Virus record (IMG/VR): IMGVR_UViG_3300029911_000001 | Location: 167,109 to 231,108 of that record | Length of the DNA: 64,000 nucleotides | Strand: one strand, 5' to 3' | Shown: positions 1-64,000 of the stretch, piece by piece | How the letters are laid out: each line of letters starts with the position of its first letter | Position numbering within the stretch: position 1 is the stretch's first letter | Notes under the pieces: generated by a model | The model's input: the letters and a program-made list of their open reading frames with translations, nothing else | What the model was told of the DNA's origin: nothing | The model's database searches: none | Translations under genes and position numbers: made by a program

Positions 1-1
1 A

Positions 2-184
2 GCCTACCTGCTCCCGGCGAAGGATGCGGTCAACAACGAGCGTATCGCAAACGGCATCGCAGAGGTCTTCCTCGCCAAGCATGTTCGGGCGACTGGATCA
101 TTGGTTCTCGACAGCGCGGTATCTACCGGTAACCCCCGTCAGTTGTCGGTCGGTGCCGGTGTTGGGCTGAAGTTTGTTCTGTAA
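2..184 (+). CDS. 3' end of a partial CDS (possible beta-strand membrane protein C-terminus)
   Basis: Open frame from base 2 with phage-like codon usage, ending ...SVGAGVGLKFVL-TAA, followed by a terminator. Confidence 0.55.
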   Translation, partial: AYLLPAKDAVNNERIANGIAEVFLAKHVRATGSLVLDSAVSTGNPRQLSVGAGVGLKFVL

Positions 185-214
185 CTAGAAGACCAGAAAT
201 ACATATCGTGGTTG

Positions 215-248
215 AAACGCTCACCCTTCGGGGTGAGCGTTTTGTTTT
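215..248 (+). terminator. Intrinsic terminator
   Basis: Stem AAACGCTCACCC-TTCG-GGGTGAGCGTTT followed by TGTTTT. Confidence 0.85.
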
Positions 249-314
249 GCCATAAATACTGATGAAATCTCACTATCAAACTAATGGTATAAGCAGTCTT
301 TTTGAGGGATTAGA

Positions 315-647
315 ATGGCAAATTCGCGTGTAGGTCGGGAACTATTGGTAGCTCGGGTGCAAAAGACCCTTAACTTATCAACCAAGAAAGAAGCGGAGGA
401 GTTACTTAAGAAGATCATCGTCTGCATTGAAGAGACCTTGATTGACAACCTCGACAACGATAAGTTCTCCATGAAACTAAATAGCTTCGGCAAGTTTAGC
501 ATTCATCATAAACCCGGCATTCTGAGAAATATCCCCTTTACGGGGGAGACAAAGATGACCGAGGACAAACGTAAGGTACGATTTGTGGCACTGGGGAACC
601 TTCGTAGATTAGAGAGGAAAGAGGGTGCCCGGAGTACCTCAGCATAG
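315..647 (+). CDS. HU/IHF-family DNA-binding protein
   Basis: 110 aa; KKEAEELL helix, LNSFGKFSI, RNIPFTGE arm, KVRF match the HU/IHF fold. Confidence 0.85.
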   Translation: MANSRVGRELLVARVQKTLNLSTKKEAEELLKKIIVCIEETLIDNLDNDKFSMKLNSFGKFSIHHKPGILRNIPFTGETKMTEDKRKVRFVALGNLRRLERKEGARSTSA

Positions 648-780
648 GTTGGGCTATACAAAGAAATGTTTTAAGTATGCGGTTCAAACTGTGCTTTACG
701 ACAGTATTAAAACCGTAGAGCAGTAAAGACACTCGCAAATAATAAACTAATCCACTCGAAACGAAAGGTATCACAGTCAT

Positions 781-1608
781 ATGGCAAAGTTTGATGATGA
801 ACTGGATGTACTTCCTACGTCGAAGCCCACTTCGACCGCCTCCACCGCAGCAGCAACCACCGCCGTCGAAGTTGAAGACGATGGTGAGATTGCAACTCCT
901 ACACCGGCAGCAAAGGCTCAGCACGTTGTGACTGAAACCGATGATGTCGTACAGAGCGTCAAGTTCGGCGACTCGAAGATTATGGCGAAGGGCGACGGGC
1001 TCAATCGCATTCGTGCAGAGAAGGGCAAGGTTGTTCGCTTCGCTCTCCTCAACTTCATCGACCCGTATTCGGCGAAGTCTCACTTCGTTGACACCAAGGA
1101 TAAGAAGGGTACGTTCCTCTGCCTCCCGGCGAAGAAGGATGAGATTCCCTACTGCTGCACCAAGATGGAAGAAGAGGGTATGCTCCACGTTGTCGCCCTC
1201 GCTGTCTTGTACACCAACGCAGACCAGAAGACTGGCAAGTACACCATCGCCGGTCAGCCGATTGAATGGGAAGTCGGTTACGTTGACCTCTCCCGTTCGA
1301 ACTACCGCTCCGTGTCCAATCTCGCACCCGAGGATTCTTCGGTGTTCGACATTGACCTTGTGATGAGCAAGAAGGACAACGGCATCGGCTACGAGTTCGT
1401 GCTCTGCGCGACCAAGGCGAAGTGGAAGCTGAACCCCGCTCTCGCTGAGGAAGTGGAAGAAGCGGCCAAGAAGTACGTCAATGACGGCGGCAAGAAGCTG
1501 AAGAACAAGCTCGGTCGTAGCATCACTCTGAACGAGTGGAAGCTGATGCTTGCTGGTCAGGCCAAGTCCGGCGCGGAAGCCTCTTTGGATGACATCGAGG
1601 ACCTGTAG
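781..1608 (+). CDS. Putative single-stranded DNA-binding protein
   Basis: 275 aa, acidic C-terminal tail (SLDDIEDL), strongly biased codon usage, own terminator, replication context. Confidence 0.55.
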   Translation: MAKFDDELDVLPTSKPTSTASTAAATTAVEVEDDGEIATPTPAAKAQHVVTETDDVVQSVKFGDSKIMAKGDGLNRIRAEKGKVVRFALLNFIDPYSAKSHFVDTKDKKGTFLCLPAKKDEIPYCCTKMEEEGMLHVVALAVLYTNADQKTGKYTIAGQPIEWEVGYVDLSRSNYRSVSNLAPEDSSVFDIDLVMSKKDNGIGYEFVLCATKAKWKLNPALAEEVEEAAKKYVNDGGKKLKNKLGRSITLNEWKLMLAGQAKSGAEASLDDIEDL

Positions 1609-1636
1609 TCCCTAAACCTTTTCAACTAACACAGAG

Positions 1637-1660
1637 GGGGAGCCGTTTGGCTCCCCTTTT
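1637..1660 (+). terminator. Intrinsic terminator
   Basis: GGGGAGCC-GTTT-GGCTCCCC-TTTT. Confidence 0.85.
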
Positions 1661-1687
1661 GCTATACTCTGTAACTGGAGGCTTCAA

Positions 1688-2215
1688 ATGGAATGGCCTA
1701 AGAATCTACCAGAGTGGGACAAGGCGAACCCCGAGTACGCTCCCAAGCAATACTCCCCATCATCCCGGCCTATGGCGTACCCCGGTGTAGCCATCGGGGT
1801 TATCGTACTCAGTGAAGAGGGATTGGTGCTGCTCGGCAAGCGTAAGGGTGAGCTTGGAACAGGCATGTACTCTCTACCCGGTGGCAAGGTAGACTACGGC
1901 GAGACGCCCATTGCAGCCGCCCTTCGTGAAGTCAGGGAAGAGACCCATCTTGAATTGAAGGACGTACGCTTCACGGGCTTTGTCACCAATGACTACTTCC
2001 CGGAGCAGGGTAAACAATACCTCTGCATGTACTACATGGCGACCGTTGTTGATGAGGGCGACTTGGAGGTTCTGGAGCCCACCAAGGTTGAGTCGTGGGA
2101 CTGGTACTACCCTGATGGACTGCCCCGTCCGATGTGGGCAAACACGGGCAACTTGATTGCGACACTGTGTCGCGGGGACAGGTTTGAAAACCCCGATATT
2201 GGTGAAACTATTTAG
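1688..2215 (+). CDS. Nudix hydrolase
   Basis: Nudix box GGKVDYGETPIAAALREVREETHL. Confidence 0.92.
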   Translation: MEWPKNLPEWDKANPEYAPKQYSPSSRPMAYPGVAIGVIVLSEEGLVLLGKRKGELGTGMYSLPGGKVDYGETPIAAALREVREETHLELKDVRFTGFVTNDYFPEQGKQYLCMYYMATVVDEGDLEVLEPTKVESWDWYYPDGLPRPMWANTGNLIATLCRGDRFENPDIGETI

Positions 2216-2288
2216 TAGAGTAGAACGACAACCGACATTGAATAACTATGAGCCCCCTATGTAATAGGGGGTTTAAAGGAGGACGACC

Positions 2289-3038
2289 TTGATAATTTGT
2301 GGGCTGGATTTTGAGACTACTGGGATTCAACCCACTGCCTCCGTTACAGAGGTGGGGCTCGTACTATGGGATACTTCAATATTGGCCCCTGTGAGGATGG
2401 CAGGGTACCTTGTTGACCCCGGTGAAGGGGCTGTATGGGAGCCAGAAACTCAAGAAATTAACAAAATCAACCCCAGCCTTTGTGCGGAGTATGGGACTGA
2501 AAGTCTACGTGCGCTTAAACAGACACTCCTTTGGATTCAACAGGCTGATGTAGTTTGTGCTCACAATGGACGCAACTTTGACAGACTGGTGCTTAAACGG
2601 TGGGCGGAGAAGTATGGACTTGATTGGTTTCCAGACAAGCTGTGGATAGATACCACACAGGATTTGGAAGTCACAGCCCATAGCAGTAAGCGGCTCAACT
2701 ACATGGCAGCGGATAATGGACTTTTGAACCCATTTCCTCACCGCGCCTTATTCGACGTGATGACCATGCTCAAAATTCTTGGGTTCTATCCTCTGGATAA
2801 AGTTATCGAGGCCGCGAGGACTCCCAACATCGCGGTGAAGATTGTCCACGTCCCCTTTGAGAAGAAGGACTGGCCTAAGGCCCACGGGTTTCATGCTTAC
2901 TACGACAAGAAGAAGGACAAGTTCCAGTTTTGGGTGAAGGTGTTCAAGGAGAATAAGTTCGAGGAAGAGTTTGAAGAGGTAAAGGAAGCAGGTTTCGTGC
3001 TGGAGAAGCTACCGGCGATACCTGAAGGCGTCTACTAG
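2289..3038 (+). CDS. DEDDh 3'-5' exonuclease (DNA pol III epsilon-like)
   Basis: LDFETTG, AHNGRNFD, HRALFD motifs. Confidence 0.88.
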   Translation: MIICGLDFETTGIQPTASVTEVGLVLWDTSILAPVRMAGYLVDPGEGAVWEPETQEINKINPSLCAEYGTESLRALKQTLLWIQQADVVCAHNGRNFDRLVLKRWAEKYGLDWFPDKLWIDTTQDLEVTAHSSKRLNYMAADNGLLNPFPHRALFDVMTMLKILGFYPLDKVIEAARTPNIAVKIVHVPFEKKDWPKAHGFHAYYDKKKDKFQFWVKVFKENKFEEEFEEVKEAGFVLEKLPAIPEGVY

Positions 3039-3293
3039 ATGACCCTCTTGTTCTTACTCTACTTTGCCCTCTCCTACCCTAACTCCCCACCTACAATTGC
3101 GGTGGACTCCATCGGCATTGATGGCATGACTGCCAAGGTTTCAATTCTAGGTGGTTGCTACGACATGCCCGAAGACCGCAAGGTGTTTATGGGGGATAAC
3201 GGACTGGCCGCTGTGGGAAGTGACTGCTCCGAGGCTTTCACTCTATGGGAGAGTTTACCTGTTCCCAAGCTGTCTCCAATGTACAAAATCTGA
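3039..3293 (+). CDS. Hypothetical protein with hydrophobic N-terminus
   Basis: 84 aa ORF abutting the upstream stop. Confidence 0.55.
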   Translation: MTLLFLLYFALSYPNSPPTIAVDSIGIDGMTAKVSILGGCYDMPEDRKVFMGDNGLAAVGSDCSEAFTLWESLPVPKLSPMYKI

Positions 3294-3307
3294 GTATTAC
3301 ACTGTAG

Positions 3308-4195
3308 ATGGCAAAGAACAAAAAAGCAGTAGTTCTCAAAGTACCCGCCCCACTTCCAGAAGTGAAGCAGTGGCTTATCCTTGGCCTCGACCCTTCTATG
3401 AGTCGAACCGGATACGCTCTCATGCGGGTTCGCCGCAAGTTAGAAGATGACGACCCCGGCACCCGAGCTACTTGGCTGTCAGCCGGTTCTGTGAAGCCTG
3501 AAGTAGCCTCCGAGCCCATCTGGCTCCGGGGTAAGATGATGGCCCTCCACCTACGCAACATAGTGGAAGATGCCTCCGCTCAAATCCTGAGCACCGACCC
3601 CACAGCTTGGAACCTGACCCTACGCCCGGAGGCGTTCTGGACAGATGAGAAGAAGGAACCGTCCTTGGGCCTCATCATCAGCATGGAATACCCGACGCCG
3701 ATGAACGACTTCCTCGTGGCGTTGAACCGGATTATCCATCTAGTTTTCTTCGAAACCGATTTGTGGCAGAGGTTTGCCACAGTTCGGGTACTAACTACCA
3801 ATGCGGCTACGCTCAGGTCGTTGATGGGTCTTACTAAAACAGGAGCGAAAAACAAGGGCGAGAACATTGCACGCGCCTACGATTTCATTGACAAAACTGC
3901 ATACCCCAAACTAGATACCGATGCTTGCGATGCTGTGTTGTTAGGTATGATGGCTCGGCACACGGCTTCTATCTTAATGGGGCACGTTGATGAAGTCCCA
4001 GATAAGCATCTTTTGTCCTTATGCAACGCTGCTCAGGAAGTGAAGGGTAAAGGAACCCGTTCCAGAATCATCACTAAGGGGTTACTACATCGTAAGGAGT
4101 ATTTTTACGATTATGTAAAAAACAACTACGTACTCTTAGTTAGAGACGCCAGTAAGGCGTCACAAAGGTGTACGAAGCATGAGTATCAGTTGTAA
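3308..4195 (+). CDS. RuvC-like Holliday junction resolvase
   Basis: ILGLDPSMSRTGYA, SMEYP, DACDAVLL catalytic motifs, with insertions. Confidence 0.78.
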   Translation: MAKNKKAVVLKVPAPLPEVKQWLILGLDPSMSRTGYALMRVRRKLEDDDPGTRATWLSAGSVKPEVASEPIWLRGKMMALHLRNIVEDASAQILSTDPTAWNLTLRPEAFWTDEKKEPSLGLIISMEYPTPMNDFLVALNRIIHLVFFETDLWQRFATVRVLTTNAATLRSLMGLTKTGAKNKGENIARAYDFIDKTAYPKLDTDACDAVLLGMMARHTASILMGHVDEVPDKHLLSLCNAAQEVKGKGTRSRIITKGLLHRKEYFYDYVKNNYVLLVRDASKASQRCTKHEYQL

Positions 4196-4772
4196 CCCGC
4201 GTTCGGATTTAGTGTCCCTTGTTGGTAAACGTTATGGGTATCTGGTAGTTGAATCCTATGCTGGAAGTAAGCGGTGGTATTGTGTCTGCGATTGCGGCAA
4301 TAAGAAAACGGTAAGCTCCGGGAACCTTAGACTCAGTGAACGGTTGAATCGAAAATCGTCCTGCGGATGTTTGTGGGGGTATAAGAACCCAGCTAATCGA
4401 AACCGTAGAGTCGTATCTAATGACGAAGCTGCTATTCATTCTATTTGGCTAGAACATCGTCGTAGAGCCCATAAGATAAATGAGGCGTCGGCTCCTTGGA
4501 ATATACCTGAACCTCTATTTACCTCACTTATCACATCCCCTTGTAGGTACTGTGGCGAGATAGGCAGTAACACGCACATTCACACATATAGAAAGGTTGG
4601 AGACACAGGGGAGTTTAGGTATAACGGCCTAGATCGCAGTAACCCCCAAAAAGGGTACACATTGGATAATGTCATCCCGTGTTGTTGGCAGTGCAATAAG
4701 ACTAAAGGCAAGTTGTCTCATGATGATTTCATCAGATACATATGTCGAGTAACTCAACATCTTGGTATTTAG
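4179..4772 (+). CDS. HNH homing-type endonuclease
   Basis: WYCVCDCG N-terminal domain; CRYCG...NGLDR...YTLDNVIPCCWQCNKTKG; AT-richer than flanks. Confidence 0.85.
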   Translation: MSISCNPRSDLVSLVGKRYGYLVVESYAGSKRWYCVCDCGNKKTVSSGNLRLSERLNRKSSCGCLWGYKNPANRNRRVVSNDEAAIHSIWLEHRRRAHKINEASAPWNIPEPLFTSLITSPCRYCGEIGSNTHIHTYRKVGDTGEFRYNGLDRSNPQKGYTLDNVIPCCWQCNKTKGKLSHDDFIRYICRVTQHLGI

Positions 4773-4824
4773 TGTGTAGTACCCCTACACTCCATGACAA
4801 TAGGTCGAAGAGAGTGAAACAGGG

Positions 4825-6108
4825 TTGGAGGAAAACGCTATGGCTCCCAAGAAGACGGCCACCAAGGCCGCTGCTTCATCCGTACCGTCAGGTCACCCAC
4901 GCAACTGGACACCTGAACAACGCCGGAATGCTTTCAATGCTTCGCGCAAAGAACAGACCGCCAACTACCAAATCCTTGAGTCGGATTTCAAAGAGACTCT
5001 CATCCCCTACAACCACATCGTCCTTGACCATGTTCTCGGTCTCAAGGGTATCGCTCGTCACGGTTCCGTTACTCAGTTCCACGGTGATGAAGGTGCGGGT
5101 AAGACCTCAACCGCTCTGTGCTCTGCTGGTGCCTATCAGAAGAACACAGGTGAGCCGGTAGCCGTGTTCGATTACGAAGGTTCCTCAAGCCCCGCGTTCT
5201 GCGAGTCTTGCGGCATCGACCCCAAGCTCCTCTTCTTCATGCAGCCAGCGTCCATTCAGGATGCCATCATTGAGCACGTTCGCTTGATGGATGAAGTCGG
5301 CGTGCGTCTCTTCGTCAACGACTCGATTCCGTTCATGGACTCGAAGATTGAAAAGAAGCTCATCTACAACAAGAAGGCGTTCAAGGGCAACTACGGCTCC
5401 CATGCCAAGACCATCAGCACCTTCTACAAGATGCTCCGCCCCTACACGCAGGAATTCGATGCATCTCTCATCATGATTAACCAGACCCGCGACCGTATTG
5501 ACGACAGCACGGAAGCAAGCTGGGCTAACAAGTACAGCTACACCAACCGCATCTACACGCTGCCGGGTGGACGTATGGCACGCTTCGCTCCGTCCGTCAT
5601 GGTGGAGTTGACGCTGGAGAAGGCTCTCGCTCCCAAGGCCATCGCTGACATGGAGACGGATGAAATCTTCATCCTCGACGTGTGTGAACCGGGACAGAAG
5701 CTCGACCCGACGATGAACCTTGTGCGTGCTCGTACGCTCAAGAACAAGCCCACGGGTGCTGGCTTCCGCAAGGCAGACATCTACATCCGTCCGGGACATG
5801 GCTGGGATGACACGGTTAGCGTGCTGGCTCTTGCTCGTACGTTGAAGTTCATCACCAACTCTGGTGCCAAGTGGTCTATTGGTGCTCCGGGTGAGGCATT
5901 CGCTACCTACGCCAACAAGGCGGAGGCCATCGAGAACCTCGTCATCAAGCGTGATATGGAAGTTATCGATAAGCTCCGCTCTCTGGTCGTCTCTTCTCTG
6001 GCCGGTAACGAGTCGCTGTTCGCCGCTGAGGTCAGCAAGGAAGAAGTTGATTTCCTTGACGAGTCCAAGGCAGCAACCACCAGCGTTGACTTCGAAGACG
6101 AGGACTAA
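4825..6108 (+). CDS. recA: RecA/UvsX-family recombinase
   Basis: Walker A GDEGAGKTS, VNDSIP, IMINQTR, PGGR motifs. Confidence 0.9.
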   Translation: MEENAMAPKKTATKAAASSVPSGHPRNWTPEQRRNAFNASRKEQTANYQILESDFKETLIPYNHIVLDHVLGLKGIARHGSVTQFHGDEGAGKTSTALCSAGAYQKNTGEPVAVFDYEGSSSPAFCESCGIDPKLLFFMQPASIQDAIIEHVRLMDEVGVRLFVNDSIPFMDSKIEKKLIYNKKAFKGNYGSHAKTISTFYKMLRPYTQEFDASLIMINQTRDRIDDSTEASWANKYSYTNRIYTLPGGRMARFAPSVMVELTLEKALAPKAIADMETDEIFILDVCEPGQKLDPTMNLVRARTLKNKPTGAGFRKADIYIRPGHGWDDTVSVLALARTLKFITNSGAKWSIGAPGEAFATYANKAEAIENLVIKRDMEVIDKLRSLVVSSLAGNESLFAAEVSKEEVDFLDESKAATTSVDFEDED

Positions 6109-6135
6109 CTGAGCTAAAAACATCCAAGGGGTTGT

Positions 6136-7458
6136 ATGCGTCTTAGTTGTAAAAACTTTCAATGTTGGTCAGATGTTTCCTTAGACATTGAGGGGTTGGC
6201 CGTACTGGTCGGCCCCTCAAACCATGGCAAGTCCTCACTGTTCCGTTCTCTCAAGGGGGTGTTGCGAAATGACATCCCTGATGAGTATGTGCGTAATGGA
6301 CAGGAGGAGCCGCTCAAGGTCGAACTGGAACTCGATGGTCTCAACATCAAGGCCACTCGCAAACGCAAGGGCTCGACCAAATATGTTCTAACTCCCCTCC
6401 CACACAAGTTCCACATTGGAGACGACACTAAGGTTCTCTACGACAGCGAAGCTGAAGCCACCGCTGCGGCTGAACTGCTCACACCCAAAGGGAAGGTCAA
6501 CCTATACCAGAATAAGTACAGTAGTCTCGGAGGTAAAGTCCCTGACGAGGTAGCCAAGCTGGGCTTTGGCGAAGTGAAGATTGGAGAGTACCTTATTGAC
6601 CCTATCTTCTCCGGCCAGAACAAAGCACAGTTCCTCATCGACCCCGACCGGTGGAAGCCTAGCGAGATAAATGCGGTTCTTGGGGCCTTCAGTAGCACTG
6701 AGAAGTTGGACACCGGAAAGAAGGAAGCCAACCTCCGCATCACTCAGAGGAAGAGTGAGGCAAGTACACTCGCAACTGAGATTCGTTCCGCAGAGGAACG
6801 CAGCGCGAAGCTGTTGGGGATTACCGGTGAGGTTACGCTCATTGCAGAGGTCGTGAACCAGCTAGAGATGGCTATACGTCGGGACGAGGGGTTGGTAGGT
6901 CAGTTAGGTGCCACTCTCAGGCATCAAGCCCGTCTGGAGCCCCTACAGGGCTTCCTAGATGCCTTGTCGTTACCAAACCTAACCGAGATTGAGGCTATGA
7001 CTCAGTTGGTGGTTAATCTGGGGAACGCCGGGGACGCCTTGTCTACCTCCCGGTTCATCACTCGACTGGTAAATAGTTTGGATAGCATCTCCGACATATG
7101 GGCAGAGATTGGACTAAATCTCAAGCAGAGCAACGGGCTGGCTGAGATTACTGTGGAGAAGAAGTACAGTCCTGAAGCCCTCGACGTGGCGGTGCTGGGA
7201 GTTCTCAACAAAGTTGAGGAACAATTCAATGAAGTGAAATCCCTCGCCAGCAGTATTCAATACATGAAGGTCGCTATAGTTGCAGCCAAATCCTACGAGA
7301 ACCTTACTGTGGGGTTACCTGAGTATGAAGCGCACATAGGGATAGCCGATAGCGAGGTTGAAACCATCCGACAGGAACTCGCTGAAGAAGCAGCAGCCGA
7401 AGCAGCCAAAGGCTTGTGCCCAAAGTGTGGGCACGGATTGGAACACGTATGTCAGTAG
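6136..7458 (+). CDS. SbcC/Rad50-like ATPase, N-terminal half
   Basis: NFQ start, Walker A GPSNHGKSS, Q-loop-like GQ, coiled coil, ends in CPKCG; no Walker B or signature motif. Confidence 0.82.
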   Translation: MRLSCKNFQCWSDVSLDIEGLAVLVGPSNHGKSSLFRSLKGVLRNDIPDEYVRNGQEEPLKVELELDGLNIKATRKRKGSTKYVLTPLPHKFHIGDDTKVLYDSEAEATAAAELLTPKGKVNLYQNKYSSLGGKVPDEVAKLGFGEVKIGEYLIDPIFSGQNKAQFLIDPDRWKPSEINAVLGAFSSTEKLDTGKKEANLRITQRKSEASTLATEIRSAEERSAKLLGITGEVTLIAEVVNQLEMAIRRDEGLVGQLGATLRHQARLEPLQGFLDALSLPNLTEIEAMTQLVVNLGNAGDALSTSRFITRLVNSLDSISDIWAEIGLNLKQSNGLAEITVEKKYSPEALDVAVLGVLNKVEEQFNEVKSLASSIQYMKVAIVAAKSYENLTVGLPEYEAHIGIADSEVETIRQELAEEAAAEAAKGLCPKCGHGLEHVCQ

Positions 7459-7643
7459 AACTTTTCGTTCAAACTCGTGATGGGGACTATAACTTCCACC
7501 TTGAGTTGGAAGACAAGATGGCTGCGTACAAGGTCATCGAGTTGATTAGGGAAACTCAAGGCTATTGGTACGGTGGAATGGTGGAATTCAAGGCCAGCCC
7601 TCAACTTATCGTGCCCGGTGGAAGTCCACACCCGAATGTGTAA
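7449..7643 (+). CDS. Hypothetical protein
   Basis: Coupled ORF starting MSVELF. Confidence 0.55.
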   Translation: MSVELFVQTRDGDYNFHLELEDKMAAYKVIELIRETQGYWYGGMVEFKASPQLIVPGGSPHPNV

Positions 7644-7686
7644 TTTTTATTCCCTATCACAGAATTAACCGCATGGAGATTCGGTA

Positions 7687-7986
7687 ATGGCAGAACTAAC
7701 CACACAGGAACGGCTCAAGCAAGCACAGGCAAAGGTGCGGTCACTAACCTCAGCCCGAGAGAAGATTATCGGGGACGCTCGTGTTGAAGAGCAGAAGTTG
7801 AAGCAAGCCTACGCCGCCCTCAAGGAACTCGGCATCGATAATCCTGAGGATATGAGTATCAAAGAGCTAAGAGCCTTAGAGGAAGCATCAAGGGCAAAGC
7901 TTGAAGAGTTGCTCGTTGCCATCGAAGAACAGTTGGTAGCGGGTGAAGATTTGATGAAGAAATACAACGCCGTACAGGAGAACTAA
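7687..7986 (+). CDS. Coiled-coil hypothetical protein
   Basis: 99 aa, heptad-like, SD GGAG upstream. Confidence 0.7.
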   Translation: MAELTTQERLKQAQAKVRSLTSAREKIIGDARVEEQKLKQAYAALKELGIDNPEDMSIKELRALEEASRAKLEELLVAIEEQLVAGEDLMKKYNAVQEN

Positions 7987-7990
7987 CCCT

Positions 7991-8578
7991 ATGGAATTCG
8001 CGCAGATTACTTACACCAAGACTGTCGAAGGTAACTTCGAAGTCTCGCTCATCAACAAGAACACCGTCATCGCCAAAATCCCATTCCCGACCGAGACCCT
8101 CGCCAAGGAATACGTTGACTTGAAGACCAAGCTCAAGGCCAGCACGGACGCCCTCATCGCTGAAGTCACTGCCAACCTCAAGAAGGCTGAAGCAGCCAAG
8201 GTTGAAGCAGCCAAGGTTGAAGCAGCCAAGGTTGACCCGGCTGTGGAAGAGGCTGCTTTTAAGGCTAAGGCCGACGTTGCCGCCGCTAGGGCCAAGGCTG
8301 AAGCTGTCGCCAAGGTTGAAGCAGAGGCCAAGAAGGTCGCAACCGCTGTTGAGGACGAAGCCAAGGTAATCGGCGGCGATGTCAAGGCCGACTTCAAGGC
8401 AGAGGAAGACAAGGTTGAGTCCTTCGTCGCCAACATCAAGGCCAAGGTTGAGAAGCAGCCGACCATCGACACGTCCGCCAAGGTGGCTAAGGAAGGCACC
8501 CCGTGGCAGGAGACTGCCAAGGCTCAGGTTGGTAAGGATACCAACATCGACACGTCCGCCAAGGTTGTGGTCGAGTAA
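7991..8578 (+). CDS. Ala/Lys/Glu-rich hypothetical protein with internal repeats
   Basis: EAAKV x3 and IDTSAKV x2. Confidence 0.75.
   Translation: MEFAQITYTKTVEGNFEVSLINKNTVIAKIPFPTETLAKEYVDLKTKLKASTDALIAEVTANLKKAEAAKVEAAKVEAAKVDPAVEEAAFKAKADVAAARAKAEAVAKVEAEAKKVATAVEDEAKVIGGDVKADFKAEEDKVESFVANIKAKVEKQPTIDTSAKVAKEGTPWQETAKAQVGKDTNIDTSAKVVVE
8188..8232 (+). repeat. 15-bp tandem repeat x3 (in frame)
   Basis: TGAAGCAGCCAAGGT x3. Confidence 0.95.
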
Positions 8579-8580
8579 GC

Positions 8581-8778
8581 ATGGACGACCAACTCTATCA
8601 ACACTACAAGGGGGGAAAGTACCGTCTCATCGGTGTGGCGACACATACTGAGAACGGTGAGCCCCTTGTAGTGTATGAGTCAATTGAGCACAAATCACTA
8701 TGGGCTCGACCCGCTGCCATCTTCGAAGAATCTGTTGAAGTCGATGGTGTCAGAGTTCCAAGGTTCAGACGCATATGA
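8581..8778 (+). CDS. DUF1653-like protein
   Basis: YQHYKGGKYRLIGVATHTENGEPLVVYES...LWARP. Confidence 0.85.
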   Translation: MDDQLYQHYKGGKYRLIGVATHTENGEPLVVYESIEHKSLWARPAAIFEESVEVDGVRVPRFRRI

Positions 8779-9152
8779 CAATCAAGCTGAGAAAGAAGCC
8801 GGGGACGGAGCTGGGGAAGTTCTGGGCCTCGCTCGAACGTGCCTCTCGTGATGTTCGCAAATGGCCCGTCCGCACTTGTGAAGAGTGTGGTGGTCGTAAG
8901 GTGCAGACCTACGAAGTGGACAACGGCGGAGGCTGGGACAGGATGTATGAAGAGCAGACCTGTCGCTCGTGCAGCGGTAAGGGCACGTACGGCGGAGGCC
9001 AGCCCGGTCTCAGCCTATGGTTCCAGTCTGAAGAAGCTTGCGAAGAATTCAAAGCCAAGGTTTCCCGGATGAAGGGTATTACTTGGATAGCGGACAGCGA
9101 GAATAGCCGTACTCTCGAACAAGAGTCCGACAAGGTGTGGAAGGATGCGTAG
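8775..9152 (+). CDS. Hypothetical protein with DnaJ-type zinc finger motifs
   Basis: CEECGGRK and CRSCSGKG (CxxCxGxG-like). Confidence 0.65.
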   Translation: MTIKLRKKPGTELGKFWASLERASRDVRKWPVRTCEECGGRKVQTYEVDNGGGWDRMYEEQTCRSCSGKGTYGGGQPGLSLWFQSEEACEEFKAKVSRMKGITWIADSENSRTLEQESDKVWKDA

Positions 9153-9440
9153 ATGAAATGTCCCGCATGTGTTGAAGAAGGAAAGACCAGTAAGCTCCCG
9201 TCGCCCAGCTATTTCAGCAGCACCAGCATGGGCTTCGATGACTACTGGGATGAGGAGGGTAAGCGGCATCACCATGACCCTAACTCCTCATGGACGAACA
9301 TGACCTGCACTCAGGGTCACACCCTCTTCTATCACTTGGAGAGCCACTGCCCCAACTGCGATTTCAACAGCCACAACAAGACACGACTCAGCCTGTACAC
9401 ACCAGACAAGAAGACCCTCATCGCCACTTACAATGAGTAA
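9153..9440 (+). CDS. Cys/His-rich hypothetical protein
   Basis: CPAC, CTQGH, CPNC. Confidence 0.65.
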   Translation: MKCPACVEEGKTSKLPSPSYFSSTSMGFDDYWDEEGKRHHHDPNSSWTNMTCTQGHTLFYHLESHCPNCDFNSHNKTRLSLYTPDKKTLIATYNE

Positions 9441-9465
9441 GGCGATGAATGGGTGAGGGTAGCAA

Positions 9466-9852
9466 ATGCAGAGAGGTAGGCTCGTTTACGTCGCCAGTCC
9501 TTACTCCCATCCCGATAAGATGGTGGAGGAAATGCGTAACATCGGTGTCGCTGTTGCCACCGGTTATTTGATGAACAAGTATTTGGACAAGTCCTTCTAC
9601 TCCCCCATCTGCCACACCCACCCGATTGCAACCGTCTGCAAGCTCCCCGGTCACTGGGAGTTCTGGAAGCAGTTCGATGAGACGATGCTCTCTCGCTGCA
9701 ATGAGTGCTGGGTTCTCATGCTCGATGGCTGGCAGCAGTCCAAGGGTGTCACTGCGGAGATTGGTATCGCCGTAGAACTCGGCTTGCCGGTGAAGTATGT
9801 CAAGCCGCTGGGTGATGGTGATTACGTGGTCACGGACATACTTGCGGGGTGA
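9466..9852 (+). CDS. DUF1937 / nucleoside deoxyribosyltransferase-like protein
   Basis: VYVASPYSH, YSPICHTH, WQQSKGVTAEI. Confidence 0.78.
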   Translation: MQRGRLVYVASPYSHPDKMVEEMRNIGVAVATGYLMNKYLDKSFYSPICHTHPIATVCKLPGHWEFWKQFDETMLSRCNECWVLMLDGWQQSKGVTAEIGIAVELGLPVKYVKPLGDGDYVVTDILAG

Positions 9853-9855
9853 GCG

Positions 9856-10086
9856 ATGCGTCATCATGGTCACATGCGGGTTCCAACTTCCACCCAACTC
9901 GAACTGATTGAAGCAGCCCTCAAGGTTGACCTTGAGTTGGCCGCTCATCTGAAGAAGTGTACCGAATGTTCTGAGGATGTAGAAATTGGCACGTGCCCGG
10001 TGGCCGACGAGATGTACTCGCGGGTTAGAACCGCTGCCATCAATCTGAAACGGATTGGATGGCAATCAGGAGTCGAACTGTTATGA
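9856..10086 (+). CDS. Hypothetical protein
   Basis: Coupled 76 aa ORF. Confidence 0.55.
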   Translation: MRHHGHMRVPTSTQLELIEAALKVDLELAAHLKKCTECSEDVEIGTCPVADEMYSRVRTAAINLKRIGWQSGVELL

Positions 10087-10502
10087 GCTACACCGGAGAA
10101 TTCACGGACAACTGCCCTTACTGCGACTCAGTGTGTGATGCTGATTTCTGTGATGTAGGCGTGGGCATGGTACAGTGTGGCCCATTCCACTGTATGCAGT
10201 GCGGAGCCAGCCAGATAGGCCCCTACGATGATACGTTTGACCCGTACCGTACGTTCTGGGCAGAACCTCAGAAGCCGAAAGACCGGGTGCTCACCAAGCG
10301 AGAGAGTGAGACTCACTGGTATGAGCCAAACACCCCTCCCGGTTCCTCTGCCAACGTCATCGGTGGTCATATTGTGAGCCATCAGGTGATGAAGAAGATT
10401 TACGATTTGAAGTTCACCAACAATCCTCAGTATGAGGATAAAGAGTACGTGAACGAATGGTGGAAAAACATACGTGAAGATAGTCAAGCTACAACACGAT
10501 AG
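10083..10502 (+). CDS. Zinc-finger hypothetical protein
   Basis: CPYC and CMQCGA motifs. Confidence 0.65.
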   Translation: MSYTGEFTDNCPYCDSVCDADFCDVGVGMVQCGPFHCMQCGASQIGPYDDTFDPYRTFWAEPQKPKDRVLTKRESETHWYEPNTPPGSSANVIGGHIVSHQVMKKIYDLKFTNNPQYEDKEYVNEWWKNIREDSQATTR

Positions 10503-11466
10503 AGTAAATTTCGTCTACAGCACTGACTGGCATCTCTCCACGAAGCCGCCCGGTCGTAGGCAGGACGATTACCAGTCCTCCATCCTCGCCAAGATAGCAT
10601 TCATCCGCGACCTTACCTTGAAGCTCAAGGGTGTGGCTCTTTGCGGGGGTGACATATTCCACGTCAAGAACCCTAAGTCCCCCGCCAATGGGTTCAGCCT
10701 TCTTTTCCCTCTGTTGCATTTGTTGAGAGAGTTTCCGGTTTACACTGCCATTGGAAATCACGACCTTTCATTCGACAGAATGGATACGATTCCCACCCAA
10801 CCCATCGGTTTGCTATTTGCAGCTAAAGCTTGCCACAATCTGAACGATGAGCCTGTCCTATTCGTCAACGAGGCAGAGACAGTCAACGTGCTGGTGGAGA
10901 CGTTCCCCTATGAGCATGGTGCCGAGACTCTTCAGCGGCTCCTCGCCACAGGGCCTCGGCCAGATGGCGTTCAGCATCGCATCGCGATTGTCCACTCGTA
11001 TGGTGAGCCGGGGAATGGTGGTGGTATGTTTGGTGAAGCGATTGGCTACAACCAGATTGAGCACCTAGACTATGACTTCATGCTGTGGGGACACGACCAC
11101 TCTCGTCACGAGACGGTTGAAGTCGGAGGAATAACACACGTTAACCTTGGCTCACTCGCTCGTGCTGCATATGATTACGATGAAGTGACGCGACCTGTCG
11201 TGGCGACCATTCTGTCTTTCGCTGAAGACGGTATTAGATATAAGGAAAAGGAAATCCCGGTCAGCCCTCTGAACATTGCGTTCAAGACGGCGGACAAGGA
11301 AGTCGTTGACGTGGTGAAGTCGGACGAACTGAAAGAGTTCTTCATCGCCATGGACGAGCAGGTTGGGGACATCGAGTCAACCGACCCACGAGAAGTCATC
11401 AACGCTCTCTGCCCAGCCGATGAACCGAAGCTGCGTTCCTTGATTACTGAACTATGTGAACTATAA
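10474..11466 (+). CDS. SbcD/Mre11-like metallophosphoesterase nuclease
   Basis: TDWH, GGDIFH, GNHD, GHDH, NLGSL motifs. Confidence 0.85.
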   Translation: MKIVKLQHDRVNFVYSTDWHLSTKPPGRRQDDYQSSILAKIAFIRDLTLKLKGVALCGGDIFHVKNPKSPANGFSLLFPLLHLLREFPVYTAIGNHDLSFDRMDTIPTQPIGLLFAAKACHNLNDEPVLFVNEAETVNVLVETFPYEHGAETLQRLLATGPRPDGVQHRIAIVHSYGEPGNGGGMFGEAIGYNQIEHLDYDFMLWGHDHSRHETVEVGGITHVNLGSLARAAYDYDEVTRPVVATILSFAEDGIRYKEKEIPVSPLNIAFKTADKEVVDVVKSDELKEFFIAMDEQVGDIESTDPREVINALCPADEPKLRSLITELCEL

Positions 11467-11481
11467 TAGAGGTCTTTATTC

Positions 11482-12213
11482 ATGATAGTTTACATGGTTT
11501 ACAACAGAGTCAACGGGAAGCAGTATGTAGGAAAGACCGTAAAATATGTAGCACGTAGGTGGTCGGAGCATCTAGCTGCGGCTAAACGGGGGAGTAAATA
11601 CTACCTTCATGCAGCAATACGTAAGTACGGTGTAGGGGCTTTTTTGGTTGTACCCTTATCCCATGGGGCATCCTCTGAAGAAGAGTTAGCCGAACAAGAG
11701 AGGTACTTTATCCAAAGGTATCATACTAACGATACAACCCTTGGCTATAATCTCACAGATGGGGGTGAGGGTACCACTGGATTTAGGCATTCAGCAGAAA
11801 CCAAAGATAAATTGCGTAAGTCCAAACTAGGCGTCCCCTCGTGGAACAAAGGTGTATCTCCTAGTGACGCCACTCGAAAGAAGATAGGGGCTGCACATAA
11901 AGGCAACAAATACTGTGTGGGCAGAACGCTGTCAGATGCGACTAAACAAAAAATTTCCATGAAGGCTAGGGGGAGACCCACATCAGACACGTTACGTCAA
12001 GTTCGGTCTCAAAATGCTCAGGGGTCAAATAATCCAATGTATGGTCGGAGCCAGAAAGAAACTACCCGTAATTTTATTAGTCAGAAACGTTTAGAACGAG
12101 AAAAGACAGACCACACGTCATCTCGCAATATTATTAGGGTCAATCATGTTCGATGGCATACTAATCGGGGTATTGTAAGTAACGACTGTAGCTATTGCGA
12201 AGGCGCGGCATGA
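11482..12213 (+). CDS. GIY-YIG homing endonuclease with NUMOD3 repeats
   Basis: IVY...YVGKT...RWSEH, GYNLTDGGEG, HSAETKDKLR repeats. Confidence 0.88.
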   Translation: MIVYMVYNRVNGKQYVGKTVKYVARRWSEHLAAAKRGSKYYLHAAIRKYGVGAFLVVPLSHGASSEEELAEQERYFIQRYHTNDTTLGYNLTDGGEGTTGFRHSAETKDKLRKSKLGVPSWNKGVSPSDATRKKIGAAHKGNKYCVGRTLSDATKQKISMKARGRPTSDTLRQVRSQNAQGSNNPMYGRSQKETTRNFISQKRLEREKTDHTSSRNIIRVNHVRWHTNRGIVSNDCSYCEGAA

Positions 12214-12585
12214 TTCTAGTCAAGACACAACTTGGGCCAAGCACAGTCCATGGGCTGGGGTTGTTCGCTGCTGAATTCATTCCCAAGGGCACGGTCATAT
12301 GGGAGTTCCGAGAAGGAGTAGACCACCGCATCCCCAAGGAATTGGTGGACGAATTGCCGGAACCGGCACGTTCGACCGTTCGCCACTATTCGGCTTTATG
12401 GGGTGGGGGGTTACGTCGTATCGGCGGATGACGCAAGGTACTTCAACCATTCGGATACGCCTAACCTGATGACCCTTGCGGAGCCGGATGTAGACATAGC
12501 GGTTCGTGACATCCACCCCGGAGAAGAGTTGTTCGAAAACTATTTTGAATTCGATGAAGACGCAGCAGAAAAATTAGGAGTGTAA
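12210..12585 (+). pseudogene. SET-domain protein interrupted by a frameshift in a G6 run
   Basis: GPSTVHGLGLFA...IPKGTVIWEF in one frame; ARYFNHSDTPN...DIHPGEELFENY in the next; removing one G at 12405-12410 fuses them. Confidence 0.8.
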
Positions 12586-12729
12586 CGATGATTGTTAGCT
12601 GTGATAAATGTGGCGACGTGTTCAACGACGAGTTTGTATCGACAGTGTGCCCTCACAAGGGGATTGGGTACTGTAGGCGATGCGATTGCATCATCTGCGT
12701 ATGCTACGTAGAGAAAGAGGAAGTGACTA

Positions 12730-13173
12730 ATGATTCTCGCACATAACGTAAAAATCATATACTTGGCAGGTCCTATCAACAGTTGCACCGATGAAGAGTG
12801 TAAGGACTGGCGTGCAGCGGCCAAGAAGTATTTCAACCACAACAGTGAAGAGATTGGCCCCATTCGCGTCCTCGACCCTATGCGTCGTGACTATCGTGGG
12901 CAGGAGATGAGCCCCCACATCCGCCACCTGATTGTGAAGGGCGACAAGACCGACTACCGTTCCGCCGACATCCTATTGGTCTACTCACCCAAGCCCAGCT
13001 ACGGCACGGCCATGGAGATGTTCGACGCCTACGAGAATCTGGACAAGTGGGTGGTCGTGGTCAACGCCGACGAATTCCCCTCCCCTTGGCTTGCTGAGCA
13101 CTGCGATTACCGCGTACCTACGTTCGAGCTTGCGTTTGAGACCATCAAGGGAATCATCAAGGAAATGCAGTGA
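12730..13173 (+). CDS. Nucleoside 2-deoxyribosyltransferase-like protein
   Basis: IYLAGPI, DPMRR, SYGTAME, SPWL motifs. Confidence 0.78.
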   Translation: MILAHNVKIIYLAGPINSCTDEECKDWRAAAKKYFNHNSEEIGPIRVLDPMRRDYRGQEMSPHIRHLIVKGDKTDYRSADILLVYSPKPSYGTAMEMFDAYENLDKWVVVVNADEFPSPWLAEHCDYRVPTFELAFETIKGIIKEMQ

Positions 13174-13391
13174 GCGAACTAGAATACCTCGCGCTCACCC
13201 CGGTTTACGAGCTAGTTACGGTTGAAGGGGTCACCTACTATACCACACCGAATGGCAAGAACGATTTCAGTGAGGAGAAGAACGCCCTCATTCGCCTTCA
13301 TACGCCCCCCAAGGCTGTGGTTGTGAAGCCGAAGGCTCTCCCGGCTCCGGTGGCTGAACCTAATAATAAGAGGAAGAAATCCGCCTCGTAA
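13170..13391 (+). CDS. Hypothetical protein
   Basis: GTGA-coupled 73 aa ORF. Confidence 0.55.
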   Translation: MSELEYLALTPVYELVTVEGVTYYTTPNGKNDFSEEKNALIRLHTPPKAVVVKPKALPAPVAEPNNKRKKSAS

Positions 13392-13477
13392 GAGCAAAAC
13401 AGATCAGTGCGACGCCGCACATAGGGGTATAACCAGAGGTGTGCAAAGTGCATGTACGCAAATGAAGGGAGAATCAC

Positions 13478-13657
13478 ATGCCCCAGCCTATCCACGTCGT
13501 CCCTGCCCCTCGTGCTTCCAACGTCATCTATTTTGTTCATACTTCCGGCTTCGCAGCATGGAAGAACCAGCGCAAGGCGGCTATGGACGCCGAAGCTGAC
13601 AAGGCTCTGATTGAAGAGACCGCCGATGCTCCGCCCCCATTTGAGTTGCCATACTAA
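13478..13657 (+). CDS. Small hypothetical protein (59 aa, absent from ORF track)
   Basis: MPQPIHVV...PFELPY, SD GGGAG upstream. Confidence 0.55.
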   Translation: MPQPIHVVPAPRASNVIYFVHTSGFAAWKNQRKAAMDAEADKALIEETADAPPPFELPY

Positions 13658-13689
13658 AGGGTTGACTCTGGAGTTTCCATACATGTAAC

Positions 13690-14352
13690 ATGTTGAGTAT
13701 GGAAATTTTAAAGGGCTACCCTAACATCTTCTTCACATCAGATTTGCACTTTGACCACCAGTTCATGGTGAAGGGTAAGGTCGATGAGAATGGTGTGCTC
13801 CTCCCCGGAGCCACCATTCCCCGACCTATGTTCTCTACTGTGGATGAGATGAATGAAACCATCATTGCTCGGAACAACGAGCGGGTAAGACCCGGTGACC
13901 TTGTGTACGACCTTGGTGACTTCGCGGTTAAGACCACTGAAGAGAGAGCGATGGCTTATCGCAAGCGGCTTATTGGTCAGCGGTATCAGTTTGAGGGTAA
14001 TCACGACCAGATTGCAACTAAGCTTGCCAAGAAGGGGGCGTTCATCTGGTACAGGCAGCTTGAAGAACTCAGCCTCGGGAGCCCTTACTTTGAAGGGGAT
14101 AAGCGTCAGCTTATTGTTCTTTGCCACTACGCCATGAAAGTGTGGCACAATAGTTTCAGAGGGGCATTCATGCTCTATGGACATTCACATGGAATGCTCC
14201 CTGAAGACCACACTCTTTCTTTTGATGTTGGAGTGGATGTTTGGGATTTCTACCCGGTTAGTATCGAAGAAGTCAAGGCAAAGATGGTACGGAAATTGCC
14301 AGCGTGGTTGGAGTACCAAGAGACCCTTAAGGGTTTGGGGAGGGTGGAATAG
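13690..14352 (+). CDS. Calcineurin-like metallophosphoesterase
   Basis: SDLHFDH, LGDF, GNHD, LCHY, GHSHG, DVGVD. Confidence 0.88.
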   Translation: MLSMEILKGYPNIFFTSDLHFDHQFMVKGKVDENGVLLPGATIPRPMFSTVDEMNETIIARNNERVRPGDLVYDLGDFAVKTTEERAMAYRKRLIGQRYQFEGNHDQIATKLAKKGAFIWYRQLEELSLGSPYFEGDKRQLIVLCHYAMKVWHNSFRGAFMLYGHSHGMLPEDHTLSFDVGVDVWDFYPVSIEEVKAKMVRKLPAWLEYQETLKGLGRVE

Positions 14353-14806
14353 GCTTTCCCGCCCGAACCCACCGTTGAAGTTTGGGACGGGTCATGTTTA
14401 GGGCTTGTGCTGCGAGAGAAAGGGAGCCGTATTCCACCCCGTTAATGGTGATAGGGGTGGCACGTGGGTGTTCGTTTCCCGCTTTGAATGAGGTAGTAGT
14501 GGGCTTCCCATAAAAGTGATGGCTGTCTCCCTTGGCGTAGGGTCGCTTGGCTATTTTCTTCTTTGCTTTATCCGTGTGAGTTTTACCATAGAAAGGATTT
14601 CCGCTTCCTAAGATGCGGGGTCTAGGTCCGCATAGATTAGCCCGATGTTCAGCCGTCTTGGGCTTCCCTTTTAGCGCATCACTTATGTGTTTATTCCACT
14701 CCAGCGTTCTACTGGTTGATGTGTTCCCACCGTCCCCACCACAGGTAATGTTGTATCCAAGGGTTTGAGTTTGCTGTTTGGCGATAAGTTCCTTATTTGG
14801 GCATTG
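14327..14806 (-). pseudogene. N-terminally truncated GIY-YIG homing endonuclease remnant
   Basis: Start-less 159-codon frame: LGYNITCGGDGG...GNPFYGKTHTDKAKKKI...ITINGVEYGSLSLAAQALN; TGA in frame at 14807-14809. Confidence 0.8.
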
Positions 14807-14808
14807 TC

Positions 14809-15030
14809 ATGGAATGGGAGAGAGTAATGGCTATCATGGCTGACGAAAAAGAGGAAGCACGTATCGCCAAGCTGGAAGCTTTCTACAAAGCTGTAATCGA
14901 CTTAACCCTTAACCATGACACCCTTAATTCACCGATATGGGGTGGAGAGGAAGAGCACGCTGTAGTATTCCCAAGTAAGCTGGGTGCTGCACTCGAAAAG
15001 GTTGACCCGGAGTGGTATCGTAACACCTAA
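14809..15030 (+). CDS. Hypothetical protein
   Basis: ORF with phage-like codon usage. Confidence 0.55.
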   Translation: MEWERVMAIMADEKEEARIAKLEAFYKAVIDLTLNHDTLNSPIWGGEEEHAVVFPSKLGAALEKVDPEWYRNT

Positions 15031-15060
15031 AATCGCTGGTATTAGTGTCTGGAGGATTTG

Positions 15061-15519
15061 ATGTCCCTAGACCAACCTAAACCAGATAACTATTCTATCG
15101 CTGTTCAATCCAATGTTGCCACGCAGATTCAACCCCTTCCCATATCAGGTGATATAGATGTTGCCCATGCTGTCACTGCTAACCTGCGTCAGATGGGGTT
15201 TAACTCTATCTGCGAGGACATCGAAGCTCGTGTGGCCTTAGGTGAGCAGAAGTATGGAAGCCGCCTGAAAGCGTTCAATGGCCGTGATGTCCTTACCGAT
15301 TTAGGACAAGAGGTTCTGGACGCAATTAACTATGCCAAACAAGCTGAGATTGAAGGGCGAGATGATGGCTCCCTTTTTCAGTTGGTAGTGGCGGTCGCTG
15401 TTTTGGTTGAGGGTAAGTGGAAATTCAAACTGGATGGGTATCAAGAAAATGAACTATGGGACTCTTTATTGAGGTCTATAGATGAGATTATCCAAAGAAA
15501 AGCAAGCCGCAGTCGTTGA
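15061..15519 (+). CDS. Hypothetical protein, possibly all-alpha NTP pyrophosphohydrolase-like
   Basis: RVALGEQKYG...DLGQEVLDAINY pattern; SD GGAGG. Confidence 0.45.
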   Translation: MSLDQPKPDNYSIAVQSNVATQIQPLPISGDIDVAHAVTANLRQMGFNSICEDIEARVALGEQKYGSRLKAFNGRDVLTDLGQEVLDAINYAKQAEIEGRDDGSLFQLVVAVAVLVEGKWKFKLDGYQENELWDSLLRSIDEIIQRKASRSR

Positions 15520-16292
15520 AGCCTACAGCCAAGGGGCTTCATGTAAGCAGGTAGGTCGGGACTTTAGCATAAGTCCTCAGACAGTATCCAATTTGCTTAA
15601 GCGAACCGGCTTATCAGCTAGAGCCGACTTTCGGCTACCAATTCATAATGAAACCGCTTTTAGTTGCATCACCCCCACCTCTGCGTATTGGGCGGGATTT
15701 CTTCTTGCAGATGGGTGTATCCACTTCCATTTGGGACGTTACCCAAAGGTGATTCTCGAACTCGGACTTCCATTTGGGACGTTACCCAAAGGTGATTCTC
15801 GAACTCGGGATTGAGGACAGGGAACACGTTGAAAAATTTAGAGAATTTCTTCAAGCAGAGGCGGGGGTAAAGGTTAGTCATAAAGGGGCTGCGGCGAGAT
15901 TTGAAGTTACCAGTCAACGGTTGGTGTCTGACCTGCTATCGTTAGGAATAACTGAACGTAAGAGTCTGACAGCGACTGTCAGCCCCTCACTAGAAAATAA
16001 TCGGGATTTCTGGCGGGGGGTGATAGACGGTGATGGGTGGCTGGGATACAACTCGGGGAATGGACGACCCCACATTGGTTTGATTGGGACTAGAGCCACA
16101 ATAGAGTCTTTTCAAGACTTTTGTGGTATAGAGGGTACTGTGGGTACCCAATATAAGATGTCCACAGCAGTCTACTATTCACGCAAAGCAGCTAAAGTAG
16201 CTAGGGTACTTTACGCTGAAACCAAATTGTATTTGGATAGAAAGAAAATTTTGGCAGACAGTATTATGGAATATAGGAAGGAACAACTATGA
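15482..16292 (+). pseudogene. LAGLIDADG homing endonuclease broken by an internal duplication
   Basis: YWAGFLLADGCI and FWRGVIDGDGW in different frames, separated by a 43-bp tandem duplication. Confidence 0.85.
15723..15808 (+). repeat. Perfect 43-bp tandem duplication
   Basis: ACTTCCATTTGGGACGTTACCCAAAGGTGATTCTCGAACTCGG x2. Confidence 0.97.
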
Positions 16293-16747
16293 CTATGAAA
16301 ATAGCTGGAAGCTCCACGGTGAACGACCCCTTGTTCGAACCTTGCAACAAGGTTACCTTCGTGCCCAACGCAGACGGCCCGACGCGGGATGAGTTTATCA
16401 AGCAGCGGTATGGAGTAGACCCGGACGATGTTATCGCCGTCCCCTTCTCTGAGCTTGAAGGAACTGTACTCACTCAAGTAGACTCCAACTTCACTTATCA
16501 AGGCTCCCCCGTGTCCATGGACGTTACTGGCGACGTGCAGACTCTTCGCGTTGAGCCGGAGCCTGTCACCAAACTGGGTGAGCAGTTGGCAACCGAGTTG
16601 GACTCCTTCGACTCTCCTACAGCCGCTGACATTTCCACCCCTAGCTCTACCTACATTGTAGGTGCCTACGAGAGTGGAGAACCGGCCAAGATGGTCATCG
16701 ACTCCGAAGAGAAGATGGAGCAGCTTGAGAAGAAGGCCACTGCATGA
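16289..16747 (+). CDS. Acidic hypothetical protein
   Basis: 152 aa coupled ORF. Confidence 0.7.
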   Translation: MTMKIAGSSTVNDPLFEPCNKVTFVPNADGPTRDEFIKQRYGVDPDDVIAVPFSELEGTVLTQVDSNFTYQGSPVSMDVTGDVQTLRVEPEPVTKLGEQLATELDSFDSPTAADISTPSSTYIVGAYESGEPAKMVIDSEEKMEQLEKKATA

Positions 16748-16977
16748 TTGAACATGGCATCCCCATTCCAGAATCGACTGAAGCGGAACTCCACATCCGC
16801 ATCCCTGACCTTCTGCAAATGAAGGTCGGGGACTCTACTCTCATTGACGAGAACGAGATAGGTAGAGTTGGTCATATTGAACTGGCCGTATGGGGTATGA
16901 AGCGTAACCAGCAGCACAAGCTGGTTCACATGGACAAGGTACTTGACGGTAAGGCACGTATCTGGAGAACGCGGTAA
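16744..16977 (+). CDS. Hypothetical protein
   Basis: ATGA-coupled 77 aa ORF. Confidence 0.6.
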   Translation: MIEHGIPIPESTEAELHIRIPDLLQMKVGDSTLIDENEIGRVGHIELAVWGMKRNQQHKLVHMDKVLDGKARIWRTR

Positions 16978-16980
16978 CTC

Positions 16981-17772
16981 ATGGGCAATAACTACAGCAA
17001 GAAAATCAAAGCTGCTAAGACTACCAAGACACGTGCAACGAAAGAGTCGGCGACGATTCCATGGAAGAGAGAGATGGAGCCCGAGGCTCCTTATCATCCG
17101 AGTGCAAAGCTGGCGACTCTAAAGGTCATTCCACGCTCAGTGAACCAGAAGGCATACCTCGATGCCATCGACAAGCATGATATGGTGTTTGGTATTGGAC
17201 CTGCGGGGACAGGAAAGACGTTCCTCGCCGTCGCCAAGGCGGTGCAGTGGCTGGCGAAGAAGAACAACCGCCTCGTGCTCATCCGCCCTGCGGTTGAAGC
17301 GGGTGAGAGTCTCGGCTTCCTCCCCGGCTCCATGCAGGAGAAGGTTGACCCGTATCTCCGCCCCATCTACGATGCTCTTTATGCTCTGATGCCTTCCCCA
17401 CTGGTGAACAAGTATCTAGAAGATGGCGTCATTGAAGTGGCTGCGGTGGCGTTTCTGCGAGGTCGTACATTGAACAACTGCTTCGTGATTGTAGATGAAG
17501 CTCAGAACACCACTCGTGAGCAGATGAAGATGATTTTAACTCGTATGGGTGAGGGCTCCAAGTTTGTCATCAATGGTGACGACACGCAGATTGACATCAG
17601 GCCCAAGTTCGACAGCGGCATCATTCATGCCGAGAAGGTACTCGAACGGGTACTCAAGATTCACTTCCAGTATTTCGAGGACGAAGACATTGTTCGTCAC
17701 CCGCTGGTGAAGGAGATTGTTGAAGCCTACCGGGAGGAAGAGTACGCGGAGGAAGAGAATGACCCCGCGTGA
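16981..17772 (+). CDS. phoH: PhoH-family ATPase
   Basis: [35 protein letters not shown]. Confidence 0.95.
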
Positions 17773-18187
17773 AGAGTACGAAGCAGTATTGAAAGAGTAC
17801 GACCTTCGACAGGCACGGGAAGAGGCTGAGGTCGAAGCTGAATACTACCGGATGGTCAAGCCGATGCTGGAGCAGTACGTCGGTGCTAAGGTATGTGACG
17901 CCACTATCTCTGCCATCACGTCCGATTGCATGAACCTTGCTCGTCACTTGTCGATGAGGTTCAGGGATGAGTACGAAATCCTTCTCGGCTACAACGAGGA
18001 AGACCGGTCTATCAATATCGGCTACAGGATCAAGCCTCGCATCTTCGAACCTAATCTTATCCGGGAGCCTTCTGGATTCACTCGGCTGCTTCCTAAGTAT
18101 GACGACATCACACTCCCGTCATCTTACGACGACCTATATCTAAAGTCACCGGAGCATGAGGAAGAGGAAGAGAGCGAAGAGGAATGA
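17759..18187 (+). CDS. Hypothetical protein
   Basis: Coupled ORF with acidic C-terminus. Confidence 0.65.
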
Positions 18188-18675
18188 CGATGGGGACGGG
18201 TAGACCTAAAAAAGAGAGCACAGAACTCACCTTCTCCTTAGAGAAGGAACAGGAGTTGATGCGTGCTCGGATGGCTGAAAAGTTTCCTTCTCCAAATACC
18301 GTCTCGTTGAGTGCTCAGTTGAACCATCTTGACGAGGTTCCTAGTAGAATCCCGACACCTGAGCCACTTAAAACTAAGGCGGTGCTCTACGCAAGAGTGT
18401 CTACTAAAACACAGAGTCTGGAGAACCAATTACTGGCTCTACGTAAATATGCTGCCCACAAAGGGTTATTGGTGGTAGGAGAATACTCAGACTCTATCCA
18501 CGGCTCTAATTCCATACGAGAGGGGCTAAACACCCTACTATTAGCTGGTAAATGTGGGGAGTTCGGTAAGGTTTTAGTTACAGCCTACGACCGAGTGGCA
18601 CGGGATACTAAACTGTTCCTTCACATCGTAGACATCCTCGGGGGGTGGGGAGTGAAACACCATGGAGTCAAATGA
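18184..18675 (+). CDS. Serine recombinase (resolvase) catalytic domain, C-terminally truncated
   Basis: AVLYARVSTKTQSLENQL, DRVAR; stops about 100 aa after the catalytic Ser. Confidence 0.8.
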   Translation: MTMGTGRPKKESTELTFSLEKEQELMRARMAEKFPSPNTVSLSAQLNHLDEVPSRIPTPEPLKTKAVLYARVSTKTQSLENQLLALRKYAAHKGLLVVGEYSDSIHGSNSIREGLNTLLLAGKCGEFGKVLVTAYDRVARDTKLFLHIVDILGGWGVKHHGVK

Positions 18676-19609
18676 AATGAATGTAACATATCAAAGGGTA
18701 GCAGACACCTTTTCAGGTGAAATCCACCGGCTCTTCTTATCTGAAGACAGTATGAAGGCGGAGTTCTCCAAACAGTTTTCTCATGTAGAGTTTGACAGAA
18801 CCATGCACGGTTCTACCCTTCTCTATAAACTCTTTCGTGACTGCTGGTATGCGACCGGCCCTGAGGTCAAGTGTGAGCCTACAGGCTACGACCGGTTGTT
18901 CGTCTGTCGCAAGCTCTACCATCTTCTCGATTACAATCTGTTCACTCAGGTTCTCCTCAACCTTCAGTCGTACGCTGGCATGTCTTACTACACTGAGGGT
19001 GCCATGAAGGAGATGGACGCTCTCAAGGAGTCGTGGCCGAAGGATGCGAAGCTGAACCCCTTCGAGCCCAAAGTCAAGATGGTGAAGAACGCTACGACCG
19101 ATGAGGAGAAGCGTTACAACAACCTGCTGAGCACGCTCAAGGGTCTGAAGATTATCTCGCAGTTCACTCCGCAGGTAAGCTTCCGCATCAGCCCCATGGG
19201 TTCGACGCCAGCGTTCGCCGACTCTCGCAACATCTCCATGATTGGAATCGGTGGCGACAAGTATCTCAAGACCTTGCCCAACCTCAGCCCCTTCTACATC
19301 CACTGGGCACCGGGCACGACGCCGGAGATGGCTAGGTTCAGCCTCACTGGGTTTACAGTGGAGGGTATCGCATACCCATTCATTTCGAAATCGGGGGGTG
19401 AGATTCTGCAAGAGGTTCTGTTCGCCCGGAAGATTATGGCGGAGGTCTTCGCTCATCATGACATCACTGCTGAAATGTGTGTGATGGTACCCCGCATGAA
19501 CTCCGTATTGATTGTTACGGACAAGGAAGGTATTCACTTGAAGGCTGCGTTCGACAAGCTGAAGGTACAGTACCCGATGCTTGAACTCGCAGAGGGAGGT
19601 CGTGTATGA
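18662..19609 (+). CDS. Hypothetical protein
   Basis: 315 aa ORF with phage-like codon usage. Confidence 0.75.
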   Translation: MESNEMNVTYQRVADTFSGEIHRLFLSEDSMKAEFSKQFSHVEFDRTMHGSTLLYKLFRDCWYATGPEVKCEPTGYDRLFVCRKLYHLLDYNLFTQVLLNLQSYAGMSYYTEGAMKEMDALKESWPKDAKLNPFEPKVKMVKNATTDEEKRYNNLLSTLKGLKIISQFTPQVSFRISPMGSTPAFADSRNISMIGIGGDKYLKTLPNLSPFYIHWAPGTTPEMARFSLTGFTVEGIAYPFISKSGGEILQEVLFARKIMAEVFAHHDITAEMCVMVPRMNSVLIVTDKEGIHLKAAFDKLKVQYPMLELAEGGRV

Positions 19610-19708
19610 TAAAGAAACTGAAGTTCTGCATCGGTTATGCGTGGGCTGCTTGCCGTATGACTTGGGACATGTTGAAGACCCTCGGCAAAGGCTAACGAAA
19701 GAAATTCA

Positions 19709-19745
19709 AAATAAGTGTTTACTTTCTCGAACTTCGTAGTATTAT
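19709..19745 (+). promoter_or_regulatory. Sigma70-like promoter of the Tyr/Leu tRNA block
   Basis: AAATAAGTG-TTTACT-N16-TATTAT; same layout at 24681 and 26609. Confidence 0.7.
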
Positions 19746-19815
19746 GTATAAGAAGTCGCTGCCGGAGCCATCTCTGCACACGCACATGGCCGGGGCAAGA
19801 CAAAAGGAATTGAAA

Positions 19816-19905
19816 ATGAACCGTCTCTCACACAACACGACCCTCGGACTAAGCTTGTATTACCTGCTTAGCAGCGGCCTCGTGCTGTCCGACAGACCCT
19901 CCTAA
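19816..19905 (+). CDS. Putative attenuator leader peptide (Tyr/Leu-rich, 29 aa)
   Basis: MNRLSHNTTLGLSLYYLLSSGLVLSDRPS; SD AAGGA upstream; tandem TAT-TAC, 8 Leu codons. Confidence 0.75.
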   Translation: MNRLSHNTTLGLSLYYLLSSGLVLSDRPS

Positions 19906-19960
19906 CAAGAGCAAGGTTCAAGGATACACGAAGCCGCCCGAAAGGGTGGCTTTTAGTTTT
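19874..19960 (+). promoter_or_regulatory. Antiterminator/terminator switch upstream of tRNA-Tyr
   Basis: Terminator AAGCCGCCC-GAAA-GGGTGGCTT plus U-rich tail (19931-19960); 19874-19884 GCGGCCTCGTG pairs 10/11 with 19927-19937 CACGAAGCCGC. Confidence 0.75.
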
Positions 19961-20047
19961 GGGCAGATGCGTGAGTGGCTAAAACGGGCTGGCTGTAACC
20001 CAGCTTCCCTAGTGGATTCGGAGGTTCAAATCCTCCTCTGCCCACCA
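19961..20047 (+). tRNA. tRNA-Tyr(GTA)
   Basis: GGGCAGA/TCTGCCC acceptor, CT-GTA-AC loop, GTTCAAATC, encoded CCA. Confidence 0.92.
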
Positions 20048-20058
20048 AAATTGAATAC

Positions 20059-20146
20059 GCAAGTAAGGCGACTATCGGTTGGTCGCACCGGGCTGTAAAC
20101 TCGTTGCCCTAAAAAGCCGCTGGGGGTTCGACTCCCTCTACTTGCA
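20059..20146 (+). tRNA. tRNA-Tyr(GTA), second divergent copy
   Basis: GCAAGTA/TACTTGC acceptor, CT-GTA-AA loop, GTTCGACTC; imperfect anticodon stem, no encoded CCA. Confidence 0.72.
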
Positions 20147-20202
20147 CTTTCGTGACTACCGACCTCTTTAAGTAGAGGTATCTCTTGGAGGTCGGTAGGT
20201 TC

Positions 20203-20817
20203 ATGACATTTTTCACAGTGTATCGAACACAGAATCTGGTGAACGGGAGGTACTACTTCGGCGTCCATAAGACCAAAGACCCCTACGATGGGTACCTTGG
20301 GTCGGGTAAGATTTTGAAACGCGCAATAATAAAGTACGGTGAGCCAGCGTTCATCAAGAATCTCTGCTTCATCTTTGACAATCCAGAGGAGGCTTTCGCT
20401 AAGGAGTTTGAACTAATTGAAACGTACCGGCAAGATTCGCTTTGCTACAACCTGAGACAAGGTGGAAGTGGGGGGTTTGATTGGATAAACCGGGAAGGCA
20501 AAGCAGATTATTCAAGGGCAGCGAAAATGTCTCACGGAAGTAAAAGTAAAAGAGACCCCAACCACTATATGAAGATGGTTGAAGGTAGAAGGAAAAAGGG
20601 GTACGGAGTTGCCCCCCAGTTCATAGGCATCTGGTCAGGACGTAAGCATACATCTGAAACCAAAGCCAAGATGGCGTTGGCAGCAAGCTTGAGAGTTGGT
20701 GAAAAGAACTCGCAACATGGGACTTGTTGGGTAACAGACGGTGTTACAAATATGAAGGTGAAGCAATCAGACCTGTCCACGTACCTTGTGGGTAGTTGGA
20801 AACGAGGAAGAGTATAA
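20203..20817 (+). CDS. GIY-YIG (Seg-like) homing endonuclease inside the tRNA cluster
   Basis: VYRTQNLVNGRYYFGVHKT...YLGSG...KYG, YNLRQGGSGG, KHTSETKAKM. Confidence 0.85.
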   Translation: MTFFTVYRTQNLVNGRYYFGVHKTKDPYDGYLGSGKILKRAIIKYGEPAFIKNLCFIFDNPEEAFAKEFELIETYRQDSLCYNLRQGGSGGFDWINREGKADYSRAAKMSHGSKSKRDPNHYMKMVEGRRKKGYGVAPQFIGIWSGRKHTSETKAKMALAASLRVGEKNSQHGTCWVTDGVTNMKVKQSDLSTYLVGSWKRGRV

Positions 20818-21035
20818 TGCAAGTCGTTCAAACGCTGTTGGTACAAGGGAACGCGCAACAGGTAGCTTGGCTCAACGTAGACCCGCGAGTGAAGAAGGGC
20901 TCCGTTGTTACGCTCAAGGACGAACCTGAGAGCGGTCAGTGGGAAGTAGCCGAGCAGTACATGAAGCAGGAAGCTTCGGACATCCAGCGTGGATGGGGCA
21001 ACGACCTTCCCAAGTCGCAGCGGACTGAGCGGTAA
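20817..21035 (+). CDS. Hypothetical protein
   Basis: TAATG-coupled ORF. Confidence 0.6.
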   Translation: MQVVQTLLVQGNAQQVAWLNVDPRVKKGSVVTLKDEPESGQWEVAEQYMKQEASDIQRGWGNDLPKSQRTER

Positions 21036-21071
21036 TTAGCTTTTCCTGCTGTACGGTTTTTAGCTTTTTAC

Positions 21072-21156
21072 GCCCGGATGGCGAAATTGGTAGACGCGGC
21101 AGACTTAGAATCTGTTGTCGCAAGACGTGGGGGTTCGAGTCCCCCTCCGGGCACCA
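21072..21156 (+). tRNA. tRNA-Leu(TAG)
   Basis: GCCCGGA/TCCGGGC, CT-TAG-AA loop, long variable arm, CCA. Confidence 0.95.
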
Positions 21157-21279
21157 AGTTTGAACTTACTATCGTGAGACGATTGCACGCAGAACCCCGT
21201 GTGATTGAGTGAAAGCTGTGGCAGGCGAATTGACGCTAAGGCGATAAGTAACTCAGTCGTTCAAAGTTTTACAAAGTAT

Positions 21280-21369
21280 GCGCGAGTGGTGGAATTGGAA
21301 GACACAGCAGACTCAGAATCTGCCGTCCCGAAAGGGCAACTACGAGTTCGACTCTCGTTTCGCGCACCA
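21280..21369 (+). tRNA. tRNA-Leu(CAG)
   Basis: GCGCGAG/TTCGCGC, CT-CAG-AA loop, long variable arm, CCA. Confidence 0.92.
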
Positions 21370-21382
21370 AAAGTTTAGCAAG

Positions 21383-21464
21383 GCCGATGTGGTGGAATGG
21401 CATACACAGGACACTCAAAGCGTCCCGCGAAAGCATACGAGTTCGACTCTCGTCATCGGCACCA
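21383..21464 (+). tRNA. tRNA-Leu(CAA)
   Basis: GCCGATG/CATCGGC, CT-CAA-AG loop, one anticodon-stem mismatch, CCA. Confidence 0.82.
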
Positions 21465-21476
21465 AAGTTTAGTATT

Positions 21477-21551
21477 GCTCCTATGCTGGAACTGGCATAC
21501 AGCTCTATTGTACATTGCGGGGCGGTGTGATTCGACCCCCATACGTGAGCC
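21477..21551 (+). pseudogene. Degenerate Leu-type tRNA
   Basis: Leu-like D-arm TGCTGGAACTGGCATACAG, TTCGA, partial acceptor pairing; no recognisable anticodon arm. Confidence 0.4.
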
Positions 21552-21723
21552 TTTTATCTCTCACGTCACATTTTCCCGAGAACGCAGTATGGCTTGGTAA
21601 GCTAGTTCCTAGTTGGCTCAAACAACCGGTACTAGCAAGAGACCTGTTCACATTGAAATAAATTGGCATCCGCATACACTGGCATTCGTGTTTTTGAACT
21701 TTCATACCCTAATTGAGGGTGTG

Positions 21724-22266
21724 ATGAGACAATATCGAAACAAGTACAGTAAGGAAAGTCTGGAGCCCATCGTTAGGGACAGCCTATCGGTAGCTGGGGT
21801 GATTGATAAACTCGGATTGAAACAGGCTGGGGGTAATCATAGGCACTTAAAGTTACTTTTCAAAAGGTTCGAAATTGATACTTCCCACTTTACAGGAAGT
21901 ATATGGAACCGGGGGCTCACCGCAGAGACAGACAAACGAGTAAACCGAGGGATTAGACAAAAGTACACAGACGATGAGGCTTTCTGTGAAAATTCACTTC
22001 TTGGGAGTTCTCAACTTAAGCGGAGATTACTTAGGATTGGATGGAAGTATTGTTGTTCTCGTTGTGGGATTTCAGACTGGTTAAGTGAAAAGATTGCACT
22101 ACATCTTGACCATATAAATGGTATCAATGATGACAATCGGCTTTGTAACCTTAGATTTCTTTGCCCAAATTGCCATCAACTAACAGGGACATGGGGTTCG
22201 AGAAACGCGGTCGTGGTGAAACGGCATACACACTACCTTGAGGTGGTAGCGGGGGCAACCCCATGA
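21724..22266 (+). CDS. HNH endonuclease
   Basis: CSRCG...LHLDHING...NRLCNLRFLCPNCH; stop codon lies inside tRNA-Leu(GAG). Confidence 0.88.
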   Translation: MRQYRNKYSKESLEPIVRDSLSVAGVIDKLGLKQAGGNHRHLKLLFKRFEIDTSHFTGSIWNRGLTAETDKRVNRGIRQKYTDDEAFCENSLLGSSQLKRRLLRIGWKYCCSRCGISDWLSEKIALHLDHINGINDDNRLCNLRFLCPNCHQLTGTWGSRNAVVVKRHTHYLEVVAGATP

Positions 22267-22292
22267 GAGTTCAACTCTCTCCGACCGCACCA
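22207..22292 (+). tRNA. tRNA-Leu(GAG)
   Basis: GCGGTCG/CGACCGC, TT-GAG-GT loop, long variable arm, CCA. Confidence 0.92.
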
Positions 22293-22311
22293 AAGTTAAG
22301 TATTATACAGG

Positions 22312-22638
22312 ATGAAGCTCCATTGGAGTCAAGTCCTAGTTCGAAATAGATGCAAGGCACGTGAACCAGCGGCTCGACTTCGAACAGCTATGTTGGAAGC
22401 GGGGATACCACACAAGTGTGAACGCTGTGGGTGTCCTCCTGAATGGCGAGGCAAGCTGCTCGTACTTCAGATTGACCACATAGACGGCGACACTCTCAAT
22501 AACGAGCCTGACAATGTTCGCTTCATCTGTCCGAACTGTCACTCGCAGACACTAAACTTCGGAGCCAAGAACCGCAACCGGCTCACTGAAGCAGGGTTCG
22601 ATGATTTGTATGCTTGGGGAGGTGAGGACTATGAGTAA
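22312..22638 (+). CDS. HNH endonuclease
   Basis: CERCG...LQIDHIDG...NVRFICPNCHS. Confidence 0.88.
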   Translation: MKLHWSQVLVRNRCKAREPAARLRTAMLEAGIPHKCERCGCPPEWRGKLLVLQIDHIDGDTLNNEPDNVRFICPNCHSQTLNFGAKNRNRLTEAGFDDLYAWGGEDYE

Positions 22639-22816
22639 AAGCATCGTGTGCATTCTCGGCATTAGCACCTATGGTGGATTCGAAGCAAAGGACGCTACGC
22701 TGGATAAGCAAGCGGCTCATGAATGGCTGCAAACGGAAACAGCACCGGACACCATGGCTGTCTTCAAGCGGGTTGATTGGAATCTGGTACGGTCAAGCTA
22801 GGGCAGACAAAGTAAT

Positions 22817-22903
22817 GCCGGGATGGTGGAATTGGCAGACACATCGGCCTCAAAAGCCGCCGTTCGCAAGGACATGAGGGTTCGACCCCCTCTCCCGGCA
22901 CCA
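22817..22903 (+). tRNA. tRNA-Leu(CAA), second copy
   Basis: GCCGGGA/TCCCGGC, CT-CAA-AA loop, CCA. Confidence 0.9.
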
Positions 22904-22954
22904 AACAAATATTTGCAATAAATCTGTCCGAAACCGTGTTCACTCCGGTATACT

Positions 22955-23164
22955 GTGGCTGGAGGCTTTTGGATGCCAGCGACAGACCCCACCAAACACA
23001 TCAACGTTACGTTGCCCCATGAGGGCATCGAGTTCCTGACACGGGTACAAGTTTACCTGCGGGACAGGTATGGTCGTGCGGCCAGTAAAGCAGCACGAGC
23101 CAACGTCTCCATCGCTTTGAACTCCATCCGCAAGGAACTTGAAACAAAGGAGCCACAGGCATGA
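22955..23164 (+). CDS. Hypothetical protein
   Basis: 69 aa ORF downstream of TATACT. Confidence 0.5.
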   Translation: MAGGFWMPATDPTKHINVTLPHEGIEFLTRVQVYLRDRYGRAASKAARANVSIALNSIRKELETKEPQA

Positions 23165-23414
23165 GAGTATCCGTCTATCCCATTCTAATCGAAGAAGGCA
23201 AGCCACCCGCGTTCAAAGAAATCAAGCTGCCCAAAGGGTCTCGCATCCTCGGTGGGGTTCAAGCGTAAGGAAGGTCTCGGCTACTACTGGTCTCGGAACC
23301 GTTGGTGGCGGTTCGGTGTTGACGACTACCCCCCAGCCTACCGGGTGTTGTGCTCGAACTGCAACATGAGCGCGTATCGAGGCAATGGTGTGTGTATTCA
23401 CCAGCGAGGCAAGA

Positions 23415-23912
23415 ATGAACCTACCAACTGAAATTCGTAGCTTCTCTGATGACTGGAGCTTCCTGTCTAACTTCTACCCGTGCAAGGTGGTGTTGGATGG
23501 TGTGGAGTATAGTTCGGTGGAGCACGCATATCAGGCGGCGAAGACGCTGAACCTCAAGGAGCGGGAGAAGTTCCTGTACGCTGGCGTCACAGCCGGTCGT
23601 GCGAAGCGGATGGGCGATGCCATCAACAAGTCTGGCAAGCGTCGTGCGGACTGGCTGGAGGTCAACAAGCCTATCATGCTCGACCTGCTCAAGCAGAAAT
23701 TCTATCCGTCGATTTTACGTCGGAAGCTGCTCTGTACGTTCTCTGCGATTCTGATTGAGGGGAACTACTGGCACGACACGTGGTGGGGCGTGTGTGAAGG
23801 CACGTGCAAGGAGCACGGTCCCCATGAACCATATGGGGATAATATCCTAGGTCTGCAACTGATGGAGGTTAGGGCCTACTATGGAACAGGTGAAGGGTGT
23901 CTCAACCGTTAG
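23415..23912 (+). CDS. NADAR (YbiA-like) family protein
   Basis: FLSNFYPC, YSSVEHAYQAAK, LKQKF, LIEGNYWHDTWWG, NILGLQLMEVR. Confidence 0.92.
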   Translation: MNLPTEIRSFSDDWSFLSNFYPCKVVLDGVEYSSVEHAYQAAKTLNLKEREKFLYAGVTAGRAKRMGDAINKSGKRRADWLEVNKPIMLDLLKQKFYPSILRRKLLCTFSAILIEGNYWHDTWWGVCEGTCKEHGPHEPYGDNILGLQLMEVRAYYGTGEGCLNR

Positions 23913-24127
23913 GCTGCTACGCTCCTCCGCGACCTGCGAGGCACAGCGACTGGAGTTCCAGTTCCAAGGGCATTGATTGCGGCTTCCAGTCGGTCTATCT
24001 CAACCGCCAGTTCGTTTCGCAGCGTCTTGATGCCTCTGTCTTTCATGCCGGATAAAGCCTCGTGAGAAACGCGGAGGCGAACGATTTCAGCCGTAAGGTT
24101 GTCACGCAGGGTATTGATGTCCATCAC
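23909..24127 (-). CDS. Small basic protein, paralogue of 24243-24536
   Basis: DINTLRDNLTAEIVRL helix, Arg-rich tail. Confidence 0.65.
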   Translation of the reverse strand: MMDINTLRDNLTAEIVRLRVSHEALSGMKDRGIKTLRNELAVEIDRLEAAINALGTGTPVAVPRRSRRSVAA

Positions 24128-24242
24128 TACTCCTTTTACAATATCCAGTATACCTAACCATAGGTCAATGTAAAGTAAAATTTACCCCCATGAGAAAACG
24201 GGATGGAGCCGGATTCTCATGGGGGTTGGATCGTTCGTTGGT

Positions 24243-24536
24243 CTACGCCGCTTTAGACTGGGCTGCATTAACTTCCACAGTGGCGACAGCGGCCTTCTGC
24301 TTAGCCCAACGGGCCTTCTGCGAAGCAGAGATGCGTGCCCGAAGCTCGGGAGTCATCTCCCGACGGACACGGTGGATACCCTTCTTCTCACCCTTAGCAA
24401 TCATCGTCCGGGTCGTCTTGCGGTGCTTCACAGGGGCATGGTTGGGGACTTCGCTGGAGTTGGCGAGGGCATCGTAAGCAGCCTGAAGCCTTGCGATGTC
24501 GGTTGCGATTTCTGCACGTAACGATTCGATATTCAT
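24243..24536 (-). CDS. Putative nucleoid-associated small basic protein
   Basis: MNIESLRAEIATDIARLQAAYDAL...REMTPELRARISASQKARWAKQK; SD AGGAG. Confidence 0.7.
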   Translation of the reverse strand: MNIESLRAEIATDIARLQAAYDALANSSEVPNHAPVKHRKTTRTMIAKGEKKGIHRVRREMTPELRARISASQKARWAKQKAAVATVEVNAAQSKAA

Positions 24537-24680
24537 TGAGGTTTCTCCTGTTTTTCTATACGTTCTCCCTTTTGCGTATGGGTCTGTAACCGAGGGCTGT
24601 GGTGTGTTCAACCACACTCCCAGTGACTGTGTAGATACTTGGTGTACCACTAAGGTTGCCCCCTCCCGTTGTTTTTTGAA

Positions 24681-24716
24681 AAATAGTGTTGCATTTTTCG
24701 GACTATCGGGTATTAT
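24681..24716 (+). promoter_or_regulatory. Sigma70-like promoter of the Pro tRNA block
   Basis: AAATAGTG-TTGCAT-N16-TATTAT; ATG 6 nt downstream (leaderless). Confidence 0.75.
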
Positions 24717-24722
24717 GTAGAT

Positions 24723-24788
24723 ATGAAGTTCACGAGTCCAAACCCGTCGTTCCCACCGTGCCCTACCCTGCACGGGCCTGACCTCTAG
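24723..24788 (+). CDS. Putative Pro-rich leader peptide (21 aa)
   Basis: MKFTSPNPSFPPCPTLHGPDL; 6 Pro codons (CCA, CCG, CCA, CCG, CCT, CCT). Confidence 0.65.
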   Translation: MKFTSPNPSFPPCPTLHGPDL

Positions 24789-24941
24789 CGAGTTCAGCGT
24801 CCCGTGCGGCCTCGCCGGGATGTGAATGTGATTTTGATTTGGAGTCTAGCAAGTTCCCCGATAACACGCCCGAACCGTTCTCGCGAAAAGCGTACGGTTC
24901 GGCTCTCCTTCAAAAGACCATCCCGGTCACTATTGCTTTCT

Positions 24942-25018
24942 CGGAGAGTGGCCAAGATGGAAAGGCTCTGGTTTCGGGAACCAGAAATTCGTGAGTTCGA
25001 ACCTCACCTCTCCGACCA
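24942..25018 (+). tRNA. tRNA-Pro(CGG)
   Basis: CGGAGAG/CTCTCCG, CTGGT-TT-CGG-GA-ACCAG, CCA. Confidence 0.93.
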
Positions 25019-25030
25019 AACTTTTACCCT

Positions 25031-25654
25031 TCAAAGGAGGATCACTCCTTTATCCAACTCATCATGGTGGTTCTTACACAAGGCGATGAGGTTGCAAGGG
25101 TCATTGATTTCACCGACCAACGCAGTTGAAGGGAAAGCTCTGATGGGTTTGATGTGGCAACAGTCCACATGGAAGGTATACCCACATACTTGACACATAC
25201 GGGCTCTAACCTTGAAGAGAACCCCTCTAGCGTGTTCTCGGATTCGTTCTAATGGGCACGCCTTCTTGGTTCTTAGCGGGAGCAATGACATTGGGATGTA
25301 ATTACACTCGGGGCATCGAGTGGTAGAACGGTGTCTGTTTACCTTGAAGAAGAGGGTTCCACAAGAAGTACAGTTACGGGGTTTTGGTTTGTTTCGCGGG
25401 AATGTCGTTCGTGCCATATTGTACTTGGCACCACACGATTGGTTGCAGAACTTTTTTCTCTTGACTTGTTGAAACTTTGAGCGAGTCATCTCTTCAAGAG
25501 GTATCAAGATAGCAGTATCACACTGTAGGCAACGGGTTGGATTTTCATTGTACCCTTCCATTCGTTGCTGGGCTCTTTGTCGGTTCAACACGTTTGCATT
25601 TTTACCGGCAGCTTTGATTTGAGCCAATCTGGTTGAGCTTAGTTTGTTTTTCAT
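25031..25654 (-). CDS. HNH endonuclease between the two tRNA-Pro genes
   Basis: CQVCG...DCCHIKP...NLIALCKNHH; N-terminal Cys clusters. Confidence 0.85.
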   Translation of the reverse strand: MKNKLSSTRLAQIKAAGKNANVLNRQRAQQRMEGYNENPTRCLQCDTAILIPLEEMTRSKFQQVKRKKFCNQSCGAKYNMARTTFPRNKPKPRNCTSCGTLFFKVNRHRSTTRCPECNYIPMSLLPLRTKKACPLERIREHARGVLFKVRARMCQVCGYTFHVDCCHIKPIRAFPSTALVGEINDPCNLIALCKNHHDELDKGVILL

Positions 25655-25693
25655 TTTTCAACTCCCTGTTTACTGATTAGGTAGTTGAAAAAT

Positions 25694-25767
25694 CGGGGTG
25701 TAGCTGGAAGGTCAAGCCCGTGTTTTGGGAACACGAGACGAGGTTTCGATTACCTCCACCCCGACCA
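25694..25767 (+). tRNA. tRNA-Pro(TGG)
   Basis: CGGGGTG/CACCCCG, CGTGT-TT-TGG-GA-ACACG, CCA. Confidence 0.9.
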
Positions 25768-25780
25768 ATTTTGAACTATA

Positions 25781-25824
25781 TCACCGGAAGCAGCGGAGAG
25801 ATTCGAATCCTATCACCCCGACCA
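25781..25824 (+). pseudogene. Orphan tRNA 3' fragment
   Basis: ATTCGAATCC...CACCCCGACCA duplicates the 3' end of tRNA-Pro(TGG). Confidence 0.65.
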
Positions 25825-25836
25825 AGTTTGAAGTAT

Positions 25837-26000
25837 GCCAGCGACGACCGCTGAGCCTTTATAGCCCCTATCCGAGGGGTGTTGGGCTCATGTCACGCCG
25901 ATACCGTGCTCATCATGAGAGGGATACTCTATGAGTGTTGCGACGAACGGTGCCGACGACGCAAGTCCGGGGCAACTTCGGCCCCGCTAAGGGGCCGGAC
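25837..26000 (+). ncRNA. Candidate structured ncRNA
   Basis: Several GC-rich helices: CTCAT/ATGAG with AGAG/CTCT, GTCCGG/CCGGAC, GGCCCC-GCTAA-GGGGCC. Confidence 0.45.
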
Positions 26001-26125
26001 AAGTTTTGAACTTTGGTAGTATTATATTTAGTGGAGCCGGACTGCGGTAGTCCCACAGGACTGTACGACGTGAAGCCCTCCACACATCACACGGTCGTCG
26101 TCCGGGGTGTTAGGGGAGAAGTATC

Positions 26126-26593
26126 ATGAATTTTAAGGTGACTCATTGGCATCTCGCTAAGGGACGCGGCGATGGCGATAACACCGAAGTCGTAGTCCGT
26201 CTGGAAGAGTCATCGTGGTTCTGGCACTTCGCTGAGTTCATCGGTGAGCACGTATTCTTCACCATCTGCGATTGGTGCCACAAGGTTCCCCTCCCTAAGT
26301 TCGTATGCAACTGGGAACGCAACTGGGGCGGTGACAAGGAAGACGGCGTACATAAGCTGGAAGACTGGTATGGTGCCGACCTTGGTTGTCTCTGGCACGT
26401 CTACGTAGAGTCCCCCGTCCTTCAGTGGGTGTGGAAGCATAAGTTCATTGAACAGGCCACAGAGTTCCGTATGACCCTTGCCGAGGCCCGTGAAAAGTTC
26501 AAAGGCACACAGGCTTACAAGCTGGAGTGGATTGAAGAAGATGTCAAGCGTGACGCTGCATACGCTGCGGAACACCCCGAAGATAACGATTAG
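26126..26593 (+). CDS. Trp-rich hypothetical protein
   Basis: 155 aa, SD GGGGAG. Confidence 0.7.
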   Translation: MNFKVTHWHLAKGRGDGDNTEVVVRLEESSWFWHFAEFIGEHVFFTICDWCHKVPLPKFVCNWERNWGGDKEDGVHKLEDWYGADLGCLWHVYVESPVLQWVWKHKFIEQATEFRMTLAEAREKFKGTQAYKLEWIEEDVKRDAAYAAEHPEDND

Positions 26594-26608
26594 TCAGAAA
26601 TAATGCAA

Positions 26609-26645
26609 AAATAAGTGTTGCAAAGTTTTCTGACTTTGGTATTAT
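26609..26645 (+). promoter_or_regulatory. Sigma70-like promoter directly upstream of tRNA-Met
   Basis: AAATAAGTG-TTGCAA-N16-TATTAT. Confidence 0.75.
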
Positions 26646-26649
26646 TAGT

Positions 26650-26730
<81 letters not shown>

Positions 26731-26750
26731 AGAAGTAAAGTAAGGGTACA

Positions 26751-26849
26751 ATGGCAACTCAGGTTCTTCGCTTCAAGTGCGGCTTCTGCGATAAGGAAAT
26801 GCGTTCCCAAGGGCAACGCACCAAGCACGCAAAGGTCTGCACCAAATGA
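26751..26849 (+). CDS. 32-aa C2HC zinc-finger microprotein
   Basis: MATQVLRFKCGFCDKEMRSQGQRTKHAKVCTK = C-x2-C-x12-H-x3-C. Confidence 0.65.
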   Translation: MATQVLRFKCGFCDKEMRSQGQRTKHAKVCTK

Positions 26850-27012
26850 CCGTGGTAAATTGAAACTACTCTTCCGGGAGTAGGGTGGCTCAAATCCGCC
26901 CCATGGTCTATAACGCTGCACTAACAGAAGGACGACCCGATAGACTCACTGTTTTATAAGGAGTGTTCATGGGAAACATCGCTATGTCCTCACTCTTGCC
27001 CACTCGGGCAAC

Positions 27013-27047
27013 CTGAGTGAGTCCCTGAGTGAGTCCCTGAGTGAGTC
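27013..27047 (+). repeat. 12-bp tandem repeat x3
   Basis: CTGAGTGAGTCC x3, last copy imperfect. Confidence 0.92.
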
Positions 27048-27086
27048 TAAAGGGTCGCCGGTCTACCCGAATAATGACGGCTAAAA

Positions 27087-27248
27087 ATGAAACCACAAGT
27101 AAAGCTTACACGTCGTGAACGCCGGAAGTTGAACAAGCCGAAGAACAATGGCTGCAAGTATGTTTGCTTGACTTGCAACACACCATTCACCTTGAGCACT
27201 GCAATGGATGAGAAGCACTACTGCTCATCTAAGTGCCAACCGAAGTAA
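27087..27248 (+). CDS. 53-aa Cys-rich microprotein
   Basis: Basic N-terminus, CLTC...YCSSKC. Confidence 0.6.
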   Translation: MKPQVKLTRRERRKLNKPKNNGCKYVCLTCNTPFTLSTAMDEKHYCSSKCQPK

Positions 27249-27369
27249 GTTCCCGTTGAATCGGGCTTGGTACTGAAAACCAGCGAAGCAGGGTTGGTCT
27301 CTATGGGTGCAGTCTAGCGCATAGAGTTGGGAGAGGTCGTCGCGACGGCCAATCCCACCCCAGAGTTTT

Positions 27370-27426
27370 GGCGGGATAGAGGAGTTGGTTCCTTGACGGG
27401 CTCATAACCCGTAGACGGTCGGTTCG
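27370..27426 (+). pseudogene. 5' 57 nt of a tRNA-Met(CAT) ending at the T-loop
   Basis: GGCGGGA, D-arm, ACGGG-CT-CAT-AA-CCCGT, GTCGGTTCG; no matching 3' strand found nearby. Confidence 0.72.
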
Positions 27427-27842
27427 GAGGACATTCGGGAGGCTACTAGTGGCTCCCACCCGGAGGTCTTGTTGGCGAGAAGCCTCCCCCTCCGGTTTAT
27501 TTTGAGTGGTGCCGTTGGTCGCCTAGCGTCCGACATCCATGGGACAACATGGTATCGAGTCGCCGATGCGATTCGAGGCAACCTGTAGATGACGAAGAAG
27601 GTTATCCTGTGGTGTAGCCGGTAGGCGTTACAGGCAAGTCCCTTCGTCGGTATCATCCGGCACAATTTTTGTTGGGGTCTCACTACGAAGAGCGGCGGCG
27701 TAAGAGGGTGTGAGGCGAGAACCGAAGCATCGACCGTGCAGCGTACCGGATGAAACAGCCGGACTATAGTGGTGGCTTACAACAGTAATGTTGTCGGTGC
27801 GAGTGCTCATCCAAAGCCATGGAACCCCAAACAAAATAATTA

Positions 27843-27870
27843 TTGCAACTGTCTCAGAGTCGTGTATACT
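27843..27870 (+). promoter_or_regulatory. Sigma70-like promoter
   Basis: TTGCAA-N16-TATACT. Confidence 0.65.
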
Positions 27871-28056
27871 ACGTGTACGTTCTTGGATGTAAACCAAGGG
27901 AGTGGGCTCAGTTTCTTGCATCTGTAAATGCAAGTGGAGGTCGGGGCGGGTTGCCCGGTCAAGTTTCCAGCTTTAGAAGAAAGCTGGTGGTGGAGGGTGT
28001 CACGGGAAACCGTGACGCCCCCGTAGTTCAAATCTATCTTAGGAGAACAACGTCCA

Positions 28057-28254
28057 ATGGCAACAATCCTCGAATTCAACGGCTGTCCCAAATGGCGTGT
28101 AGTGAAAGAAGGGGAAGCAACCTTCCTGCACTGCCCGACGACCCAGACTCGCATCCCTGTCACTCTTGGCGAACTCCCCGAAGGTGCAAGCTTCGAGGAA
28201 GGTGATGAAAACCTCCCGACCGGTACCGAACTCGAAATCGCAGTCACGGTCTAA
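28057..28254 (+). CDS. Hypothetical protein
   Basis: 65 aa, SD AGGAG, biased codon usage. Confidence 0.7.
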   Translation: MATILEFNGCPKWRVVKEGEATFLHCPTTQTRIPVTLGELPEGASFEEGDENLPTGTELEIAVTV

Positions 28255-28261
28255 CCGAGAA

Positions 28262-28391
28262 ACGCTTGTAGCTCAGAATTACTCTGCGAGGCGGACGAGG
28301 AAGGTACCGACGACTTCGGCTAGACAGAGGAAGCCTAGAGCACCGGGGTTCTAATCCCGGAGGTCGCAGGAGAGGCCCTGCCAAGCGTACC
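28262..28391 (+). ncRNA. tRNA-like RNA with a ~60-nt insertion in the D-loop
   Basis: ACGCTTG/CAAGCGT acceptor, GCTC/GAGC D-stem, CCGGG/CCCGG anticodon stem, GCAGG/CCTGC T-stem. Confidence 0.65.
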
Positions 28392-28397
28392 TTTTAT

Positions 28398-28509
28398 GAG
28401 GGAATGGATAGACTCTGACTTCTCATCTGACATAAGACCAGTCAGGCAGCGTAACTCAGATGAGGCATCGGCCAGAGGAACGTCCGTGAAATCCCGCACT
28501 CCCTCTCCA
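28398..28509 (+). ncRNA. CCA-terminated tRNA-like RNA of unknown class
   Basis: GAGGGA/TCCCTC-T-CCA ends; internal CTCATCTGA/TCAGATGAG helix. Confidence 0.5.
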
Positions 28510-28563
28510 ATTTGTTTGCAACTTTTTCCAACTATCTGCGTCTAAGTAAGAGAACACATCCCC

Positions 28564-28614
28564 ATGAACCCCATCTACCCAACTCCCGGCGCACGATTTA
28601 CTGAGACCCTCTAA
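28564..28614 (+). CDS. Putative leader peptide (16 aa) upstream of tRNA-Phe
   Basis: MNPIYPTPGARFTETL; stop codon in the loop of ACCCTC-TAAGC-GAGGGT. Confidence 0.4.
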   Translation: MNPIYPTPGARFTETL

Positions 28615-28637
28615 GCGAGGGTGTTTCGTATTTCTGC

Positions 28638-28713
28638 GGCCTTGTAGCTCAGATGGTAGAGCACTACGCTGAAGACGTAGGTGCCGCGGTCTCGAAAGCC
28701 GCCAAGGCCACCA
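28638..28713 (+). tRNA. tRNA-Phe(GAA)
   Basis: GGCCTTG/CAAGGCC, CTACG-CT-GAA-GA-CGTAG, CCA; atypical T-loop. Confidence 0.88.
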
Positions 28714-29542
28714 ACTTTTTAATTCTTTTCTTCACAGCACTCCCCGACACCCCTAATAGTCTCCCCGTTGCTTCAAATCCAGTAGTGTCCACTTGTGCTT
28801 GGAGCAGGGCTAAGCTCGGCCATTCAATCTTGTCTTTATGGTTGAGTTTGGCTGCACAGGACTGGCACCGTTTATACCCGGACGTGATGGTGACTCCACA
28901 ACTGCACTGATTTGTCGGTCGTGCCCCCATTAGCCTAATAAAGTCTTTTCCATACTTAGCTGTCACATAAGTCAGGGTCGGCTCCATCTCTTTCTTTCCC
29001 AGTACAGACAGAACCCCACCAAACTGCGCTATTTTGGCTCGATTGCGGTTGTCCATCCACCCCTTCACTTCGATGTAGGCTCCTGTAGGGAGAATAAAGT
29101 CAGGGTAGAACTTGTGTGTCCTGCCTTCGAACGAGTAAGTCAACCCTAGTGTGTTCCGACTGAACCCCACTCCGTGGTCGAGGTTGTAGATGACCCACGC
29201 AAGCTCCCATGAAGAATCGCACCAGTAGCCTTTGTACCAGCCCTTCTTGCCCCGACCAGACCCAGCCCTTATCCCTCCGGTGTTAGGGTTCCATCGTTTA
29301 GGGCCACCATACTTCGCCTTCCTTTCATCCGGGCTCAGGGTATCAATAAATCTGCGGACAGAAATCGCGACGGCGACTGAGTTCTTTCTCACTCGGTCAT
29401 CTGTGTCCTTTGTCAGGCCACGGTTCCACGCGGCCCCACAGTGGTTGATAGGGGCTCCCTCGTGGCTGTATCGAATGTGATTCCTCAGGCCAAACTTGTG
29501 ACAAGATTTCCCGCACTGAGGGCAGTTGATATGTGTATCCAT
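28664..29542 (-). CDS. PD-(D/E)xK endonuclease with zinc fingers (homing-type)
   Basis: CDSSWELAW, FYPDF...YIEVKGW; N-terminal CPQC...H; C-terminal HTH-like segment. Confidence 0.75.
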   Translation of the reverse strand: MDTHINCPQCGKSCHKFGLRNHIRYSHEGAPINHCGAAWNRGLTKDTDDRVRKNSVAVAISVRRFIDTLSPDERKAKYGGPKRWNPNTGGIRAGSGRGKKGWYKGYWCDSSWELAWVIYNLDHGVGFSRNTLGLTYSFEGRTHKFYPDFILPTGAYIEVKGWMDNRNRAKIAQFGGVLSVLGKKEMEPTLTYVTAKYGKDFIRLMGARPTNQCSCGVTITSGYKRCQSCAAKLNHKDKIEWPSLALLQAQVDTTGFEATGRLLGVSGSAVKKRIKKLVALAAFETAAPTSSA

Positions 29543-29598
29543 ACCATGGACTGCGTAGTCCGAAAATCAAACCAGTGCAAAGACCAGTATTAACTACC

Positions 29599-30288
29599 AT
29601 GGCAGACGAAGTAACCCCACCTGAACCAGACTTCATCAGACTAAAGTTCGAGAAGGATAGCCTTCACAAGCTATACCAGACCGGCGTGTCTCGTGAGATA
29701 AACCCCAAGCGGTGGGAACGTGTTCGAACTGAGATACGATTCGAAGATGTAGTGTCTGACCTCTCCGGTCATAGCGGCTCCGCCATCCGCTGCCCCTTTC
29801 ATGGCTCTGACTCCACCCCATCGTTCTGGATATATCGCGGCTCTAATGATGGCTGGTGCTTCGGCTGTCCTCCGAAAGAACAATACTACGACCAAGTACG
29901 CTTCGCGGCGAAGTACCTCGACATCAGCCGCCCTCAAGCCCTCCGCTGGCTTGAAAAGAAGTGGGACTTGCCAGCGATGCCTGATGAGCCTGATGAAGAG
30001 GACGAGGCTGAAGAAGTACAGCTTCGCTTCGAGGATTTGCAGGAGCCCTTCATACTCCGTGCCATCAAGCAAGTGCGAGAGTTCAAGGATGTTGAACTGG
30101 CAGAGGATTACATTCACTACTACTTCAAAGCCGTGGGCAATTTGAAGATGTCGGACATGGCTAAGAAGGAAGGTGAGCCGGAAGACGCTGCCGAGTTTGA
30201 AGTGAAGGCTGCTACCACACTAGCTCGGGTGTTAGGCAAAGCGGAAATAGCAAGCATTTTCGCTGTCAAACAATCACGAAGGCAGTAA
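29599..30288 (+). CDS. Stand-alone primase CHC2 zinc-binding domain protein
   Basis: CPFHGSDSTPSF...GWCFGC; no TOPRIM domain. Confidence 0.78.
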   Translation: MADEVTPPEPDFIRLKFEKDSLHKLYQTGVSREINPKRWERVRTEIRFEDVVSDLSGHSGSAIRCPFHGSDSTPSFWIYRGSNDGWCFGCPPKEQYYDQVRFAAKYLDISRPQALRWLEKKWDLPAMPDEPDEEDEAEEVQLRFEDLQEPFILRAIKQVREFKDVELAEDYIHYYFKAVGNLKMSDMAKKEGEPEDAAEFEVKAATTLARVLGKAEIASIFAVKQSRRQ

Positions 30289-30297
30289 TTACTTACT

Positions 30298-33200
30298 ATG
30301 AAGATTCAGACACAAGATGTTAGTACAAGTGAACTAACACAGAAGAGTACCAAGAAACCAAAGAAGGTAAAAGAACCAAAAGACATACGCTACGTGTTCC
30401 GCAAGATGCTCAAGGGCATCGACCTGCCCTCACTCAAGCAGCCATGGATGATTCAGAAGGCGTTCCGCCTCATCAACACCCCTGAAGACCTACAGGCTTG
30501 GGTTGATACCGTTCTCAACGACACGTCCCGCCACGTTGAACTCAACGGTGTGCTCACTCCTGTTGTCGCCCTCGACACTGAGAACACAGGACTTGATACT
30601 CGCATCCTAGTTGACCGCGTGCTGCGTGACGACGGGTCGTGGGAACTCACATACGAAGTCAAGGTTGAGATTGCAGGTATTTGCCTATCCTCCGATGGTA
30701 TGGATGGCATCTATATCCCCCTCACCCATGAGAAGGAAGACCAAGACCTCCTCATCCCGGCGATCAACCTCGACCGTGCGAAGTGCGCTGAGATTATACA
30801 ATACCTCTTCGACCGTTGCCACCTTGTCTTCTACAACGCGAAGTACGACCGCGAAGTCATGCGGCTCACCATGGGCATCAATTTCCGCCCGTACCCTCAC
30901 TTCGAAGACGTACAGGTTCTCGCCTACATCAACGACCCGAAGGCTGACCTTGGCGACAAGGGTAAGTACACGGGCTCGTCAGGTGGTTTAAAGGCCCTGT
31001 CGAAGAACGTCCTTGGCCTATCACAGATTGAGCTTGACCAGATTGCCAAGGTGAAGTGCGAATACTGCCCGGTCACCGAGAGCCCGTTCTGCCACTGCAC
31101 GCCTGAAGAGAAGAAAGTACTAAGTGCGGCTGGTAAGAAGCACTCTCTCAAGAATCAGTATGTACCATTTCCATGGATACCCACTGACATCGCTCTCTGG
31201 TACGCCGCTGGTGACGCTATCTGCACGTGGCTGCTATGGAAGAAGATGTATGAGCTTGCACGCAGCCGCAAGACCTCGCACACCATCGACCATGAACTGG
31301 TGGAGTCCATCACTTGGACTGAACGTCAGCGTTGGTTTGTTGACACCGACCGTCATGCTCGTACAGTGAGGGGTCACTCCAAGAAGATTGGCGAGATGCG
31401 TCAGCAGCTTCGCAAGATGGCTCTGGAGATGGGCTACGAAGAGACCAAGCAAGCTGATGGGTCGGTGATGGAGGATGAGCAGTTCAACCCCGGCTCGTCG
31501 CCGCAGCTTCAGACTCTCTTCTTCAAAATCAAGGGCTACTCCGTCACCAAGTTCACCGATGCTGGTAACCCGTCGTGCGATGCTGAAGTGTTGGAAGACT
31601 TGTTCAAGGAACATCCAGACGATGACTTCCTGAAGCTGCTCATGCAGTACCGCGACTACATGGCTCTGCACCCCGGCAACCTCCGCTATGACCCCAACGA
31701 TCATACCGCTCGTATTTATCTCAAACAGAACGTCGTTGCTGGTGGACGCCTTGCTGCTGCTGGTGGAGACTTTGAAGTCGATGGTGGCTTCGGTCTGAAC
31801 CCGCAGGGCATCAAGAAGGTTGAGTCCTATCTGATGTGGAAGGTGAACGGAAACGTCCTCGACCCTGACCCTGAAGAAATCAACGACGAAGACATCATCG
31901 CGTACGAAGAGTCCGACCTGCATAAGTCCTGCTTCAACAAGGACAATAAGAAGGCACCGGGTATCATCAAGAACCACATCGGTAAGTACATGGGCTACGC
32001 CATTTGCTTGGTACCCTCATGCACGACCTGTGCGGACAAATATGGCATACTCATCCCGGATACCAAGATGGACGCTAACGAGGTCATCAACCTTCGTGTT
32101 CTGTTCCATGCTCCAAAGGGCTGGACGATGTTCTCGGTTGACTACTCGAACATCGAAATGCGTTGCGCTGCAAACGTATCGGGTGAGCCTGAATTCATCA
32201 ATGAGTTCCTTATCGGCAAGGGCGACTTCCACTCGCTTACTGCAAGCAAGGTCTTCCCTGAATTCACCGACCCCTCTACCTCTAAGGCTGTGCGTAAGAG
32301 CCTCCGTGACCTTGCGAAGATTATCAACTTTGCCCTGCTGTACGGCGGCACTGAGTTCACCATCTTCGAAAACATGAAGAAGAAGAAGCCGGACATCACT
32401 TGGGAAGAAGCCAAGGACATGGTTTCGAAGTATTGGGCTGGAGTTCCTGTGTTCTGGGAGTTCTGCCAGAGGAAGCAGAGCATCGCCAAGAACGAGATGC
32501 TTTGCAAGACGGCCACTGGTCGCATCATCAACTTCTCATCGGCCATGGAGACGCAGCACATCCGCGTCCCGACCGATGATGAGATGTCGAACTACTGGAA
32601 GTACCGCGAACTGATGAAGAAGTCAGAAGCGGCCAAGAAAGAAGGCGATGGGGATAAGTCGGGTACCTACCGTGCAATGGCTGACCGTCTGTGGAAAGAC
32701 CCGGACAGCGGAGTACGCAATGCCATGGACTACAACAAGTTCATGGGCAAGATTCAGCGCGTCTCGGTCAACGTCCCCTTGCAAGGTCTCGCTGGTGACT
32801 TCATGCGTATGGCATTGAACCGTATCCGTAAGTGGGTAGAGTCTGACCCTCTGGTGCAGTCCGTGTTCCATCTGCATTGCTCAGTTCACGACGAAATCGA
32901 CTTCATCGTCAAGAACGAGTACGCCCCGTTCGTCCTGCCTCGCATCACCCGGCTGATGAAGCTGCGTGCCCTGCATGAGAAGATGGGTTGGAAGGTTCCG
33001 ATTGAAGCAGACGCGGAGTACGGTCGTTCGTGGGACGTTGAGCATCACCTTACCGGAGACGAGGATCACAAGGCCGCTGCGTGGACTGAAATCAAGGGGA
33101 TGTCAACGTACATCCCAGACAACTGGGACATCGACACGCTCAAGAACCTCATCCGTGCTGTTGGCACTGGTGAAGAAGCACGTATCGAACGGGCGAAGAC

Positions 33201-34128
33201 CTTCCTCAAGGAGAACCTACACCCTCGTGCGTTCAATGCAGCCGGTACCTTCTTCGAAGCGAAGGATGACAGGTCCCGTAAGAAGGCTCTCATCACTGCG
33301 CTTCAGTTGGATGAGTTCTGGCGTATCGACAGCATCCCCGATAACGAGAACGACAAGCTGGAGACCCTTGCTCAGTTTGAGGGCCGCAATGGCCTCGGCC
33401 CGGATAACCGTGACCCGATGACGCCGGAGTTTGGCTACCTCGGTGCCATCCCTCTGACGGCTAAGGTCAAGCGTCCTACCATCGAGATTCTGGGAGAGCC
33501 TGTGGACGTATCGTTGGTAGACGTTATGGTCTCGCCCAGCACCATCACGGTGTCGGTGCCTGAACCTGAACCTGAGGAGCAGCAGCTTACCCTCGACCTG
33601 AGTACGGAGCCTGAAGAAGAGGAGTCCGTGGTTGAAGATGAGGAGCCTGAGGTTGAATTAGAACCTGAAGAGGTAGCTGAGTTAGAAAGCCAGTTGGAAG
33701 ACCGTGAGCCGGGGCCGGGTGAAGTCATCCCGGAAGGTATCAAGGTTGACATCGAACCGGAGCCGGTGGTCGAGCCCCCCAAGGCTATGGCTGCTGCCGC
33801 TGGTGCTGCGTCTCCTCCTGTTGAGGATAGCGTCTTCGCTGACATCCCTGTCGCTCGTCCGAAGAAGGTTGTCGAAGTTGTTCATGAGCCTGTTGCAGCA
33901 CCGCAGCCGACGCTGGAGATTCCTCAGGACGGCAAGCCTACCTACGAGATGGTTGACTTGGACGAACCGAATATCATCCGTCTTCGCTCGATGATGGGCG
34001 ACGGCCCCAACACCATCCGGGTCATCTACCGGGGGCGTATCAACTACCTCAAGAACAAGGCTCGTAACACTCCTCCCGAAGAGTACGTCGTAGCAGTCCA
34101 CGGAATTTCACAGGTATCGAAGTCATGA
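30298..34128 (+). CDS. Family A DNA polymerase with 3'-5' exonuclease
   Basis: LDTENTGLD, FYNAKYD, YAAGDA; DYSNIEMR (motif A), RDLAKIINFALLYG (B), VHDEID (C). Confidence 0.95.
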   Translation: MKIQTQDVSTSELTQKSTKKPKKVKEPKDIRYVFRKMLKGIDLPSLKQPWMIQKAFRLINTPEDLQAWVDTVLNDTSRHVELNGVLTPVVALDTENTGLDTRILVDRVLRDDGSWELTYEVKVEIAGICLSSDGMDGIYIPLTHEKEDQDLLIPAINLDRAKCAEIIQYLFDRCHLVFYNAKYDREVMRLTMGINFRPYPHFEDVQVLAYINDPKADLGDKGKYTGSSGGLKALSKNVLGLSQIELDQIAKVKCEYCPVTESPFCHCTPEEKKVLSAAGKKHSLKNQYVPFPWIPTDIALWYAAGDAICTWLLWKKMYELARSRKTSHTIDHELVESITWTERQRWFVDTDRHARTVRGHSKKIGEMRQQLRKMALEMGYEETKQADGSVMEDEQFNPGSSPQLQTLFFKIKGYSVTKFTDAGNPSCDAEVLEDLFKEHPDDDFLKLLMQYRDYMALHPGNLRYDPNDHTARIYLKQNVVAGGRLAAAGGDFEVDGGFGLNPQGIKKVESYLMWKVNGNVLDPDPEEINDEDIIAYEESDLHKSCFNKDNKKAPGIIKNHIGKYMGYAICLVPSCTTCADKYGILIPDTKMDANEVINLRVLFHAPKGWTMFSVDYSNIEMRCAANVSGEPEFINEFLIGKGDFHSLTASKVFPEFTDPSTSKAVRKSLRDLAKIINFALLYGGTEFTIFENMKKKKPDITWEEAKDMVSKYWAGVPVFWEFCQRKQSIAKNEMLCKTATGRIINFSSAMETQHIRVPTDDEMSNYWKYRELMKKSEAAKKEGDGDKSGTYRAMADRLWKDPDSGVRNAMDYNKFMGKIQRVSVNVPLQGLAGDFMRMALNRIRKWVESDPLVQSVFHLHCSVHDEIDFIVKNEYAPFVLPRITRLMKLRALHEKMGWKVPIEADAEYGRSWDVEHHLTGDEDHKAAAWTEIKGMSTYIPDNWDIDTLKNLIRAVGTGEEARIERAKTFLKENLHPRAFNAAGTFFEAKDDRSRKKALITALQLDEFWRIDSIPDNENDKLETLAQFEGRNGLGPDNRDPMTPEFGYLGAIPLTAKVKRPTIEILGEPVDVSLVDVMVSPSTITVSVPEPEPEEQQLTLDLSTEPEEEESVVEDEEPEVELEPEEVAELESQLEDREPGPGEVIPEGIKVDIEPEPVVEPPKAMAAAAGAASPPVEDSVFADIPVARPKKVVEVVHEPVAAPQPTLEIPQDGKPTYEMVDLDEPNIIRLRSMMGDGPNTIRVIYRGRINYLKNKARNTPPEEYVVAVHGISQVSKS

Positions 34129-34538
34129 TTAGAGCCTATGAAGTAGGTCTTCGCGGCCAAGACCATTGGACAACAGTCCACGCGGCGACCGCAGGTAAGG
34201 CAAAGTACAGCTTTTGGATGGATGTCAGGGACTGCCTTGAAGTGAAGTACATCGACGTTGTTAGCCGCGTGGCCGACAGCCTCTTTGTACAAACGGATGA
34301 GTTCCAACGTACAGCCAAGTATCGTGGAGTCCCCTTCGCAAGAATCGGGATGAAGGTGATGTTTGTAAGCGATGACAGCGAAGGCATCATCGTTGACAAG
34401 AACAGTTCAGCCAACTTCGAAGTGTATTTCACTTCAGGTCAGCACGCTGGTCTCACCCTCGGAGTCCATCCTAACTGGATGATTCGCTACCTTGATGACG
34501 CTGGAAATGTCATCAAGGAGTTTACGGATAATGAGTGA
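34125..34538 (+). CDS. Hypothetical protein
   Basis: ATGA-coupled 137 aa ORF. Confidence 0.7.
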   Translation: MIRAYEVGLRGQDHWTTVHAATAGKAKYSFWMDVRDCLEVKYIDVVSRVADSLFVQTDEFQRTAKYRGVPFARIGMKVMFVSDDSEGIIVDKNSSANFEVYFTSGQHAGLTLGVHPNWMIRYLDDAGNVIKEFTDNE

Positions 34539-35262
34539 CACACCGAAGTTTGACTTTGCTATAAACATTCCGGGGGCAGATAGCATTGGGTGCAAGCAAT
34601 GCCAATCCCCTTTTCATGAAGAGAAGGACTGCCCCCAAACGGAAACCAAGGAGTCGAAGTTCCAGTTCAAGTCTCGTAAAGAGATGGGGATGGAACCCGG
34701 CTCCTTGCCGTTTAAGTTCCGTGTAGACATCGACACGTCCAAGGACAGTGAAGTCGAAGTCGTGCGTAAGCGTTCCCTCATGCGGCTCAACTCCCACAAG
34801 GTCTACAACCTGATGGGATTCTCCGTCAAGGCCCATGAGAGCCAGAAGGCTACCATCGCGTGGCTCACCCGTCTGTTTGATGAACTGGACATTGACGACC
34901 CTGCCATGCAGGAAGAGCGTAAGGCTCTCACTCCTATCATCCAGACTCTCCAGACCGCGTTCCGGGAGATAGGTGAGATTCGCCAGAACAAGATACGTCA
35001 GGCTGAGCAGATGGAAGAGTTGGTATCCAAGGCCCGTAGCCGTGCCCGTCTCGTCCGTGAGCGTATCACCAAGAACGATGTCAATCAGCACAAGATGATG
35101 GACAACGACTTCTGGGTTCTGCGACTTCCTGACTCTTCTGTAGACGTACCTATTACGGCGGGGGATGTAGACCCCATGGAACTGCTCAAGGAAGCTGGTA
35201 AGGCCATTCTCGCAGCGGAAAGGTCAAAGCACCCTGAACCAGAACCAACAGATGAAGACTAA
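34531..35262 (+). CDS. Coiled-coil hypothetical protein
   Basis: ORF with biased codon usage. Confidence 0.7.
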   Translation: MSDTPKFDFAINIPGADSIGCKQCQSPFHEEKDCPQTETKESKFQFKSRKEMGMEPGSLPFKFRVDIDTSKDSEVEVVRKRSLMRLNSHKVYNLMGFSVKAHESQKATIAWLTRLFDELDIDDPAMQEERKALTPIIQTLQTAFREIGEIRQNKIRQAEQMEELVSKARSRARLVRERITKNDVNQHKMMDNDFWVLRLPDSSVDVPITAGDVDPMELLKEAGKAILAAERSKHPEPEPTDED

Positions 35263-35372
35263 GTTTTGCCAATATCTATGCCCTAAATAGAAGTCCTTGT
35301 TGTTTGCAGTCTTGCTGTTTTGTAGTCCCGAAGTGCAACGTAGTGAAAATTTGATGTTCGAGGCATAGTTAT

Positions 35373-37865
35373 ATGGCAGAAGATGATAAGAAGGCTTCAT
35401 CGCGTGAGCGTGGCAGCAACACCCAGATAAAGACCACCGTCCGCAAAGTCGCCAGTGACAAAGCGGGTAAAGAGTATGCTTCCGCTGGTCGTTGGAGCCG
35501 CATGAAAAACGGCAGTGACAACGAAATCATTGATGACCACCGGATTCAGGCTATACGTCAGGCCGCTAAAGGTGATGTATCTACTCCCAATGCAGGTTGG
35601 GGAATGTATGAGCGAGTCAAGACAGGTGCCCTATTCTCTGACGGCTCTCTCGGCTATGCCGACATCCAAGATTCTAACAACATAGGTTACTACAGCTACG
35701 AGTTCCCGGTTGATGCCCTTGAGCTACCCTCATCGCGTCCCGAAGAACTCCGCTTTTATCGTCTTGCGTACGACCGTGACCCAATCGTAGGCCGTGCTAT
35801 CGACATGCACACCGAACTCCCGCTCTCCAAGATGGTGTTGGAGAAGCCGAAGTGTTCGAGTCAGGAATATGCTGACTACATCTACGACTACTACACGGGT
35901 CTGGTGAACAACACCAAGTTGTTCCAAGTCCTCATCGACGCTGTGCGTGAATACTGGACGATTGGTGAAGCCTTCCTCTTCGTTGAAGAGTACGGTGACG
36001 CCATTGAACCCTGCCCTGCTGCCAAGAAGCAGTTGAAGAAGCGTGGTCGTGGCGGTCAAGGCTCCGACCCAACCAAGGAATCCCAGAACGGACCTCTTGG
36101 TGGAACCTCTGGTCAGATTCTGGACTTCCTCTCGCCGGAGAAGACCTCATCATGGGCTAAGAAGCGTTCGGCTGACATCGCTGCTTTCAAGAAGGCTGGT
36201 CTAGCTTTCAGCACAAGCGATTCACTCGATGTGGTGAAGCAGGAAATCCTTATCAAGAAGGCCGCTCTCAACACGGGCATCATCAAGCTTGCTAAAGAAC
36301 TCTCCCGCTCCACTGCTGACGACACGTACCCCCTCTCTATCACAGCGGCTCCCGGCGACCCGCCTCCGACCCCGGCTGGGGGTGACGCTCCTCCGGCTGA
36401 TGCTGGTGGTGACCCCAGTGCGGCTCCTGCTGAAGGCGACCCGATGGGTGACGCCGGTCTCGAAGGAGTGGACGGTGCCGGTGGTGAAGACCTCGGCGGC
36501 GGACTTGAAGGTGGAGACCTCGGCGGTGGCGGAATGCCGATGCCGGGTGGTGGAGGAGGCGGTGGTAGCTTTGGTGGTCCCAGTACCCCTGCTGGATCAG
36601 CGGATGGCGTACGTGAAGCCATAGGTATGGGTGCATCCATCTCAGCCCAACGCGAAATCATGGAGATGAAGCACTATCTCCGCTTGCTCGAAAAGAAGAA
36701 GCAGTTGCTCGAAGAACTGCAAGAGATTCGCCAGAAGAAAAAGGAAGAGCTTGAACTATTTGAGCACGTTGTGAACCCTGACTACGAGGGCTTCGACCGC
36801 GTGCAGATTCTCCAGCCCGAACAGGTTGAAATGGCAGCGGATGGTTTGATGGGCGACGAGCCCACCATCTACTACAAACCACCGGAGAAGCAGAAGGAAG
36901 CTTACATGGAAGACTCCGACGTTGCTCCTGAAGTTAAGGACACGCTCCAGTCTGACGGTAAGATTGCCCTCAACCAAGACCCGTTCAAGGGAAGCTACGT
37001 CATTCATTTCGCTCGTAAGAAGAGCGGCTACGAACTTCATGGCCGTTCCATTCTTCAGCGTGTCATTCGTACCGTCATCTATCGTGAGAAGCTGCGTCAG
37101 GTTCAGAGCACGCTTGCTTCACGTAACATGACGCCGAAGACGCTGGTCATCGCCCCAGACATCCCACCGTCCGAAGTCATGGCTCTGCGTGCCCACATTG
37201 ACGAAGCTAAGAGCGACCCGGACTATTCAGTCGTTCTCAACTACGAAGCCCGTTGGGATGAAATTGGTTCCGAAGGTCGTCTCCTCTCGCTCGATGCTGA
37301 GTGGCAGCACACCAACTCGGACTTGTCCATCGGTCTCGGCCTGTCCCCAGAACTCCTCATCGGTGAAGGCATGTACAGCGGTAATAGGGTCCAGATGCAA
37401 CTGATGGAAGTGTCATATACCCAGTTTCGTGACGTTTTGACTGGTATTATTGAAGATCAAATCTTTCGCCCCGTAGCAATGAAGAAGGGCTTCTATGAGA
37501 TGGACAAATATGGGAGACCACGTTGGATTTACCCTAAAGTATCGTTCAGTCGAATGGCTCTTCGAGATGAAGGTGACACTTACGACCAACTCTTCAATCT
37601 GTACTCTAAGGGGTCAGTACCGGTTAGCACCCTACTAGAGTTCCTCAATATTGACGCCGAAGATACTCGTAGAAAATTAGAGGACGATTTATTTACGGTG
37701 AATGATAGCAAGTTCAACGAGATGCTGTCCAACATTTACGGCAGTATCGGAGAAATAATTATGGAGAAATCGGACATAGTTACAAGAATCATTAAGGGGC
37801 TAACGTTGGATGAGGAAGATAACGAAGCCGGAGAAGGTCCGTCGGGCTCCGGCGAGGGTATGTAA
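35373..37865 (+). CDS. Probable portal protein
   Basis: AYDRDPIVGRAIDMH, REYWTIGEAF, IHFARKKSGYELHGRSIL, LSIGLGL pattern typical of large-phage portals. Confidence 0.62.
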   Translation: MAEDDKKASSRERGSNTQIKTTVRKVASDKAGKEYASAGRWSRMKNGSDNEIIDDHRIQAIRQAAKGDVSTPNAGWGMYERVKTGALFSDGSLGYADIQDSNNIGYYSYEFPVDALELPSSRPEELRFYRLAYDRDPIVGRAIDMHTELPLSKMVLEKPKCSSQEYADYIYDYYTGLVNNTKLFQVLIDAVREYWTIGEAFLFVEEYGDAIEPCPAAKKQLKKRGRGGQGSDPTKESQNGPLGGTSGQILDFLSPEKTSSWAKKRSADIAAFKKAGLAFSTSDSLDVVKQEILIKKAALNTGIIKLAKELSRSTADDTYPLSITAAPGDPPPTPAGGDAPPADAGGDPSAAPAEGDPMGDAGLEGVDGAGGEDLGGGLEGGDLGGGGMPMPGGGGGGGSFGGPSTPAGSADGVREAIGMGASISAQREIMEMKHYLRLLEKKKQLLEELQEIRQKKKEELELFEHVVNPDYEGFDRVQILQPEQVEMAADGLMGDEPTIYYKPPEKQKEAYMEDSDVAPEVKDTLQSDGKIALNQDPFKGSYVIHFARKKSGYELHGRSILQRVIRTVIYREKLRQVQSTLASRNMTPKTLVIAPDIPPSEVMALRAHIDEAKSDPDYSVVLNYEARWDEIGSEGRLLSLDAEWQHTNSDLSIGLGLSPELLIGEGMYSGNRVQMQLMEVSYTQFRDVLTGIIEDQIFRPVAMKKGFYEMDKYGRPRWIYPKVSFSRMALRDEGDTYDQLFNLYSKGSVPVSTLLEFLNIDAEDTRRKLEDDLFTVNDSKFNEMLSNIYGSIGEIIMEKSDIVTRIIKGLTLDEEDNEAGEGPSGSGEGM

Positions 37866-38411
37866 ATGTCAAGACGACCTCTACAGTTAGAGGGGAAGCG
37901 GTTCGGAAAACTGCTAGTTATAGCAAGAGCCGAACCGCCTACATCTCATAAGGATGAGCACGTTCATTGGAGTTGCAAGTGTGATTGCGGTAATACTTCT
38001 TTAGTATCTAGTAGCAACCTCAACAAAGGTAAAAATGGGGTTAGAGGTTGCCGTAATTGTTCTTACGCGGTTAAAACCAACCCATGGTTTCAAGTCTACG
38101 GTCTATATCAGCGCAATGCGAAGCAGACAGGAAAGGACTTTTTTCTTTCAGAAGAGTTGTTTGCCAAATTGATTAGTCAGCCCTGTGACTACTGCGGTCA
38201 AGCTCCCTCGCAGAAGCTCTGGCAGGGCACGCATGACACCGGACGCCAAGAGTTCCGCTGGAACGGTCTTGACCGTATCGACTCCTCCAAAGGGTACACC
38301 GAGGACAATGTAGTCCCCTGTTGCAAAACCTGCAATGCAATGAAATCGGACAAAACTCGTGAAGAATTCTTGTCAGCTATTGAAGCCATTTATAGGTGGC
38401 AAGCTAGATGA
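37866..38411 (+). CDS. HNH homing-type endonuclease (paralogue of 4179-4772)
   Basis: GKRFGKLLV, WSCKCDCG, CDYCG...NGLDRIDSSKGYTEDNVVPCCKTCNAMKS. Confidence 0.88.
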   Translation: MSRRPLQLEGKRFGKLLVIARAEPPTSHKDEHVHWSCKCDCGNTSLVSSSNLNKGKNGVRGCRNCSYAVKTNPWFQVYGLYQRNAKQTGKDFFLSEELFAKLISQPCDYCGQAPSQKLWQGTHDTGRQEFRWNGLDRIDSSKGYTEDNVVPCCKTCNAMKSDKTREEFLSAIEAIYRWQAR

Positions 38412-38920
38412 AATTCACGGCTAAACTCCTTCAAAAATCAGACGCTCTCTACCATGGTACCAGCATGTCTGGCATCGTAGGCATCCTGCGGGACAATGCG
38501 ATTAATGAGGGTGTTCATTGGGGTAGAAATAATGAACCCCATGGAGTTCGGCTCACCCGCAGCAAACAGGTGGCGATGAGCTTCGCCGTTGAGGGTTTGG
38601 GTGGGGATGAAGGCGCGGTGATTGAGTTTGACCCAGCCAAGCTGGCAAAGGATTTCAAGCTTCAGGACTATGAGGACGTAGACAGTAGGGGAGATAAATG
38701 GCAACAGCCAGAAGAAGAGGTGGTAGTTCTCACCCCGAAGATAACCAACGTCAAAAGGTACATCACCGGCATCTATCTCAAGCCTTTCTCTACCTCTGAG
38801 GCTGTTAATGATTATGCCCAACTGGTGGAAGAGGAAGAACGCATGTCGGCAGGAGATTGGAAACATGGGTACCAACGTCTGCTCAAGAATCCCTTGGTCA
38901 AGAAGGGAGCGCACGCATGA
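38408..38920 (+). CDS. ADP-ribosyltransferase-fold protein
   Basis: LYHGT, VRLTRSKQVA, PEEEVVV motifs. Confidence 0.58.
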   Translation: MKFTAKLLQKSDALYHGTSMSGIVGILRDNAINEGVHWGRNNEPHGVRLTRSKQVAMSFAVEGLGGDEGAVIEFDPAKLAKDFKLQDYEDVDSRGDKWQQPEEEVVVLTPKITNVKRYITGIYLKPFSTSEAVNDYAQLVEEEERMSAGDWKHGYQRLLKNPLVKKGAHA

Positions 38921-41900
38921 TTACCCAATTAGATAACCAAGAATGGCAACGAGAATTAGTGACTGGTAACGCTCAGTTCATCGAAGTGGGCTCGACAATT
39001 TACGTCGTAAGCCAAGTTCGCGCTGACAATACCTTTGCCGTGTTCAAGTCGAACCCGACCCCGCCAACACCGGGTCCGGGTGCTTCTTTCTCTATCACAG
39101 CGATCTATACTTTTCCCGTTATCAATGGGAAAAATAACTCCTCGTTCGACCCCGTAATTGCCTATGACTCTGTAGGTCAGGTGCTGTACATCGTTGGTAC
39201 GCAGGATGATGTTGATGGTAAAGACATCGACGTTATCCTGTTCGCTTACAACACAGCGAATGACACACTAGGACCACCGACAACTATTACCACGGCATCC
39301 TACATTCGGGATTCTTATGATGTGTGTGTCCTATCGGGTTCAGGACACCCCTTCGTGGTCGTGGCGGTCACTAACCCCTCCATCATCTGGCAGACGCCCA
39401 CAGTGTCTGATGTGACTGGCATCAGCATCAGCAGCGACGTGCTCACAGTACAGGCGTTCAACTCATACAGCGTAGGTCAAGGCATTACGTTATCTGCATT
39501 GCAAAATGCTACCTTCCTCAACGGGCAGACCGTCACAGTCACTGGTACGGGTGTCGGTTACTTCACGGCCAGCTTTACCCACGCGGATTACACTCAGGTG
39601 GGTTACGAGAGCGGATTCGCCACATGGCTCCCCGGCCACTCTCTCATCGCGTTTGAATTCACGGACACGCTGAGCCCTCCCGCTGTTGGTTTGGACTCTA
39701 TCACGGTTCTGGACGCATCTCCCTTCAGTACAGGAAACACGTTTGGTGCTGTATCTGTGTATTCTCCCGATGGTCTCAACATCGAAGTGTACTACGAGGC
39801 ACACCCGAAGCAGATTACATTCGCCGACCAGACCTTCAGCATCATTCTGGCAAGCCGCAACCACACGTCCTCCCCCCCGACTCTAATGTGGAGTCTGGGC
39901 AACATCCTGACCTCATTTACAGGTCGCTATGCCGACACTCGTCTCACGGTTATCCCGAGTGGAACCACCCGTACTCTTTTGCAACAGTTCTTCAGTCAGG
40001 AGGTTCACCAGAACGCATTGATAGGTAACCTTCTGCTCGGTTACTACGACGGCACTGTGGCCCTCAGCCCACCGCAGCCTCTGGGTCAGTGGAGCTTCCA
40101 CATCACTCCGGGCTCGAACACAACCTCGTACATCCAAGGAACTCTATCCGTCGCATCAACCACAGGAGCCTTCGTCTCATACCTTGCTGAGCCTGTATAC
40201 AGCCTCCGTGGCGAGTGGTCGCCACAGGTCAAGCGGTACGCCGTGAATGACCGCGTGCGTTATGGCACCACCGACTACATTGTCAACACCGCCCTCACCT
40301 ACAATTATCTGGGTGCGTGGGTAAGTGAGAATACATACCCTGCTGGTGCCGTAGTTCAATCCGCTCTAGCGACCAACCCGGTGAGTTACGCCTTTTACAC
40401 CACGATAGATGGCGTCCCCGTCTCAGTCGTGGCACCTAACCTTAACCCAACAAACTGGACGGCGACACCTACGCCTGACATCGACCCACGCTTCACTCTA
40501 GCCCCAACCTCGTGGCCGTTGAAGACGAGTGCCTTGGACGTTGCTACGTTCAACTTGTCCGACGTACCGGGCTTCTACAACACGTTGAATTTTACATGGT
40601 TGCGGGGCTCTAAGACACCCTTTGACGACCTGTCGCAGTGGGGTGTGATTGGTGAACAGCAGGGCTCGACTACATCAGGGGCAACCTATGTCTCTAACTT
40701 CAACACGCCCCCCATCGTCAAGCTTGTACCCAGCGGCGCGGCTACAGCCTACCGTGCAACCCCTTTGTTTTTCGACGCCAGCGGAACGAATGACGGCGAC
40801 AGCGACACTGTTGAGTACACATGGACGTACAGCCCACATAACTCCTATGTCAGTTTAACTCCAAATCTGATTATGGGTAACACTGCCACGTTCACTGTGA
40901 GCCGTGGCATCGGTGGTGCGGCTGAGACCTTCGTTGTAGGGGTTGTTGCGGTGAACTACAACGGTGTAATTCCAGAGCACCCGCCAATGAATATCACCAA
41001 CATCGCCATCTCAGGCAACGTGTTGACGGTGACCACGAGTGCTCCGGTCAATCTTGCCCATGGTGAGTCTGTATTCTTGTACAACATCGCTTCGGCCACG
41101 TTCCTAAATGATGTTCAAGTTGTAGTGTCAGGTACATCGGGCAATAATTTCTCAGCCCCCTTCACCCACGCGTACTACACCGCAGCCGACACTGGAAAGG
41201 CGATTGCCAATGTCCAATACGGTTTCTGCACGGTTACGGTTCCTTTCAACGCGGTTCCAACGATTGACTTCACCCACGACGGAACCACCCACAACCCCGT
41301 CACGCTCCCGATTTCGGCGGCTAGAAATTCGGTCGTCACGATTCATCCTACCTACGGAGGAATAAGCGATAACGATGACTCAGTTACGTACTCTTGGACT
41401 CAGGTCTCAGGTACACCGATTCTATCGACTCAGATTCTCAGCGGGGTGACATCCAGCTTCTTGCAGTTTGAGACCAATGGTGCTCCTGTGCAAGGGGACA
41501 CGATTGTCTGGTCTCTCACCGTCAGTGATGGTGTGAACACGCCGACCTATGCTACGGTTACAGTCGATGTGGCTCCCTTTGCATTTGTTTTAACCGACAC
41601 GCTACAACTGTCTCGTTCCATGTGGAATGGGAACATATCTCAGCGTAACTCAGCGCAAACATGGTCCGCATTGGACGTGTCAACCATATACACCAATTTC
41701 AATAACATCAAACGGAACTCTGTGTTGGACGGCTCCGACCGCTATATTCTCATCTCTCCGGCTTCAGTTACCATCTACGGGGGGGTGAGTCCAAACATTA
41801 TCCTGTTGCGAAGGTTGTTTACCCCGAATAGCTCTACTATCGTTGATGCGGTACACACTGAGAACGACTACACACTTGTACTGGACAATGCCAGCAAGCT

Positions 41901-42873
41901 GTATCGCTACTCGACTGCTCCGCTCATCAACACGGACAACCCGGATACAACGATTGACTTGACGATGATTTCCAGCATGATCTTCAACAAGGTCTTCACC
42001 ACCTTCAGTTTTGGCAACGTGCGTATTGTAATCCTTACGGGCTCTGAGGGCTGTTTACTGATTCAGCTTCGCAACACCGACTTGCAGTTGCAGGGGGCGC
42101 TTGAGCTTACGGTAGGGGCTGGGTTGCTCTACGGCGTAGATAACGTGCAGTTTGTTCGTATATCCAATGTAGAGTCCCTGAACACAGGTAAACTCCTTCT
42201 TGGTACGATTGCTGTTGTGTCAGCTAGGGTTACCAGTGTTAACGTCACCGGCAATAGTGTGACCCTTGTGGCGAACAATACCTTCTCTCAGGGTACGGTT
42301 GTAACCTTTGCTGACTTGACTGGTGCTACATTCCTCAACGGGGTAACCGCTTCTGTGGTTTCGGCTACTCCGACTCAATTTGTCATCAGCTTCAAACACG
42401 CCGACTACCCCACTACGACTGAAGGGTCTGACGCTATTGCCAGCACGGGGGGTAGTACATATGAGACTCTCATCGACCTGTCCCATGGTCAAATCATTGG
42501 AACGTGGGATGCAACCAAACTTCGCAACCAGTTTGTAACAACAGGTGAAATTCTGTTCGAGCCCAACGACACGTACGCGGGACGCCCTGCTGCTCCTGTC
42601 ATGAACTCAGTTGTAAACGCGGGAGCGGCAAGCCAGCCGGGTTACGTAAATTTGGGGATAAGCTGGGATGCTGACCGACCTGACCTCATCCAGTCGTACC
42701 ACTTGGAGACATCATTCGACCAAGTGAACTGGACTGTCAGCTTGGTTAACAGTGGATTTATCGAGAGCGTCATCATCCCCTCGCCTATCGGTCAGCAGTA
42801 CTACTTCCGGGTCATTGCCTTATCGGTGGATGGTAACTCTCCCTATTCTAATATTGTGAGCATTAACACGTAA
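38917..42873 (+). CDS. Large virion structural protein (tail/baseplate; PKD/Ig- and FN3-like repeats)
   Basis: About 1318 aa, Thr/Ser/Val-rich; FDASGTND...YTW, YSWTQVSG, repeated ATFLNG modules, YYFRVIA. Confidence 0.72.
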   Translation: MITQLDNQEWQRELVTGNAQFIEVGSTIYVVSQVRADNTFAVFKSNPTPPTPGPGASFSITAIYTFPVINGKNNSSFDPVIAYDSVGQVLYIVGTQDDVDGKDIDVILFAYNTANDTLGPPTTITTASYIRDSYDVCVLSGSGHPFVVVAVTNPSIIWQTPTVSDVTGISISSDVLTVQAFNSYSVGQGITLSALQNATFLNGQTVTVTGTGVGYFTASFTHADYTQVGYESGFATWLPGHSLIAFEFTDTLSPPAVGLDSITVLDASPFSTGNTFGAVSVYSPDGLNIEVYYEAHPKQITFADQTFSIILASRNHTSSPPTLMWSLGNILTSFTGRYADTRLTVIPSGTTRTLLQQFFSQEVHQNALIGNLLLGYYDGTVALSPPQPLGQWSFHITPGSNTTSYIQGTLSVASTTGAFVSYLAEPVYSLRGEWSPQVKRYAVNDRVRYGTTDYIVNTALTYNYLGAWVSENTYPAGAVVQSALATNPVSYAFYTTIDGVPVSVVAPNLNPTNWTATPTPDIDPRFTLAPTSWPLKTSALDVATFNLSDVPGFYNTLNFTWLRGSKTPFDDLSQWGVIGEQQGSTTSGATYVSNFNTPPIVKLVPSGAATAYRATPLFFDASGTNDGDSDTVEYTWTYSPHNSYVSLTPNLIMGNTATFTVSRGIGGAAETFVVGVVAVNYNGVIPEHPPMNITNIAISGNVLTVTTSAPVNLAHGESVFLYNIASATFLNDVQVVVSGTSGNNFSAPFTHAYYTAADTGKAIANVQYGFCTVTVPFNAVPTIDFTHDGTTHNPVTLPISAARNSVVTIHPTYGGISDNDDSVTYSWTQVSGTPILSTQILSGVTSSFLQFETNGAPVQGDTIVWSLTVSDGVNTPTYATVTVDVAPFAFVLTDTLQLSRSMWNGNISQRNSAQTWSALDVSTIYTNFNNIKRNSVLDGSDRYILISPASVTIYGGVSPNIILLRRLFTPNSSTIVDAVHTENDYTLVLDNASKLYRYSTAPLINTDNPDTTIDLTMISSMIFNKVFTTFSFGNVRIVILTGSEGCLLIQLRNTDLQLQGALELTVGAGLLYGVDNVQFVRISNVESLNTGKLLLGTIAVVSARVTSVNVTGNSVTLVANNTFSQGTVVTFADLTGATFLNGVTASVVSATPTQFVISFKHADYPTTTEGSDAIASTGGSTYETLIDLSHGQIIGTWDATKLRNQFVTTGEILFEPNDTYAGRPAAPVMNSVVNAGAASQPGYVNLGISWDADRPDLIQSYHLETSFDQVNWTVSLVNSGFIESVIIPSPIGQQYYFRVIALSVDGNSPYSNIVSINT

Positions 42874-42891
42874 ATTTGGGTACTTGATTCT

Positions 42892-43917
42892 ATGTTGATT
42901 GATAAGGGGGACCTGCTCAAGGTTCTCCGCGTGCTATCTGGATTCGATACTCACGCTTGTCCGTTCCTTGGTGTTCAATTCCCACAGGACGACAAGCCGC
43001 AGTTCCATCGCTCCAGTACGTTCGGTTTTCTTCAGACAATCAACTTCGATACTGCTCAACCCCACATCTTCGCATCGCTGATGAATCTGAAAGACCTGCT
43101 CGGTGTGTCCTCTGACGCCATGGACATGGGCGTGGACTTCTTCGGGAAGCTCAAGTTGGAATCCCCAGACGGAGTACGCTTGCAGATTCACACCGTGAGG
43201 AACGACGCTGCCGGGTTCAAGCCTCACTACGTAGGTGACCCCGGTCGATACCGTTACGCTGGCAACACCTTCGATGGCTTCGACATACGGTCATTCAAGG
43301 CTCTGTCAGCTCCCCCCGCGATGGCGGAGGGTAGACTACTCATATGTACAGTTGCGGGGGTCGCCATCTGGACATCGGACACCATCAATGAGATTACCAA
43401 AACCAGAGGCAGCAACACCCTCGCCATACAGCCCCGTGAGGCGTTCCTGCGGTTCGTAGCTGGGGGTGGTGTCAAGGAAGTTCTTGTGAGCCAGCAAGGC
43501 TACTGGCTGGCGGAAAAAGACGGGCTCCTGTGTGCCATGACCATGCATAGTACCCCCACAAACCTGCTGACCGTATACCAGCAGCCCGGTACCGAGTTGA
43601 CCCGCTTCCATGCTCCCCGGCTCCTCGCATCCCTCGCTCACGTGGCCTCCTTGTCAGCGGAAACCGACCGCGTGGAACTCAACCCTCGCGAAGGTATAGT
43701 CTGCCGGGACAAGTACAGTAACCCTCAAGTGTTTCCCCATGGAGCCCAGACCAACTCGTGGCCGAAGGCTGCGGTGTTCGGTCGGACGGCCAAGTTTATT
43801 GTGGATGCTTTGAACCAAACAAATGAGGAAATAGGGGTATTGTATAGTGTGCCCTTACGGAATGCTACCTATCGCATAGTCCGTGGGCCTATCGAAGTTA
43901 ACTTTGGATTGGTGTAA
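42892..43917 (+). CDS. Hypothetical protein, possibly sliding-clamp-like
   Basis: 341 aa beta-rich; size and a DnaX-like gene elsewhere in the window; no diagnostic motif. Confidence 0.35.
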   Translation: MLIDKGDLLKVLRVLSGFDTHACPFLGVQFPQDDKPQFHRSSTFGFLQTINFDTAQPHIFASLMNLKDLLGVSSDAMDMGVDFFGKLKLESPDGVRLQIHTVRNDAAGFKPHYVGDPGRYRYAGNTFDGFDIRSFKALSAPPAMAEGRLLICTVAGVAIWTSDTINEITKTRGSNTLAIQPREAFLRFVAGGGVKEVLVSQQGYWLAEKDGLLCAMTMHSTPTNLLTVYQQPGTELTRFHAPRLLASLAHVASLSAETDRVELNPREGIVCRDKYSNPQVFPHGAQTNSWPKAAVFGRTAKFIVDALNQTNEEIGVLYSVPLRNATYRIVRGPIEVNFGLV

Positions 43918-44300
43918 TGACTGAGTACAGCGAAGAGCGGACGCAGGAGAGTGAAGCTGGGAAAGCGAAGACGCTTGATTCCTACGCTAAGGAGACAGCG
44001 GATGAGAAGGAGCTTCTGTTTCTCCTAGAAAACCTTACCCTCTCTGGTATGCTGAAGTGGAAGCGTATCTGGAACCCATTCAACTCTTACAAGTACAAGA
44101 CGAAGGTCGGCCCGTTCAAGTTTAGAATCTGGTTCCCCCGTTACTGTAAGTATGTTTACGTCAATATCTCGGATGGGATGACGCTTGAAAAGTTGAGTAT
44201 TCAGAGTGATGCACTGCGACTTTATTTTTCTAGGAAGCGTGCGGTAGCTCCTACCTCTGAAGAAGTAATCTCAGCCTTGAGGGAGTTACTCATACCATGA
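43917..44300 (+). CDS. Hypothetical protein
   Basis: TAATG-coupled ORF. Confidence 0.6.
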   Translation: MTEYSEERTQESEAGKAKTLDSYAKETADEKELLFLLENLTLSGMLKWKRIWNPFNSYKYKTKVGPFKFRIWFPRYCKYVYVNISDGMTLEKLSIQSDALRLYFSRKRAVAPTSEEVISALRELLIP

Positions 44301-44349
44301 GACCCTCTGGACGAACCCATCTCAACCCTAATCGAATTATAGGAGCCCT

Positions 44350-44565
44350 ATGACAGACGCAATTGAAACCACCACCGAGAAGTCCCCGAAGGCAAAGAAG
44401 GTATTCTCCCCCCTAACCCGAACATGGGCACTCGGCTCCTGCAACAGCCGCGACTTGGTTGCTCTTCTCAACAAGCTGTCCGCTGAAGGCAGTGAGATTT
44501 TCAGCGTCAATGCCAACGTCAACGTCGGCGGCATGTTCGAGATTCTCTCCTACACTGATAAGTAA
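44350..44565 (+). CDS. Hypothetical protein
   Basis: SD AGGAG, 71 aa. Confidence 0.65.
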   Translation: MTDAIETTTEKSPKAKKVFSPLTRTWALGSCNSRDLVALLNKLSAEGSEIFSVNANVNVGGMFEILSYTDK

Positions 44566-45221
44566 TGGAACAGACCCTCTCCAATCGCATTGCGGTCTTC
44601 CGCAATGGGCGGGTTCGCGTCGAACAGCAGCTAGAGAATGAACGGCGTACCATCACTCGCCTCACCACTCGCATTGACCAAATCAAGGAAGAGTCAATCG
44701 AGCTTGCCAAAGCTGTGTCTCTGCTCGACCGTTGCATTGAAGTGGTATCAATTAATGGAATCGGCAAGATTGAATCCATTGTCTCTGCCGGTCTACGCAA
44801 GGTGTTCAAGGACAACACGCTTGGTCTGGTGGTGGAGAAGAAGGAGACGGCTCGTGGCTACTCCTATCGTCTGCTCATCAAACAAGGGGATACCTTGGGA
44901 AACCCCATGGACTCCTTCGGTGGGGGCGTGCAGAATGTGACCGCCTTCCTCCTAAGAGTCATTTTGATTAAAAGGTTCAAGCTATCAAAAGCGATTTTTT
45001 TGGACGAGAGCTTTAGTAATGTATCCTCCGAATTCCTCCCCCAAGTTTCTAACATGCTGAGGACTCTCGTCGATAATAATGGGTTTACTATACTTACGGT
45101 ATCTCATCAACCATTAATCACCGCCTGTGCAGATAAGGTTTACAGGGTTCAAGAAACTCCAAAGGACGGCCCCCTACTTGTAGAAGGTAACGTCGATGAA
45201 GAGGTCCTCGATGCAGGTTAG
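44565..45221 (+). CDS. SbcC/Rad50-like ATPase, C-terminal half
   Basis: Coiled coil, signature-like SFGGG, Walker B/D-loop IFLDESFSNV, H-loop VSHQ; no Walker A. Confidence 0.85.
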   Translation: MEQTLSNRIAVFRNGRVRVEQQLENERRTITRLTTRIDQIKEESIELAKAVSLLDRCIEVVSINGIGKIESIVSAGLRKVFKDNTLGLVVEKKETARGYSYRLLIKQGDTLGNPMDSFGGGVQNVTAFLLRVILIKRFKLSKAIFLDESFSNVSSEFLPQVSNMLRTLVDNNGFTILTVSHQPLITACADKVYRVQETPKDGPLLVEGNVDEEVLDAG

Positions 45222-45615
45222 TTGGATTATAAAATCACCAGAAGAAATATGGGACAAATGTCGGGAATTAGTTAAACGGCATAGGCGCAGGTTCCTACAA
45301 AGCAACTCGCGCCCGTGTCCTTGGAACTGCACCAAAGCGGTGCTTTCTTCAAAGCACGAGGTCACCGGATGCCGGGGATGTGGTTCTAGGAACCCTGAAT
45401 TCTGCAAAAATACTGGATTATTCAGTCCTCTTTTTACAAAGGAGGAATTGGTTCACCAATTCAAAGAGAAATTAAAAGACCCTCAAGTGTTACTCCAAGA
45501 GTACCGAGATTTGGTAGTTTTTTTTTGGTGCTTAAATATATTTGACATGAAAACCCTAGATGAGGGGAAAATTTCAAATATGGAAAAGGGTCTAAATGGA
45601 AAAGAAAAGAGCTAG
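45211..45615 (+). CDS. Cys-rich hypothetical protein
   Basis: CPWNC...CRGC...C. Confidence 0.6.
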   Translation: MQVSWIIKSPEEIWDKCRELVKRHRRRFLQSNSRPCPWNCTKAVLSSKHEVTGCRGCGSRNPEFCKNTGLFSPLFTKEELVHQFKEKLKDPQVLLQEYRDLVVFFWCLNIFDMKTLDEGKISNMEKGLNGKEKS

Positions 45616-45680
45616 TAGGTCTATCCCTCATCGGTTCTAAGTCTATGTGCCAATTGTGGAAGTACAGAAAGGCGGCTTAG

Positions 45681-46433
45681 ATGGCAGCTAAGCCGTGGTG
45701 GGAAGTCGATGTGCCGAGAATCATCAAGGAGACTGATGACTTCTACACTCGCGTCGAAGCGGTAGCTCCTTCCAAGAACAAGCTCACCCTCACCAAGAAA
45801 AAAATTATGGAGATTCGCTCATGGGCACCTACACTCCGAATGTACGATGCTCACTTTGAATCCGTACTCAAGCAACTTGGTTTCTTCTACGTACCGAACA
45901 GAGTAGTCCCCGGTCCCGCGTTCGTCTTCCCCATCCGGGACACTGAGGGCAAGTTTAGTTCGGCACAAACTAAGCCGCTAGAGGGCAGTGCATATGGTAC
46001 CGGCTCCAAGTACCGGAACATAGGGGAGAAGCTGTTCTGCCCCCGCTGGCTGGGTAATGACCACGCCACACTCAAGAGAATTATTGAACTTCAAAAGGTC
46101 ATTGTGGTGGAAGGTCCGTTCGACCTTCTGGCCGCTCGGCTGCTCTGTCCCGACGTTCCAATCATGTCCCCGCTCACTAAACTGTTGGGGAAGAACCACA
46201 TCGCATACCTTCGGATGCTAGGGGTCAAAGACCTCGTGCTTATGTACGACAATGAAGTGAGCAGCAGGGAGGGGGAGGATGGTGCTGGAAATATGTCCAT
46301 GGAGCAACAGGCCAAGTTCATCAAGACCATGCACGTCACCTCGATCCTAGCTCCAGCACCCGACCCCAGTGATTGCTTGAAAGTCCCCGATTATGCTGTA
46401 AAATTGAAGGCATACATTATGGCCGAGGTCTAG
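45681..46433 (+). CDS. Primase TOPRIM catalytic domain without zinc finger
   Basis: FPIRD, KYRN, VIVVEGPFD, LMYDNE. Confidence 0.8.
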   Translation: MAAKPWWEVDVPRIIKETDDFYTRVEAVAPSKNKLTLTKKKIMEIRSWAPTLRMYDAHFESVLKQLGFFYVPNRVVPGPAFVFPIRDTEGKFSSAQTKPLEGSAYGTGSKYRNIGEKLFCPRWLGNDHATLKRIIELQKVIVVEGPFDLLAARLLCPDVPIMSPLTKLLGKNHIAYLRMLGVKDLVLMYDNEVSSREGEDGAGNMSMEQQAKFIKTMHVTSILAPAPDPSDCLKVPDYAVKLKAYIMAEV

Positions 46434-46444
46434 TATTAGGTAGC

Positions 46445-46612
46445 ATGGATGCCCTGACCACACTACTCGAATCCGATGGTTGGACAGTAGAGTGTGAGTC
46501 CCCGCTGGAGATTCGCCATGCTGAGACTGAGTCTTTCGCTAGTGGCTGGGCGGCTAAGCTTATCTTTGAACACTATCAAGTAATGGGCGCAAGAATTTGG
46601 AATGAGGATTGA
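46445..46612 (+). CDS. Small hypothetical protein
   Basis: MDALTTLLESDGW..., 6 nt after AGTATTA. Confidence 0.55.
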   Translation: MDALTTLLESDGWTVECESPLEIRHAETESFASGWAAKLIFEHYQVMGARIWNED

Positions 46613-46849
46613 ATGACTGCTAGGAAATTTGAATACAGGGAACCAACCGAATCCAACCCGACACATCTGCCCAACGAGTTCACCATCACGGTGAGCGTTG
46701 ACAAGGTTCGGAACCTCGGCGTCAAGGTACTGAAGACCACAGACTTTGCCTCCCCACAGGCGGAAGCCTTCTTGATGCTGTATGGTGGTGCTCTGCAAGA
46801 TAAGTTGAACCTCACCATCAAAGACTTTGTAACAGAAAAGTTGGTGTAA
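46613..46849 (+). CDS. Hypothetical protein
   Basis: Coupled 78 aa ORF. Confidence 0.6.
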   Translation: MTARKFEYREPTESNPTHLPNEFTITVSVDKVRNLGVKVLKTTDFASPQAEAFLMLYGGALQDKLNLTIKDFVTEKLV

Positions 46850-46851
46850 TC

Positions 46852-47139
46852 ATGGCAAAGACCGAGGCAGCATCGCCCGACCTCATCGCAATAGAACCCT
46901 ATGACGGGGAGACCCAACTTCTGGTTGTTCAGGTCTACCTTGACAATGGGGTAGTCTATGAGTACGATGTCAAGGGTGCCCACAAGGCTCGTGAGCACGC
47001 ATGTGCTATCATTGTAGGCGGCTATCGCCACAACGATGGTGCTGGAGAGTTCGAACACTACCCGCCTCATCGTGTGGCAAAGGTAAAAGTTGTTGGAGTC
47101 ATCCCCACCAAGTACCCAGACCGGGTGTCAGGAACATAA
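46852..47139 (+). CDS. Hypothetical protein
   Basis: 95 aa ORF. Confidence 0.65.
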   Translation: MAKTEAASPDLIAIEPYDGETQLLVVQVYLDNGVVYEYDVKGAHKAREHACAIIVGGYRHNDGAGEFEHYPPHRVAKVKVVGVIPTKYPDRVSGT

Positions 47140-48371
47140 TGCCAAACGCTGACTGCTGCGACATCTGCGGCGAGACATATCACAGAAGCGAGAACTGTGG
47201 TCGCATTGTTCCTCGCGACCGAGTGTTCGGTTCTGTATTCGGCCAAGCTATCGGCGATGCCATCGGACATCCTATCGAGTTCATCGAAGCTGGCACCGAT
47301 GCCAAGCAAGTTTCCGGCCTACTCGATGACAACAGGTTCACCGACGACACCCAGATGTTCTGTGCCATCGGCGAAGCTATGTTGGACTCCCCGCCTCACA
47401 AGGGTGAAGAGGAGTTCATGGTTGCCCTCGGAAAGCGGTTCGTTGACTGGCGTCACAACCCCCTTGGCGGCTCACACCGGGCTCCGGGCGGTAACTGCAT
47501 GGAAGCTGTCCGTAAGCTGGGCACCGGCATGTCATGGCGTGAGACAGGCGGTAAGGATTTCAAGGGCAACGGCACTGCTATGCGTTCGGGTGTTGTTGGA
47601 TGCGTGTACTGGAGAACCCCGGAGCTTGCCTTCCGCATCGGCTGTCTGACCAGCGTCTGCACTCACAACAACCTTGAAGCTATTCTTGCTGCTGGTACAG
47701 TGGCCTACCTCGTGGCTGCTCAAATCGGAGGGACCAGCTTTGCGGAGGCCGTGGCAAACGCTCTCCTACTGTGTGCTGACTTCGACAACCCGATGCGGGT
47801 TCCCAGTTATCCACAGGATGTCAAGATTGGGTCGGGTTACCACAACCAGAACCCATGGTACACTGTGGCACGTTTTGGAGCCGCCTATGCACTGGGCACT
47901 GATAACGCACCCATTCACGCCGCTATCGCCGCTCTCGAAGACCCCACCAGCATTGTCAAGGATGGTGCTGCCGTACCTGCCGTCGCAGAAGCTATCTTCT
48001 TCAACGCCCGGTTCGAGAGGTACCGTGACATTGTGATTGAAGCTGCCAATAACAGCGACGACACCGACACCATCGCTGCCATCTCAGGGACTATTGCCGG
48101 GGCACGAGTAGGCTTCAAAAACATCAACAAGCATTGGACAAAGAAGATTGAGTTGGCGGAGTACCTGACTGACCTCGCTACCCGTCTGTGGGAGTTGTCG
48201 GAAGTCTACGGTCGGGAGGTTCCTGTGCTTGTCCCCCACAATGCAGTGAACATGGCGAACACCGAAGATGTTGACACCCTGCTCGACACCGATGACGCTG
48301 AAATTGAAGGTGAAGAATTGCACACCATCCTCAGTAGTGAGGATGAGGAAGAATACGAGGTAGAGTTCTAA
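47139..48371 (+). CDS. ADP-ribosylglycohydrolase (DraG/ARH family)
   Basis: AIGDAIG, FTDDTQM, GNGTAMR, NSDDTDTIAAISGTIAGA. Confidence 0.92.
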   Translation: MPNADCCDICGETYHRSENCGRIVPRDRVFGSVFGQAIGDAIGHPIEFIEAGTDAKQVSGLLDDNRFTDDTQMFCAIGEAMLDSPPHKGEEEFMVALGKRFVDWRHNPLGGSHRAPGGNCMEAVRKLGTGMSWRETGGKDFKGNGTAMRSGVVGCVYWRTPELAFRIGCLTSVCTHNNLEAILAAGTVAYLVAAQIGGTSFAEAVANALLLCADFDNPMRVPSYPQDVKIGSGYHNQNPWYTVARFGAAYALGTDNAPIHAAIAALEDPTSIVKDGAAVPAVAEAIFFNARFERYRDIVIEAANNSDDTDTIAAISGTIAGARVGFKNINKHWTKKIELAEYLTDLATRLWELSEVYGREVPVLVPHNAVNMANTEDVDTLLDTDDAEIEGEELHTILSSEDEEEYEVEF

Positions 48372-48607
48372 TGGATAAAGTGTATGATGGTGAGTTCAAG
48401 TTCCGTAAGGTAGAGCGTGAGACTCCTGAGGGCTGGGAGAACATCGCGTTCAGTGACTTGAAGGTGAGCGACCGCTTCAAGTTGTATGACGATGACACCG
48501 TTGCAGACCCTCTCGAAGATGGTTCGAGGGTGTACGTGGCTACGAGCGCAGCGTATCCTTGTCCGCCCCCTGAAGGAAATTACGGCATCGAGTTCCAAGA
48601 CGCCTAA
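48371..48607 (+). CDS. Hypothetical protein
   Basis: TAATG-coupled ORF. Confidence 0.6.
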   Translation: MDKVYDGEFKFRKVERETPEGWENIAFSDLKVSDRFKLYDDDTVADPLEDGSRVYVATSAAYPCPPPEGNYGIEFQDA

Positions 48608-48639
48608 ACCCAGTATTACAGTAGAGAGGATTACATAAC

Positions 48640-49953
48640 ATGCTATTTGGACGTGGACAGTGGGCAGTGTTCGGTATCGAAGCGAACACGATTGAGAAGT
48701 TTCAGAAGGCTCTCTCCGACCCCATCACCGTATTCGAAGTGTCGCAACTCGCGGCGTCAATCACCACCAAGTTTCAGGACAGGCCCCAGACGGGCATCAA
48801 TCCCTTCGGCAATCCCCGGCTCGATGAGAAGCTGACGGATACCGAAGTCATTTCCGAAATCAGCGAACTGCTCAAGCAGATGGACGACGACCCGGACTAC
48901 CTCGTGTCGGAAGCCGACATCACGCTGGTCAAGAACAACCTCCAGTTCATCGGCGGGGAGGAAGACTACTCTCTCGGAAACAGCAAGTACGGTTTCTGGA
49001 TGGTATCAAACGAGTACGAAGACCCGACCGACCCCAACTCCAAGAAGGAACAGATTTCCTACTCGGACATCGAGCGTCCCTTCAAGTTCCTGAACAAGGA
49101 TGAGAAGAAGGGTGTCGAAGAGCGTGTCGCCGCAACCTCCATCCTGAACCGCAGCCAGTTCCCTGTCATGGTGGACTTCCAGCATGGTCGCGTCTACGTT
49201 GCATCCTCGAACGTGGATGAGGTCACCGCTGTCGGCGAACTCCTCGTGAAGCTCGGTGCGAAGACCTTCCCGTTGGTTTGGGACTTCGGCTCTTCCAACT
49301 GGCCGACTCAGTTCCTCAACACAGTCTCCAAGGAGACTCACTTCTCGGGCGAGATGAAGGAACGTGCAGAGCAGCTTGCCAAGCTCCCGGCTGACCTGAT
49401 TGAGAAGCTCGAAGACAAGCAGATGGAGAAGATTGTCAACACCTTCTTCGCCCTCGCCAAGCTGGACAGCGAAGTGTGGGTTGGTCTTACGACCCCTGCG
49501 AAGATTCGCATCCATAAGCCGATTGACGCGGTAGGTGTATCAAACCCGTCCGTCGCCTTCTCCCTGCTCAACATGTCGAACGACGCCGAAGTGGCGACCG
49601 CCAGCGTGGTGTTTCAGGAAGTCATCATCAAGCAGACCAAGCTCGGTGAGAAGCTCTACCGCAACGACTTGTTCACCATCGACATCAACGACAACGTGAA
49701 CCTTCAGGAAGCCGGGGCCGCTATGCTCCGGGGCTTCGACCTGCCCCAGTTCAAGCGGGAAGTGAAGACCACCATCAAGGCCAAGGGTCGCATGTCCGTT
49801 CGCGATTTTTGGTCTATGTGGTTACAGGGGGTACATGATTCAGTTTTGGGGTTCATTGACAACGTAACAGATGCCCTTGGACTGGATAAGGATAAGTGTG
49901 GTCTTTTGGTTCCCGACTACACGGTACAGGATGAAGTAGAAGTGGATGAGTAA
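48640..49953 (+). CDS. Hypothetical protein
   Basis: 437 aa, strong codon bias, SD GAGG. Confidence 0.8.
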   Translation: MLFGRGQWAVFGIEANTIEKFQKALSDPITVFEVSQLAASITTKFQDRPQTGINPFGNPRLDEKLTDTEVISEISELLKQMDDDPDYLVSEADITLVKNNLQFIGGEEDYSLGNSKYGFWMVSNEYEDPTDPNSKKEQISYSDIERPFKFLNKDEKKGVEERVAATSILNRSQFPVMVDFQHGRVYVASSNVDEVTAVGELLVKLGAKTFPLVWDFGSSNWPTQFLNTVSKETHFSGEMKERAEQLAKLPADLIEKLEDKQMEKIVNTFFALAKLDSEVWVGLTTPAKIRIHKPIDAVGVSNPSVAFSLLNMSNDAEVATASVVFQEVIIKQTKLGEKLYRNDLFTIDINDNVNLQEAGAAMLRGFDLPQFKREVKTTIKAKGRMSVRDFWSMWLQGVHDSVLGFIDNVTDALGLDKDKCGLLVPDYTVQDEVEVDE

Positions 49954-50098
49954 ATTTTTAAACTACGTCAAGACGGTCGATACCGTTGTAAACAAAACTC
50001 TCCCCTGATTGAGCCCTACTAATATTGGAAGGAAGAGCACCTGTGTAATAACAATTTTATTCAGATGTGCCGTATTATTTCAGAGAGGTGTTGTTGAA

Positions 50099-50518
50099 AT
50101 GAGTTATCCAATTGTAGAAGTGTCTGTTATTGTAATGGAAAACGGACGGGTACTCATCGGTCGTCCCACGGACGGCAAGTGGGAGACACCGACTGTCCCT
50201 CTGAAGTCCCTTGAAGCTGTGAAGGAAGCTGGCGGACGTGCCGCGTTCGAACTGGCCGGTATCACGGTTGAACCTCAGAACGTCCTCTTCTTCGGCGAGG
50301 AATTGAAGCCAGAAGATCACAAGGTCTTCATCTATCTGTTCTCTAAGTACCTCAACGGCGACCTCAAGCCCTCGGGTGAGTGGCAAGAAGCTGAGTGGGT
50401 AGATGTCCGTGAGTTGGCGAAGTATCAGGACGAGATGTCCGAAGCCACCGTGGATGGATTCTACAAGTTCAGCCTCGTACTTCGTCAGTCGGCGGAGCGC
50501 GGAGGAGGAACCGTATGA
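50099..50518 (+). CDS. Degenerate Nudix-fold protein
   Basis: VSVIVMENGRVLIGRP...KWE, EAEWV; Nudix box replaced by EAGGRAAFELAGI. Confidence 0.62.
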   Translation: MSYPIVEVSVIVMENGRVLIGRPTDGKWETPTVPLKSLEAVKEAGGRAAFELAGITVEPQNVLFFGEELKPEDHKVFIYLFSKYLNGDLKPSGEWQEAEWVDVRELAKYQDEMSEATVDGFYKFSLVLRQSAERGGGTV

Positions 50519-50628
50519 TTGCATCGCGAGGTAAACTCATGAACTGATTCGCCGCTTTGCTGGACTGATGAGCGAATGCGGAGTTTGCATAAGCAGTTAC
50601 GGCGATGGAGATTCTGAGGTTCAATTCA

Positions 50629-50940
50629 ATGCGACTCAAAATAGTGCCATTCATCTTGCTCTGCGCCGTCGGATGCAAGACTACCAAAATTACGCCAGCT
50701 ATCCCTTCAGCCGCAGCTTCTCCCGCGAAACTCCTTCCTATAGGGTGTGGTTTTATTGGAGACCAGTACTGGTTTGCCCTCAACAGTACGTATCAACAAC
50801 ATGAGTACATCGGTTACTCAAAAGTATCGTGCGATTTCGCCCAAGATAATTGGGAAACACTCTACTTTGAAGGCGAGATTGAGCAGCCTGAAAAGATGCG
50901 TGCCAAGTATTCTGATCCCAAAACAGGACTATTGCCATGA
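50629..50940 (+). CDS. Putative lipoprotein
   Basis: MRLKIVPFILLCAVGC lipobox-like signal. Confidence 0.62.
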   Translation: MRLKIVPFILLCAVGCKTTKITPAIPSAAASPAKLLPIGCGFIGDQYWFALNSTYQQHEYIGYSKVSCDFAQDNWETLYFEGEIEQPEKMRAKYSDPKTGLLP

Positions 50941-51266
50941 AATTCTTACCATTAATTCTGCCATTAATTCTGCTGTGTGTCGTTGGTTGCGCTCGTACGC
51001 CGGACTATATAACCAATGATTTTCCCGGTGTTTGGTTTTGGCATCAAAGTAGGCCGACGACAAAGCATGGCATCTGCGCTATAGTTGAGGGGCCAGTGGA
51101 CGGCAAGCTCGATGACCGCGACGGCAGTGTTTGGGGAGTTGAGTTGCCTGATCCCAAGCCCAATAAGGACGGAATGAGTTCAGGTCCGACGCCTGAATAC
51201 CAGTTCAATACAGGCCGCGAGGCCGCAGCATGGGCAGAGAAGAATTGCCCGACAGGAGCCAAATGA
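50937..51266 (+). CDS. Putative lipoprotein
   Basis: MKFLPLILPLILLCVVGC lipobox-like signal. Confidence 0.65.
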   Translation: MKFLPLILPLILLCVVGCARTPDYITNDFPGVWFWHQSRPTTKHGICAIVEGPVDGKLDDRDGSVWGVELPDPKPNKDGMSSGPTPEYQFNTGREAAAWAEKNCPTGAK

Positions 51267-52450
51267 AATTATTACCATTCATCCTGCTGTGCGCCGCGGT
51301 TGGAGCAGCGCAAACAGCCCATCCATCATTATCGTCAGGTCCAGAAGATGTGTGCATCGGCAAGACCGCGTGCAAACTATCGCAAGCAGAAGAAAAACAT
51401 CTGGCTATTGTATCCAACAGATCGTCCTTTGAATTTTGCGCTACACACTTCGATGAAGGAACTGCTTGGTACTATGACAACCTAGAACAGCATCGGTGGA
51501 CTTCTGCTTCATGCACACAATTGCTGTTTCAGCCGACTGAATTACAAGTCAAGCTTTGGGATGAAGGGCGGGTAAAACTTAAATCCCCCGTCAAGCCTGC
51601 GCCCCCAACTGCTTCCTACCCTTCGATTATAAGAAACTGGCGGGGCGCGGCTGTTATCAGCGAAGGGGGCGGTGGCGGAAACTTATCCGACTCCGACTCC
51701 GATGAGGGGGGCGTCTTTGATGGAGGCGCAATGCGGACAAATTGCATTGGAGTGGATGTATGGGGAAACTGCACTGAGCTACGGGGGCAAGTGAAGCAAG
51801 CGGGTCGTCCACTATCCCTTTACCACATCACCGGATATGCTTCGCTTGCAGATGGAGGAGACTGCACTCACCCGCCTATCGCGGTATTTGGCGTGTATCG
51901 GGAAGATGCTCTAGTCAGATCTGGACTCAGTCCCTCACTTAGTGGCGTAACGGTGTGGAATGAAAAGGAGTGGGAAGACCATGAGAAAAACGTAGACCCT
52001 GCATCATTTAAGGCGGATTGCGATATTGTCAGGCTTGAGCAGGGGTCTACGCCAGCACCGTCTTTATGGGACCAGCCTACCTTGCAGGTGAACCCGCTGA
52101 CCCCGCCACCCCCGCTTGAGCAGGAGTCTACACTGTCAACCCCACCAGCATCGCTTACCTCGTCCACTCTCAGCTTCGACGATCCCAAGTCAGGCCGCAT
52201 CGACCGATTGAGTGACGACGAGTACGCCGAGCTTCAGAAACTGCGTGCTGCCGTCGCCGCGAAGGAGAAGGAGATTGCTAAGGCGCATGGGGTAGCTTTG
52301 GAGTCCGTTCTTACCCATAAAGGAGTAAACACTTGCTTAGCAGATGCTCCATTCTACACATGCGACATAGATCGGTATAGCGGACCCGACGCCTATGAAT
52401 ACCGGGGCCAATACTTGCTCGTCAATGTACCGCTGGGGGTAAAGCCGTGA
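51263..52450 (+). CDS. Putative secreted protein
   Basis: MKLLPFILLCAAVGAAQ signal peptide; Cys pairs. Confidence 0.68.
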   Translation: MKLLPFILLCAAVGAAQTAHPSLSSGPEDVCIGKTACKLSQAEEKHLAIVSNRSSFEFCATHFDEGTAWYYDNLEQHRWTSASCTQLLFQPTELQVKLWDEGRVKLKSPVKPAPPTASYPSIIRNWRGAAVISEGGGGGNLSDSDSDEGGVFDGGAMRTNCIGVDVWGNCTELRGQVKQAGRPLSLYHITGYASLADGGDCTHPPIAVFGVYREDALVRSGLSPSLSGVTVWNEKEWEDHEKNVDPASFKADCDIVRLEQGSTPAPSLWDQPTLQVNPLTPPPPLEQESTLSTPPASLTSSTLSFDDPKSGRIDRLSDDEYAELQKLRAAVAAKEKEIAKAHGVALESVLTHKGVNTCLADAPFYTCDIDRYSGPDAYEYRGQYLLVNVPLGVKP

Positions 52451-52607
52451 GGAAGTGTCCACCGGAGCCATGCATCACTTGTTCTGAATGCGAGGCTGTT
52501 GACTCGCACGAGCCGTGGTGCTCAAAGTACATTCATGCCGCCAAAGGAACCCGCGTTTGAAGTTTGAAGTATTTTTGAGTATCTAAAGGTAAGAGCAGGT
52601 AGGTATT

Positions 52608-53753
52608 TTGAACTTCATCTCTCAGCGACCAAACCATTGGAATGAAATCGTAGGTCAAGAACGAGTTACTAAGCTTCTTGGTTGCATTCTCAAGACTGAG
52701 CGGTTCATGCCACGGGGATACCTGTTTCAAGGTCCCGTCGGCGTAGGTAAAACCACGCTGGCATATCTTACCGCAAGGTCTTTGATGTGTACCGGCGACG
52801 ACCCCATGGGTTGCGGCAAGTGCTCCTCGTGCAAATTCATTGACAGTGCCGAAGACATTGAACGAGGATTGAACCTCTCCTCTGATTTTACGGAAGTGGA
52901 CGCAGCGTCCAACTCTGGGGTGGAGCACGCTCGTAGCCTGATGGACATCATGGACTCACCCCCCTCTGGCATCGCACGCCGTCGGATACTTCTAGTGGAT
53001 GAGGCTCACCAACTATCCAAGGAGGCGTGGGACACTTACTTGAAACCTCTGGAGGCTAAGGACACTACCAGTATTTTTATCTTCCTGTCCAACCAGCCTG
53101 AGAGCATTCCGGGGTCAATCTCCAGTCGTTTGACTCCTATGTTCTTTGAACGAGTCCACGTTGACCAAATATTTGGACTCATCGCCAATCTGGCGAACGC
53201 TAACAACATCCCCTACGAGCATGACGCTCTCCGCTACATCGCCCAACGGTCGAAGGGTATTGTCCGTGATGCTGTGAAGTGGCTCGGCATGGTCGCTTCG
53301 ATGGGCACGCTCACCAAGGAACTGGTGAAGGACGCTCTGCATGACGTGCTGGAAGACTACTGCCTGAAGTGTTACACGTCTCTCATTCTGGGCAACCAAA
53401 TAGAAGCGGTTCGATGGATAGATGAAGCTGGCCGTAACTATAGTACAAGTAAAGTAATCGAAGTGCTGTTCTCCATCTACGCCCGTACCCCATGGGCGGA
53501 GCCGGGAAGTCTGTACTCCCAAATAGCCCACAGGCTTCCCAACGTTGGTGAGGTAGACTCCATCTTCATCAAGTGGTTGAACAACACGAACCTGCCTTCA
53601 GACACCCTGCCGCTGGTGGTTTATGAACTCATCAACACACTGGACGTGCCAACTACGGCTAAGTCACGGGCTAAAGGGGGAACTATAGGTAGCCAGCCCA
53701 TCAAGGGGGGCATCATCCCGGAAGAAGATTTTGATAAGTATGTTAATGGTTAG
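52608..53753 (+). CDS. dnaX: DNA pol III gamma/tau-like clamp loader subunit
   Basis: RP..W.EIVGQ, GPVGVGKTT, CGKCSSC, EVDAASNSGV, DEAHQLS...LKPLE, SISSR. Confidence 0.9.
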   Translation: MNFISQRPNHWNEIVGQERVTKLLGCILKTERFMPRGYLFQGPVGVGKTTLAYLTARSLMCTGDDPMGCGKCSSCKFIDSAEDIERGLNLSSDFTEVDAASNSGVEHARSLMDIMDSPPSGIARRRILLVDEAHQLSKEAWDTYLKPLEAKDTTSIFIFLSNQPESIPGSISSRLTPMFFERVHVDQIFGLIANLANANNIPYEHDALRYIAQRSKGIVRDAVKWLGMVASMGTLTKELVKDALHDVLEDYCLKCYTSLILGNQIEAVRWIDEAGRNYSTSKVIEVLFSIYARTPWAEPGSLYSQIAHRLPNVGEVDSIFIKWLNNTNLPSDTLPLVVYELINTLDVPTTAKSRAKGGTIGSQPIKGGIIPEEDFDKYVNG

Positions 53754-53798
53754 GAAAAAGTCAGTATTATCCATGTGATGGTTTAGGAGATTTTTCAC

Positions 53799-54062
53799 AT
53801 GGAAGTTATGCTCGTAATTTTTAACGGCTGGGTTCTTACCAAGCTGTGGATGTGGTTCGCCGTCCCCTTCTTTCACGCTCGGCCTATGAGCATCGCTTTC
53901 GCGATTGGTTTCTCCATCATCATCCGCTTCTTCACCTACGACTCCACTATCCCCCGCAATAAGTCAAAAGGCTGGCAGGAAATCACCATTGCGTTCCTAA
54001 CTCCCTATATCTCCGGTGGCTTTGCGCTGTTGTTCGGTTACATTGTTTCCCGTTACCTGTAA
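53799..54062 (+). CDS. Small membrane protein
   Basis: Hydrophobic segments; SD AGGAG. Confidence 0.7.
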   Translation: MEVMLVIFNGWVLTKLWMWFAVPFFHARPMSIAFAIGFSIIIRFFTYDSTIPRNKSKGWQEITIAFLTPYISGGFALLFGYIVSRYL

Positions 54063-54086
54063 CCTATTGCGTAGAAAGAAGGCAGC

Positions 54087-55301
54087 GTGATACTGGAATA
54101 TGGAAACTGTGCCCTTTTGCAGGGGTTGGATTGGTATCTCGTTGAACTCCGCTCGGAAAAGACGATTGAGCCCACCATGCGTCGTGTTGGTAAGGCTATC
54201 CCTAACATCTTTCGGGTAGACCCGGTAGAAATTTTCATACCTGTGTTCAAGCGCGACCTCGACCTCTTCGAAATGAAGACGGGTTGCTACGTGTTCGTCC
54301 GCAGCACAAACTTCCCTGCCTTGCTTCGTCTGAAGACCATCACAGGGGTGGTATCCCTCGTCACGGAAGGGGACTCGAATCGTCCATCCAAGGTCATCAA
54401 GGTTGAGGACAGTTACGTGCAGACTATTATTGCAGACGCGGAGGAAGAATTTCGCAACCGTGGCATCGGCATTGAAGTGGACTCATTCGTACGTGTGCTT
54501 AACGGTGACACTCGGGACTACTGCGGTACAGTCGAAGCTATCGGCGACGGTAAAGCCATTGTCCGTATCAACCTGAAGACCAAGAGCATTTTGCTAGAAA
54601 CTCCCCTGCGCAATCTCCTCAACCTCTCACAAGTTCCCGCCAATCAGCGAGTGTACTATTTCTGCCCATTGGTGGAGGAGTTGGTGATTGACCAAGGACA
54701 GGCCGGACTTGATTTGATAGAGGGGGACCTGAAGCTAGGGGAGGCAGTCGCTGCGGTAAATCAGGATGATGCCCGTGAACCCAAGCCTCACTCCCGGCAG
54801 AAGACAGTTACGGCGTTGGTCAAGCGGCTCATTCTTATTGAGAACCAGCATGAGCCTATGACCATCTGCAAAAAAATTGTGGAGGCTCTGAAGACGGGGG
54901 ACATCAAGGTTCCCAAAAACTACTTCATTATCTACGGTATCGTAAAGGATCGTTTGATGCGGGATTACTTCCAAATTACTGACCCTACCATTTCCAACTA
55001 TAAGGAAGTCATAAATAAGTACGGGAAGGACTATAAGTTCTCGGCAGAGATGATTTCTAAGTTAGACCCTAGTTTGAAACTCCCAGTATTAAGTAGTGAG
55101 GAACCCGCCCTCCCTCTCAAGAAGGGGCAGATTGCCCCTAAGCGTCGTGGTCGTCCTCGTAAAAGCCCTGAAGTCACCAAAGTCGTCAAAAAGAAGAGAG
55201 TGCTCTCTGACAAGAATAAAAAGAAGATGATTGAGGGGCTTAAGAAATGGCACGCCTCTCGCAATGGTTTGAAGGGCGCTAAGAAGAAAGAGAAGGTTTG
55301 A
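54087..55301 (+). CDS. NusG/RfaH-family transcription factor with long C-terminal extension
   Basis: WYLVEL...IFIP...GCYVFVR...ITGVVSLV (NGN); VRVLNGDTRDYCGTVEAI (KOW); KRRGRPRK. Confidence 0.78.
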   Translation: MILEYGNCALLQGLDWYLVELRSEKTIEPTMRRVGKAIPNIFRVDPVEIFIPVFKRDLDLFEMKTGCYVFVRSTNFPALLRLKTITGVVSLVTEGDSNRPSKVIKVEDSYVQTIIADAEEEFRNRGIGIEVDSFVRVLNGDTRDYCGTVEAIGDGKAIVRINLKTKSILLETPLRNLLNLSQVPANQRVYYFCPLVEELVIDQGQAGLDLIEGDLKLGEAVAAVNQDDAREPKPHSRQKTVTALVKRLILIENQHEPMTICKKIVEALKTGDIKVPKNYFIIYGIVKDRLMRDYFQITDPTISNYKEVINKYGKDYKFSAEMISKLDPSLKLPVLSSEEPALPLKKGQIAPKRRGRPRKSPEVTKVVKKKRVLSDKNKKKMIEGLKKWHASRNGLKGAKKKEKV

Positions 55302-55302
55302 T

Positions 55303-56112
55303 ATGTCGGTCAGCGCGATATCCAGTTACGTCAAGACGCATGAACGTCTTCTGATTGTAATCATCATTGTCGCTCTGCTCGGGTGGGGCACCAACAAGGG
55401 GTTGAACATATATGGTGGCTCTGAGCAGAGCAAGGTGACTTCCCTTCAGACTCAGCTTGACGGGACAAAACAGCAGGCCGCAGCGGCACAACAGTCAGCG
55501 ACGGATGCCAAGACGGCGGCTCAGGTTACCGCTGCTCAGGCAAATCAGGATAAGGTGGCATCCGTCGCTGTTATCACCGCACTGTCACAGCAGAACGCTA
55601 GTCTCTCGAACCAGATAATTCAGCGGGGACAGCAAACTCAGAAACAGCAGACCACCGACCTAAACGCCACCATCCCAGAGCTTAGTACCCGGTTCAAGTC
55701 TCTTGTACCTAATGTTATTCCTACGGATGTTGTAGTCGCGGCAGACGGCAAGACAGTCAATATCGGGCAGGATACCGCAGAAAAGTCAATAGCCCAACTT
55801 GAACTTGTACCTTCGCTTCAGGCGGACAACAGTGCCCTCACGACGCAAGTCAAAAACGGTCAGACGGAATTAGATTCGTTGCAGAAGACGCTGGATAGTC
55901 AGAGCAGCCTCACTGACGCTCAGGCAAAGGTCATAGCCGCACAGGATTCGTACGCTACCCTGCTGGCAACGGAACAAAAACAGTCAGACGCTGTATGGCA
56001 GGGTAAGTTGGATGTTGAAAAGACCAACACGAAGAAGGCTTATCTCAAGGGCTTCAAGTGGGGAGCTATCACAGGTTTCATCGGCGGTCTTTTCGCGGGA
56101 CACGCATTATAA
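55303..56112 (+). CDS. Membrane-anchored coiled-coil protein (spanin-like)
   Basis: N-terminal TM, long Gln/Ala coiled coil, C-terminal hydrophobic GAITGFIGGLF. Confidence 0.5.
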   Translation: MSVSAISSYVKTHERLLIVIIIVALLGWGTNKGLNIYGGSEQSKVTSLQTQLDGTKQQAAAAQQSATDAKTAAQVTAAQANQDKVASVAVITALSQQNASLSNQIIQRGQQTQKQQTTDLNATIPELSTRFKSLVPNVIPTDVVVAADGKTVNIGQDTAEKSIAQLELVPSLQADNSALTTQVKNGQTELDSLQKTLDSQSSLTDAQAKVIAAQDSYATLLATEQKQSDAVWQGKLDVEKTNTKKAYLKGFKWGAITGFIGGLFAGHAL

Positions 56113-56125
56113 GGGGAAGTGGATG

Positions 56126-56413
56126 CTAACAAGTGATAAAGCAGCGGCAGTACATCTCTACTTGGTTTACCTGTTGCAGGAACAACCCTTTGGTCTCGTC
56201 GTCAACTTCGCTGAGGAGACTAAGCCTCTGCTTGATATCAACATCATGAACCTGACAGAGGAGCAAGCGGATACTCTCATCGCCGACTGCGTAGGGCAAT
56301 GGCAACGATTCTTTGATAGCGAGGGGACTGAAGAAGCAGCACCTTACGAGGAAGGGGACTTCGATGACAGTGAAACAGCAGCCCACGAAATCCGCAGGGG
56401 GGATGTGTGCTGA
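56126..56413 (+). CDS. Acidic hypothetical protein
   Basis: Starts MLTSDKAA. Confidence 0.6.
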   Translation, partial: LTSDKAAAVHLYLVYLLQEQPFGLVVNFAEETKPLLDINIMNLTEEQADTLIADCVGQWQRFFDSEGTEEAAPYEEGDFDDSETAAHEIRRGDVC

Positions 56414-56579
56414 GTGCGGAAGGTACAAGGCGTTGTTCCGCATAAAGTGTGGTAAGAAAGTTCGTGCGGACAAATGGCACAATCTCTGCTTTAGGTGTAG
56501 CAGGGCTCATATGAATCAGAGTAGAGGAGAAGGTCACTATGGCTATGAAAGTTATCAAGACAGCAATCCACCGGCTTAG
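56403..56579 (+). CDS. Small Cys-rich protein
   Basis: CAEC...CFRC. Confidence 0.5.
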   Translation: MCAECGRYKALFRIKCGKKVRADKWHNLCFRCSRAHMNQSRGEGHYGYESYQDSNPPA

Positions 56580-57147
56580 TGTGGATATGTCTTGCGGTTG
56601 CAAACTGTATGCGGAGTTCAAGGACGCCCAGTGCAAGGAGGCTTTGACCGAGGGAGAGGTGGAAAGAACCTTCGTTGCTTGTGCCACGCACAAGGCTGAC
56701 CCCTCTTTGTCCATGCTTATGTTTCTCATTGGTGAGCGTCTCGATGAAGCGGTTGAAGAGGCCCAAAAAGCTCCAGTCGTTCCAGTTCACCTCCACCCGA
56801 TTCCTCAGGGCATTGAAGTGGGAGACACAGGCGGAGTATTAGCCGCGTCCACTTCCACTGTGCAGAGCGTGATGAAGGTGAATAGACCCGAGGCTGTGGG
56901 TCGTGCTCGGGAGAGGGGCGTAAAGACAATGCAGCGGACTCCTGAGCAGTTGGTTAATTCGGGTGCTGTGGTTCCCGGTCTCAAGACTAAGGTAGCAGTT
57001 AGGGGCGACGGTGGTGTGCAGATGGCAGCGGAGGGAGATGTGCAGATTTATGAGGCGGATGAGGATGAGGCAGTCACCCCCCATATAGATGAACTCATGG
57101 CAATCCTCGACCCTAAGGATGGGTTGGTATTAGATGAAGAGGAGTAG
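56539..57147 (+). CDS. Hypothetical protein
   Basis: 202 aa ORF. Confidence 0.65.
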   Translation: MAMKVIKTAIHRLSVDMSCGCKLYAEFKDAQCKEALTEGEVERTFVACATHKADPSLSMLMFLIGERLDEAVEEAQKAPVVPVHLHPIPQGIEVGDTGGVLAASTSTVQSVMKVNRPEAVGRARERGVKTMQRTPEQLVNSGAVVPGLKTKVAVRGDGGVQMAAEGDVQIYEADEDEAVTPHIDELMAILDPKDGLVLDEEE

Positions 57148-57378
57148 CTCACCGGGAAACTTGAACTTGCTAGGCTCTACACCTAGTCTGAACGCCAACA
57201 CTGCTCGATACTCATTTGGCATTAGGTTCCCCTTCTCAGTGTTACACTTCCTACAAGCATCCACGATATTCTTGCGAGAGTCGCTCCCACCCTTCGACCG
57301 GGGGATAACATGATCTTTACCCCCGGTACGGCGGCTGAGAGCTTTCCCGCAATAGAAGCAATGACGGTAGTTAATCAG
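57130..57378 (-). CDS. HNH endonuclease lacking a canonical start (absent from ORF track)
   Basis: CFYCG...KDHVIPRSKGGSDSRKNIVDACRKCNTEKG. Confidence 0.8.
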   Translation of the reverse strand: MINYRHCFYCGKALSRRTGGKDHVIPRSKGGSDSRKNIVDACRKCNTEKGNLMPNEYRAVLAFRLGVEPSKFKFPGELLLFI

Positions 57379-57603
57379 TTAGTTTGTCTCCTCGGTGATT
57401 GAGTTGACGTGGGTCATAACTGTGTCGAGGGTGGAGAACAGGCTTTGTAGAGCTTCTACACTACCCTCAATTTCAAAGTCGGCGGGTTCGGGGTCAGAGT
57501 CCGAAGCAGCTTCGCTAATGCGAAGCTTGACCTGATTGTCGCGAGTCTTGTGAAGCAGAATTTCACATTCACCATTAATAATATGAATGACACGTAGTCC
57601 CAT
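57379..57603 (-). CDS. Hypothetical protein
   Basis: 74 aa ORF. Confidence 0.6.
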   Translation of the reverse strand: MGLRVIHIINGECEILLHKTRDNQVKLRISEAASDSDPEPADFEIEGSVEALQSLFSTLDTVMTHVNSITEETN

Positions 57604-57754
57604 GGTATTTCCCCCGGTGTGACTGTGTTCTCTTCTTACCCAAGAGACAGGAAGTTGCTTTTTTGGGTTACCTTTGGGCTTTGCTGGAGCCTAAAACACA
57701 AAAATTTCCCAAAATTACTGTTCAAAGTGCCTGTAGTCCCCGTATACTACGTGT

Positions 57755-58828
57755 ATGGAAGACATAGTTCTCACCCCGGCTCCTGTAGACACCCCCGAAG
57801 AGGCCAAGAAGGAATTGACCCCTGCCGCGATGATTGACCCCCAGATGATTCTGGCGTTCATGTTCGCCGGGGACGTGACCCTGACCTTCCGCAACGTCCA
57901 CAGCATGAACCACTACACCTACCTCATTCGGGAAGGCAAAGAGCAGTGGAAGGGCCGCTTCTTCGTCTACTACCTGTCGGGCTCCGACAACGAGAGCGAC
58001 TACACATATATGGGCTGGGTTGTGCCGGATTGGAAGACGAAGGTTCCCACCTTCCGCACCACTGCCAAGTCCAAGGTCACCATGCAGTCGCAGGTTGTCA
58101 TGGTTTTCTCGCGGGTTCTGGAACTCCTGCTTCAGGGTAAGCTCCCCAAGGGTCTGGAAATCTGGCACGAAGGTCGTTGCGCTCGTTGCCACCGCAAGCT
58201 GACCGACGCCCAGTCTATCGCTGATGGCTTCGGCCCCATCTGCATCAAGCTGTCGGCTGGCTTGATTGCTGGCTTCGCCCCTATTCTTCCGGCTCAGACG
58301 AGCGACAACACGACCGCAGCATACAGCAAGCCCCGCACCCCGGCAGCTATCCTCGCCGCCGTGAACGAAGACCCCAAGATTCAGCAACTCGCCGATGAGA
58401 TGTGGGCGAAGAACCCTGCGAACCCGGTCAACAAGGCCCCGGTAGTTCCGGCTGAACCCCTCCCGGTTGACGCTCAGGCGGCTGTGGAACTCGCCAAGTC
58501 GCAGGGCTGGACGGTAGAAGAGGCGACCATCGCTCTCAGCCGTCGCAAGATTGTGAACCTGAACCTCAAGAAGTCGGACGAGGTGGATGCGGCTCTGGAC
58601 ATTGAAGTGGTCAAGACCACCCACAAGGTCACGGGAGACCTCGACTACCCTTCCAAGCAGGGTCAGGCTACGCTCTTCACGGAGCAGGTCATCGAGGAAC
58701 TCGCTGCACGGGTCAACATGATGAAGAATGACCGTCCTGATGATTACACCATGGATGGTATTATGAATGAAGATGAAGCGTTCGCTTTCTGGTACAAGAA
58801 GTTCCAGAACGACGCAGTGGGGGTTTAA
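57755..58828 (+). CDS. DUF6011-containing protein
   Basis: CARCHRKLTDAQSIADGFGPIC; leaderless start after TATACT. Confidence 0.72.
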   Translation: MEDIVLTPAPVDTPEEAKKELTPAAMIDPQMILAFMFAGDVTLTFRNVHSMNHYTYLIREGKEQWKGRFFVYYLSGSDNESDYTYMGWVVPDWKTKVPTFRTTAKSKVTMQSQVVMVFSRVLELLLQGKLPKGLEIWHEGRCARCHRKLTDAQSIADGFGPICIKLSAGLIAGFAPILPAQTSDNTTAAYSKPRTPAAILAAVNEDPKIQQLADEMWAKNPANPVNKAPVVPAEPLPVDAQAAVELAKSQGWTVEEATIALSRRKIVNLNLKKSDEVDAALDIEVVKTTHKVTGDLDYPSKQGQATLFTEQVIEELAARVNMMKNDRPDDYTMDGIMNEDEAFAFWYKKFQNDAVGV

Positions 58829-58829
58829 C

Positions 58830-59225
58830 GTGGGCTTCGAGGAAGACGGATACGTGCGTGGCCTGTCCTATGACGAGGATTCGATGCGTGAGATTGAAGC
58901 TGAAATCGAGCAGGAGCGTCTTGATGCCATCTACGGTCACTCGAATGACACCGATCCCGCCCCGGTCGTGGATGATGACTTCTATCCTGACTTTGAGTAT
59001 GATGCAGAGTACGCTGTTCAACTTCGCGGGGTCACGCTGAACGGTGCCCCTGTGTTCGAGGATGACGAGTTAGATAAGGCGTTTGAAGCGAACTTCCACG
59101 GCAAGGTCATCGGCGTGTACGACAGCCTTGAAGAGGCTCAGGCCGCTGAGGACAAGGCGTACGAGGAAGAGGAAGAGGAACTTCGTGGAAAACTGCACGG
59201 AATCTACACCGAAGAAGAAGCGTAG
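58830..59225 (+). CDS. Very acidic hypothetical protein
   Basis: Asp/Glu-rich ORF after the upstream stop. Confidence 0.6.
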   Translation: MGFEEDGYVRGLSYDEDSMREIEAEIEQERLDAIYGHSNDTDPAPVVDDDFYPDFEYDAEYAVQLRGVTLNGAPVFEDDELDKAFEANFHGKVIGVYDSLEEAQAAEDKAYEEEEEELRGKLHGIYTEEEA

Positions 59226-59595
59226 ACACTGGCATCATAGGCGAAACCTTGAAGATCGCCTATACTCCTTCCATGAGTTCCGTTCCTGTGCGTCCAAGCT
59301 GCGTCACGCTCATGCGCTGACCGCCCTGCAACACGCCTTCAAGTTGGGACAGGTTCGACCGCTGGCGAAGATTGCCATCTACCCTTGCGAGTATTGCGAT
59401 GGGATGCATGTAACCACTAGCCACAACGACAACGACTATTCCAAGCTGGAGAATTCGTTGCATAAGCTGGAGCGTATCATGAGTCACCCCAACTTTGCCC
59501 TGAGGGCTCCAGTCTATATACAGGGCAAGTATACCAAGATGCTGGCGGACATTCAGGTCCGTATGCTGGAGCTAGAAGAACGCCATGCAAGATAG
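59083..59595 (+). CDS. Hypothetical protein (true start uncertain, likely downstream of 59225)
   Basis: YPCEYCDGMHVT motif in the 3' part. Confidence 0.45.
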   Translation: MKRTSTARSSACTTALKRLRPLRTRRTRKRKRNFVENCTESTPKKKRRHWHHRRNLEDRLYSFHEFRSCASKLRHAHALTALQHAFKLGQVRPLAKIAIYPCEYCDGMHVTTSHNDNDYSKLENSLHKLERIMSHPNFALRAPVYIQGKYTKMLADIQVRMLELEERHAR

Positions 59596-59769
59596 CCTTC
59601 AGTCAACCCCGCGTCCCGCTCAGCATCAAGGCTCCCTCACAGACCAGATGATTGAGCTTCGGAAACTGGCCGCTCACTTCGGTTTGTACGACGCCGATGA
59701 CTGGCTCATCAGAAACTTTTTTGAGAAGTCTGCTGCTCGAAAAACCTGACGGTTTGGTATACTGTAGGT

Positions 59770-60057
59770 ATGACCAAGGACGAACTCACTACCGACACGA
59801 ACGTGGCCTTCAAAATCAAGGTGCATGTTGACGGCAAGACCAAGTGGTCACCGCTGCTGTCTTTCACCAAGGTGCATGGCGAGTACCTGTTCTTCAAGCC
59901 GGTCGAGGATACTCTGTCTACTCTCACTCACGAAATCATTCAGGTCTATCTTGGCAGCGAGAGTTGTCTCGCGGATGCGAAGAAGTTCATCCAGTGTAAG
60001 TTCTACGGTGAGTGGGTGAAGGCTCCGCATGTATGTGGAAAAGACTGCCCCTTGTAA
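59770..60057 (+). CDS. Hypothetical protein
   Basis: Leaderless start after TATACT. Confidence 0.65.
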   Translation: MTKDELTTDTNVAFKIKVHVDGKTKWSPLLSFTKVHGEYLFFKPVEDTLSTLTHEIIQVYLGSESCLADAKKFIQCKFYGEWVKAPHVCGKDCPL

Positions 60058-60087
60058 GTCTCGCGAACATGCTTTACAATTCGGGAC

Positions 60088-60814
60088 ATGCAATTAGAAT
60101 CCCAACACGTTCGCATCCAGCTTCAAGAGTATCGCTCTAACAAGTTCGTCAAGGGAGAAGCAGAAGACTTCCTTTCGTACAGCCATCTACAACACCCAAC
60201 GTGGCACCCCCCCGGTCAACTTCGATGACCTAATGAAGCGGTATCCCTCGCTGGTGTCCAACACCGTACGTAGGTTCATGAAGTACAGTACGGGGCTGGA
60301 GCGGCTGGATAGGGAGGAGAACGCTCGTTCGGAAAACGAGGCTGACCTTGAAGAGTGGGTGCAGGATGTGTACCTGCATCTGATGTCCCTCTCTTCGGAC
60401 AGCATCTATCGGGCACAAGGATTCTCCGATAAGATTCAGGTGTACGACCCGTCGCTGTGCCCTGCCAATCTTACACCCGCGAAGCATTTCACGATGTACT
60501 TGACTCAAATCATCCGACACTTCATACTTACCAAGCTATACAAGCGACGGAAGGATGCACTGCACTACGAACACGATAAGTGCCCGTGGGATGAGGTTAC
60601 TGTCGTAGTCAATCCCGAACCCAACATGAACCGAAATATCCTCCTTCGAGAGTGTGTGGACTACATATCTGAAGCGACCGCAACCGGCTCTCTCAAGGGA
60701 GAGAACTGGAAGACGCTTGCAACAAAGCTAGGGGTATGTACCAGCGCGGAAAGGGTACGCCCGAGAGTGCTTCACTACTTGAAGGCACACGGAAACGCTC
60801 ACCTTCAGTATTAG
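60088..60814 (+). CDS. Sigma-factor region-2-like protein, apparently frameshifted in a C7 run
   Basis: FDDLMKRYPSLVSNTVRRF...DLEEWVQDVYLHL; removing one C at 60207-60213 joins ATG 60088 to ORF 60233-60814. Confidence 0.42.
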
Positions 60815-60841
60815 ATTAGAAGACAAGGCCAAGGAGAGAAA

Positions 60842-61120
60842 ATGAAAGCGGAAACCCAGTCCATCCTATCGCTCATCGCAGACAAGTCTTACGATGAGTA
60901 CAACAACATCCTCCCCATCATCAAGCAGAAGTTGGGGCATGAGCGGGTTCAGGCGTTCGAGGCAACTCTGATTGAAGAGTTGCCGTTGACGACCGCTCGT
61001 CGGGCCTATCGTGCGGCTATCATGGTCGCCATGGGTGAGGAAAAGGTGTACCGCGAAATCAATCACCAGCGTCCAGTGCTTGAGAAGAAGCCGAAGAAGG
61101 TTGTCGCAGCGAAGAAATAG
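60842..61120 (+). CDS. Hypothetical protein
   Basis: SD AAGGAG, 92 aa. Confidence 0.65.
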   Translation: MKAETQSILSLIADKSYDEYNNILPIIKQKLGHERVQAFEATLIEELPLTTARRAYRAAIMVAMGEEKVYREINHQRPVLEKKPKKVVAAKK

Positions 61121-61183
61121 GTTTTGGGGTCGGGCATTTATGCTATACTATGCGGGACATGCGTCTTCCAAACAGGAGTCATT

Positions 61184-61663
61184 ATGGCCGACCCCAAAAC
61201 CAAACTGGAGCAACTGATAGAAGAACACGGCGGGAAGTTGATTCGGCAAGCTAACCATAACGTATTCCTGTTCCCGAATGGTAAGAAGCTCGTCGTAGCA
61301 AAGACCCCCTCATGTCATCGCTCGTACGACAACACAGCAGCCTTGCTGAAGAATCTTCTAGGTGTGCATTCACCAGACCGGGGGGCATCGGGGGAACGTC
61401 GAGAGAAGCGACTGAAGCGACGTATCGAAGGTCGAGCTATTCTACCTGCGGCTCTCCATGAAGTACCCACTGTGGATTGGAAGAACAAGTTGGCTGAGGT
61501 CAAGGAAGTCCTACCGGAGGCTAATCGACCCGTGGCTCAGCAACGTTCGATGTCATCTGCACGAATCATCAAGCATCCGGTGCATGGTCAACCTAAGCCG
61601 GAGAGCACACTACCTCCGGTTGACATCACAGATTTGGCAGCGAAGTTCAAGGGAGATAACTAA
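61184..61663 (+). CDS. HicA-like N-terminal domain protein
   Basis: LIEEHGGKLIRQANHNVFLFPNGKKLVVAKTPS. Confidence 0.48.
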   Translation: MADPKTKLEQLIEEHGGKLIRQANHNVFLFPNGKKLVVAKTPSCHRSYDNTAALLKNLLGVHSPDRGASGERREKRLKRRIEGRAILPAALHEVPTVDWKNKLAEVKEVLPEANRPVAQQRSMSSARIIKHPVHGQPKPESTLPPVDITDLAAKFKGDN

Positions 61664-61691
61664 TGAAGAACCCACCCATCTCACAAGCTGA

Positions 61692-61943
61692 CCCACACTG
61701 GATGAATACGAACGTAGGCTGGCGGAACAGGGGTACGTTTGTGCTATGTGCTCACAGCCTGAGGTTGAGATGAGAGGCGGTAAGTTGCTTCGGATGGCGG
61801 TTGACCATGACCATATAACTGGTGAAGTTAGAGGGCTTCTATGCAAACGGTGCAACAGGGCACTGGGTATCTTGGAAGACTCCATCGAACTGTTGCAGAG
61901 AGCTATCCAATACCTACAGAAGGCGGCAGCAGCACATGGGTAA
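61692..61943 (+). CDS. Endonuclease VII-like HNH protein (5' end damaged or non-canonical)
   Basis: LDEYERRLAEQGYVCAMC...VDHDHITGEVRGLLCKRCNRALG. Confidence 0.78.
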   Translation, partial: PTLDEYERRLAEQGYVCAMCSQPEVEMRGGKLLRMAVDHDHITGEVRGLLCKRCNRALGILEDSIELLQRAIQYLQKAAAAHG

Positions 61944-62400
61944 GTCCGTAGGTTTCACTGGTACTAAAAACGGTATGACAGATAGCCAGAAGTTTGAACT
62001 GGTGGAGTACCTGCGATATTTGAAGGCTCAGGGTTACACCGAGTTTAGGCACGGTGACTGCATCGGGGCTGACGCTCAGGCGGCTGGTCTGGCAAAGCAG
62101 ATAGGGTTCATCCTCATCTGTCACCCCGGTCACCCCAAGGATAAGGACAACACGATGTACCGGGCCTTCACCAAGTTCAACGATGAAGTACGGGAGTCCA
62201 AGCCGTTCATCGCTCGTGACCATGACATTGTGGACGAGACTGAGAGAATGATTGCCACACCAGCCGGGGAAGAGCAAGTACGTAGTGGAACGTGGACGAC
62301 CATTCGCTACGCAAAAAAGAAGGGTCGGGAGGTACGCATCATTATGCCTCCGGTAAAGCCCAACCTGTACACATCACTGGACATCACTGGAGGGAAGTAA
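61936..62400 (+). CDS. SLOG-superfamily protein
   Basis: VGFTGT..GMT, HGDCIGAD, ARDHDIV, RSGTWTTIRYA. Confidence 0.78.
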   Translation: MGKSVGFTGTKNGMTDSQKFELVEYLRYLKAQGYTEFRHGDCIGADAQAAGLAKQIGFILICHPGHPKDKDNTMYRAFTKFNDEVRESKPFIARDHDIVDETERMIATPAGEEQVRSGTWTTIRYAKKKGREVRIIMPPVKPNLYTSLDITGGK

Positions 62401-62907
62401 ATGTCATTGGAACGTTTTAGGATGGCACCGGGGGAAGTGGCGAAGATGATACTCCTGCCTCCTGCTACCAATACCTACACCGAGAAGTACACTCACTTCC
62501 TCGACAAGGAAAAGAAGATTCCAGTGTCACATCTGGAAGACCTCCCGTGCCCTGTGTGTGATGCCGGTATTCCGTGTATGGAGAAGTACGCCATCCAAGC
62601 TGACTTAGAGTCTCAAGTACGCTTCCCACGTTCCAAGAAAAGGCGTATTAGAAACAAGTGGGCCAAGCAGCCGAAGAACTTCAAGAATATACCCATGCAG
62701 TTCTACGTGTCGAAGGAGCAGAAGGAAGCCATCGACAAGATGTTCGGTAAGACCATTCAGGAGTTACAAGACCGTGAACGTTCTCGTTATAGTACCGACC
62801 CACGACCGGAAAGATTTCTTGGACGAGGCGATGCAGTCGGTGTACGCACAGACTATGAAGCCTCGTACGATAGTGACTGGGAACGTCGCACCTTCCCAAC
62901 CGGGTGA
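62401..62907 (+). CDS. Hypothetical protein (3' end overlaps the glycosyltransferase)
   Basis: CPVC, RIRNKWAK; 134-nt overlap makes the 3' end uncertain. Confidence 0.55.
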   Translation: MSLERFRMAPGEVAKMILLPPATNTYTEKYTHFLDKEKKIPVSHLEDLPCPVCDAGIPCMEKYAIQADLESQVRFPRSKKRRIRNKWAKQPKNFKNIPMQFYVSKEQKEAIDKMFGKTIQELQDRERSRYSTDPRPERFLGRGDAVGVRTDYEASYDSDWERRTFPTG

Positions 62908-63349
62908 CTACACCTTTGTTCACTCGGACGAGGGGCTCATCGTGAAGTTGAACACTACCATTGCAGCGAACGACTGCGATGCGTTCATCCTTCTGAGCGA
63001 TGATGACACTCTGCTGCCTGAGTACGTTGAGAAGACCTCCGCCATGATGGAGACGACAGGGGCGGACATCGTGTACACCGAGTTCAACAATGAGCCGGTG
63101 ACTGCCCTCATCCGCAAGTCCATTTGGGAAAAGGTTGGCGGCTTCGCTGAGATGGGTTTCTTCGACTGGGACTTTTACTGGTCGTGCCGTGAAGCTGGGG
63201 CTCTCTCAATACCCATTCGGGAGCACCTGTTCGTGTATCGGCAGCATGAGGCACAGATGGCAAAGCACGGGGAGTGGAAATCTGACGGCTCGTGGGCAAA
63301 GTGGGAAGTAGCTATCTTAGAGAAGCACCCGAAGCGAGGTCAACCGTGA
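62774..63349 (+). CDS. Glycosyltransferase family 2
   Basis: VIVPTHDRKDFLDEAMQSVYAQT, LSDDD, FDWDFY, VYRQH. Confidence 0.85.
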   Translation: MNVLVIVPTHDRKDFLDEAMQSVYAQTMKPRTIVTGNVAPSQPGDYTFVHSDEGLIVKLNTTIAANDCDAFILLSDDDTLLPEYVEKTSAMMETTGADIVYTEFNNEPVTALIRKSIWEKVGGFAEMGFFDWDFYWSCREAGALSIPIREHLFVYRQHEAQMAKHGEWKSDGSWAKWEVAILEKHPKRGQP

Positions 63350-63612
63350 AGAAGCAGAAGGTCATCGTCGTTAACGTCCCGAAGCGGAAGACGCCCACCA
63401 AGCAGGTTCTGTTGGAAGTCCTGCTCTCGGCTTTGAACTGTGAGAGTCATTTCGAGAAGCCCACTATCATCAACAACGACCCCCTATATTCCATGGACGG
63501 GGCTCAGGTGATTTGCGACCAGTGCGTCAAACGCATTCGTGAGGCACTGGACTTGAAGGATGACGAGGGAGCCCCGTGCTCCTTCCAATACTTCGGCCCC
63601 ATGGGTGAGTAA
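63346..63612 (+). CDS. Hypothetical protein
   Basis: GTGA-coupled ORF. Confidence 0.55.
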   Translation: MKKQKVIVVNVPKRKTPTKQVLLEVLLSALNCESHFEKPTIINNDPLYSMDGAQVICDQCVKRIREALDLKDDEGAPCSFQYFGPMGE

Positions 63613-63662
63613 TGGCAAAGTATCTCCCCAACCCAGCTAACCTCGCCCTGTTCAAAGTTGTA

Positions 63663-64000
63663 ATGGCCCCGAAGCCCGGACTGAAGACTGAGGTTACGAT
63701 ATACGCAGCAGACTTAGCTCAAGCGAAGAGTAAGGTAGAAGCGTTGTGGGAGTTTGCTGTGCTCTCGGCGAAGGCAGTGGCGGTCAAAGAACCTCCCCCT
63801 CCTCCGGTCAAGGCACCCAAGGCCCAGCTTGAACTCACACCGTCCTACACGTATTCCGTACCGAATGACGTTCCTCTTGGGCTCTTCACGTATTGTCACG
63901 CTGCTGTGCCCACCGAAGAGCAAGCTCATGCTATCCTTCTCGCCTTCGAAGAGCATGTGACGCAACCGGTGCTTTTACAGAACTGCACGTCGGGTAAGAA
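63663..64000 (+). CDS. Partial hypothetical protein running off the window
   Basis: Open frame MAPKPGLKTEV... to the end of the window. Confidence 0.55.
   Translation, partial: MAPKPGLKTEVTIYAADLAQAKSKVEALWEFAVLSAKAVAVKEPPPPPVKAPKAQLELTPSYTYSVPNDVPLGLFTYCHAAVPTEEQAHAILLAFEEHVTQPVLLQNCTSGK

Follow-up and report, generated by a model that had tools for sequence, protein, structure and literature searches.

A likely leader-peptide attenuator in front of Tyr and Leu tRNA genes in a soil jumbo phage

Why should a phage place a short open reading frame and a strong transcription terminator directly in front of its own tRNA genes? The arrangement lies in a 64,000-nucleotide stretch of a soil jumbo phage (the window; IMG/VR virus record IMGVR_UViG_3300029911_000001). 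An earlier note, made from the sequence alone, had proposed that the reading frame is a leader whose Tyr and Leu codons match the anticodons encoded downstream, and that a ribosome stalled at these codons allows read-through into the tRNA genes. We therefore examined the anatomy of the locus, its conservation and its alternative RNA folds. Every element listed in the note was confirmed at its position, and every sequence-level prediction that could be tested held. All features described below are on the plus strand of the window.

A consensus scan identified a promoter-like site (19696-19745), consisting of an A/T-rich upstream stretch, a -35 element TTTACT (19718-19723) and, after a 16-nt spacer, a -10 element TATTAT (19740-19745), with a predicted transcription start near 19752. 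Its core, TCGAACTTCNNAGTATTAT, is identical upstream of the homologous leader in L007/L010, which include a 463-kb relative (L numbers are our labels for the loci compared), and the same promoter type lies in front of other tRNA genes in the window. Minimum-free-energy folding predicted a hairpin in the 5' UTR (19755-19801; GUCGCUGCCGG...CCGGGGCAAGAC) that leaves the ribosome-binding site single-stranded, and, by eye, L026 and L083 carry a similar CUGCCGG...CCGGAG stretch. A Shine-Dalgarno sequence, AAGGA (19804-19808), is found 7 nt before the ATG of a leader ORF of 29 codons plus TAA (19816-19905, with the TAA at 19903-19905), which encodes MNRLSHNTTLGLSLYYLLSSGLVLSDRPS.

The ORF is followed by an intrinsic terminator (19930-19960) with a 10-bp stem, GAAGCCGCCC/GGGTGGCTTT, and a GAAA loop (19930-19953), and a tail, TTTTAGTTTT, that ends one base before tRNA-Tyr. 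Folded alone, the terminator gave -17.7 kcal/mol. The tRNA genes were identified with ARAGORN and confirmed with Rfam (RF00005). Two tRNA-Tyr(GTA) genes (19961-20047 and 20059-20147) are followed by tRNA-Leu(TAG) (21072-21156), tRNA-Leu(CAG) (21280-21369), tRNA-Leu(CAA) (21383-21464), tRNA-Leu(GAG) (22207-22292) and a second tRNA-Leu(CAA) (22817-22903), which is the last gene of the cluster. No tRNA-Leu(TAA) is present. A terminator-like hairpin follows at 22943-22964. Also inside the cluster are a homing-endonuclease-like gene carrying a NUMOD3 motif (20203-20817), for which the Pfam match was weak and below the curated cut-off, and a gene for a conserved 72-aa protein (20817-21035), which is 61% identical to a protein encoded between the leader and the tRNAs in L007. 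Two HNH endonuclease genes (21724-22266 and 22312-22638; Pfam PF01844) lie on either side of tRNA-Leu(GAG).

We next asked whether the codon content of the leader exceeded chance. The leader contains the Leu codons CTC (three times), CTA, TTG, CTG (twice) and CTT, but no TTA, along with the tandem Tyr codons TAT-TAC. Those at 19825-19869, upstream of the antiterminator strand, are CTC 19825, CTC 19843, CTA 19849, TTG 19855, TAT 19858, TAC 19861, CTG 19864 and CTT 19867, and at least one codon is present for each of the five tRNA species downstream. Ten of 28 leader codons, and 8 of 17 before the antiterminator strand, are cognate to the downstream tRNAs, against a background of 0.114 (p=2.6e-4 for the 17 codons). 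Among about 4,800-5,000 windows of the same length cut from the long ORFs of the stretch, 0.04% (whole leader) and 0% (first 17 codons; none of 4,989) matched both this count and the 5/5 coverage of tRNA species. However, Ser codons are also enriched in this leader (6 of 28), although the cluster has no tRNA-Ser, and two of the eight Leu codons (19879 and 19885) lie within the antiterminator strand, where a stall would favour termination.

The note had claimed that 19874-19884, in the 3' part of the ORF, pairs at 10 of 11 positions with 19927-19937, which overlaps the 5' arm of the terminator, and that this pairing is extended by TGTCC/GGATA. This pairing is real. The two strands are 19874-19890 (segment 2, GCGGCCTCGTGCTGTCC) and 19922-19937 (segment 3, GGATACACGAAGCCGC), and RNAduplex gave -25.2 kcal/mol, compared to -9.6±2.6 kcal/mol for 500 dinucleotide shuffles, none of which was as good. 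The hairpin 19874-19937 folded at -27.6 kcal/mol, and folds of truncated transcripts were in agreement. Importantly, we also detected a pairing that the note had missed. An upstream segment (19833-19846; segment 1) pairs with 19874-19887, and the resulting hairpin (19833-19890; -15.6 kcal/mol) carries the Tyr codons at its apex, completing a classical four-segment layout. The apical hairpin itself (19849-19871; CUAAGC-UUGUAUUACCU-GCUUAG; -5.6 kcal/mol) has both Tyr codons in its loop and may act as a pause or synchronising hairpin. Its sequence is identical in the leaders of one family (family A), while a second family (family B) has a hairpin at the same place, of which only the inner C-G and U-G pairs are kept in all 17 sequences.

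To determine whether relatives keep the leader, we first searched without reference to it. All four lineages found through a neighbouring protein carry the leader in front of their Tyr/Leu cluster, as does Tunturiibacter phage Tunturi_5, the only cultured relative, which was found through tRNA similarity. Pattern searches of viral and metagenome contigs raised the total to 23 distinct homologous or analogous leaders, although most of these were found with a pattern taken from the leader itself, and that set is biased towards keeping the core. Each has an ATG, 5-8 Leu codons and 1-3 Tyr codons, and wherever the contig reaches that far, a canonical terminator and a Tyr/Leu tRNA cluster follow. 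The first tRNA lies 55-72 nt after the stop codon, except in two lineages where a small protein gene intervenes. The ORF behaves as a translated frame, in that the ATG and an upstream SD-like purine stretch (AGGA/GAGA type) are kept, ORF length is fixed within each family, and indels come in multiples of three. In some lineages the 5' UTR is so short that the mRNA may be nearly leaderless.

Codon content also followed tRNA content. Leaders are enriched for cognate codons, typically 7-8 of 13-17 before segment 2 (p about 1e-4 to 4e-4), and every tRNA species was covered in every locus with at least four Tyr/Leu tRNAs visible. TTA occurs in leaders mainly where a tRNA-Leu(TAA) follows: three loci have both, eight have neither, two have only the tRNA and none has only the codon (Fisher p=0.035). 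L074 and Tunturi_5 have a tRNA-Leu(TAA) but no TTA codon in the leader, and the leader of Tunturi_5 has CTA but no tRNA-Leu(TAG) follows. Tunturi_5 has three tRNA clusters, each behind its own leader and terminator. Each leader is enriched only for the codons of its own cluster (14/31, 24/36 and 33/48 codons; p=2e-4, 1e-3 and 1.5e-4) and depleted for those of the other two, and the leaders cover 8/9, 14/15 and 15/15 tRNA species, respectively. The joint count and coverage were matched by 0 to 0.1% of windows from real coding sequences. The first of these leaders gains Cys and Ser codons where its cluster holds Cys and Ser tRNAs.

The terminator, antiterminator and anti-antiterminator pairings recurred with different sequences in different families. 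In all 23 leaders, the conformer with segment 1 paired to segment 2 plus the terminator and the antiterminator conformer are alternatives that differ by 3-16 kcal/mol, and segment 2 is paired upstream in the nascent RNA with a probability of 0.53-0.89. Across 17 family B sequences, 83% of cells were paired in the terminating conformer, compared to 32-52% when partners were slid, and fifteen cells showed changes on both sides, which was reached by 0 of 500 shuffles. In the antiterminator, 70.6% were paired compared to 34-63%, with five pairs changed on both sides, reached by 8 of 500 shuffles. The top base pair of the terminator covaries (GC 5, AU 4, CG 3, UA 2). However, one outlier, L034, showed no antiterminator better than shuffles, and for several G-rich family B leaders the duplex was not clearly better than shuffles (37-99 of 500 as good).

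We then masked a ribosome footprint at successive codons and refolded the RNA. For the window leader with its full 5' UTR, the probability that the 5' arm of the terminator is sequestered was 0.69-0.88 with the A site at codons 2-16, which include CTA, TTG, TAT and TAC, and fell to 0.26-0.30 at codons 18-22. With the footprint masked, a ribosome at the Leu/Tyr codons leaves the antiterminator intact, and one further downstream frees the 5' arm. The same drop was clear in most of the other leaders and in Tunturi_5 leaders 1-3, but was weak or absent in L026, L034, L073 and L093. At thermodynamic equilibrium with the whole terminator present, the terminator wins in most sequences wherever the ribosome is placed, and in the window leader its probability was 0.97 with the ribosome at TAT. 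A switch of this kind therefore depends on kinetic, co-transcriptional order, as it does for the trp operon. In addition, a footprint at the stop codon does not cover the core of segment 2 (mask 19888-19914), so that blocking there would have to be steric.

Taken together, and in the absence of expression data of any kind, the most likely explanation, in which we have reasonably good confidence, is that this locus is a ribosome-mediated transcription attenuator gating an operon of seven class II tRNA genes. In the terminating form, segment 1 pairs with segment 2, and segment 3 pairs with segment 4 (19944-19953) to form the terminator, while in the read-through form segment 2 pairs with segment 3. 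The Leu and Tyr codons lie in and next to segment 1 and the apex of the 1:2 hairpin. We infer that ribosomes load at the free SD and ATG and, if the matching charged tRNA is scarce, stall at these codons, keeping segment 1 unpaired and leaving segment 2 free to capture segment 3 as it emerges, so that RNA polymerase runs into the tRNA genes. If decoding is fast, the ribosome would have moved onto segment 2 or the stop codon by the time segment 3 appears, and transcription would stop at 19954-19960. Without any ribosome the 1:2 plus 3:4 form is the more stable one, and the default state is therefore probably off. Since the leader carries at least one codon for each tRNA species of the operon, a shortage of any one would switch on the whole cluster, and the products would then relieve the stall, providing a demand-driven negative feedback on tRNA supply. 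The interpretation in the earlier note is thus supported, although the trigger it suggested, depletion by host anticodon nucleases or starvation, remains speculation.

We considered other interpretations, all of which appear unlikely. The leader and terminator could regulate the operon through translation but without codon specificity, such that translation of any short ORF sets a fixed or globally tuned level of termination, reflecting general transcription-translation coupling or translation capacity, and the Leu/Tyr richness is a by-product of RNA structure. Indeed, several conserved codons, including CTA and CTG-CTT-AGC, lie in conserved helices, so structure could explain part of the nucleotide conservation, and equilibrium folds respond weakly to ribosome position in many sequences. 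However, structure cannot explain why three leaders in the Tunturi_5 genome each match their own tRNA cluster and are depleted for the other two, or why Cys, Ser or TTA codons appear where the matching tRNAs do. Moreover, positions between the Leu codons vary freely (S, T, A, Y) while Leu and Tyr stay.

Somewhat less likely is an RNA-only element, in which an untranslated leader acts as a riboswitch-like or T-box-like sensor, or as a processing or stability signal for the tRNA precursor. The conserved secondary structure and alternative helices are compatible with this, and translation of the leader is inferred. Conservation of the ATG, SD-like stretch, frame and ORF length argues against it, as does the fact that amino-acid and codon composition follows the tRNA set across leaders that share no sequence. 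Rfam matched only the tRNAs in this region, and there is no T-box-like specifier loop or tRNA-acceptor-binding bulge.

A switch of the opposite sign, in which stalling promotes termination and the phage shuts off tRNA synthesis when translation is compromised, is also doubtful. The two Leu codons within segment 2 would favour it, the short helices after the stop codon in L034 could be read this way, and in L011 a Pro/Met leader overlaps its own terminator-like hairpin. In the window and in nearly all homologues, however, the cognate codons are concentrated upstream of segment 2, where a footprint frees segment 2 for the antiterminator, and negative feedback is the logic of every known leader-peptide attenuator. 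Least likely is a small, partly hydrophobic peptide with its own function, with a hairpin that simply ends that gene or the upstream operon, independently transcribed tRNA genes and a coincidental codon match, because, although the peptide core LSLSLYYLLS is conserved and small hydrophobic peptides are common in phages, and although the third leader of Tunturi_5 was annotated as an ordinary protein (gp308), the C-terminal halves differ between families while the RNA pairing is kept, the leader travels with the tRNA cluster and not with the upstream gene, the terminator abuts the first tRNA with no room for a separate promoter, and the chance of the codon match, which recurs independently, is about 1e-3 to 1e-4 or lower per leader.

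Leader-peptide attenuation itself is well established, but we found no description of its use for tRNA genes in the literature searched. The leaders of enterobacterial amino-acid operons (trpL, hisL, leuL, thrL and pheL), and especially the multivalent ilvGMEDA leader, which senses Leu, Val and Ile together, share with this locus a promoter-proximal short ORF rich in regulatory codons, four RNA segments forming 1:2, 2:3 and 3:4 helices, and an intrinsic terminator before the structural genes, with the position of the ribosome choosing the fold. Here, however, the element is viral, the regulated genes encode tRNAs and not biosynthetic enzymes, and what would be sensed, decoding by a tRNA, is the direct product of the operon. 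The leader carries one or a few codons per isoacceptor, including synonymous codons read by different tRNAs, rather than a run of one codon, and has no sequence homology to those leaders. The pheST (pheM) attenuator of E. coli likewise controls a component of the translation machinery and responds to the supply of charged tRNA-Phe, but it is bacterial, senses a single amino acid, and pheST encodes the aminoacyl-tRNA synthetase and not the tRNA. T-box riboswitches are terminator/antiterminator switches that read the state of a specific tRNA and control translation-related genes, but a T-box binds uncharged tRNA directly through a specifier codon and the acceptor end, without a ribosome or an ORF.

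Finally, we compared the locus with the tRNA clusters of phages T4 and T5, where tRNA genes are also clustered on one strand and interspersed with homing-endonuclease genes. The scan that ranked the leaders first in the window and in Tunturi_5 found no cognate-codon-rich short ORF followed by a terminator upstream of the T4 or T5 clusters. In T5, many promoters sit directly in front of individual tRNAs.

The sequence at 19696-19960 reads as the earlier note had described it. A sigma-70-like promoter, TTTACT-16-TATTAT, lies at 19718-19745 and is preceded by an A/T-rich stretch. The 5' UTR of about 64 nt folds into a hairpin (19755-19801), which leaves the Shine-Dalgarno sequence AAGGA (19804-08), located 7 nt before the ATG at 19816, in an unpaired stretch. 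The leader ORF of 29 codons (19816-19905) encodes MNRLSHNTTLGLSLYYLLSSGLVLSDRPS. An upstream extension of this frame to the ATG at 19744, which would give a 53-aa ORF, was rejected since that ATG overlaps the -10 box. The intrinsic terminator at 19930-19960 consists of a 10-bp stem, GAAGCCGCCC-GAAA-GGGTGGCTTT, followed by the T-tract TTTTAGTTTT ending at 19960, with a folding energy of -17.7 kcal/mol. ARAGORN and Rfam placed tRNA-Tyr(GTA) at 19961, followed by a second Tyr(GTA) and by Leu(TAG), Leu(CAG), Leu(CAA), Leu(GAG) and Leu(CAA), ending at 22903. A terminator-like hairpin (CTCCGG...CTGGAG, then GCTTTTGG) at 22943-22972 lies 40 nt after the last tRNA-Leu, and could mark the end of the Tyr/Leu operon. 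The cluster also contains a homing-endonuclease-like gene with a weak NUMOD3 match, two HNH genes and a conserved 72-aa protein gene. Neighbouring genes encode a protein with a serine-recombinase (resolvase) N-terminal domain (18184-18675), a NADAR-domain protein (23385-23912), and a 315-aa protein (18662-19609) with no Pfam match.

We next asked whether the codon content of the leader could have arisen by chance. The leader uses CTC x3, CTA, TTG, CTG x2, CTT, TAT and TAC but no TTA, and the cluster has no tRNA-Leu(TAA). Ten of the 28 sense codons, and 8 of the 17 that precede the antiterminator strand, are cognate to the downstream tRNAs, against a background of 0.114 in the window's own long ORFs (binomial p=7e-4 and 2.6e-4, respectively). 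On comparison with about 4,800-5,000 windows of the same length cut from those ORFs, only 0.04% (whole leader) and none (first 17 codons) reached both that count and the coverage of all five tRNA species. Intriguingly, Ser codons are also enriched in this leader, though the cluster has no tRNA-Ser. The pairing of 19874-19890 with 19922-19937, which would exclude the terminator, scored -25.2 kcal/mol, while 500 dinucleotide shuffles of the 3' part of the ORF averaged -9.6±2.6 and none was as good. The 5' part of the ORF paired with the same target at only -9.0.

The RNA shows the four-segment layout of classical attenuators. Segment 1 (19833-46) pairs with segment 2 (19874-87) to give a hairpin of -15.6 kcal/mol, the apex of which is a smaller hairpin, CUAAGC/GCUUAG, with TAT-TAC in the loop. 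Segment 2 can instead pair with segment 3 (-27.6 kcal/mol for 19874-19937), and segment 3 can instead pair with segment 4 to form the terminator. Over the region from the ATG to the terminator, the conformer containing the 1:2 and 3:4 helices scored -45.1 kcal/mol, and the antiterminator conformer -39.1. To monitor the effect of a translating ribosome, we folded the transcript as it exists before the 3' arm of the terminator is made, starting from the predicted transcription start and masking a ribosome footprint from A-site -15 to +11. With the A site at codons 2-16, which include CTA, TTG, TAT and TAC, the 5' arm of the terminator was sequestered with a probability of 0.69-0.88, and with the A site at codons 18-22, on segment 2, the probability was 0.26-0.30. 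This is the direction proposed in the earlier note, in which a stall at Leu/Tyr codons gives read-through and full translation gives termination, although two Leu codons lie inside segment 2. However, when the complete leader and terminator were folded at equilibrium with ribosome masks, the results were mixed or contrary, including for the window, because the terminator dominates once it is present and wins almost everywhere. The model therefore depends on the order of co-transcriptional folding, as it does for trp, and we used the truncated transcripts and the conformer energies in place of the equilibrium folds. The free energy gained by pairing of the terminator's 5' arm, compared with shuffles, also proved uninformative, since a real switch has an alternative partner for segment 2 which makes this quantity small, and direct duplex energies were used instead.

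The element is not a T-box riboswitch. An Rfam search of 18500-30000 at E<=1 gave no match to the T-box family (RF00230) and returned only tRNAs, one weak chance match, and a match to the wcaG RNA motif (RF01761) at 27907-28002. The wcaG match, between the tRNA-Met and tRNA-Phe genes, scored 42.2 bits, just above the gathering score of 42.

We then looked for relatives without reference to the leader. The neighbouring 315-aa protein picked up three further lineages in IMG/VR, at 71%, 52% and 56% identity. Locus L007, from a 463-kb contig, has the same promoter core, the leader MNRVSLSLSLLYSLLSGVGGGVFNG and a terminator, followed by the 72-aa protein gene and tRNAs Tyr, Tyr, Leu, Leu, an odd 90-nt tRNA, Leu and Leu. 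This odd tRNA (L088/L007 8796-8885) is of class II type, and ARAGORN called it Phe with anticodon AAA. Locus L026, from a 332-kb contig, has the leader MTRVSLSLALLYTLLSGGGSGVFNG and a terminator ending 3 nt before tRNA-Tyr, with a different gene lying upstream. ARAGORN also reported odd tRNAs with two-base '(ag)' anticodons in L026 and in a further locus, L087. The 71% lineage has its leader further downstream (L036/L076). Searches for more unbiased relatives using the 72-aa cluster protein and a tRNA-Tyr pattern returned only lineages already in hand, and a search for the promoter motif in viral contigs gave mostly matches inside coding sequence.

The conserved core TTGTATNNCCTNCTTAGC, searched in viral contigs, and the same core plus the terminator arm, searched in metagenome contigs, raised the total to 23 distinct leaders, counting Tunturiibacter phage Tunturi_5. 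These fall into family A (that of the window), families B1 and B2, the outlier L034 and Tunturi_5. All have an ATG and 23-32 codons, and most have an SD-like purine stretch, though in some the -10 box is so close to the ATG that the mRNA may be nearly leaderless. All have 5-8 Leu codons, always including CTA, TTG and CTT or CTC and nearly always CTG, along with 1-3 Tyr codons. A terminator was present in the 23 leader regions folded, and is canonical wherever the contig continues. The first tRNA lies 55-72 nt after the stop codon, with two exceptions where a small protein gene intervenes. The length of the ORF is fixed within each family, and indels between families are multiples of three. While the residues between the Leu codons vary (S, T, A, Y) and the C-terminal peptide differs between families, the ability of that part to pair with the 5' arm of the terminator is kept (-19 to -27 kcal/mol). 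Fourteen of the 23 had at most 12 of 500 shuffles as good, but L034 failed this test and has no convincing antiterminator.

In every locus with at least four Tyr/Leu tRNAs visible, each tRNA species has a cognate codon in the leader. TTA codons occur where a tRNA-Leu(TAA) follows, in that three loci have both, eight have neither, two have the tRNA only and none has the codon only (Fisher p=0.035). Within family A the match is four out of four. The two loci that have tRNA-Leu(TAA) without a TTA codon in the leader are unexplained.

RNAalifold on all 21 aligned leaders returned only the terminator and a small hairpin around the stop codon, because the families are out of register in the non-coding part. 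We used an alignment of 17 family-B sequences. In the terminating conformer 83% of cells were paired, against 32-52% when partners were slid, and fifteen cells had changes on both sides, reached by 0 of 500 shuffles. One 1:2 pair splits GC 5 / UG 5, and the top terminator pair shows four pair types. Segment 2 is paired upstream in the nascent RNA of all 23 leaders. In the antiterminator 70.6% were paired against 34-63%, with five pairs changed on both sides, reached by 8 of 500 shuffles. This covariation is modest, and the sequences are related to one another.

The strongest test came from a cultured relative. Tunturi_5 (PP885688.1; host Tunturiibacter psychrotolerans X4BP1) is the only GenBank phage that matches the window's tRNA-Tyr and the 315-aa protein (39.6% identity). 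The paper describing it reports 43 tRNA genes and says nothing about leaders (PMC11924767). Its tRNAs lie mainly in three clusters, and each is preceded by a short ORF and an intrinsic terminator (6823-6990 and 19174-19385 of the stretch L100 of PP885688.1, and 3146-3303 of the stretch L072). Leader 1, MKTLCLSSYCLSSSLSLSDGWDLRTGRDADMI, precedes tRNAs Leu, Cys, Leu, Leu, Tyr, Leu and Ser x3, and its residues 4-18 use only L, C, S and Y. Leader 2, MQHVSTFRFAVPATAGNPAGQQGTNACDTGGGKVVKW, precedes Asn, Gln x2, Gly, Thr x3, Pro, His, Ala x3 and Phe. Leader 3, MKQILKQLGHDFDIRGKRGVVVDTWDITIRGERKWSDVRDMRVLRERPV, precedes Trp, Asp, Met x2, Lys x2, Val x2, Arg x4, Glu x2, Ile and Gly. None of the three is recognised as such in GenBank, where two are unannotated and the third is listed as hypothetical protein gp308. 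Importantly, counting cognate codons for every leader against every cluster gave a clean diagonal of 14/31, 24/36 and 33/48 (p=2e-4, 1e-3 and 1.5e-4), and every off-diagonal cell was at or below background. Coverage of tRNA species was 8/9, 14/15 and 15/15, and the joint count and coverage were matched by 0 to 0.1% of real CDS windows of the same genome. All three comparisons were made within one genome, so codon usage cannot explain the pattern. Folding with ribosome masks gave the same profile as in the window for all three leaders. Leader 1 shares CTT-AGC-GAC-GG...TGG...GAC with family A leaders, and therefore looks like a divergent homologue whose codon content has changed along with the tRNA content of its cluster.

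To determine the scope of this arrangement, we performed an automated scan for ORFs of 12-60 codons within 450 nt upstream of each tRNA cluster and scored them for cognate codons. The leaders ranked first in the window and in Tunturi_5, and the next unrelated ORFs scored p of about 0.4 or worse. The same scan found nothing comparable upstream of the T4 or T5 clusters, indicating that the design is not general to phage tRNA clusters. In T5 (AY543070.1; locus 14628-14756 of the stretch L111), T5.070 is a 42-aa ORF with 5 Cys in a CxCxxC...CxxC pattern, like a zinc ribbon, that ends 5 nt before tRNA-Cys with no terminator between them, which is probably a coincidence. A scan of 185,579 bacterial and archaeal genomes for the leader pattern gave three hits, none in Acidobacteriota. 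One of these is the same contig as the metagenome locus L082, whose frame is not leader-like, and we take all three as chance, although the other two were not inspected, and saw no sign of a host or prophage copy.

Taken with this independent comparative evidence, which supports the interpretation in the earlier note, we consider it likely that the element is a ribosome-mediated attenuator of the trp/his/leu/ilv/pheST type, with translation of the leader, termination at 19954-60, the sign of the switch and the trigger being inferred. Three things are new, namely the target (tRNA genes), the sensing of the operon's own product at the decoding step, and a leader that lists one or a few codons per isoacceptor. 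Full-text literature searches, which did not cover most subscription-journal papers and are not proof of absence, found no description of attenuation of tRNA genes in phages or in bacteria. Attenuation has so far been tied to amino-acid biosynthesis, aminoacyl-tRNA synthetases, pyrimidine genes and antibiotic resistance, and here it would act on stable RNA genes with a product-level feedback loop. More broadly, and with somewhat less certainty, leader-peptide attenuation may be used as a modular "codon checklist" for viral tRNA gene arrays, in which each tRNA cluster of these Acidobacteriota-type jumbo phages sits behind its own short ORF holding at least one codon for nearly every tRNA species in that cluster. 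The decoding capacity of the infected cell, codon by codon, would then decide whether the phage transcribes its own tRNAs. This would be the first case in which tRNA genes are the target of ribosome-mediated attenuation, and the first direct feedback from decoding to tRNA gene transcription.

Why phages carry tRNA genes has been debated for decades, and the leading ideas are codon compensation and replacement of host tRNAs destroyed by defence systems. Nothing has been known about whether phages adjust tRNA output to need. An attenuator whose leader lists the codons of the tRNAs behind it implies that the phage measures decoding speed for exactly those codons and makes its tRNAs on demand. A shortage of charged tRNA of any cause would stall the ribosome, but the most sensible signal for a phage is low abundance of those tRNAs, because making more tRNA does not help in amino-acid starvation. 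Loss of host tRNA, rising codon demand late in infection, and tRNA-cleaving defences (context: PMC10264068) are all possible triggers. The design, with a promoter, about 25-50 codons and a terminator, is compact and modular, and could serve as a synthetic sensor of the availability of specific tRNAs.

The arrangement extends to other tRNA clusters, probably including a second unit in this window, for Pro, Met and Phe tRNAs. A promoter (TTGCAT...TATTAT, 24683-24715) is followed almost at once by the ATG at 24723, and the ORF MKFTSPNPSFPPCPTLHGPDL, running to the TAG at 24788, has 6 Pro (CCA x2, CCG x2, CCT x2) and 2 Phe codons. It lies upstream of tRNA-Pro(CGG) at 24942 and Pro(TGG) at 25694, with Met and Phe tRNAs further on. 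Homologues are found in L076 (MSFTRPTRSFRPCPMLHGTEVH) and in L088 (MNLMRPFTMFRPCMPTMRRETIL), whose cluster is Pro x4, Gln, Met x3 and Phe x2. In the window and L076, GCACGGG of the ORF can pair with CCCGTGC, the 5' arm of a conserved hairpin CCCGTGCGGCcNcGCCGGG, but no canonical U-tract follows, and how this unit works is unclear. The promoter belongs to a recurring phage type, with an AAAATA(A/G)TGTTGCA-like upstream part and then (G)TATTAT, seen at 19700-19745, 24683-24715, 25996-26025 and 26600-26645. The one at 26618-26645 sits directly in front of tRNA-Met (26650) with no leader, so not every tRNA in this phage is behind an attenuator. Another phage, L011 (IMGVR_UViG_3300016750_000653), has the short ORF MATKIPTMRPQPRVLGVSEGD about 145-79 nt upstream of its Pro/Met tRNA cluster, with CCA, CCG, CCC and an internal ATG, that is, one codon for each of the Pro(TGG), Pro(CGG), Pro(GGG) and Met tRNAs that follow. 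Here the terminator-like hairpin CCCCGAG-TG-CTCGGGG-TTTCT lies inside the ORF, which would imply a different logic.

Follow-up and report, generated by a model that had tools for sequence, protein, structure and literature searches.

A conserved leader reading frame within alternative RNA helices at the head of proline-tRNA genes in huge soil and peat phages

A family of huge soil and peat phages begins its proline-tRNA gene cluster with a short conserved ORF embedded in an RNA that is predicted to fold in two ways, suggesting that translation of this ORF may decide whether the first proline tRNA of the cluster, present here only as a decayed copy, can fold. The element was examined in a 64,000-nucleotide window (positions 167,109 to 231,108 of the IMG/VR record IMGVR_UViG_3300029911_000001; coordinates below refer to this window), and 18 distinct versions were identified in related huge-phage contigs, one per locus (loci are designated by L followed by a number). 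In 17 of them the first recognisable tRNA downstream is tRNA-Pro, whereas in L057 a tRNA-Pro follows about 450 nt later. Classical intrinsic termination is not supported as the output, since no helix is followed by a consistent U tract.

Features of the leader and its occurrence in related phages

The initial annotation had described, upstream of two tRNA-Pro genes, a promoter followed 6 nt later by a leaderless, proline-rich ORF and a chain of mutually exclusive helices, and its observation is confirmed, as every one of these features is present in the sequence (Table 1). This includes the helix pairs 24756-61/24770-75, 24770-76/24801-07, 24800-04/24816-20 and 24815-22/24919-26, as well as six Pro codons in the order CCA, CCG, CCA, CCG, CCT, CCT. 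Its interpretation, namely a leader-peptide switch responding to proline and built on the same logic as a Tyr/Leu leader in the same phage, is only partly supported, as detailed below.

Table 1. Coordinates of the leader element and the adjacent genes, with the observations that bear on each.
Position (strand)	Feature	Observations
24676-24716 (+)	Promoter-like motif: A-rich upstream part, AGTGTTGCA (-35 region; TTGCAT 24689-24694), spacer containing GACT, GGTATTAT (-10 box; TATTAT 24711-24716, 16 nt after TTGCAT)	70%-identical copy at 19705-19748, before the Tyr leader; conserved in 11 relatives, always with 6 nt between -10 box and ATG; promoter function inferred
24723-24788 (+)	Leader ORF of 21 codons, MKFTSPNPSFPPCPTLHGPDL, probably starting at the first base of the transcript (leaderless)	Intact in 18 of 18 homologues; all indels are multiples of 3
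24756-24775 (+)	H1 (helix 1:2): s1 CCGUGC 24756-61 pairs with s2 GCACGG 24770-75; CCUA in the loop	Compensatory changes in L033, L057 and the second clade; predicted stability -9 to -16 kcal/mol wherever parsed correctly
24768-24809 (+)	H2 (helix 2:3): s2 24770-76 pairs with s3 24801-07, plus a variable apex; stop codon UAG 24786-88 in the apical loop	Apex z = -1.4 to -3.5 against shuffles in 10 of 10 versions; stop in the loop in all versions
24799-24821 (+)	H3 (helix 3:4): 24799-24808 pairs with 24813-24821, loop GCCU; excludes both H2 and H4	Compensatory changes in L051, L059, L058 and the second clade; in L055 and L099 its 3' arm is the first 4-6 nt of tRNA-Pro(UGG)
24814-24927 (+)	H4 domain, a decayed tRNA-Pro(UGG): helix 24814-22/24919-27 closing a 96-nt interior with a hairpin (24870-78/24894-902) and a T-arm remnant (24896-24908)	5' end CCGGGATGT identical to the L055 tRNA, 3' end near-identical; compensated changes in L059; not called a tRNA by ARAGORN or, at E <= 10, by the Rfam tRNA model
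24928-24941 (+)	Single-stranded tail between H4 and the first real tRNA	No U tract; tails in relatives are 7-56 nt and not conserved
24942-25018 (+)	tRNA-Pro(CGG)	Rfam tRNA, 54.6 bits
25031-25654 (-)	HNH endonuclease gene inserted between the two tRNA-Pro genes	PF13391, E = 1.6e-8; in relatives the CGG and UGG genes lie 7-47 nt apart
25694-25767 (+)	tRNA-Pro(UGG)	Rfam tRNA, 54.5 bits

The -35 hexamer matches only 3 of 6 consensus positions, so that a generic sigma-70 scan missed the site; however, the longer motif AGTGTTGCA-N15-GGTATTAT occurs twice in the window against 0.13 expected. The ORF ranks 2nd of 386 small ATG ORFs in the window for Pro content (binomial P of 3e-4 at the 5% Pro usage of the phage), and the leader folds better than shuffled sequence (z = -2.7).

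The decisive evidence is nevertheless comparative. Among 137 other loci, covariance-model hits coincide exactly with loci that have a downstream tRNA-Pro. A looser pattern scan of IMG/VR returned 117 loci, of which only 8 were real by the covariance model, and five of 17 metagenome hits were chance matches. A pattern scan of 185,579 GTDB species genomes gave three hits, all of them chance matches inside coding DNA, while megablast and blastn searches with the region and with a second-clade leader against 50,697 GenBank phage records found no match. Searches of Rfam returned no family for the leader. The nearest isolate, Tunturiibacter phage Tunturi_5, has no tRNA array in the two stretches examined, upstream of its DNA polymerase and in the last 40 kb of the record. 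Several of the contigs are close relatives, and the counts given here therefore overstate the number of independent events.

Conservation of the ORF and of the mutually exclusive helices

All 18 versions keep an ORF of 21-25 codons, whereas the other two frames carry stops. Indels of -9, +9, +3 and +6 nt, as well as H2 5' arms of 9-18 nt, all preserve the frame, and the stop codon follows the H2 loop as the arm length changes, lying 12-22 nt before s3 in the ten versions measured. The ORF is predicted to be leaderless in the clade of the window, whereas in several members of the second clade it is led by a Shine-Dalgarno (SD)-like sequence instead (AAGGA/AGGAG in L055 and L087). The short ORF thus appears to have been selected to be read, although its translation is inferred from sequence alone. 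A comparison of synonymous and non-synonymous changes between frames was clear over codons 1-20 in 7 sequences (63/120 against 35/154 and 33/157), but nearly flat over codons 1-13 in 13 sequences (0.14 against 0.11 in the other two frames), and we therefore do not claim selection on the peptide.

The proline signal is weaker than initially proposed. CCA at codon 6 and CCG at codon 12 are present in 18 of 18 versions (L033 swaps to CCA), and CCU at codon 14-16 in 17 of 18. Only these three Pro codons are conserved; relatives carry 3-6, never as a run, and the alternating CCA/CCG pattern, which the initial annotation had matched to the codons read by the downstream tRNAs, is specific to the lineage of the window. 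CGA (Arg) codons and UGC are conserved just as strongly, CGA5 and CGA11 being found in most versions, and CGA and CCA are the rarest Arg and Pro codons in the long ORFs of the phage. Moreover, the three conserved Pro codons lie in or beside pairing segments, so that RNA constraints alone could fix them. The Tyr/Leu leader is also conserved, but it is built differently, with an SD-led ORF followed by a true terminator, and therefore does not repeat the same design.

The helices H1, H2 and H3 form in all versions that were parsed correctly and are maintained with compensatory changes. On an alignment fitted to H1+H3, 98.9% of cells are paired and 7 of 15 pairs have changed on both sides; 0 of 500 shuffles scored as high, and about 40% of cells are paired when the partner is slid. 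On the same alignment, which was not fitted to it, the H2 core is 98.3% paired, with 4 of 500 shuffles as high. In L059, changes in s4 are compensated in both s3 and s5, the 3' strand of H4. H2 (-22 to -32 kcal/mol) is close in predicted stability to H1+H3 (-20 to -31 kcal/mol), and the minimum free energy (MFE) fold of growing window transcripts passes from H1 to H2, then to H1+H3 and finally to H2+H4. An additional pairing, H0, between ORF codons 6-9 and the tRNA D arm or its remnant is convincing in L055, L099, L019, L051 and L105 but absent in others, and is retained as a possibility only.

In L055/L096 and L099/L076, the 3' arm of H3 is nt 1-6 of an ARAGORN-called tRNA-Pro(UGG), and the H4 arms of the window match the acceptor strands of that tRNA. 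Since only the acceptor strands and a T-loop remnant align with the L055 tRNA-Pro(UGG), we consider the H4 domain a decayed tRNA rather than a tRNA. In L099, the free MFE structure sequesters the 5' half of the tRNA, and masking s1 gives H2 plus the cloverleaf; in L055, however, masking s1 did not give a clean fold of this kind. In the window itself, forcing H3 leaves the cloverleaf of the real tRNA-Pro(CGG) and its single-stranded leader unchanged.

A proposed ribosome-operated switch and its alternatives

We tentatively interpret the element as a ribosome-operated RNA switch at the 5' end of the tRNA-Pro transcription unit, with the topology of a trp-type attenuator (helices 1:2, 2:3 and 3:4) but no terminator. 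In this view, the ORF begins at or near the transcript start, runs through s1 and ends in the apical loop of H2, while s3 can pair with either s2 (H2) or s4 (H3). In the presumed ancestral arrangement, still seen in L055 and L099, s4 would be the RNase P site plus the first 4-6 nt of tRNA-Pro(UGG), and H3 would keep that tRNA from forming its acceptor stem. In the window, where the first tRNA has decayed and its acceptor stem survives as H4 (s4:s5), the choice would be between H1+H3 and H2+H4. A ribosome dwelling on codons 9-14 (CGA/CCA, CCG, UGC, CCU) would cover s1 and leave s2 free, so that H2 forms and s4 is released (the ON state), whereas a ribosome running on to the stop would cover s2, and H3 would form as soon as s4 is made (the OFF state). 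Scarce Pro-tRNA would therefore favour tRNA-Pro maturation, the switch gating folding of the tRNA precursor or its processing by RNase P. What the analysis demonstrates is the conservation of the ORF, of all helices and of the tRNA-Pro context, together with the identity of s4 with a tRNA 5' end; that the ORF is translated, that proline is sensed (through Pro-tRNA or EF-P) and what the switch changes in the window's own arrangement, be it processing, stability or Rho access, are all inferred. The mechanism is plausible in that a designed hairpin sequestering a pre-tRNA 5' leader blocks RNase P in vitro and in E. coli (PMC7897497).

It is possible, although less likely than not, that the element is a natural, ribosome-actuated switch on tRNA maturation, in which the time spent decoding CGA-CCN/Pro codons decides whether the adjacent tRNA-Pro 5' strand is released to form its acceptor stem and be cut by RNase P, closing a direct feedback loop from Pro-tRNA supply to tRNA-Pro production inside a phage. 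Sister modules, small ORFs with a stop codon in a hairpin loop, may sit before other tRNA groups in the same genomes. Phage tRNA genes are usually treated as passive cargo, and in the literature we could search no natural cis-regulator of tRNA gene output that reads translation has been described. If the element works as proposed, it would extend leader-peptide attenuation from amino-acid biosynthesis to the tRNA itself, add to the attenuator repertoire a new output, the sequestration of a tRNA acceptor strand instead of the formation of a terminator, a principle that until now had only been engineered (PMC7897497), and suggest that huge phages adjust their tRNA supply to the state of the host's translation apparatus. 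The element is also compact, its 18 natural variants differ informatively, and it can be tested directly in vitro.

Among the alternatives, all of which we regard as unlikely, the least unlikely is the same switch with Rho-dependent termination or RNA decay as its output, the C-rich 3' half of the H4 domain being exposed to Rho or an RNase when H4 is open. G-free runs of 27-36 nt occur in the H4 domains of L027, L046 and L033, the Pro-codon leaders mgtL and mgtP act without intrinsic terminators (PMC3641672), and this model would give the window-type arrangement the same ON/OFF logic as L055 and L099. However, the rut-like bias of C over G is weak (24% against 19.5% overall), the longest G-free run in the window is 13 nt, and leaders of the L055 and L099 type have no such region. 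Almost equally unlikely is a structured 5' leader and tRNA relic independent of translation, whose helices would serve folding or processing of the precursor and whose ORF would be a by-product of C-rich pairing segments. Conservation is indeed at the nucleotide level, with little synonymous excess, the Pro, Cys, His and Gly codons coincide with s1 and s2, and H0-type pairing in L055 and L099 is an RNA-only constraint; yet this reading is opposed by the 18 open frames, the in-frame indels, the position of the stop and the retention of the ORF while its start context changes from leaderless to SD-like.

Classical leader-peptide transcription attenuation, in which stalling at Pro codons would govern a downstream intrinsic terminator, is more doubtful still. 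The topology and the conserved ORF fit this model, and U-rich runs follow H4 in L105 and L058 (UUUUG) and in L019 (UUGUUUU). Nevertheless, a terminator scan found nothing between 24723 and 24941, where the initial annotation had itself noted a weak U tract after the third hairpin; the tails after H3 and H4 are not conserved and mostly lack U runs; H4 encloses 30-96 nt, unlike a terminator hairpin; and L055 and L099 have no H4 at all, the tRNA starting inside H3. If H4 were the terminator, the logic would be inverted, a stalled ribosome causing termination and low Pro-tRNA reducing tRNA-Pro output. Equally doubtful is a role for the peptide itself, either as a nascent-chain arrest peptide (RP...FRPCP motif) that stalls the ribosome regardless of tRNA supply or as a free proline-rich micropeptide. 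Proline-rich stretches stall ribosomes (PMC5299641), and R5-P6 and F10-R11-P12-C13 recur across both clades; however, the amino acids change freely where H1 covaries (T/M/N/I at codon 14; V/M/L at the paired codon), the conserved residues always use the same codon, and the C-terminal residues are variable. Direct sensing of tRNA-Pro in the manner of a T-box, with the CCUA of the H1 loop pairing with the anticodon loop to stabilise H1+H3, is very unlikely, since, although CCUA is invariant in 17 of 18 versions, including its third base, and a codon followed by a purine resembles a T-box specifier, no T-box hit appears in Rfam (at E <= 1 over 18000-30000 or at E <= 10 over 24700-24945), there is neither a Stem I platform nor a UGGN bulge, and the features of the ORF are left unexplained.

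Comparison with known regulatory systems

Like the ribosome-mediated transcription attenuators of amino-acid operons (trpL, hisL, leuL, pheL, thrL), the phage element has a short leader ORF overlapping segment 1, three mutually exclusive helices, a stop codon placed so that a terminating ribosome would cover segment 2, and codons of interest in or just before segment 1. It differs from them in that its 3:4 helix has no U tract and, in relatives, overlaps a tRNA 5' end, in that the genes presumably controlled are tRNA genes rather than biosynthetic genes, in having three conserved Pro codons instead of a run of regulatory codons, and in residing in a phage. T-box riboswitches are leader RNAs whose alternative folds respond to the state of one tRNA species, as is proposed here, but they bind the tRNA directly, have no ORF, control aaRS and amino-acid genes, and use a terminator or SD sequestration; no T-box signature is present here.

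The mgtL and mgtP leaders of the Salmonella mgtA and mgtCBR operons (PMC3641672; PMC5299641) likewise comprise a short ORF with Pro codons and alternative stem-loops; the translation rate of their ORFs (Pro-tRNA supply, EF-P) selects between these without a classical terminator, as is proposed for the phage element. They show no sequence relationship to the phage element, their ORFs are not leaderless, their targets are Mg2+ transporter and virulence genes, and their output is transcription elongation or translation of an mRNA rather than a tRNA precursor. Leaderless poly-Cys short ORFs that act as cysteine-responsive attenuators in mycobacteria (bioRxiv 10.1101/834739) share the probable position of a leaderless short ORF at the 5' end of a polycistronic transcript and, as is proposed here, its use as a sensor of the supply of one amino acid or tRNA, but carry consecutive Cys codons and control protein-coding operons, with no tRNA involved. 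Finally, in a synthetic RNase P riboswitch (PMC7897497), a hairpin that sequesters the 5' leader and cleavage site of a pre-tRNA blocks RNase P and an alternative fold releases it. That device is engineered and driven by a ligand through a theophylline aptamer, and its authors state that natural control of cleavage-site accessibility had not been demonstrated, whereas in the phage element the proposed actuator is a ribosome.

Genomic context of the proline leader

The window is part of a huge phage, and the same sequence occurs in JGI and ENA contigs from peat and soil of up to 431 kb. It carries a DNA polymerase, a portal gene and a UvsX-like recombinase gene, as well as an array of 11 tRNA genes interspersed with HNH/NUMOD endonuclease genes. 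The nearest cultured relative is Tunturiibacter phage Tunturi_5 (52.7% identity for the portal and 46.7% for the DNA polymerase), from which we infer that the host is probably an acidobacterium.

All features described in the initial annotation, namely a promoter-like site, a Pro-rich leader ORF and a chain of mutually exclusive helices upstream of two tRNA-Pro genes, were confirmed in the sequence at the stated coordinates. Its interpretation of these features as a leader-peptide switch is only partly supported, as detailed below. The -35 hexamer is weak and the site was missed by a generic promoter scan. Nevertheless, the longer motif AGTGTTGCA-N15-GGTATTAT recurs once more in the window, against 0.13 occurrences expected, and a 70%-identical copy precedes the Tyr leader. 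The second copy ends only 4 nt before the 5' end of tRNA-Met, so that a normal start site would fall at or inside the mature tRNA; this would make it a leaderless tRNA transcript, but could also mean that the motif is not a simple promoter. The 21-codon ORF contains six Pro codons and ranks 2nd of 386 small ORFs in the window for Pro content. The 219-nt leader folds at -72.1 kcal/mol (z = -2.7) into a structure containing a hairpin (H2), with the stop codon of the ORF in its apical loop, and a long-range helix (H4).

Small ORFs also precede other tRNA genes of the array. The Tyr/Leu leader ORF (MNRLSHNTTLGLSLYYLLSSGLVLSDRPS) is conserved in the related contigs L019, L030 and L033 and possesses an SD and a genuine intrinsic terminator, followed by a U tract, ahead of the tRNA-Tyr/Leu genes; in L030 and in a further relative, L027, a 53-codon ORF lies between the terminator and tRNA-Tyr. 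A 16-codon ORF (MNPIYPTPGARFTETL) ends with its TAA in the loop of a hairpin, 15 nt before tRNA-Phe, and L030 has a homologous 16-codon ORF, again with the stop in a hairpin loop before its tRNA-Phe. This layout matches that of the Pro leader, but the ORF has only one Phe codon. In addition, an HNH endonuclease gene separates tRNA-Pro(CGG) from tRNA-Pro(UGG), which lie 7-47 nt apart in relatives, and tRNA-Pro(UGG) is followed by a 3' tRNA fragment (T arm, acceptor strand and CCA). A hit to the wcaG RNA motif (RF01761) scored 42.2 bits, just above the gathering score of 42.

Coordinates of features in the window and in related contigs (L numbers)
Feature	Sequence	Position	Strand
tRNA array	window	19961-28713	
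Tyr/Leu leader region	window	19705-19960	
Tyr/Leu leader ORF	window	19816-19905	
Tyr/Leu intrinsic terminator hairpin	window	19930-19953	
T-loop remnant	window	24896-24908	
HNH endonuclease gene	window	25031-25654	-
3' tRNA fragment	window	25795-25826	
Second copy of the promoter-like motif	window	26614-26645	
Motif copy and approach to tRNA-Met	window	26614-26650	
wcaG RNA motif hit	window	27907-28002	
Leader region before tRNA-Phe	window	28564-28637	
Hairpin before tRNA-Phe	window	28606-28622	
tRNA-Pro with long variable arm	L025	2361-2540	
tRNA-Pro with long variable arm	L055	10104-10310	
tRNA-Pro with long variable arm	L019	about 2788-2971	-
tRNA-Pro with long variable arm	L030	about 7161-7250	
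tRNA-like gene with internal insertion	L057	10229-10422	
Release-factor-like gene	L027	9071-9658	
Release-factor-like gene	L058	9820-10398	
Release-factor-like gene	L033	7750-8238	
Release-factor-like gene	L019	1569-1901	

Distribution of the leader and conservation of its reading frame

Since all 20 or more copies of the window's own phage are identical in this region, diversity was sought in more distant phages, which were reached through the divergently transcribed neighbouring gene, through the nearby NADAR gene and through DNA patterns drawn from conserved blocks. A covariance model built from eight leaders finds exactly one copy per locus in 18 distinct loci, several of which lie on closely related contigs, and finds nothing in 129 unrelated loci fetched by the loose pattern scans. 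In 17 of the 18 the first recognisable tRNA downstream is tRNA-Pro, either UGG or CGG and often followed by GGG, while in L057 a tRNA-Pro follows about 450 nt later. No copy was found in GTDB bacterial genomes or GenBank phage records. Some relatives encode tRNA-Pro(UGG) and tRNA-Pro(CGG) genes of 86-93 nt with a long variable arm, which is unusual for tRNA-Pro; the copies in L019 and L030 are missed by ARAGORN and were read by eye from their anticodon loops. L057 also possesses a tRNA-like gene of about 190 nt (acceptor GCCCUUG/CAAGGGC plus ACCA, and a good T arm) with a large internal insertion, the 3' part of which gives a weak hit to the tmRNA model (E = 0.0012). Release-factor-like genes (PCRF/RF-1 domains) lie next to the tRNA-Pro array in several relatives, but none was seen in the corresponding part of the window.

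All 18 leaders keep an ATG-initiated ORF of 21-25 codons. In the window's clade the ATG lies exactly 6 nt after the -10 box, which fits a leaderless mRNA, whereas in the second clade the promoter is further upstream, and L055 and L087 have AAGGA/AGGAG about 11 nt before the ATG. Every length difference inside the ORF is a multiple of three and, although the 5' arm of H2 varies from 9 to 18 nt, the in-frame stop always falls in the H2 apical loop, 12-22 nt before segment s3 (the 3' strand of H2) in the ten leaders measured. The other two frames contain stops. Conservation is at the level of codons rather than of the peptide: CCA6 and CCG12 are invariant, CCU14-16 and UGC13 are each found in 17 of 18 leaders, and CGA5 and CGA11 in most, while codons 2-4 and 7-9 vary freely. 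CGA and CCA are the rarest Arg and Pro codons in the long ORFs of the phage. We conclude that reading of the ORF through to the H2 loop is selected, and that the peptide itself probably is not.

Alternative helices and the tRNA acceptor strand

Three helices that share strands, H1 (s1:s2), H2 (s2:s3) and H3 (s3:s4), can form in every leader that was parsed correctly, and H2 (-22 to -32 kcal/mol) is roughly equal in predicted stability to H1+H3, although these energies ignore tRNA tertiary structure. On the alignment derived from the covariance model, H1+H3 are 98.9% paired, with 7 of 15 pairs changed on both sides; none of 500 shuffles reached the observed values, and about 40% of cells pair when the partner is slid. 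This alignment was fitted to that structure. However, the H2 core, tested on the same alignment and therefore not fitted, is 98.3% paired, with 4 of 500 shuffles as high, and the variable H2 apex is more stable than shuffled sequence in 10 of 10 versions. Individual relatives are informative in this respect. L033 changes both strands of H1, L051 changes both strands of the inner H3 stem, and L059 changes s4 (CCGGGA to CUAGGA) and is compensated in both s3 and s5, the latter being the partner of s4 in H4. In the second clade, the codon inserted after UGC covaries with the codon it pairs with (ACG/GUG, AUG/AUG, AAC/UUG), so that amino acids change while H1 is kept. Growing window transcripts switch their MFE from H1 to H2 to H1+H3 to H2+H4. 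Helices that exclude one another are thus all maintained, which is what a switch predicts.

No helix is followed by a conserved U tract. In L055/L096 and L099/L076 the 3' arm of H3 consists of a few leader bases plus nucleotides 1-4 to 1-6 of a tRNA-Pro(UGG) called by ARAGORN, and in those phages the proposed switch can only act on the folding or 5' processing of that tRNA. In their ribosome-free MFE, the 5' strand and D arm of the tRNA are held by the leader; masking s1 yields H2 plus a cloverleaf in L099, whereas the result for L055 is less clean. The window's s4 and s5 match the acceptor strands of the L055 tRNA, with CCGGGATGT at the 5' end and CCATCCCG at the 3' end, and a T-loop remnant is also present. 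H4 is therefore the acceptor stem of a decayed tRNA-Pro, although no tRNA detector calls it one, and the compensated changes in L059 suggest that it is still under selection. In the window, forcing H3 abolishes H4 but leaves the fold of the real tRNA-Pro(CGG) untouched.

Inferred mechanism and comparison with known systems

The geometry of the element matches the trp paradigm. With ribosome footprints of the usual size, a ribosome with codon 12 or 14 in its A site would cover s1 and leave s2 essentially free, whereas a ribosome at the stop would cover s2, with s3 lying just outside its footprint. Slow decoding at the CGA-CCN/Pro codons should therefore favour H2 and release s4, while fast translation, or none, should favour H3. 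This would provide homeostatic control of tRNA-Pro and is the model that we prefer, albeit tentatively. The comparative data show that the ORF, the helices and the tRNA-Pro context are conserved and that s4 coincides with a tRNA 5' end in some relatives; translation of the ORF, the sensing of proline and the output in the window's own arrangement are inferred from sequence alone.

The output step is plausible, since a designed hairpin that sequesters a pre-tRNA leader does block RNase P (PMC7897497). Searches of the literature found no natural leader ORF in front of tRNA genes and no natural switch on RNase P access. As proposed, the element would work like a leader-peptide attenuator and like the Pro-codon leaders mgtL and mgtP (PMC3641672), but it fails the terminator criterion and has a different target. 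Leaderless sensor ORFs, for their part, are known in mycobacteria (10.1101/834739).

What the first reader, a model, noticed from the sequence alone, without database searches (positions are those of the whole stretch)
27250..27836. About 590 nt of ORF-free, helix-dense sequence containing a tRNA-Met cut at the T-loop
Seen: a tRNA-Met(CAT) 5' part with the initiator-type GGG/CCC anticodon stem stops at GTTCG (27426) and runs into unrelated GC-rich helices. Closed domains follow: GTGCCG/CGGCAC (27509-27663, with inner GACGAAG/CTTCGTC and CCTGT/ACAGG) and TTTTGTTGGGGT/ACCCCAAACAAAA (27667-27836). No matching tRNA 3' strand was found. Established: giant phage ncRNAs (GOLLD, ROOL) lie beside tRNA clusters, and integrases often recombine in T-loops. 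Inference: either one large ornate RNA, several ~160-nt RNAs (6S-like size), or an insertion scar.
Basis: partly seen in the sequence, partly recalled or inferred. Interest (0 to 1): 0.62.

Follow-up and report, generated by a model that had tools for sequence, protein, structure and literature searches.

The report
Truncated tRNA-Met gene in phage spacer
The stretch holds a dead, 3'-truncated copy of a tRNA-Met gene followed by about 400 bases of unconserved spacer inside the tRNA island of an uncultured peat jumbo phage; it is not a large ornate RNA and is ordinary.

Summary
A tRNA-Met(CAT) 5' part lies at 27370-27426 and breaks after GGTTCG, and every named helix is at its stated place.

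The window comes from a 231-kb jumbo phage record from peat that carries 32 tRNA genes and a tmRNA.

In the nearest diverged relative (L023, DNA polymerase 73% identical), the same small zinc-ribbon ORF is followed directly by an intact tRNA-Met with the same unusual GAGG D-stem. The fragment is therefore a truncated orthologue, that is, a pseudogene.

No 3' partner exists in the assembled genome. The break is bridged by contigs of three further runs, and the sequence is identical in three other assemblies.

The remaining 27427-27836:
- has no Rfam match, even at E up to 10;
- shows no similarity to about 60 related phage loci, although tRNAs and a neighbouring wcaG-like hairpin do align;
- gets no hit from a covariance model of its best-folding part;
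- encodes no protein with relatives.

Folding is barely better than shuffles: z is -1.9 overall and -2.9 for 27505-27667 alone. The 12-bp closing helix is matched in 5 of 60 shuffles.

Verdict: a tRNA pseudogene plus lineage-specific spacer. A lineage-specific small RNA cannot be excluded, because no RNA data and no close relatives exist.

The parts
27087..27248 (+). Small Cys-rich (zinc-ribbon-like) ORF of 53 aa. It serves as the anchor for orthology.
   Evidence: tblastn finds a homologue in L023 at 5475-5606 (45% identity, E = 7e-5), directly upstream of an intact tRNA-Met. It has weak matches to the C-terminal parts of HNH-endonuclease families.
27249..27369 (+). Spacer with two strong hairpins (27299-27326 and 27328-27357). 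It is absent from L023, where the tRNA follows the ORF directly.
   Evidence: Fold of 27296-27366 gives z = -2.7, with 3 of 200 shuffles as good. L023 sequence.
27370..27426 (+). tRNA-Met(CAT) pseudogene. It keeps the acceptor 5' strand, D arm, anticodon arm with three G-C pairs, variable loop, T-stem 5' strand and TTCG. The rest of the T arm, the acceptor 3' strand and the CCA end are missing.
   Evidence: Not called by ARAGORN or Rfam. No 3' partner in the genome.
27427..27505 (+). Unrelated sequence joined to the broken T-loop. It has hairpin 27437-27457, then hairpin 27460-27495 followed by a TTTATTTT run, which looks like a terminator.
   Evidence: Fold, z = -1.8. A loose fold of 27366-27462 into a cloverleaf-like shape is no better than shuffles (z = +0.5).
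27505..27667 (+). 'Domain d': a closed multi-hairpin fold ending in a T-run. It is the only part that folds clearly better than shuffles.
   Evidence: z = -2.87, with 2 of 200 shuffles as good. Covariance model R1 finds no second copy in 758 kb of related loci plus the window.
27667..27836 (+). 'Domain e': closed by a 12-bp bulged helix, but the fold is not better than chance.
   Evidence: z = -0.93. A helix this good appears in 5 of 60 shuffles.
27843..27870 (+). Promoter-like site TTGCAA-16-TATACT. It probably marks the start of the next transcription unit, so it bounds the region.
   Evidence: the only exact match in 64 kb, against 0.05 expected.
27907..28002 (+). Match to the wcaG RNA motif, in front of the conserved 65-aa ORF at 28057-28254. 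It is adjacent to the finding, not part of it.
   Evidence: Rfam RF01761 scores 42.2 bits against a gathering score of 42. The first hairpin is conserved in L009, L023, L024, L027 and L029, with one covarying pair.

Best explanation
The region is a decayed piece of a phage tRNA island. The phage once had a second tRNA-Met gene just downstream of a small zinc-ribbon ORF, as its relative L023 still does. A deletion or replacement removed everything 3' of the TTCG in the T-loop and joined the gene to unrelated sequence. Without the acceptor 3' strand and the T arm, the product should be neither a substrate for normal tRNA end-processing nor chargeable, so it is a pseudogene (inference from established tRNA biology). 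The 400 bases that follow are lineage-specific spacer. They contain a few hairpins and two hairpin-plus-T-run sites that may stop read-through transcription, but nothing suggests a conserved RNA or protein. The D and anticodon stems still pair perfectly even though they differ from the L023 orthologue at most stem positions. I infer from this that the gene was functional for most of the time since the two phages diverged and that the truncation is recent.
For: Identity of the fragment:
- The tRNA part is real and tRNA-Met-like.
- Homology to six intact tRNA-Met genes ends exactly after GGTTCG (alignment A6).
- Positional orthology holds. The homologous small ORF in L023 (5475-5606) is followed at 5612-5690 by an intact tRNA-Met sharing the otherwise unique TAGAGGAG D-arm.
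- Gene order Pro, Met, Phe, DNA polymerase is conserved across relatives, which carry 2-4 tRNA-Met genes where this phage has one intact gene plus the fragment.

Missing 3' part:
- No 3' partner in 231 kb.
- Intact phage tRNA-Met genes with the expected CCGAC-TCCCGCC 3' end exist only in unrelated contigs.

The junction is real:
- The sequence is identical in three other assemblies.
- Contigs from three further peat runs bridge 27426/27427, and a fourth stops 2 nt short, with no differing letter in any of the four.

No sign of function in 27427-27836:
- Rfam empty at E up to 10.
- No blastn similarity in about 60 relatives, while tRNAs, the wcaG-like hairpin and the 65-aa ORF do align.
- Covariance model R1 finds nothing.
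- A six-frame tblastn of 27080-27950 gives only the small-ORF match.
- The minus-strand ORFs have no relatives among 5.8 billion proteins.
- TAG read-through opens nothing longer than 94 aa on the + strand or 122 aa on the - strand, and the genome uses all three stop codons.
- Folding statistics are weak.

Other tRNA-derived relics lie in the same island, at 26849-26911 and 28261-28391.
Against: - 27505-27667 folds better than 198 of 200 shuffles, and 27296-27366 better than 197 of 200.
- If the orphan minus-strand ORFs are discounted, the stretch from 26728 to 28056 is the longest ORF-poor tract in a genome that is about 91% coding.
- The pseudogene's stems show no decay. This could also mean that the fragment is still used for something.
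- No RNA data exist and there is no sequence variation at all, so selection cannot be measured.
- The nearest diverged relative is already 73% identical in its DNA polymerase. A fast-evolving RNA could therefore escape the searches.
Confidence: 0.72

Rival explanations
1. A lineage-specific small structured RNA of about 160 nt lies at 27505-27667. It would be bounded by the T-runs at about 27496-27504 and 27666-27672, possibly with further RNAs beside it. The tRNA fragment would be an unrelated neighbour.
For: - z = -2.87 for 27505-27667.
- T-runs follow the hairpin at 27460-27495 and the closing helix at 27658-27663.
- The same interval in related phages does hold real non-coding RNAs: a YrlA-like Y RNA and a conserved element of about 140 nt. 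The neighbourhood is therefore RNA-rich.
Against: - No homologue by sequence or covariance model in about 60 relatives, and no Rfam family.
- No promoter-like site lies upstream of 27505. The only one inside the region sits at 27627-27656, within the fold itself.
- One z-score of -2.9 among five or six segments tested is weak after correction for multiple tests.
Confidence: 0.12
2. This is an insertion scar. A mobile element, carried by an integrase, a homing endonuclease or a small hairpin element, landed in the T-loop and now occupies 27427-27836, with the bulged 12-bp inverted repeat as its ends.
For: - The break is in the T-loop.
- HNH and endonuclease genes lie close by, at 25031-25654 and 28664-29542.
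- A 70-nt hairpin element is present or absent 400 nt upstream in different assemblies. Small insertions or deletions therefore do occur in this island.
Against: - No tRNA 3' piece follows the supposed insert or occurs anywhere in the record.
- The inverted repeat bounds only 27667-27836, not the junction at 27427, and is at chance level.
- There is no second copy of any part in the genome.
- No integrase was seen among the neighbouring ORFs scanned.
- Integrase sites leave 3' duplicates, not 5' remnants (established knowledge).
Confidence: 0.09
3. This is the 5' half of a split tRNA. The 3' half would be encoded elsewhere, in the missing 26% of the genome, and joined at the RNA level.
For: The stems are perfectly kept. 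The record is only 74% complete.
Against: - No 3' half is present in 231 kb.
- No complementary leader could be looked for, because no 3' half is known.
- Split tRNAs and their splicing enzyme are known only from archaea (established knowledge).
- The orthologue in L023 is a normal continuous gene.
Confidence: 0.02
4. The region codes for protein on the minus strand, through the ORFs 27402-27683 and 27628-27933.
For: ORFs of 93 and 101 aa exist. One was called as a gene in a public assembly.
Against: - No family match and no relatives beyond the identical self-hit.
- The ORFs overlap each other in different frames, and the next one (27840-28247) overlaps the conserved + strand ORF.
- The translations are rich in Arg, Ser, Pro and Leu. 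The + strand is G-rich here (GC skew +0.14), which should deplete stop codons on the opposite strand (my inference).
Confidence: 0.03

Closest known systems
tRNA pseudogenes and truncated tRNA copies in the tRNA arrays of large phages
   Same: The fragment sits inside a tRNA island of a jumbo phage. Huge phages with dozens of tRNAs and tmRNAs are described in PMC7162821. It is a paralogue or orthologue of intact neighbouring genes, is missed by tRNA finders, and has endonuclease genes beside it.
   Different: The cut is clean, inside the T-loop, and the remaining stems show no decay. That points to a recent event rather than slow erosion.
GOLLD, ROOL and other large ornate phage RNAs
   Same: An ORF-poor stretch next to tRNA genes in a phage.
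   Different: There is no covariance-model match at E up to 10, no homologues, no covariation and weak folding statistics.
YrlA-type bacterial Y RNAs with a tRNA-like module (Rfam RF02553)
   Same: Related peat phages carry a YrlA-like RNA with a permuted tRNA-like module in this same Met-to-Phe interval.
   Different: This phage has none. The fragment here has normal, not permuted, tRNA order and lacks the T arm that YrlA keeps.
tRNA-gene attachment sites of integrative elements
   Same: The breakpoint lies in the T-loop region of a tRNA gene.
   Different: Attachment sites duplicate the 3' part and keep the gene intact. Here only the 5' part survives, no repeat is present and no integrase was seen.

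Membership tests
Functional tRNA gene (Rfam RF00005 / ARAGORN) | Seven-base-pair acceptor stem with a 3' strand and discriminator base | tested here: not met
   No complement of GGCGGGA follows within the region or next to any T-stem strand in 231 kb. The best nearby option, TCCCACC at 27454-27460, gives a fold no better than shuffles (z = +0.5).
Functional tRNA gene (Rfam RF00005 / ARAGORN) | T arm with a T-loop closed by the 3' stem strand | tested here: not met
   The sequence after GTCGG-TTCG is GAGGACAT and does not pair with GTCGG.
Functional tRNA gene (Rfam RF00005 / ARAGORN) | D arm and anticodon arm with a 7-nt loop | tested here: met
   GAGG/CCTT D-stem and ACGGG-CTCATAA-CCCGT anticodon arm.
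Functional tRNA gene (Rfam RF00005 / ARAGORN) | Score above the detection threshold of tRNA finders | tested here: not met
   No call by ARAGORN at default or lowered thresholds, and none by Rfam at E up to 10.
Bacterial initiator tRNA-Met | Three consecutive G-C pairs at the foot of the anticodon stem | tested here: met
   GGG/CCC is present. The closest intact relatives, L027 734-810 and L026 4800-4876, have it too.
Bacterial initiator tRNA-Met | Mismatch at position 1:72 | not testable with these tools
   Position 72 is missing from the fragment.
GOLLD, ROOL, 6S, group I/II introns, tmRNA, RNase P, self-cleaving ribozymes (Rfam 15) | Match to the family covariance model | tested here: not met
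   cmscan of 26700-28700 at E up to 10 lists none of them in 27250-27836.
YrlA-like Y RNA | Match to RF02553 or to model R2, built from the related phages' copies | tested here: not met
   No YrlA match in the region. In the window and the genome, R2 hits only tRNA arms and tandem-tRNA junctions, at 23 bits or less.
Integrase attachment-site scar in a tRNA gene | Duplicated 3' tRNA segment and an integrase gene nearby | tested here: not met
   No 3' segment. The neighbouring ORFs are HNH or other endonucleases, a primase-like protein and a DNA polymerase.
Conserved structured RNA (any) | Homologues with compensatory base changes | tested here: not met
   No homologue in about 60 relatives or in the phage database. 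All copies of this phage are identical. The test is limited by the lack of relatives between 73% and 100% identity.
wcaG RNA motif (RF01761), adjacent element | Score at or above the gathering threshold, and a position in front of a gene | tested here: met
   42.2 bits against a gathering score of 42, and 54 nt upstream of the 65-aa ORF. It is marginal, and only the first hairpin is conserved in relatives.

The most novel reading that the evidence does not exclude
The fragment and its neighbours might not be junk. Either 27505-27667 is a new lineage-specific phage small RNA, or the intact initiator-type anticodon arm, kept without an acceptor stem, serves as a decoy for host nucleases that cut tRNA anticodon loops.
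Probability: 0.06. Interest if true: 0.6.

Novelty: new member of a known kind. Interest (0 to 1): 0.15.

Why it matters
It matters little in itself. It is a worked example of how tRNA islands of jumbo phages turn over: one gene is lost by a clean truncation while relatives keep 2-4 tRNA-Met genes. It also warns that ORF-poor, GC-rich spacer next to tRNAs easily looks 'ornate' by eye. The comparison did show that this interval in related peat phages carries real non-coding RNAs, namely a Y RNA-like molecule, a conserved element of about 140 nt and a wcaG-like hairpin. Those are better targets than the stretch reported.

Tried and rejected
- Rfam at the gathering threshold and at E up to 10 gave nothing in the region.
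- blastn against 50,697 phage records hit only the intact tRNAs.
- Self-blast of the region against the whole genome found no second copy.
- A search for the missing T-stem plus acceptor 3' strand, allowing G-U pairs and one mismatch, gave only chance-level hits, none with a T-loop.
- A scan of IMG/VR for the expected 3' end found intact tRNA-Met genes only in unrelated contigs.
- Neighbour-protein searches in IMG/VR returned only identical copies.
- Anchoring on the DNA polymerase gave about 60 relatives, but none aligns to 27427-27836.
- An apparent shared 'GCAAGTCCC' word with a conserved block in relatives proved to be a forced alignment.
- The covariance model of 27505-27667 found nothing.
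- The Y RNA model built from relatives found nothing in this phage.
- A six-frame tblastn for decayed genes hit only the known small ORF.
- The minus-strand ORFs have no relatives.
- Reading TAG through, prompted by a CUA-anticodon tRNA elsewhere in the genome, opened no convincing ORF, and TAG ends 35 of 148 long ORFs.
- Reads: no run holding the stretch is on record as RNA, and contigs of four peat runs show no variant.
- ARAGORN at lowered thresholds gave only inconsistent noise.
I replaced it with the tblastn using X at stops.

Full report
**Context.** The window is bases 167109-231108 of an IMG/VR virus record of 231,108 bases, estimated 74% complete. Near-identical DNA occurs in at least 24 peat metagenome runs. 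ARAGORN finds 32 tRNA genes and a permuted tmRNA in the record. Eleven of the tRNAs lie in the window, grouped by amino acid: Tyr x2, Leu x5, Pro x2, Met, Phe. The finding lies between tRNA-Met (26650-26727) and tRNA-Phe (28638-28713). It is 2.5 kb upstream of a family A DNA polymerase gene (30298-34128) and has HNH and other endonuclease genes beside it.

**Observation.**
- The tRNA-like part (27370-27426) has an acceptor 5' strand, a D arm, an anticodon arm with CAT and three G-C pairs, a variable loop and the 5' strand of the T stem. It ends at TTCG.
- Its similarity to tRNA-Met is beyond chance. None of 2000 shuffles reached the observed score, and blastn against related phage tRNA-Met genes gave E = 2e-7.
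- ARAGORN and Rfam do not call it.
- The 231-kb record has no 3' partner. TCCCGCC never follows a T-stem strand, and a tolerant search gives only chance-level hits.
- The junction is not an assembly error. Three other assemblies are identical. Contigs of three further runs bridge 27426/27427, and a fourth stops 2 nt short; none of the four runs shows a single differing letter.

**'Helix-dense' is not supported.**
- Against dinucleotide shuffles the whole region has z = -1.9 and the opposite strand -1.05.
- By segment: 27250-27508 gives -1.1, 27664-27840 gives -0.9, and only 27505-27667 stands out at -2.87.
The longest perfect stem (8 bp) is the shuffle median.

**'ORF-free' holds for the + strand only.** The - strand has overlapping ORFs of 93 and 101 aa. 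They have no family match and no relatives among 5.8 billion clustered proteins, apart from one identical self-call.

**What the tRNA part is.** Anchoring on the DNA polymerase recovered about 60 related phage loci from IMG/VR and JGI metagenomes. These include a 463-kb phage (L009, 53% identity) and the nearest diverged relative, L023 (73%).
- Gene order Pro, Met, Phe, DNA polymerase is conserved. Relatives carry two to four tRNA-Met genes of several types in this interval.
- A six-frame tblastn showed that the small zinc-ribbon ORF just upstream of the finding (27087-27248) has a homologue in L023 at 5475-5606.
- That homologue is followed five bases later by an intact tRNA-Met (5612-5690; 40.5 bits in Rfam).
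- This tRNA shares the TAGAGGAG D-arm that otherwise occurs only in the fragment.
- In the alignment with six intact genes, homology stops exactly after GGTTCG.

The fragment is therefore a truncated orthologue. The anticodon stems of the two orthologues differ at most positions, yet ours pairs at 5 of 5 positions and L023's at 4 of 5. I infer from this that the gene was under selection for most of the time since divergence and that the truncation is recent.

Intact phage tRNA-Met genes with the matching T-stem and acceptor 3' end do exist in IMG/VR, but in unrelated contigs.

**What the rest is.**
- For 27427-27836, Rfam 15 gives no match at E up to 10. This covers GOLLD, ROOL, 6S, group I and II introns, tmRNA, RNase P, Y RNA and the small ribozymes.
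- blastn with short words finds nothing in the relatives, although the tRNAs, the first hairpin of the neighbouring wcaG-like motif and the 65-aa ORF do align at the same evolutionary distance.
- Covariance model R1, built from the best-folding segment, finds only itself in 758 kb.
- No decayed gene is detectable.
- Reading TAG through opens nothing longer than 94 aa on the + strand or 122 aa on the - strand. Reading TAG through was prompted by a tRNA with a CUA anticodon elsewhere in the genome. The genome uses all three stop codons.
- L023 has 1.1 kb of its own unique, ORF-poor sequence at the same place. The interval is therefore hypervariable across the clade.

Two hairpin-plus-T-run sites (27460-27504 and about 27646-27672) could end read-through transcripts. 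A promoter-like TTGCAA-16-TATACT at 27843-27870 probably starts the next unit, which carries the wcaG motif and the 65-aa ORF.

**Mechanism.**
- Shown: the tRNA gene is truncated in the T-loop; an intact orthologue exists in L023; the downstream sequence has no relatives.
- Inferred: a deletion or replacement event, perhaps promoted by the endonuclease-rich surroundings, removed the 3' quarter. The remnant should be neither a substrate for normal tRNA end-processing nor chargeable. The rest is spacer.

The same island holds other tRNA-derived relics, and a 70-nt hairpin element 400 nt upstream is missing from the window record. Both fit a picture of rapid local turnover.

**Rivals.**
- A lineage-specific small RNA at 27505-27667 remains possible. 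The fold z-score, the bounding T-runs and an RNA-rich neighbourhood in relatives speak for it. It has no homologues and no upstream promoter-like site, and the statistic is weak after multiple tests.
- A mobile-element insertion would need the 3' tRNA piece beyond the insert. That piece is absent, and integrase sites leave 3' remnants, not 5' ones.
- A split tRNA cannot be excluded while 26% of the genome is missing. It has no precedent outside archaea, and the orthologue is continuous.
- Minus-strand coding is unsupported.

**Comparison with known kinds.** The feature works like, and is best filed as, a tRNA pseudogene in a phage tRNA array. Huge phages with many tRNAs and tmRNAs are described in PMC7162821. 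It fails every tested defining feature of the ornate-RNA families, of YrlA and of attachment-site scars. The adjacent wcaG motif is a known candidate cis-regulatory RNA described from marine metagenomes and T4-like cyanophages (PMC2864571). Its match here is at the threshold.

**Verdict.** The sequence-level observation is correct and the structural claim is overstated. The best explanation is a recently truncated tRNA-Met pseudogene followed by lineage-specific spacer (confidence 0.72). Interest is low. No RNA data exist and there are no relatives between 73% and 100% identity, so a young lineage-specific RNA cannot be ruled out.

Noticed in passing
window 26952-26955 (compare L022 5106-5175): The three other assemblies checked across this point, and contigs of at least three of the four peat runs laid, carry a hairpin element of about 70 nt here (GGCCTGAGG...CCCTCAGG, flanked by TTTT on both sides). 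The window record lacks it. The element weakly resembles the 3' part of a conserved element of about 140 nt in relatives (E = 0.36).
   Followed up: partly
L047 645-758, L045 102-224, and L044, L048, L050, L052, L054, L062 (alignment A7): Related peat jumbo phages carry a YrlA-like Y RNA in the Met-to-Phe interval. It has a permuted tRNA-like module (T arm, closed acceptor hairpin, D arm) inside a long stem. Rfam RF02553 scores it 35-37 bits, below the gathering score of 69. Eight pairs show compensatory changes. It is absent from this phage's 231 kb.
   Followed up: partly
L009 7129-7260, L027 1085-1230, L029 7295-7451, L026 5074-5193: A conserved non-coding element of about 140 nt has a GNRA-capped hairpin and a terminal hairpin plus T-run, with 10 covarying pairs in four sequences. 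It has no Rfam match.
   Followed up: partly
window 27907-28002: A wcaG RNA motif, known from marine metagenomes and cyanophages, scores at threshold in a peat jumbo phage, in front of a conserved 65-aa ORF. Only its first hairpin is conserved in relatives (L009, L023, L024, L027, L029), with one covarying pair.
   Followed up: partly
window 28261-28391: A tRNA-like cloverleaf missed by tRNA finders. It has a perfect 7-bp acceptor stem (ACGCTTG/CAAGCGT) and a 5' end identical to tRNA-Phe over 13 nt. About 60 nt are inserted in the D region, a T-arm-like hairpin (GGTTCTAATCC) sits in the anticodon-arm position, and a last arm has a non-canonical loop. Fold z = -2.2. Similarity to tRNA-Phe was reached by 19 of 2000 shuffles.
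   Followed up: partly
window 26849-26911: A mini tRNA-like element with a 7-bp acceptor stem (ACCGTGG/CCATGGT), one hairpin and a T arm with the loop CTCAAAT. Similarity to the neighbouring tRNA-Met T arm was reached by 26 of 2000 shuffles.
   Followed up: partly
window 28448-28510: A possible further decayed tRNA-Phe copy (GTAACTCAGATG...). The similarity is marginal, reached by 92 of 2000 shuffles.
   Followed up: partly
window 27012-27047: Three exact tandem copies of the 12-mer CCTGAGTGAGTC. They sit within an imperfect 25-nt inverted repeat (26926-26950 and 27040-27064).
   Followed up: no
genome G000:C1 67323-67396 and 71374-71774 (outside the window): A tRNA with a CUA anticodon (called 'Pyl' by ARAGORN; a possible amber suppressor) and a permuted tmRNA. 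TAG still ends 35 of 148 long ORFs, so there is no sign of genome-wide recoding.
   Followed up: partly
L009 6769-6846, L023 5856-5927, L027 870-960: An odd, conserved tRNA-Met-like gene with an aberrant D region. In L023 it scores 26.5 bits in Rfam, below threshold. No counterpart was found in this phage.
   Followed up: no
window 19961-28713 and relatives L009, L023, L026, L029, L048, L050, L062: The tRNA genes are ordered in blocks by amino acid (Tyr, Leu, Pro, Met, Phe). This order is conserved upstream of the DNA polymerase gene across the clade, while copy numbers and spacers vary freely.
   Followed up: partly
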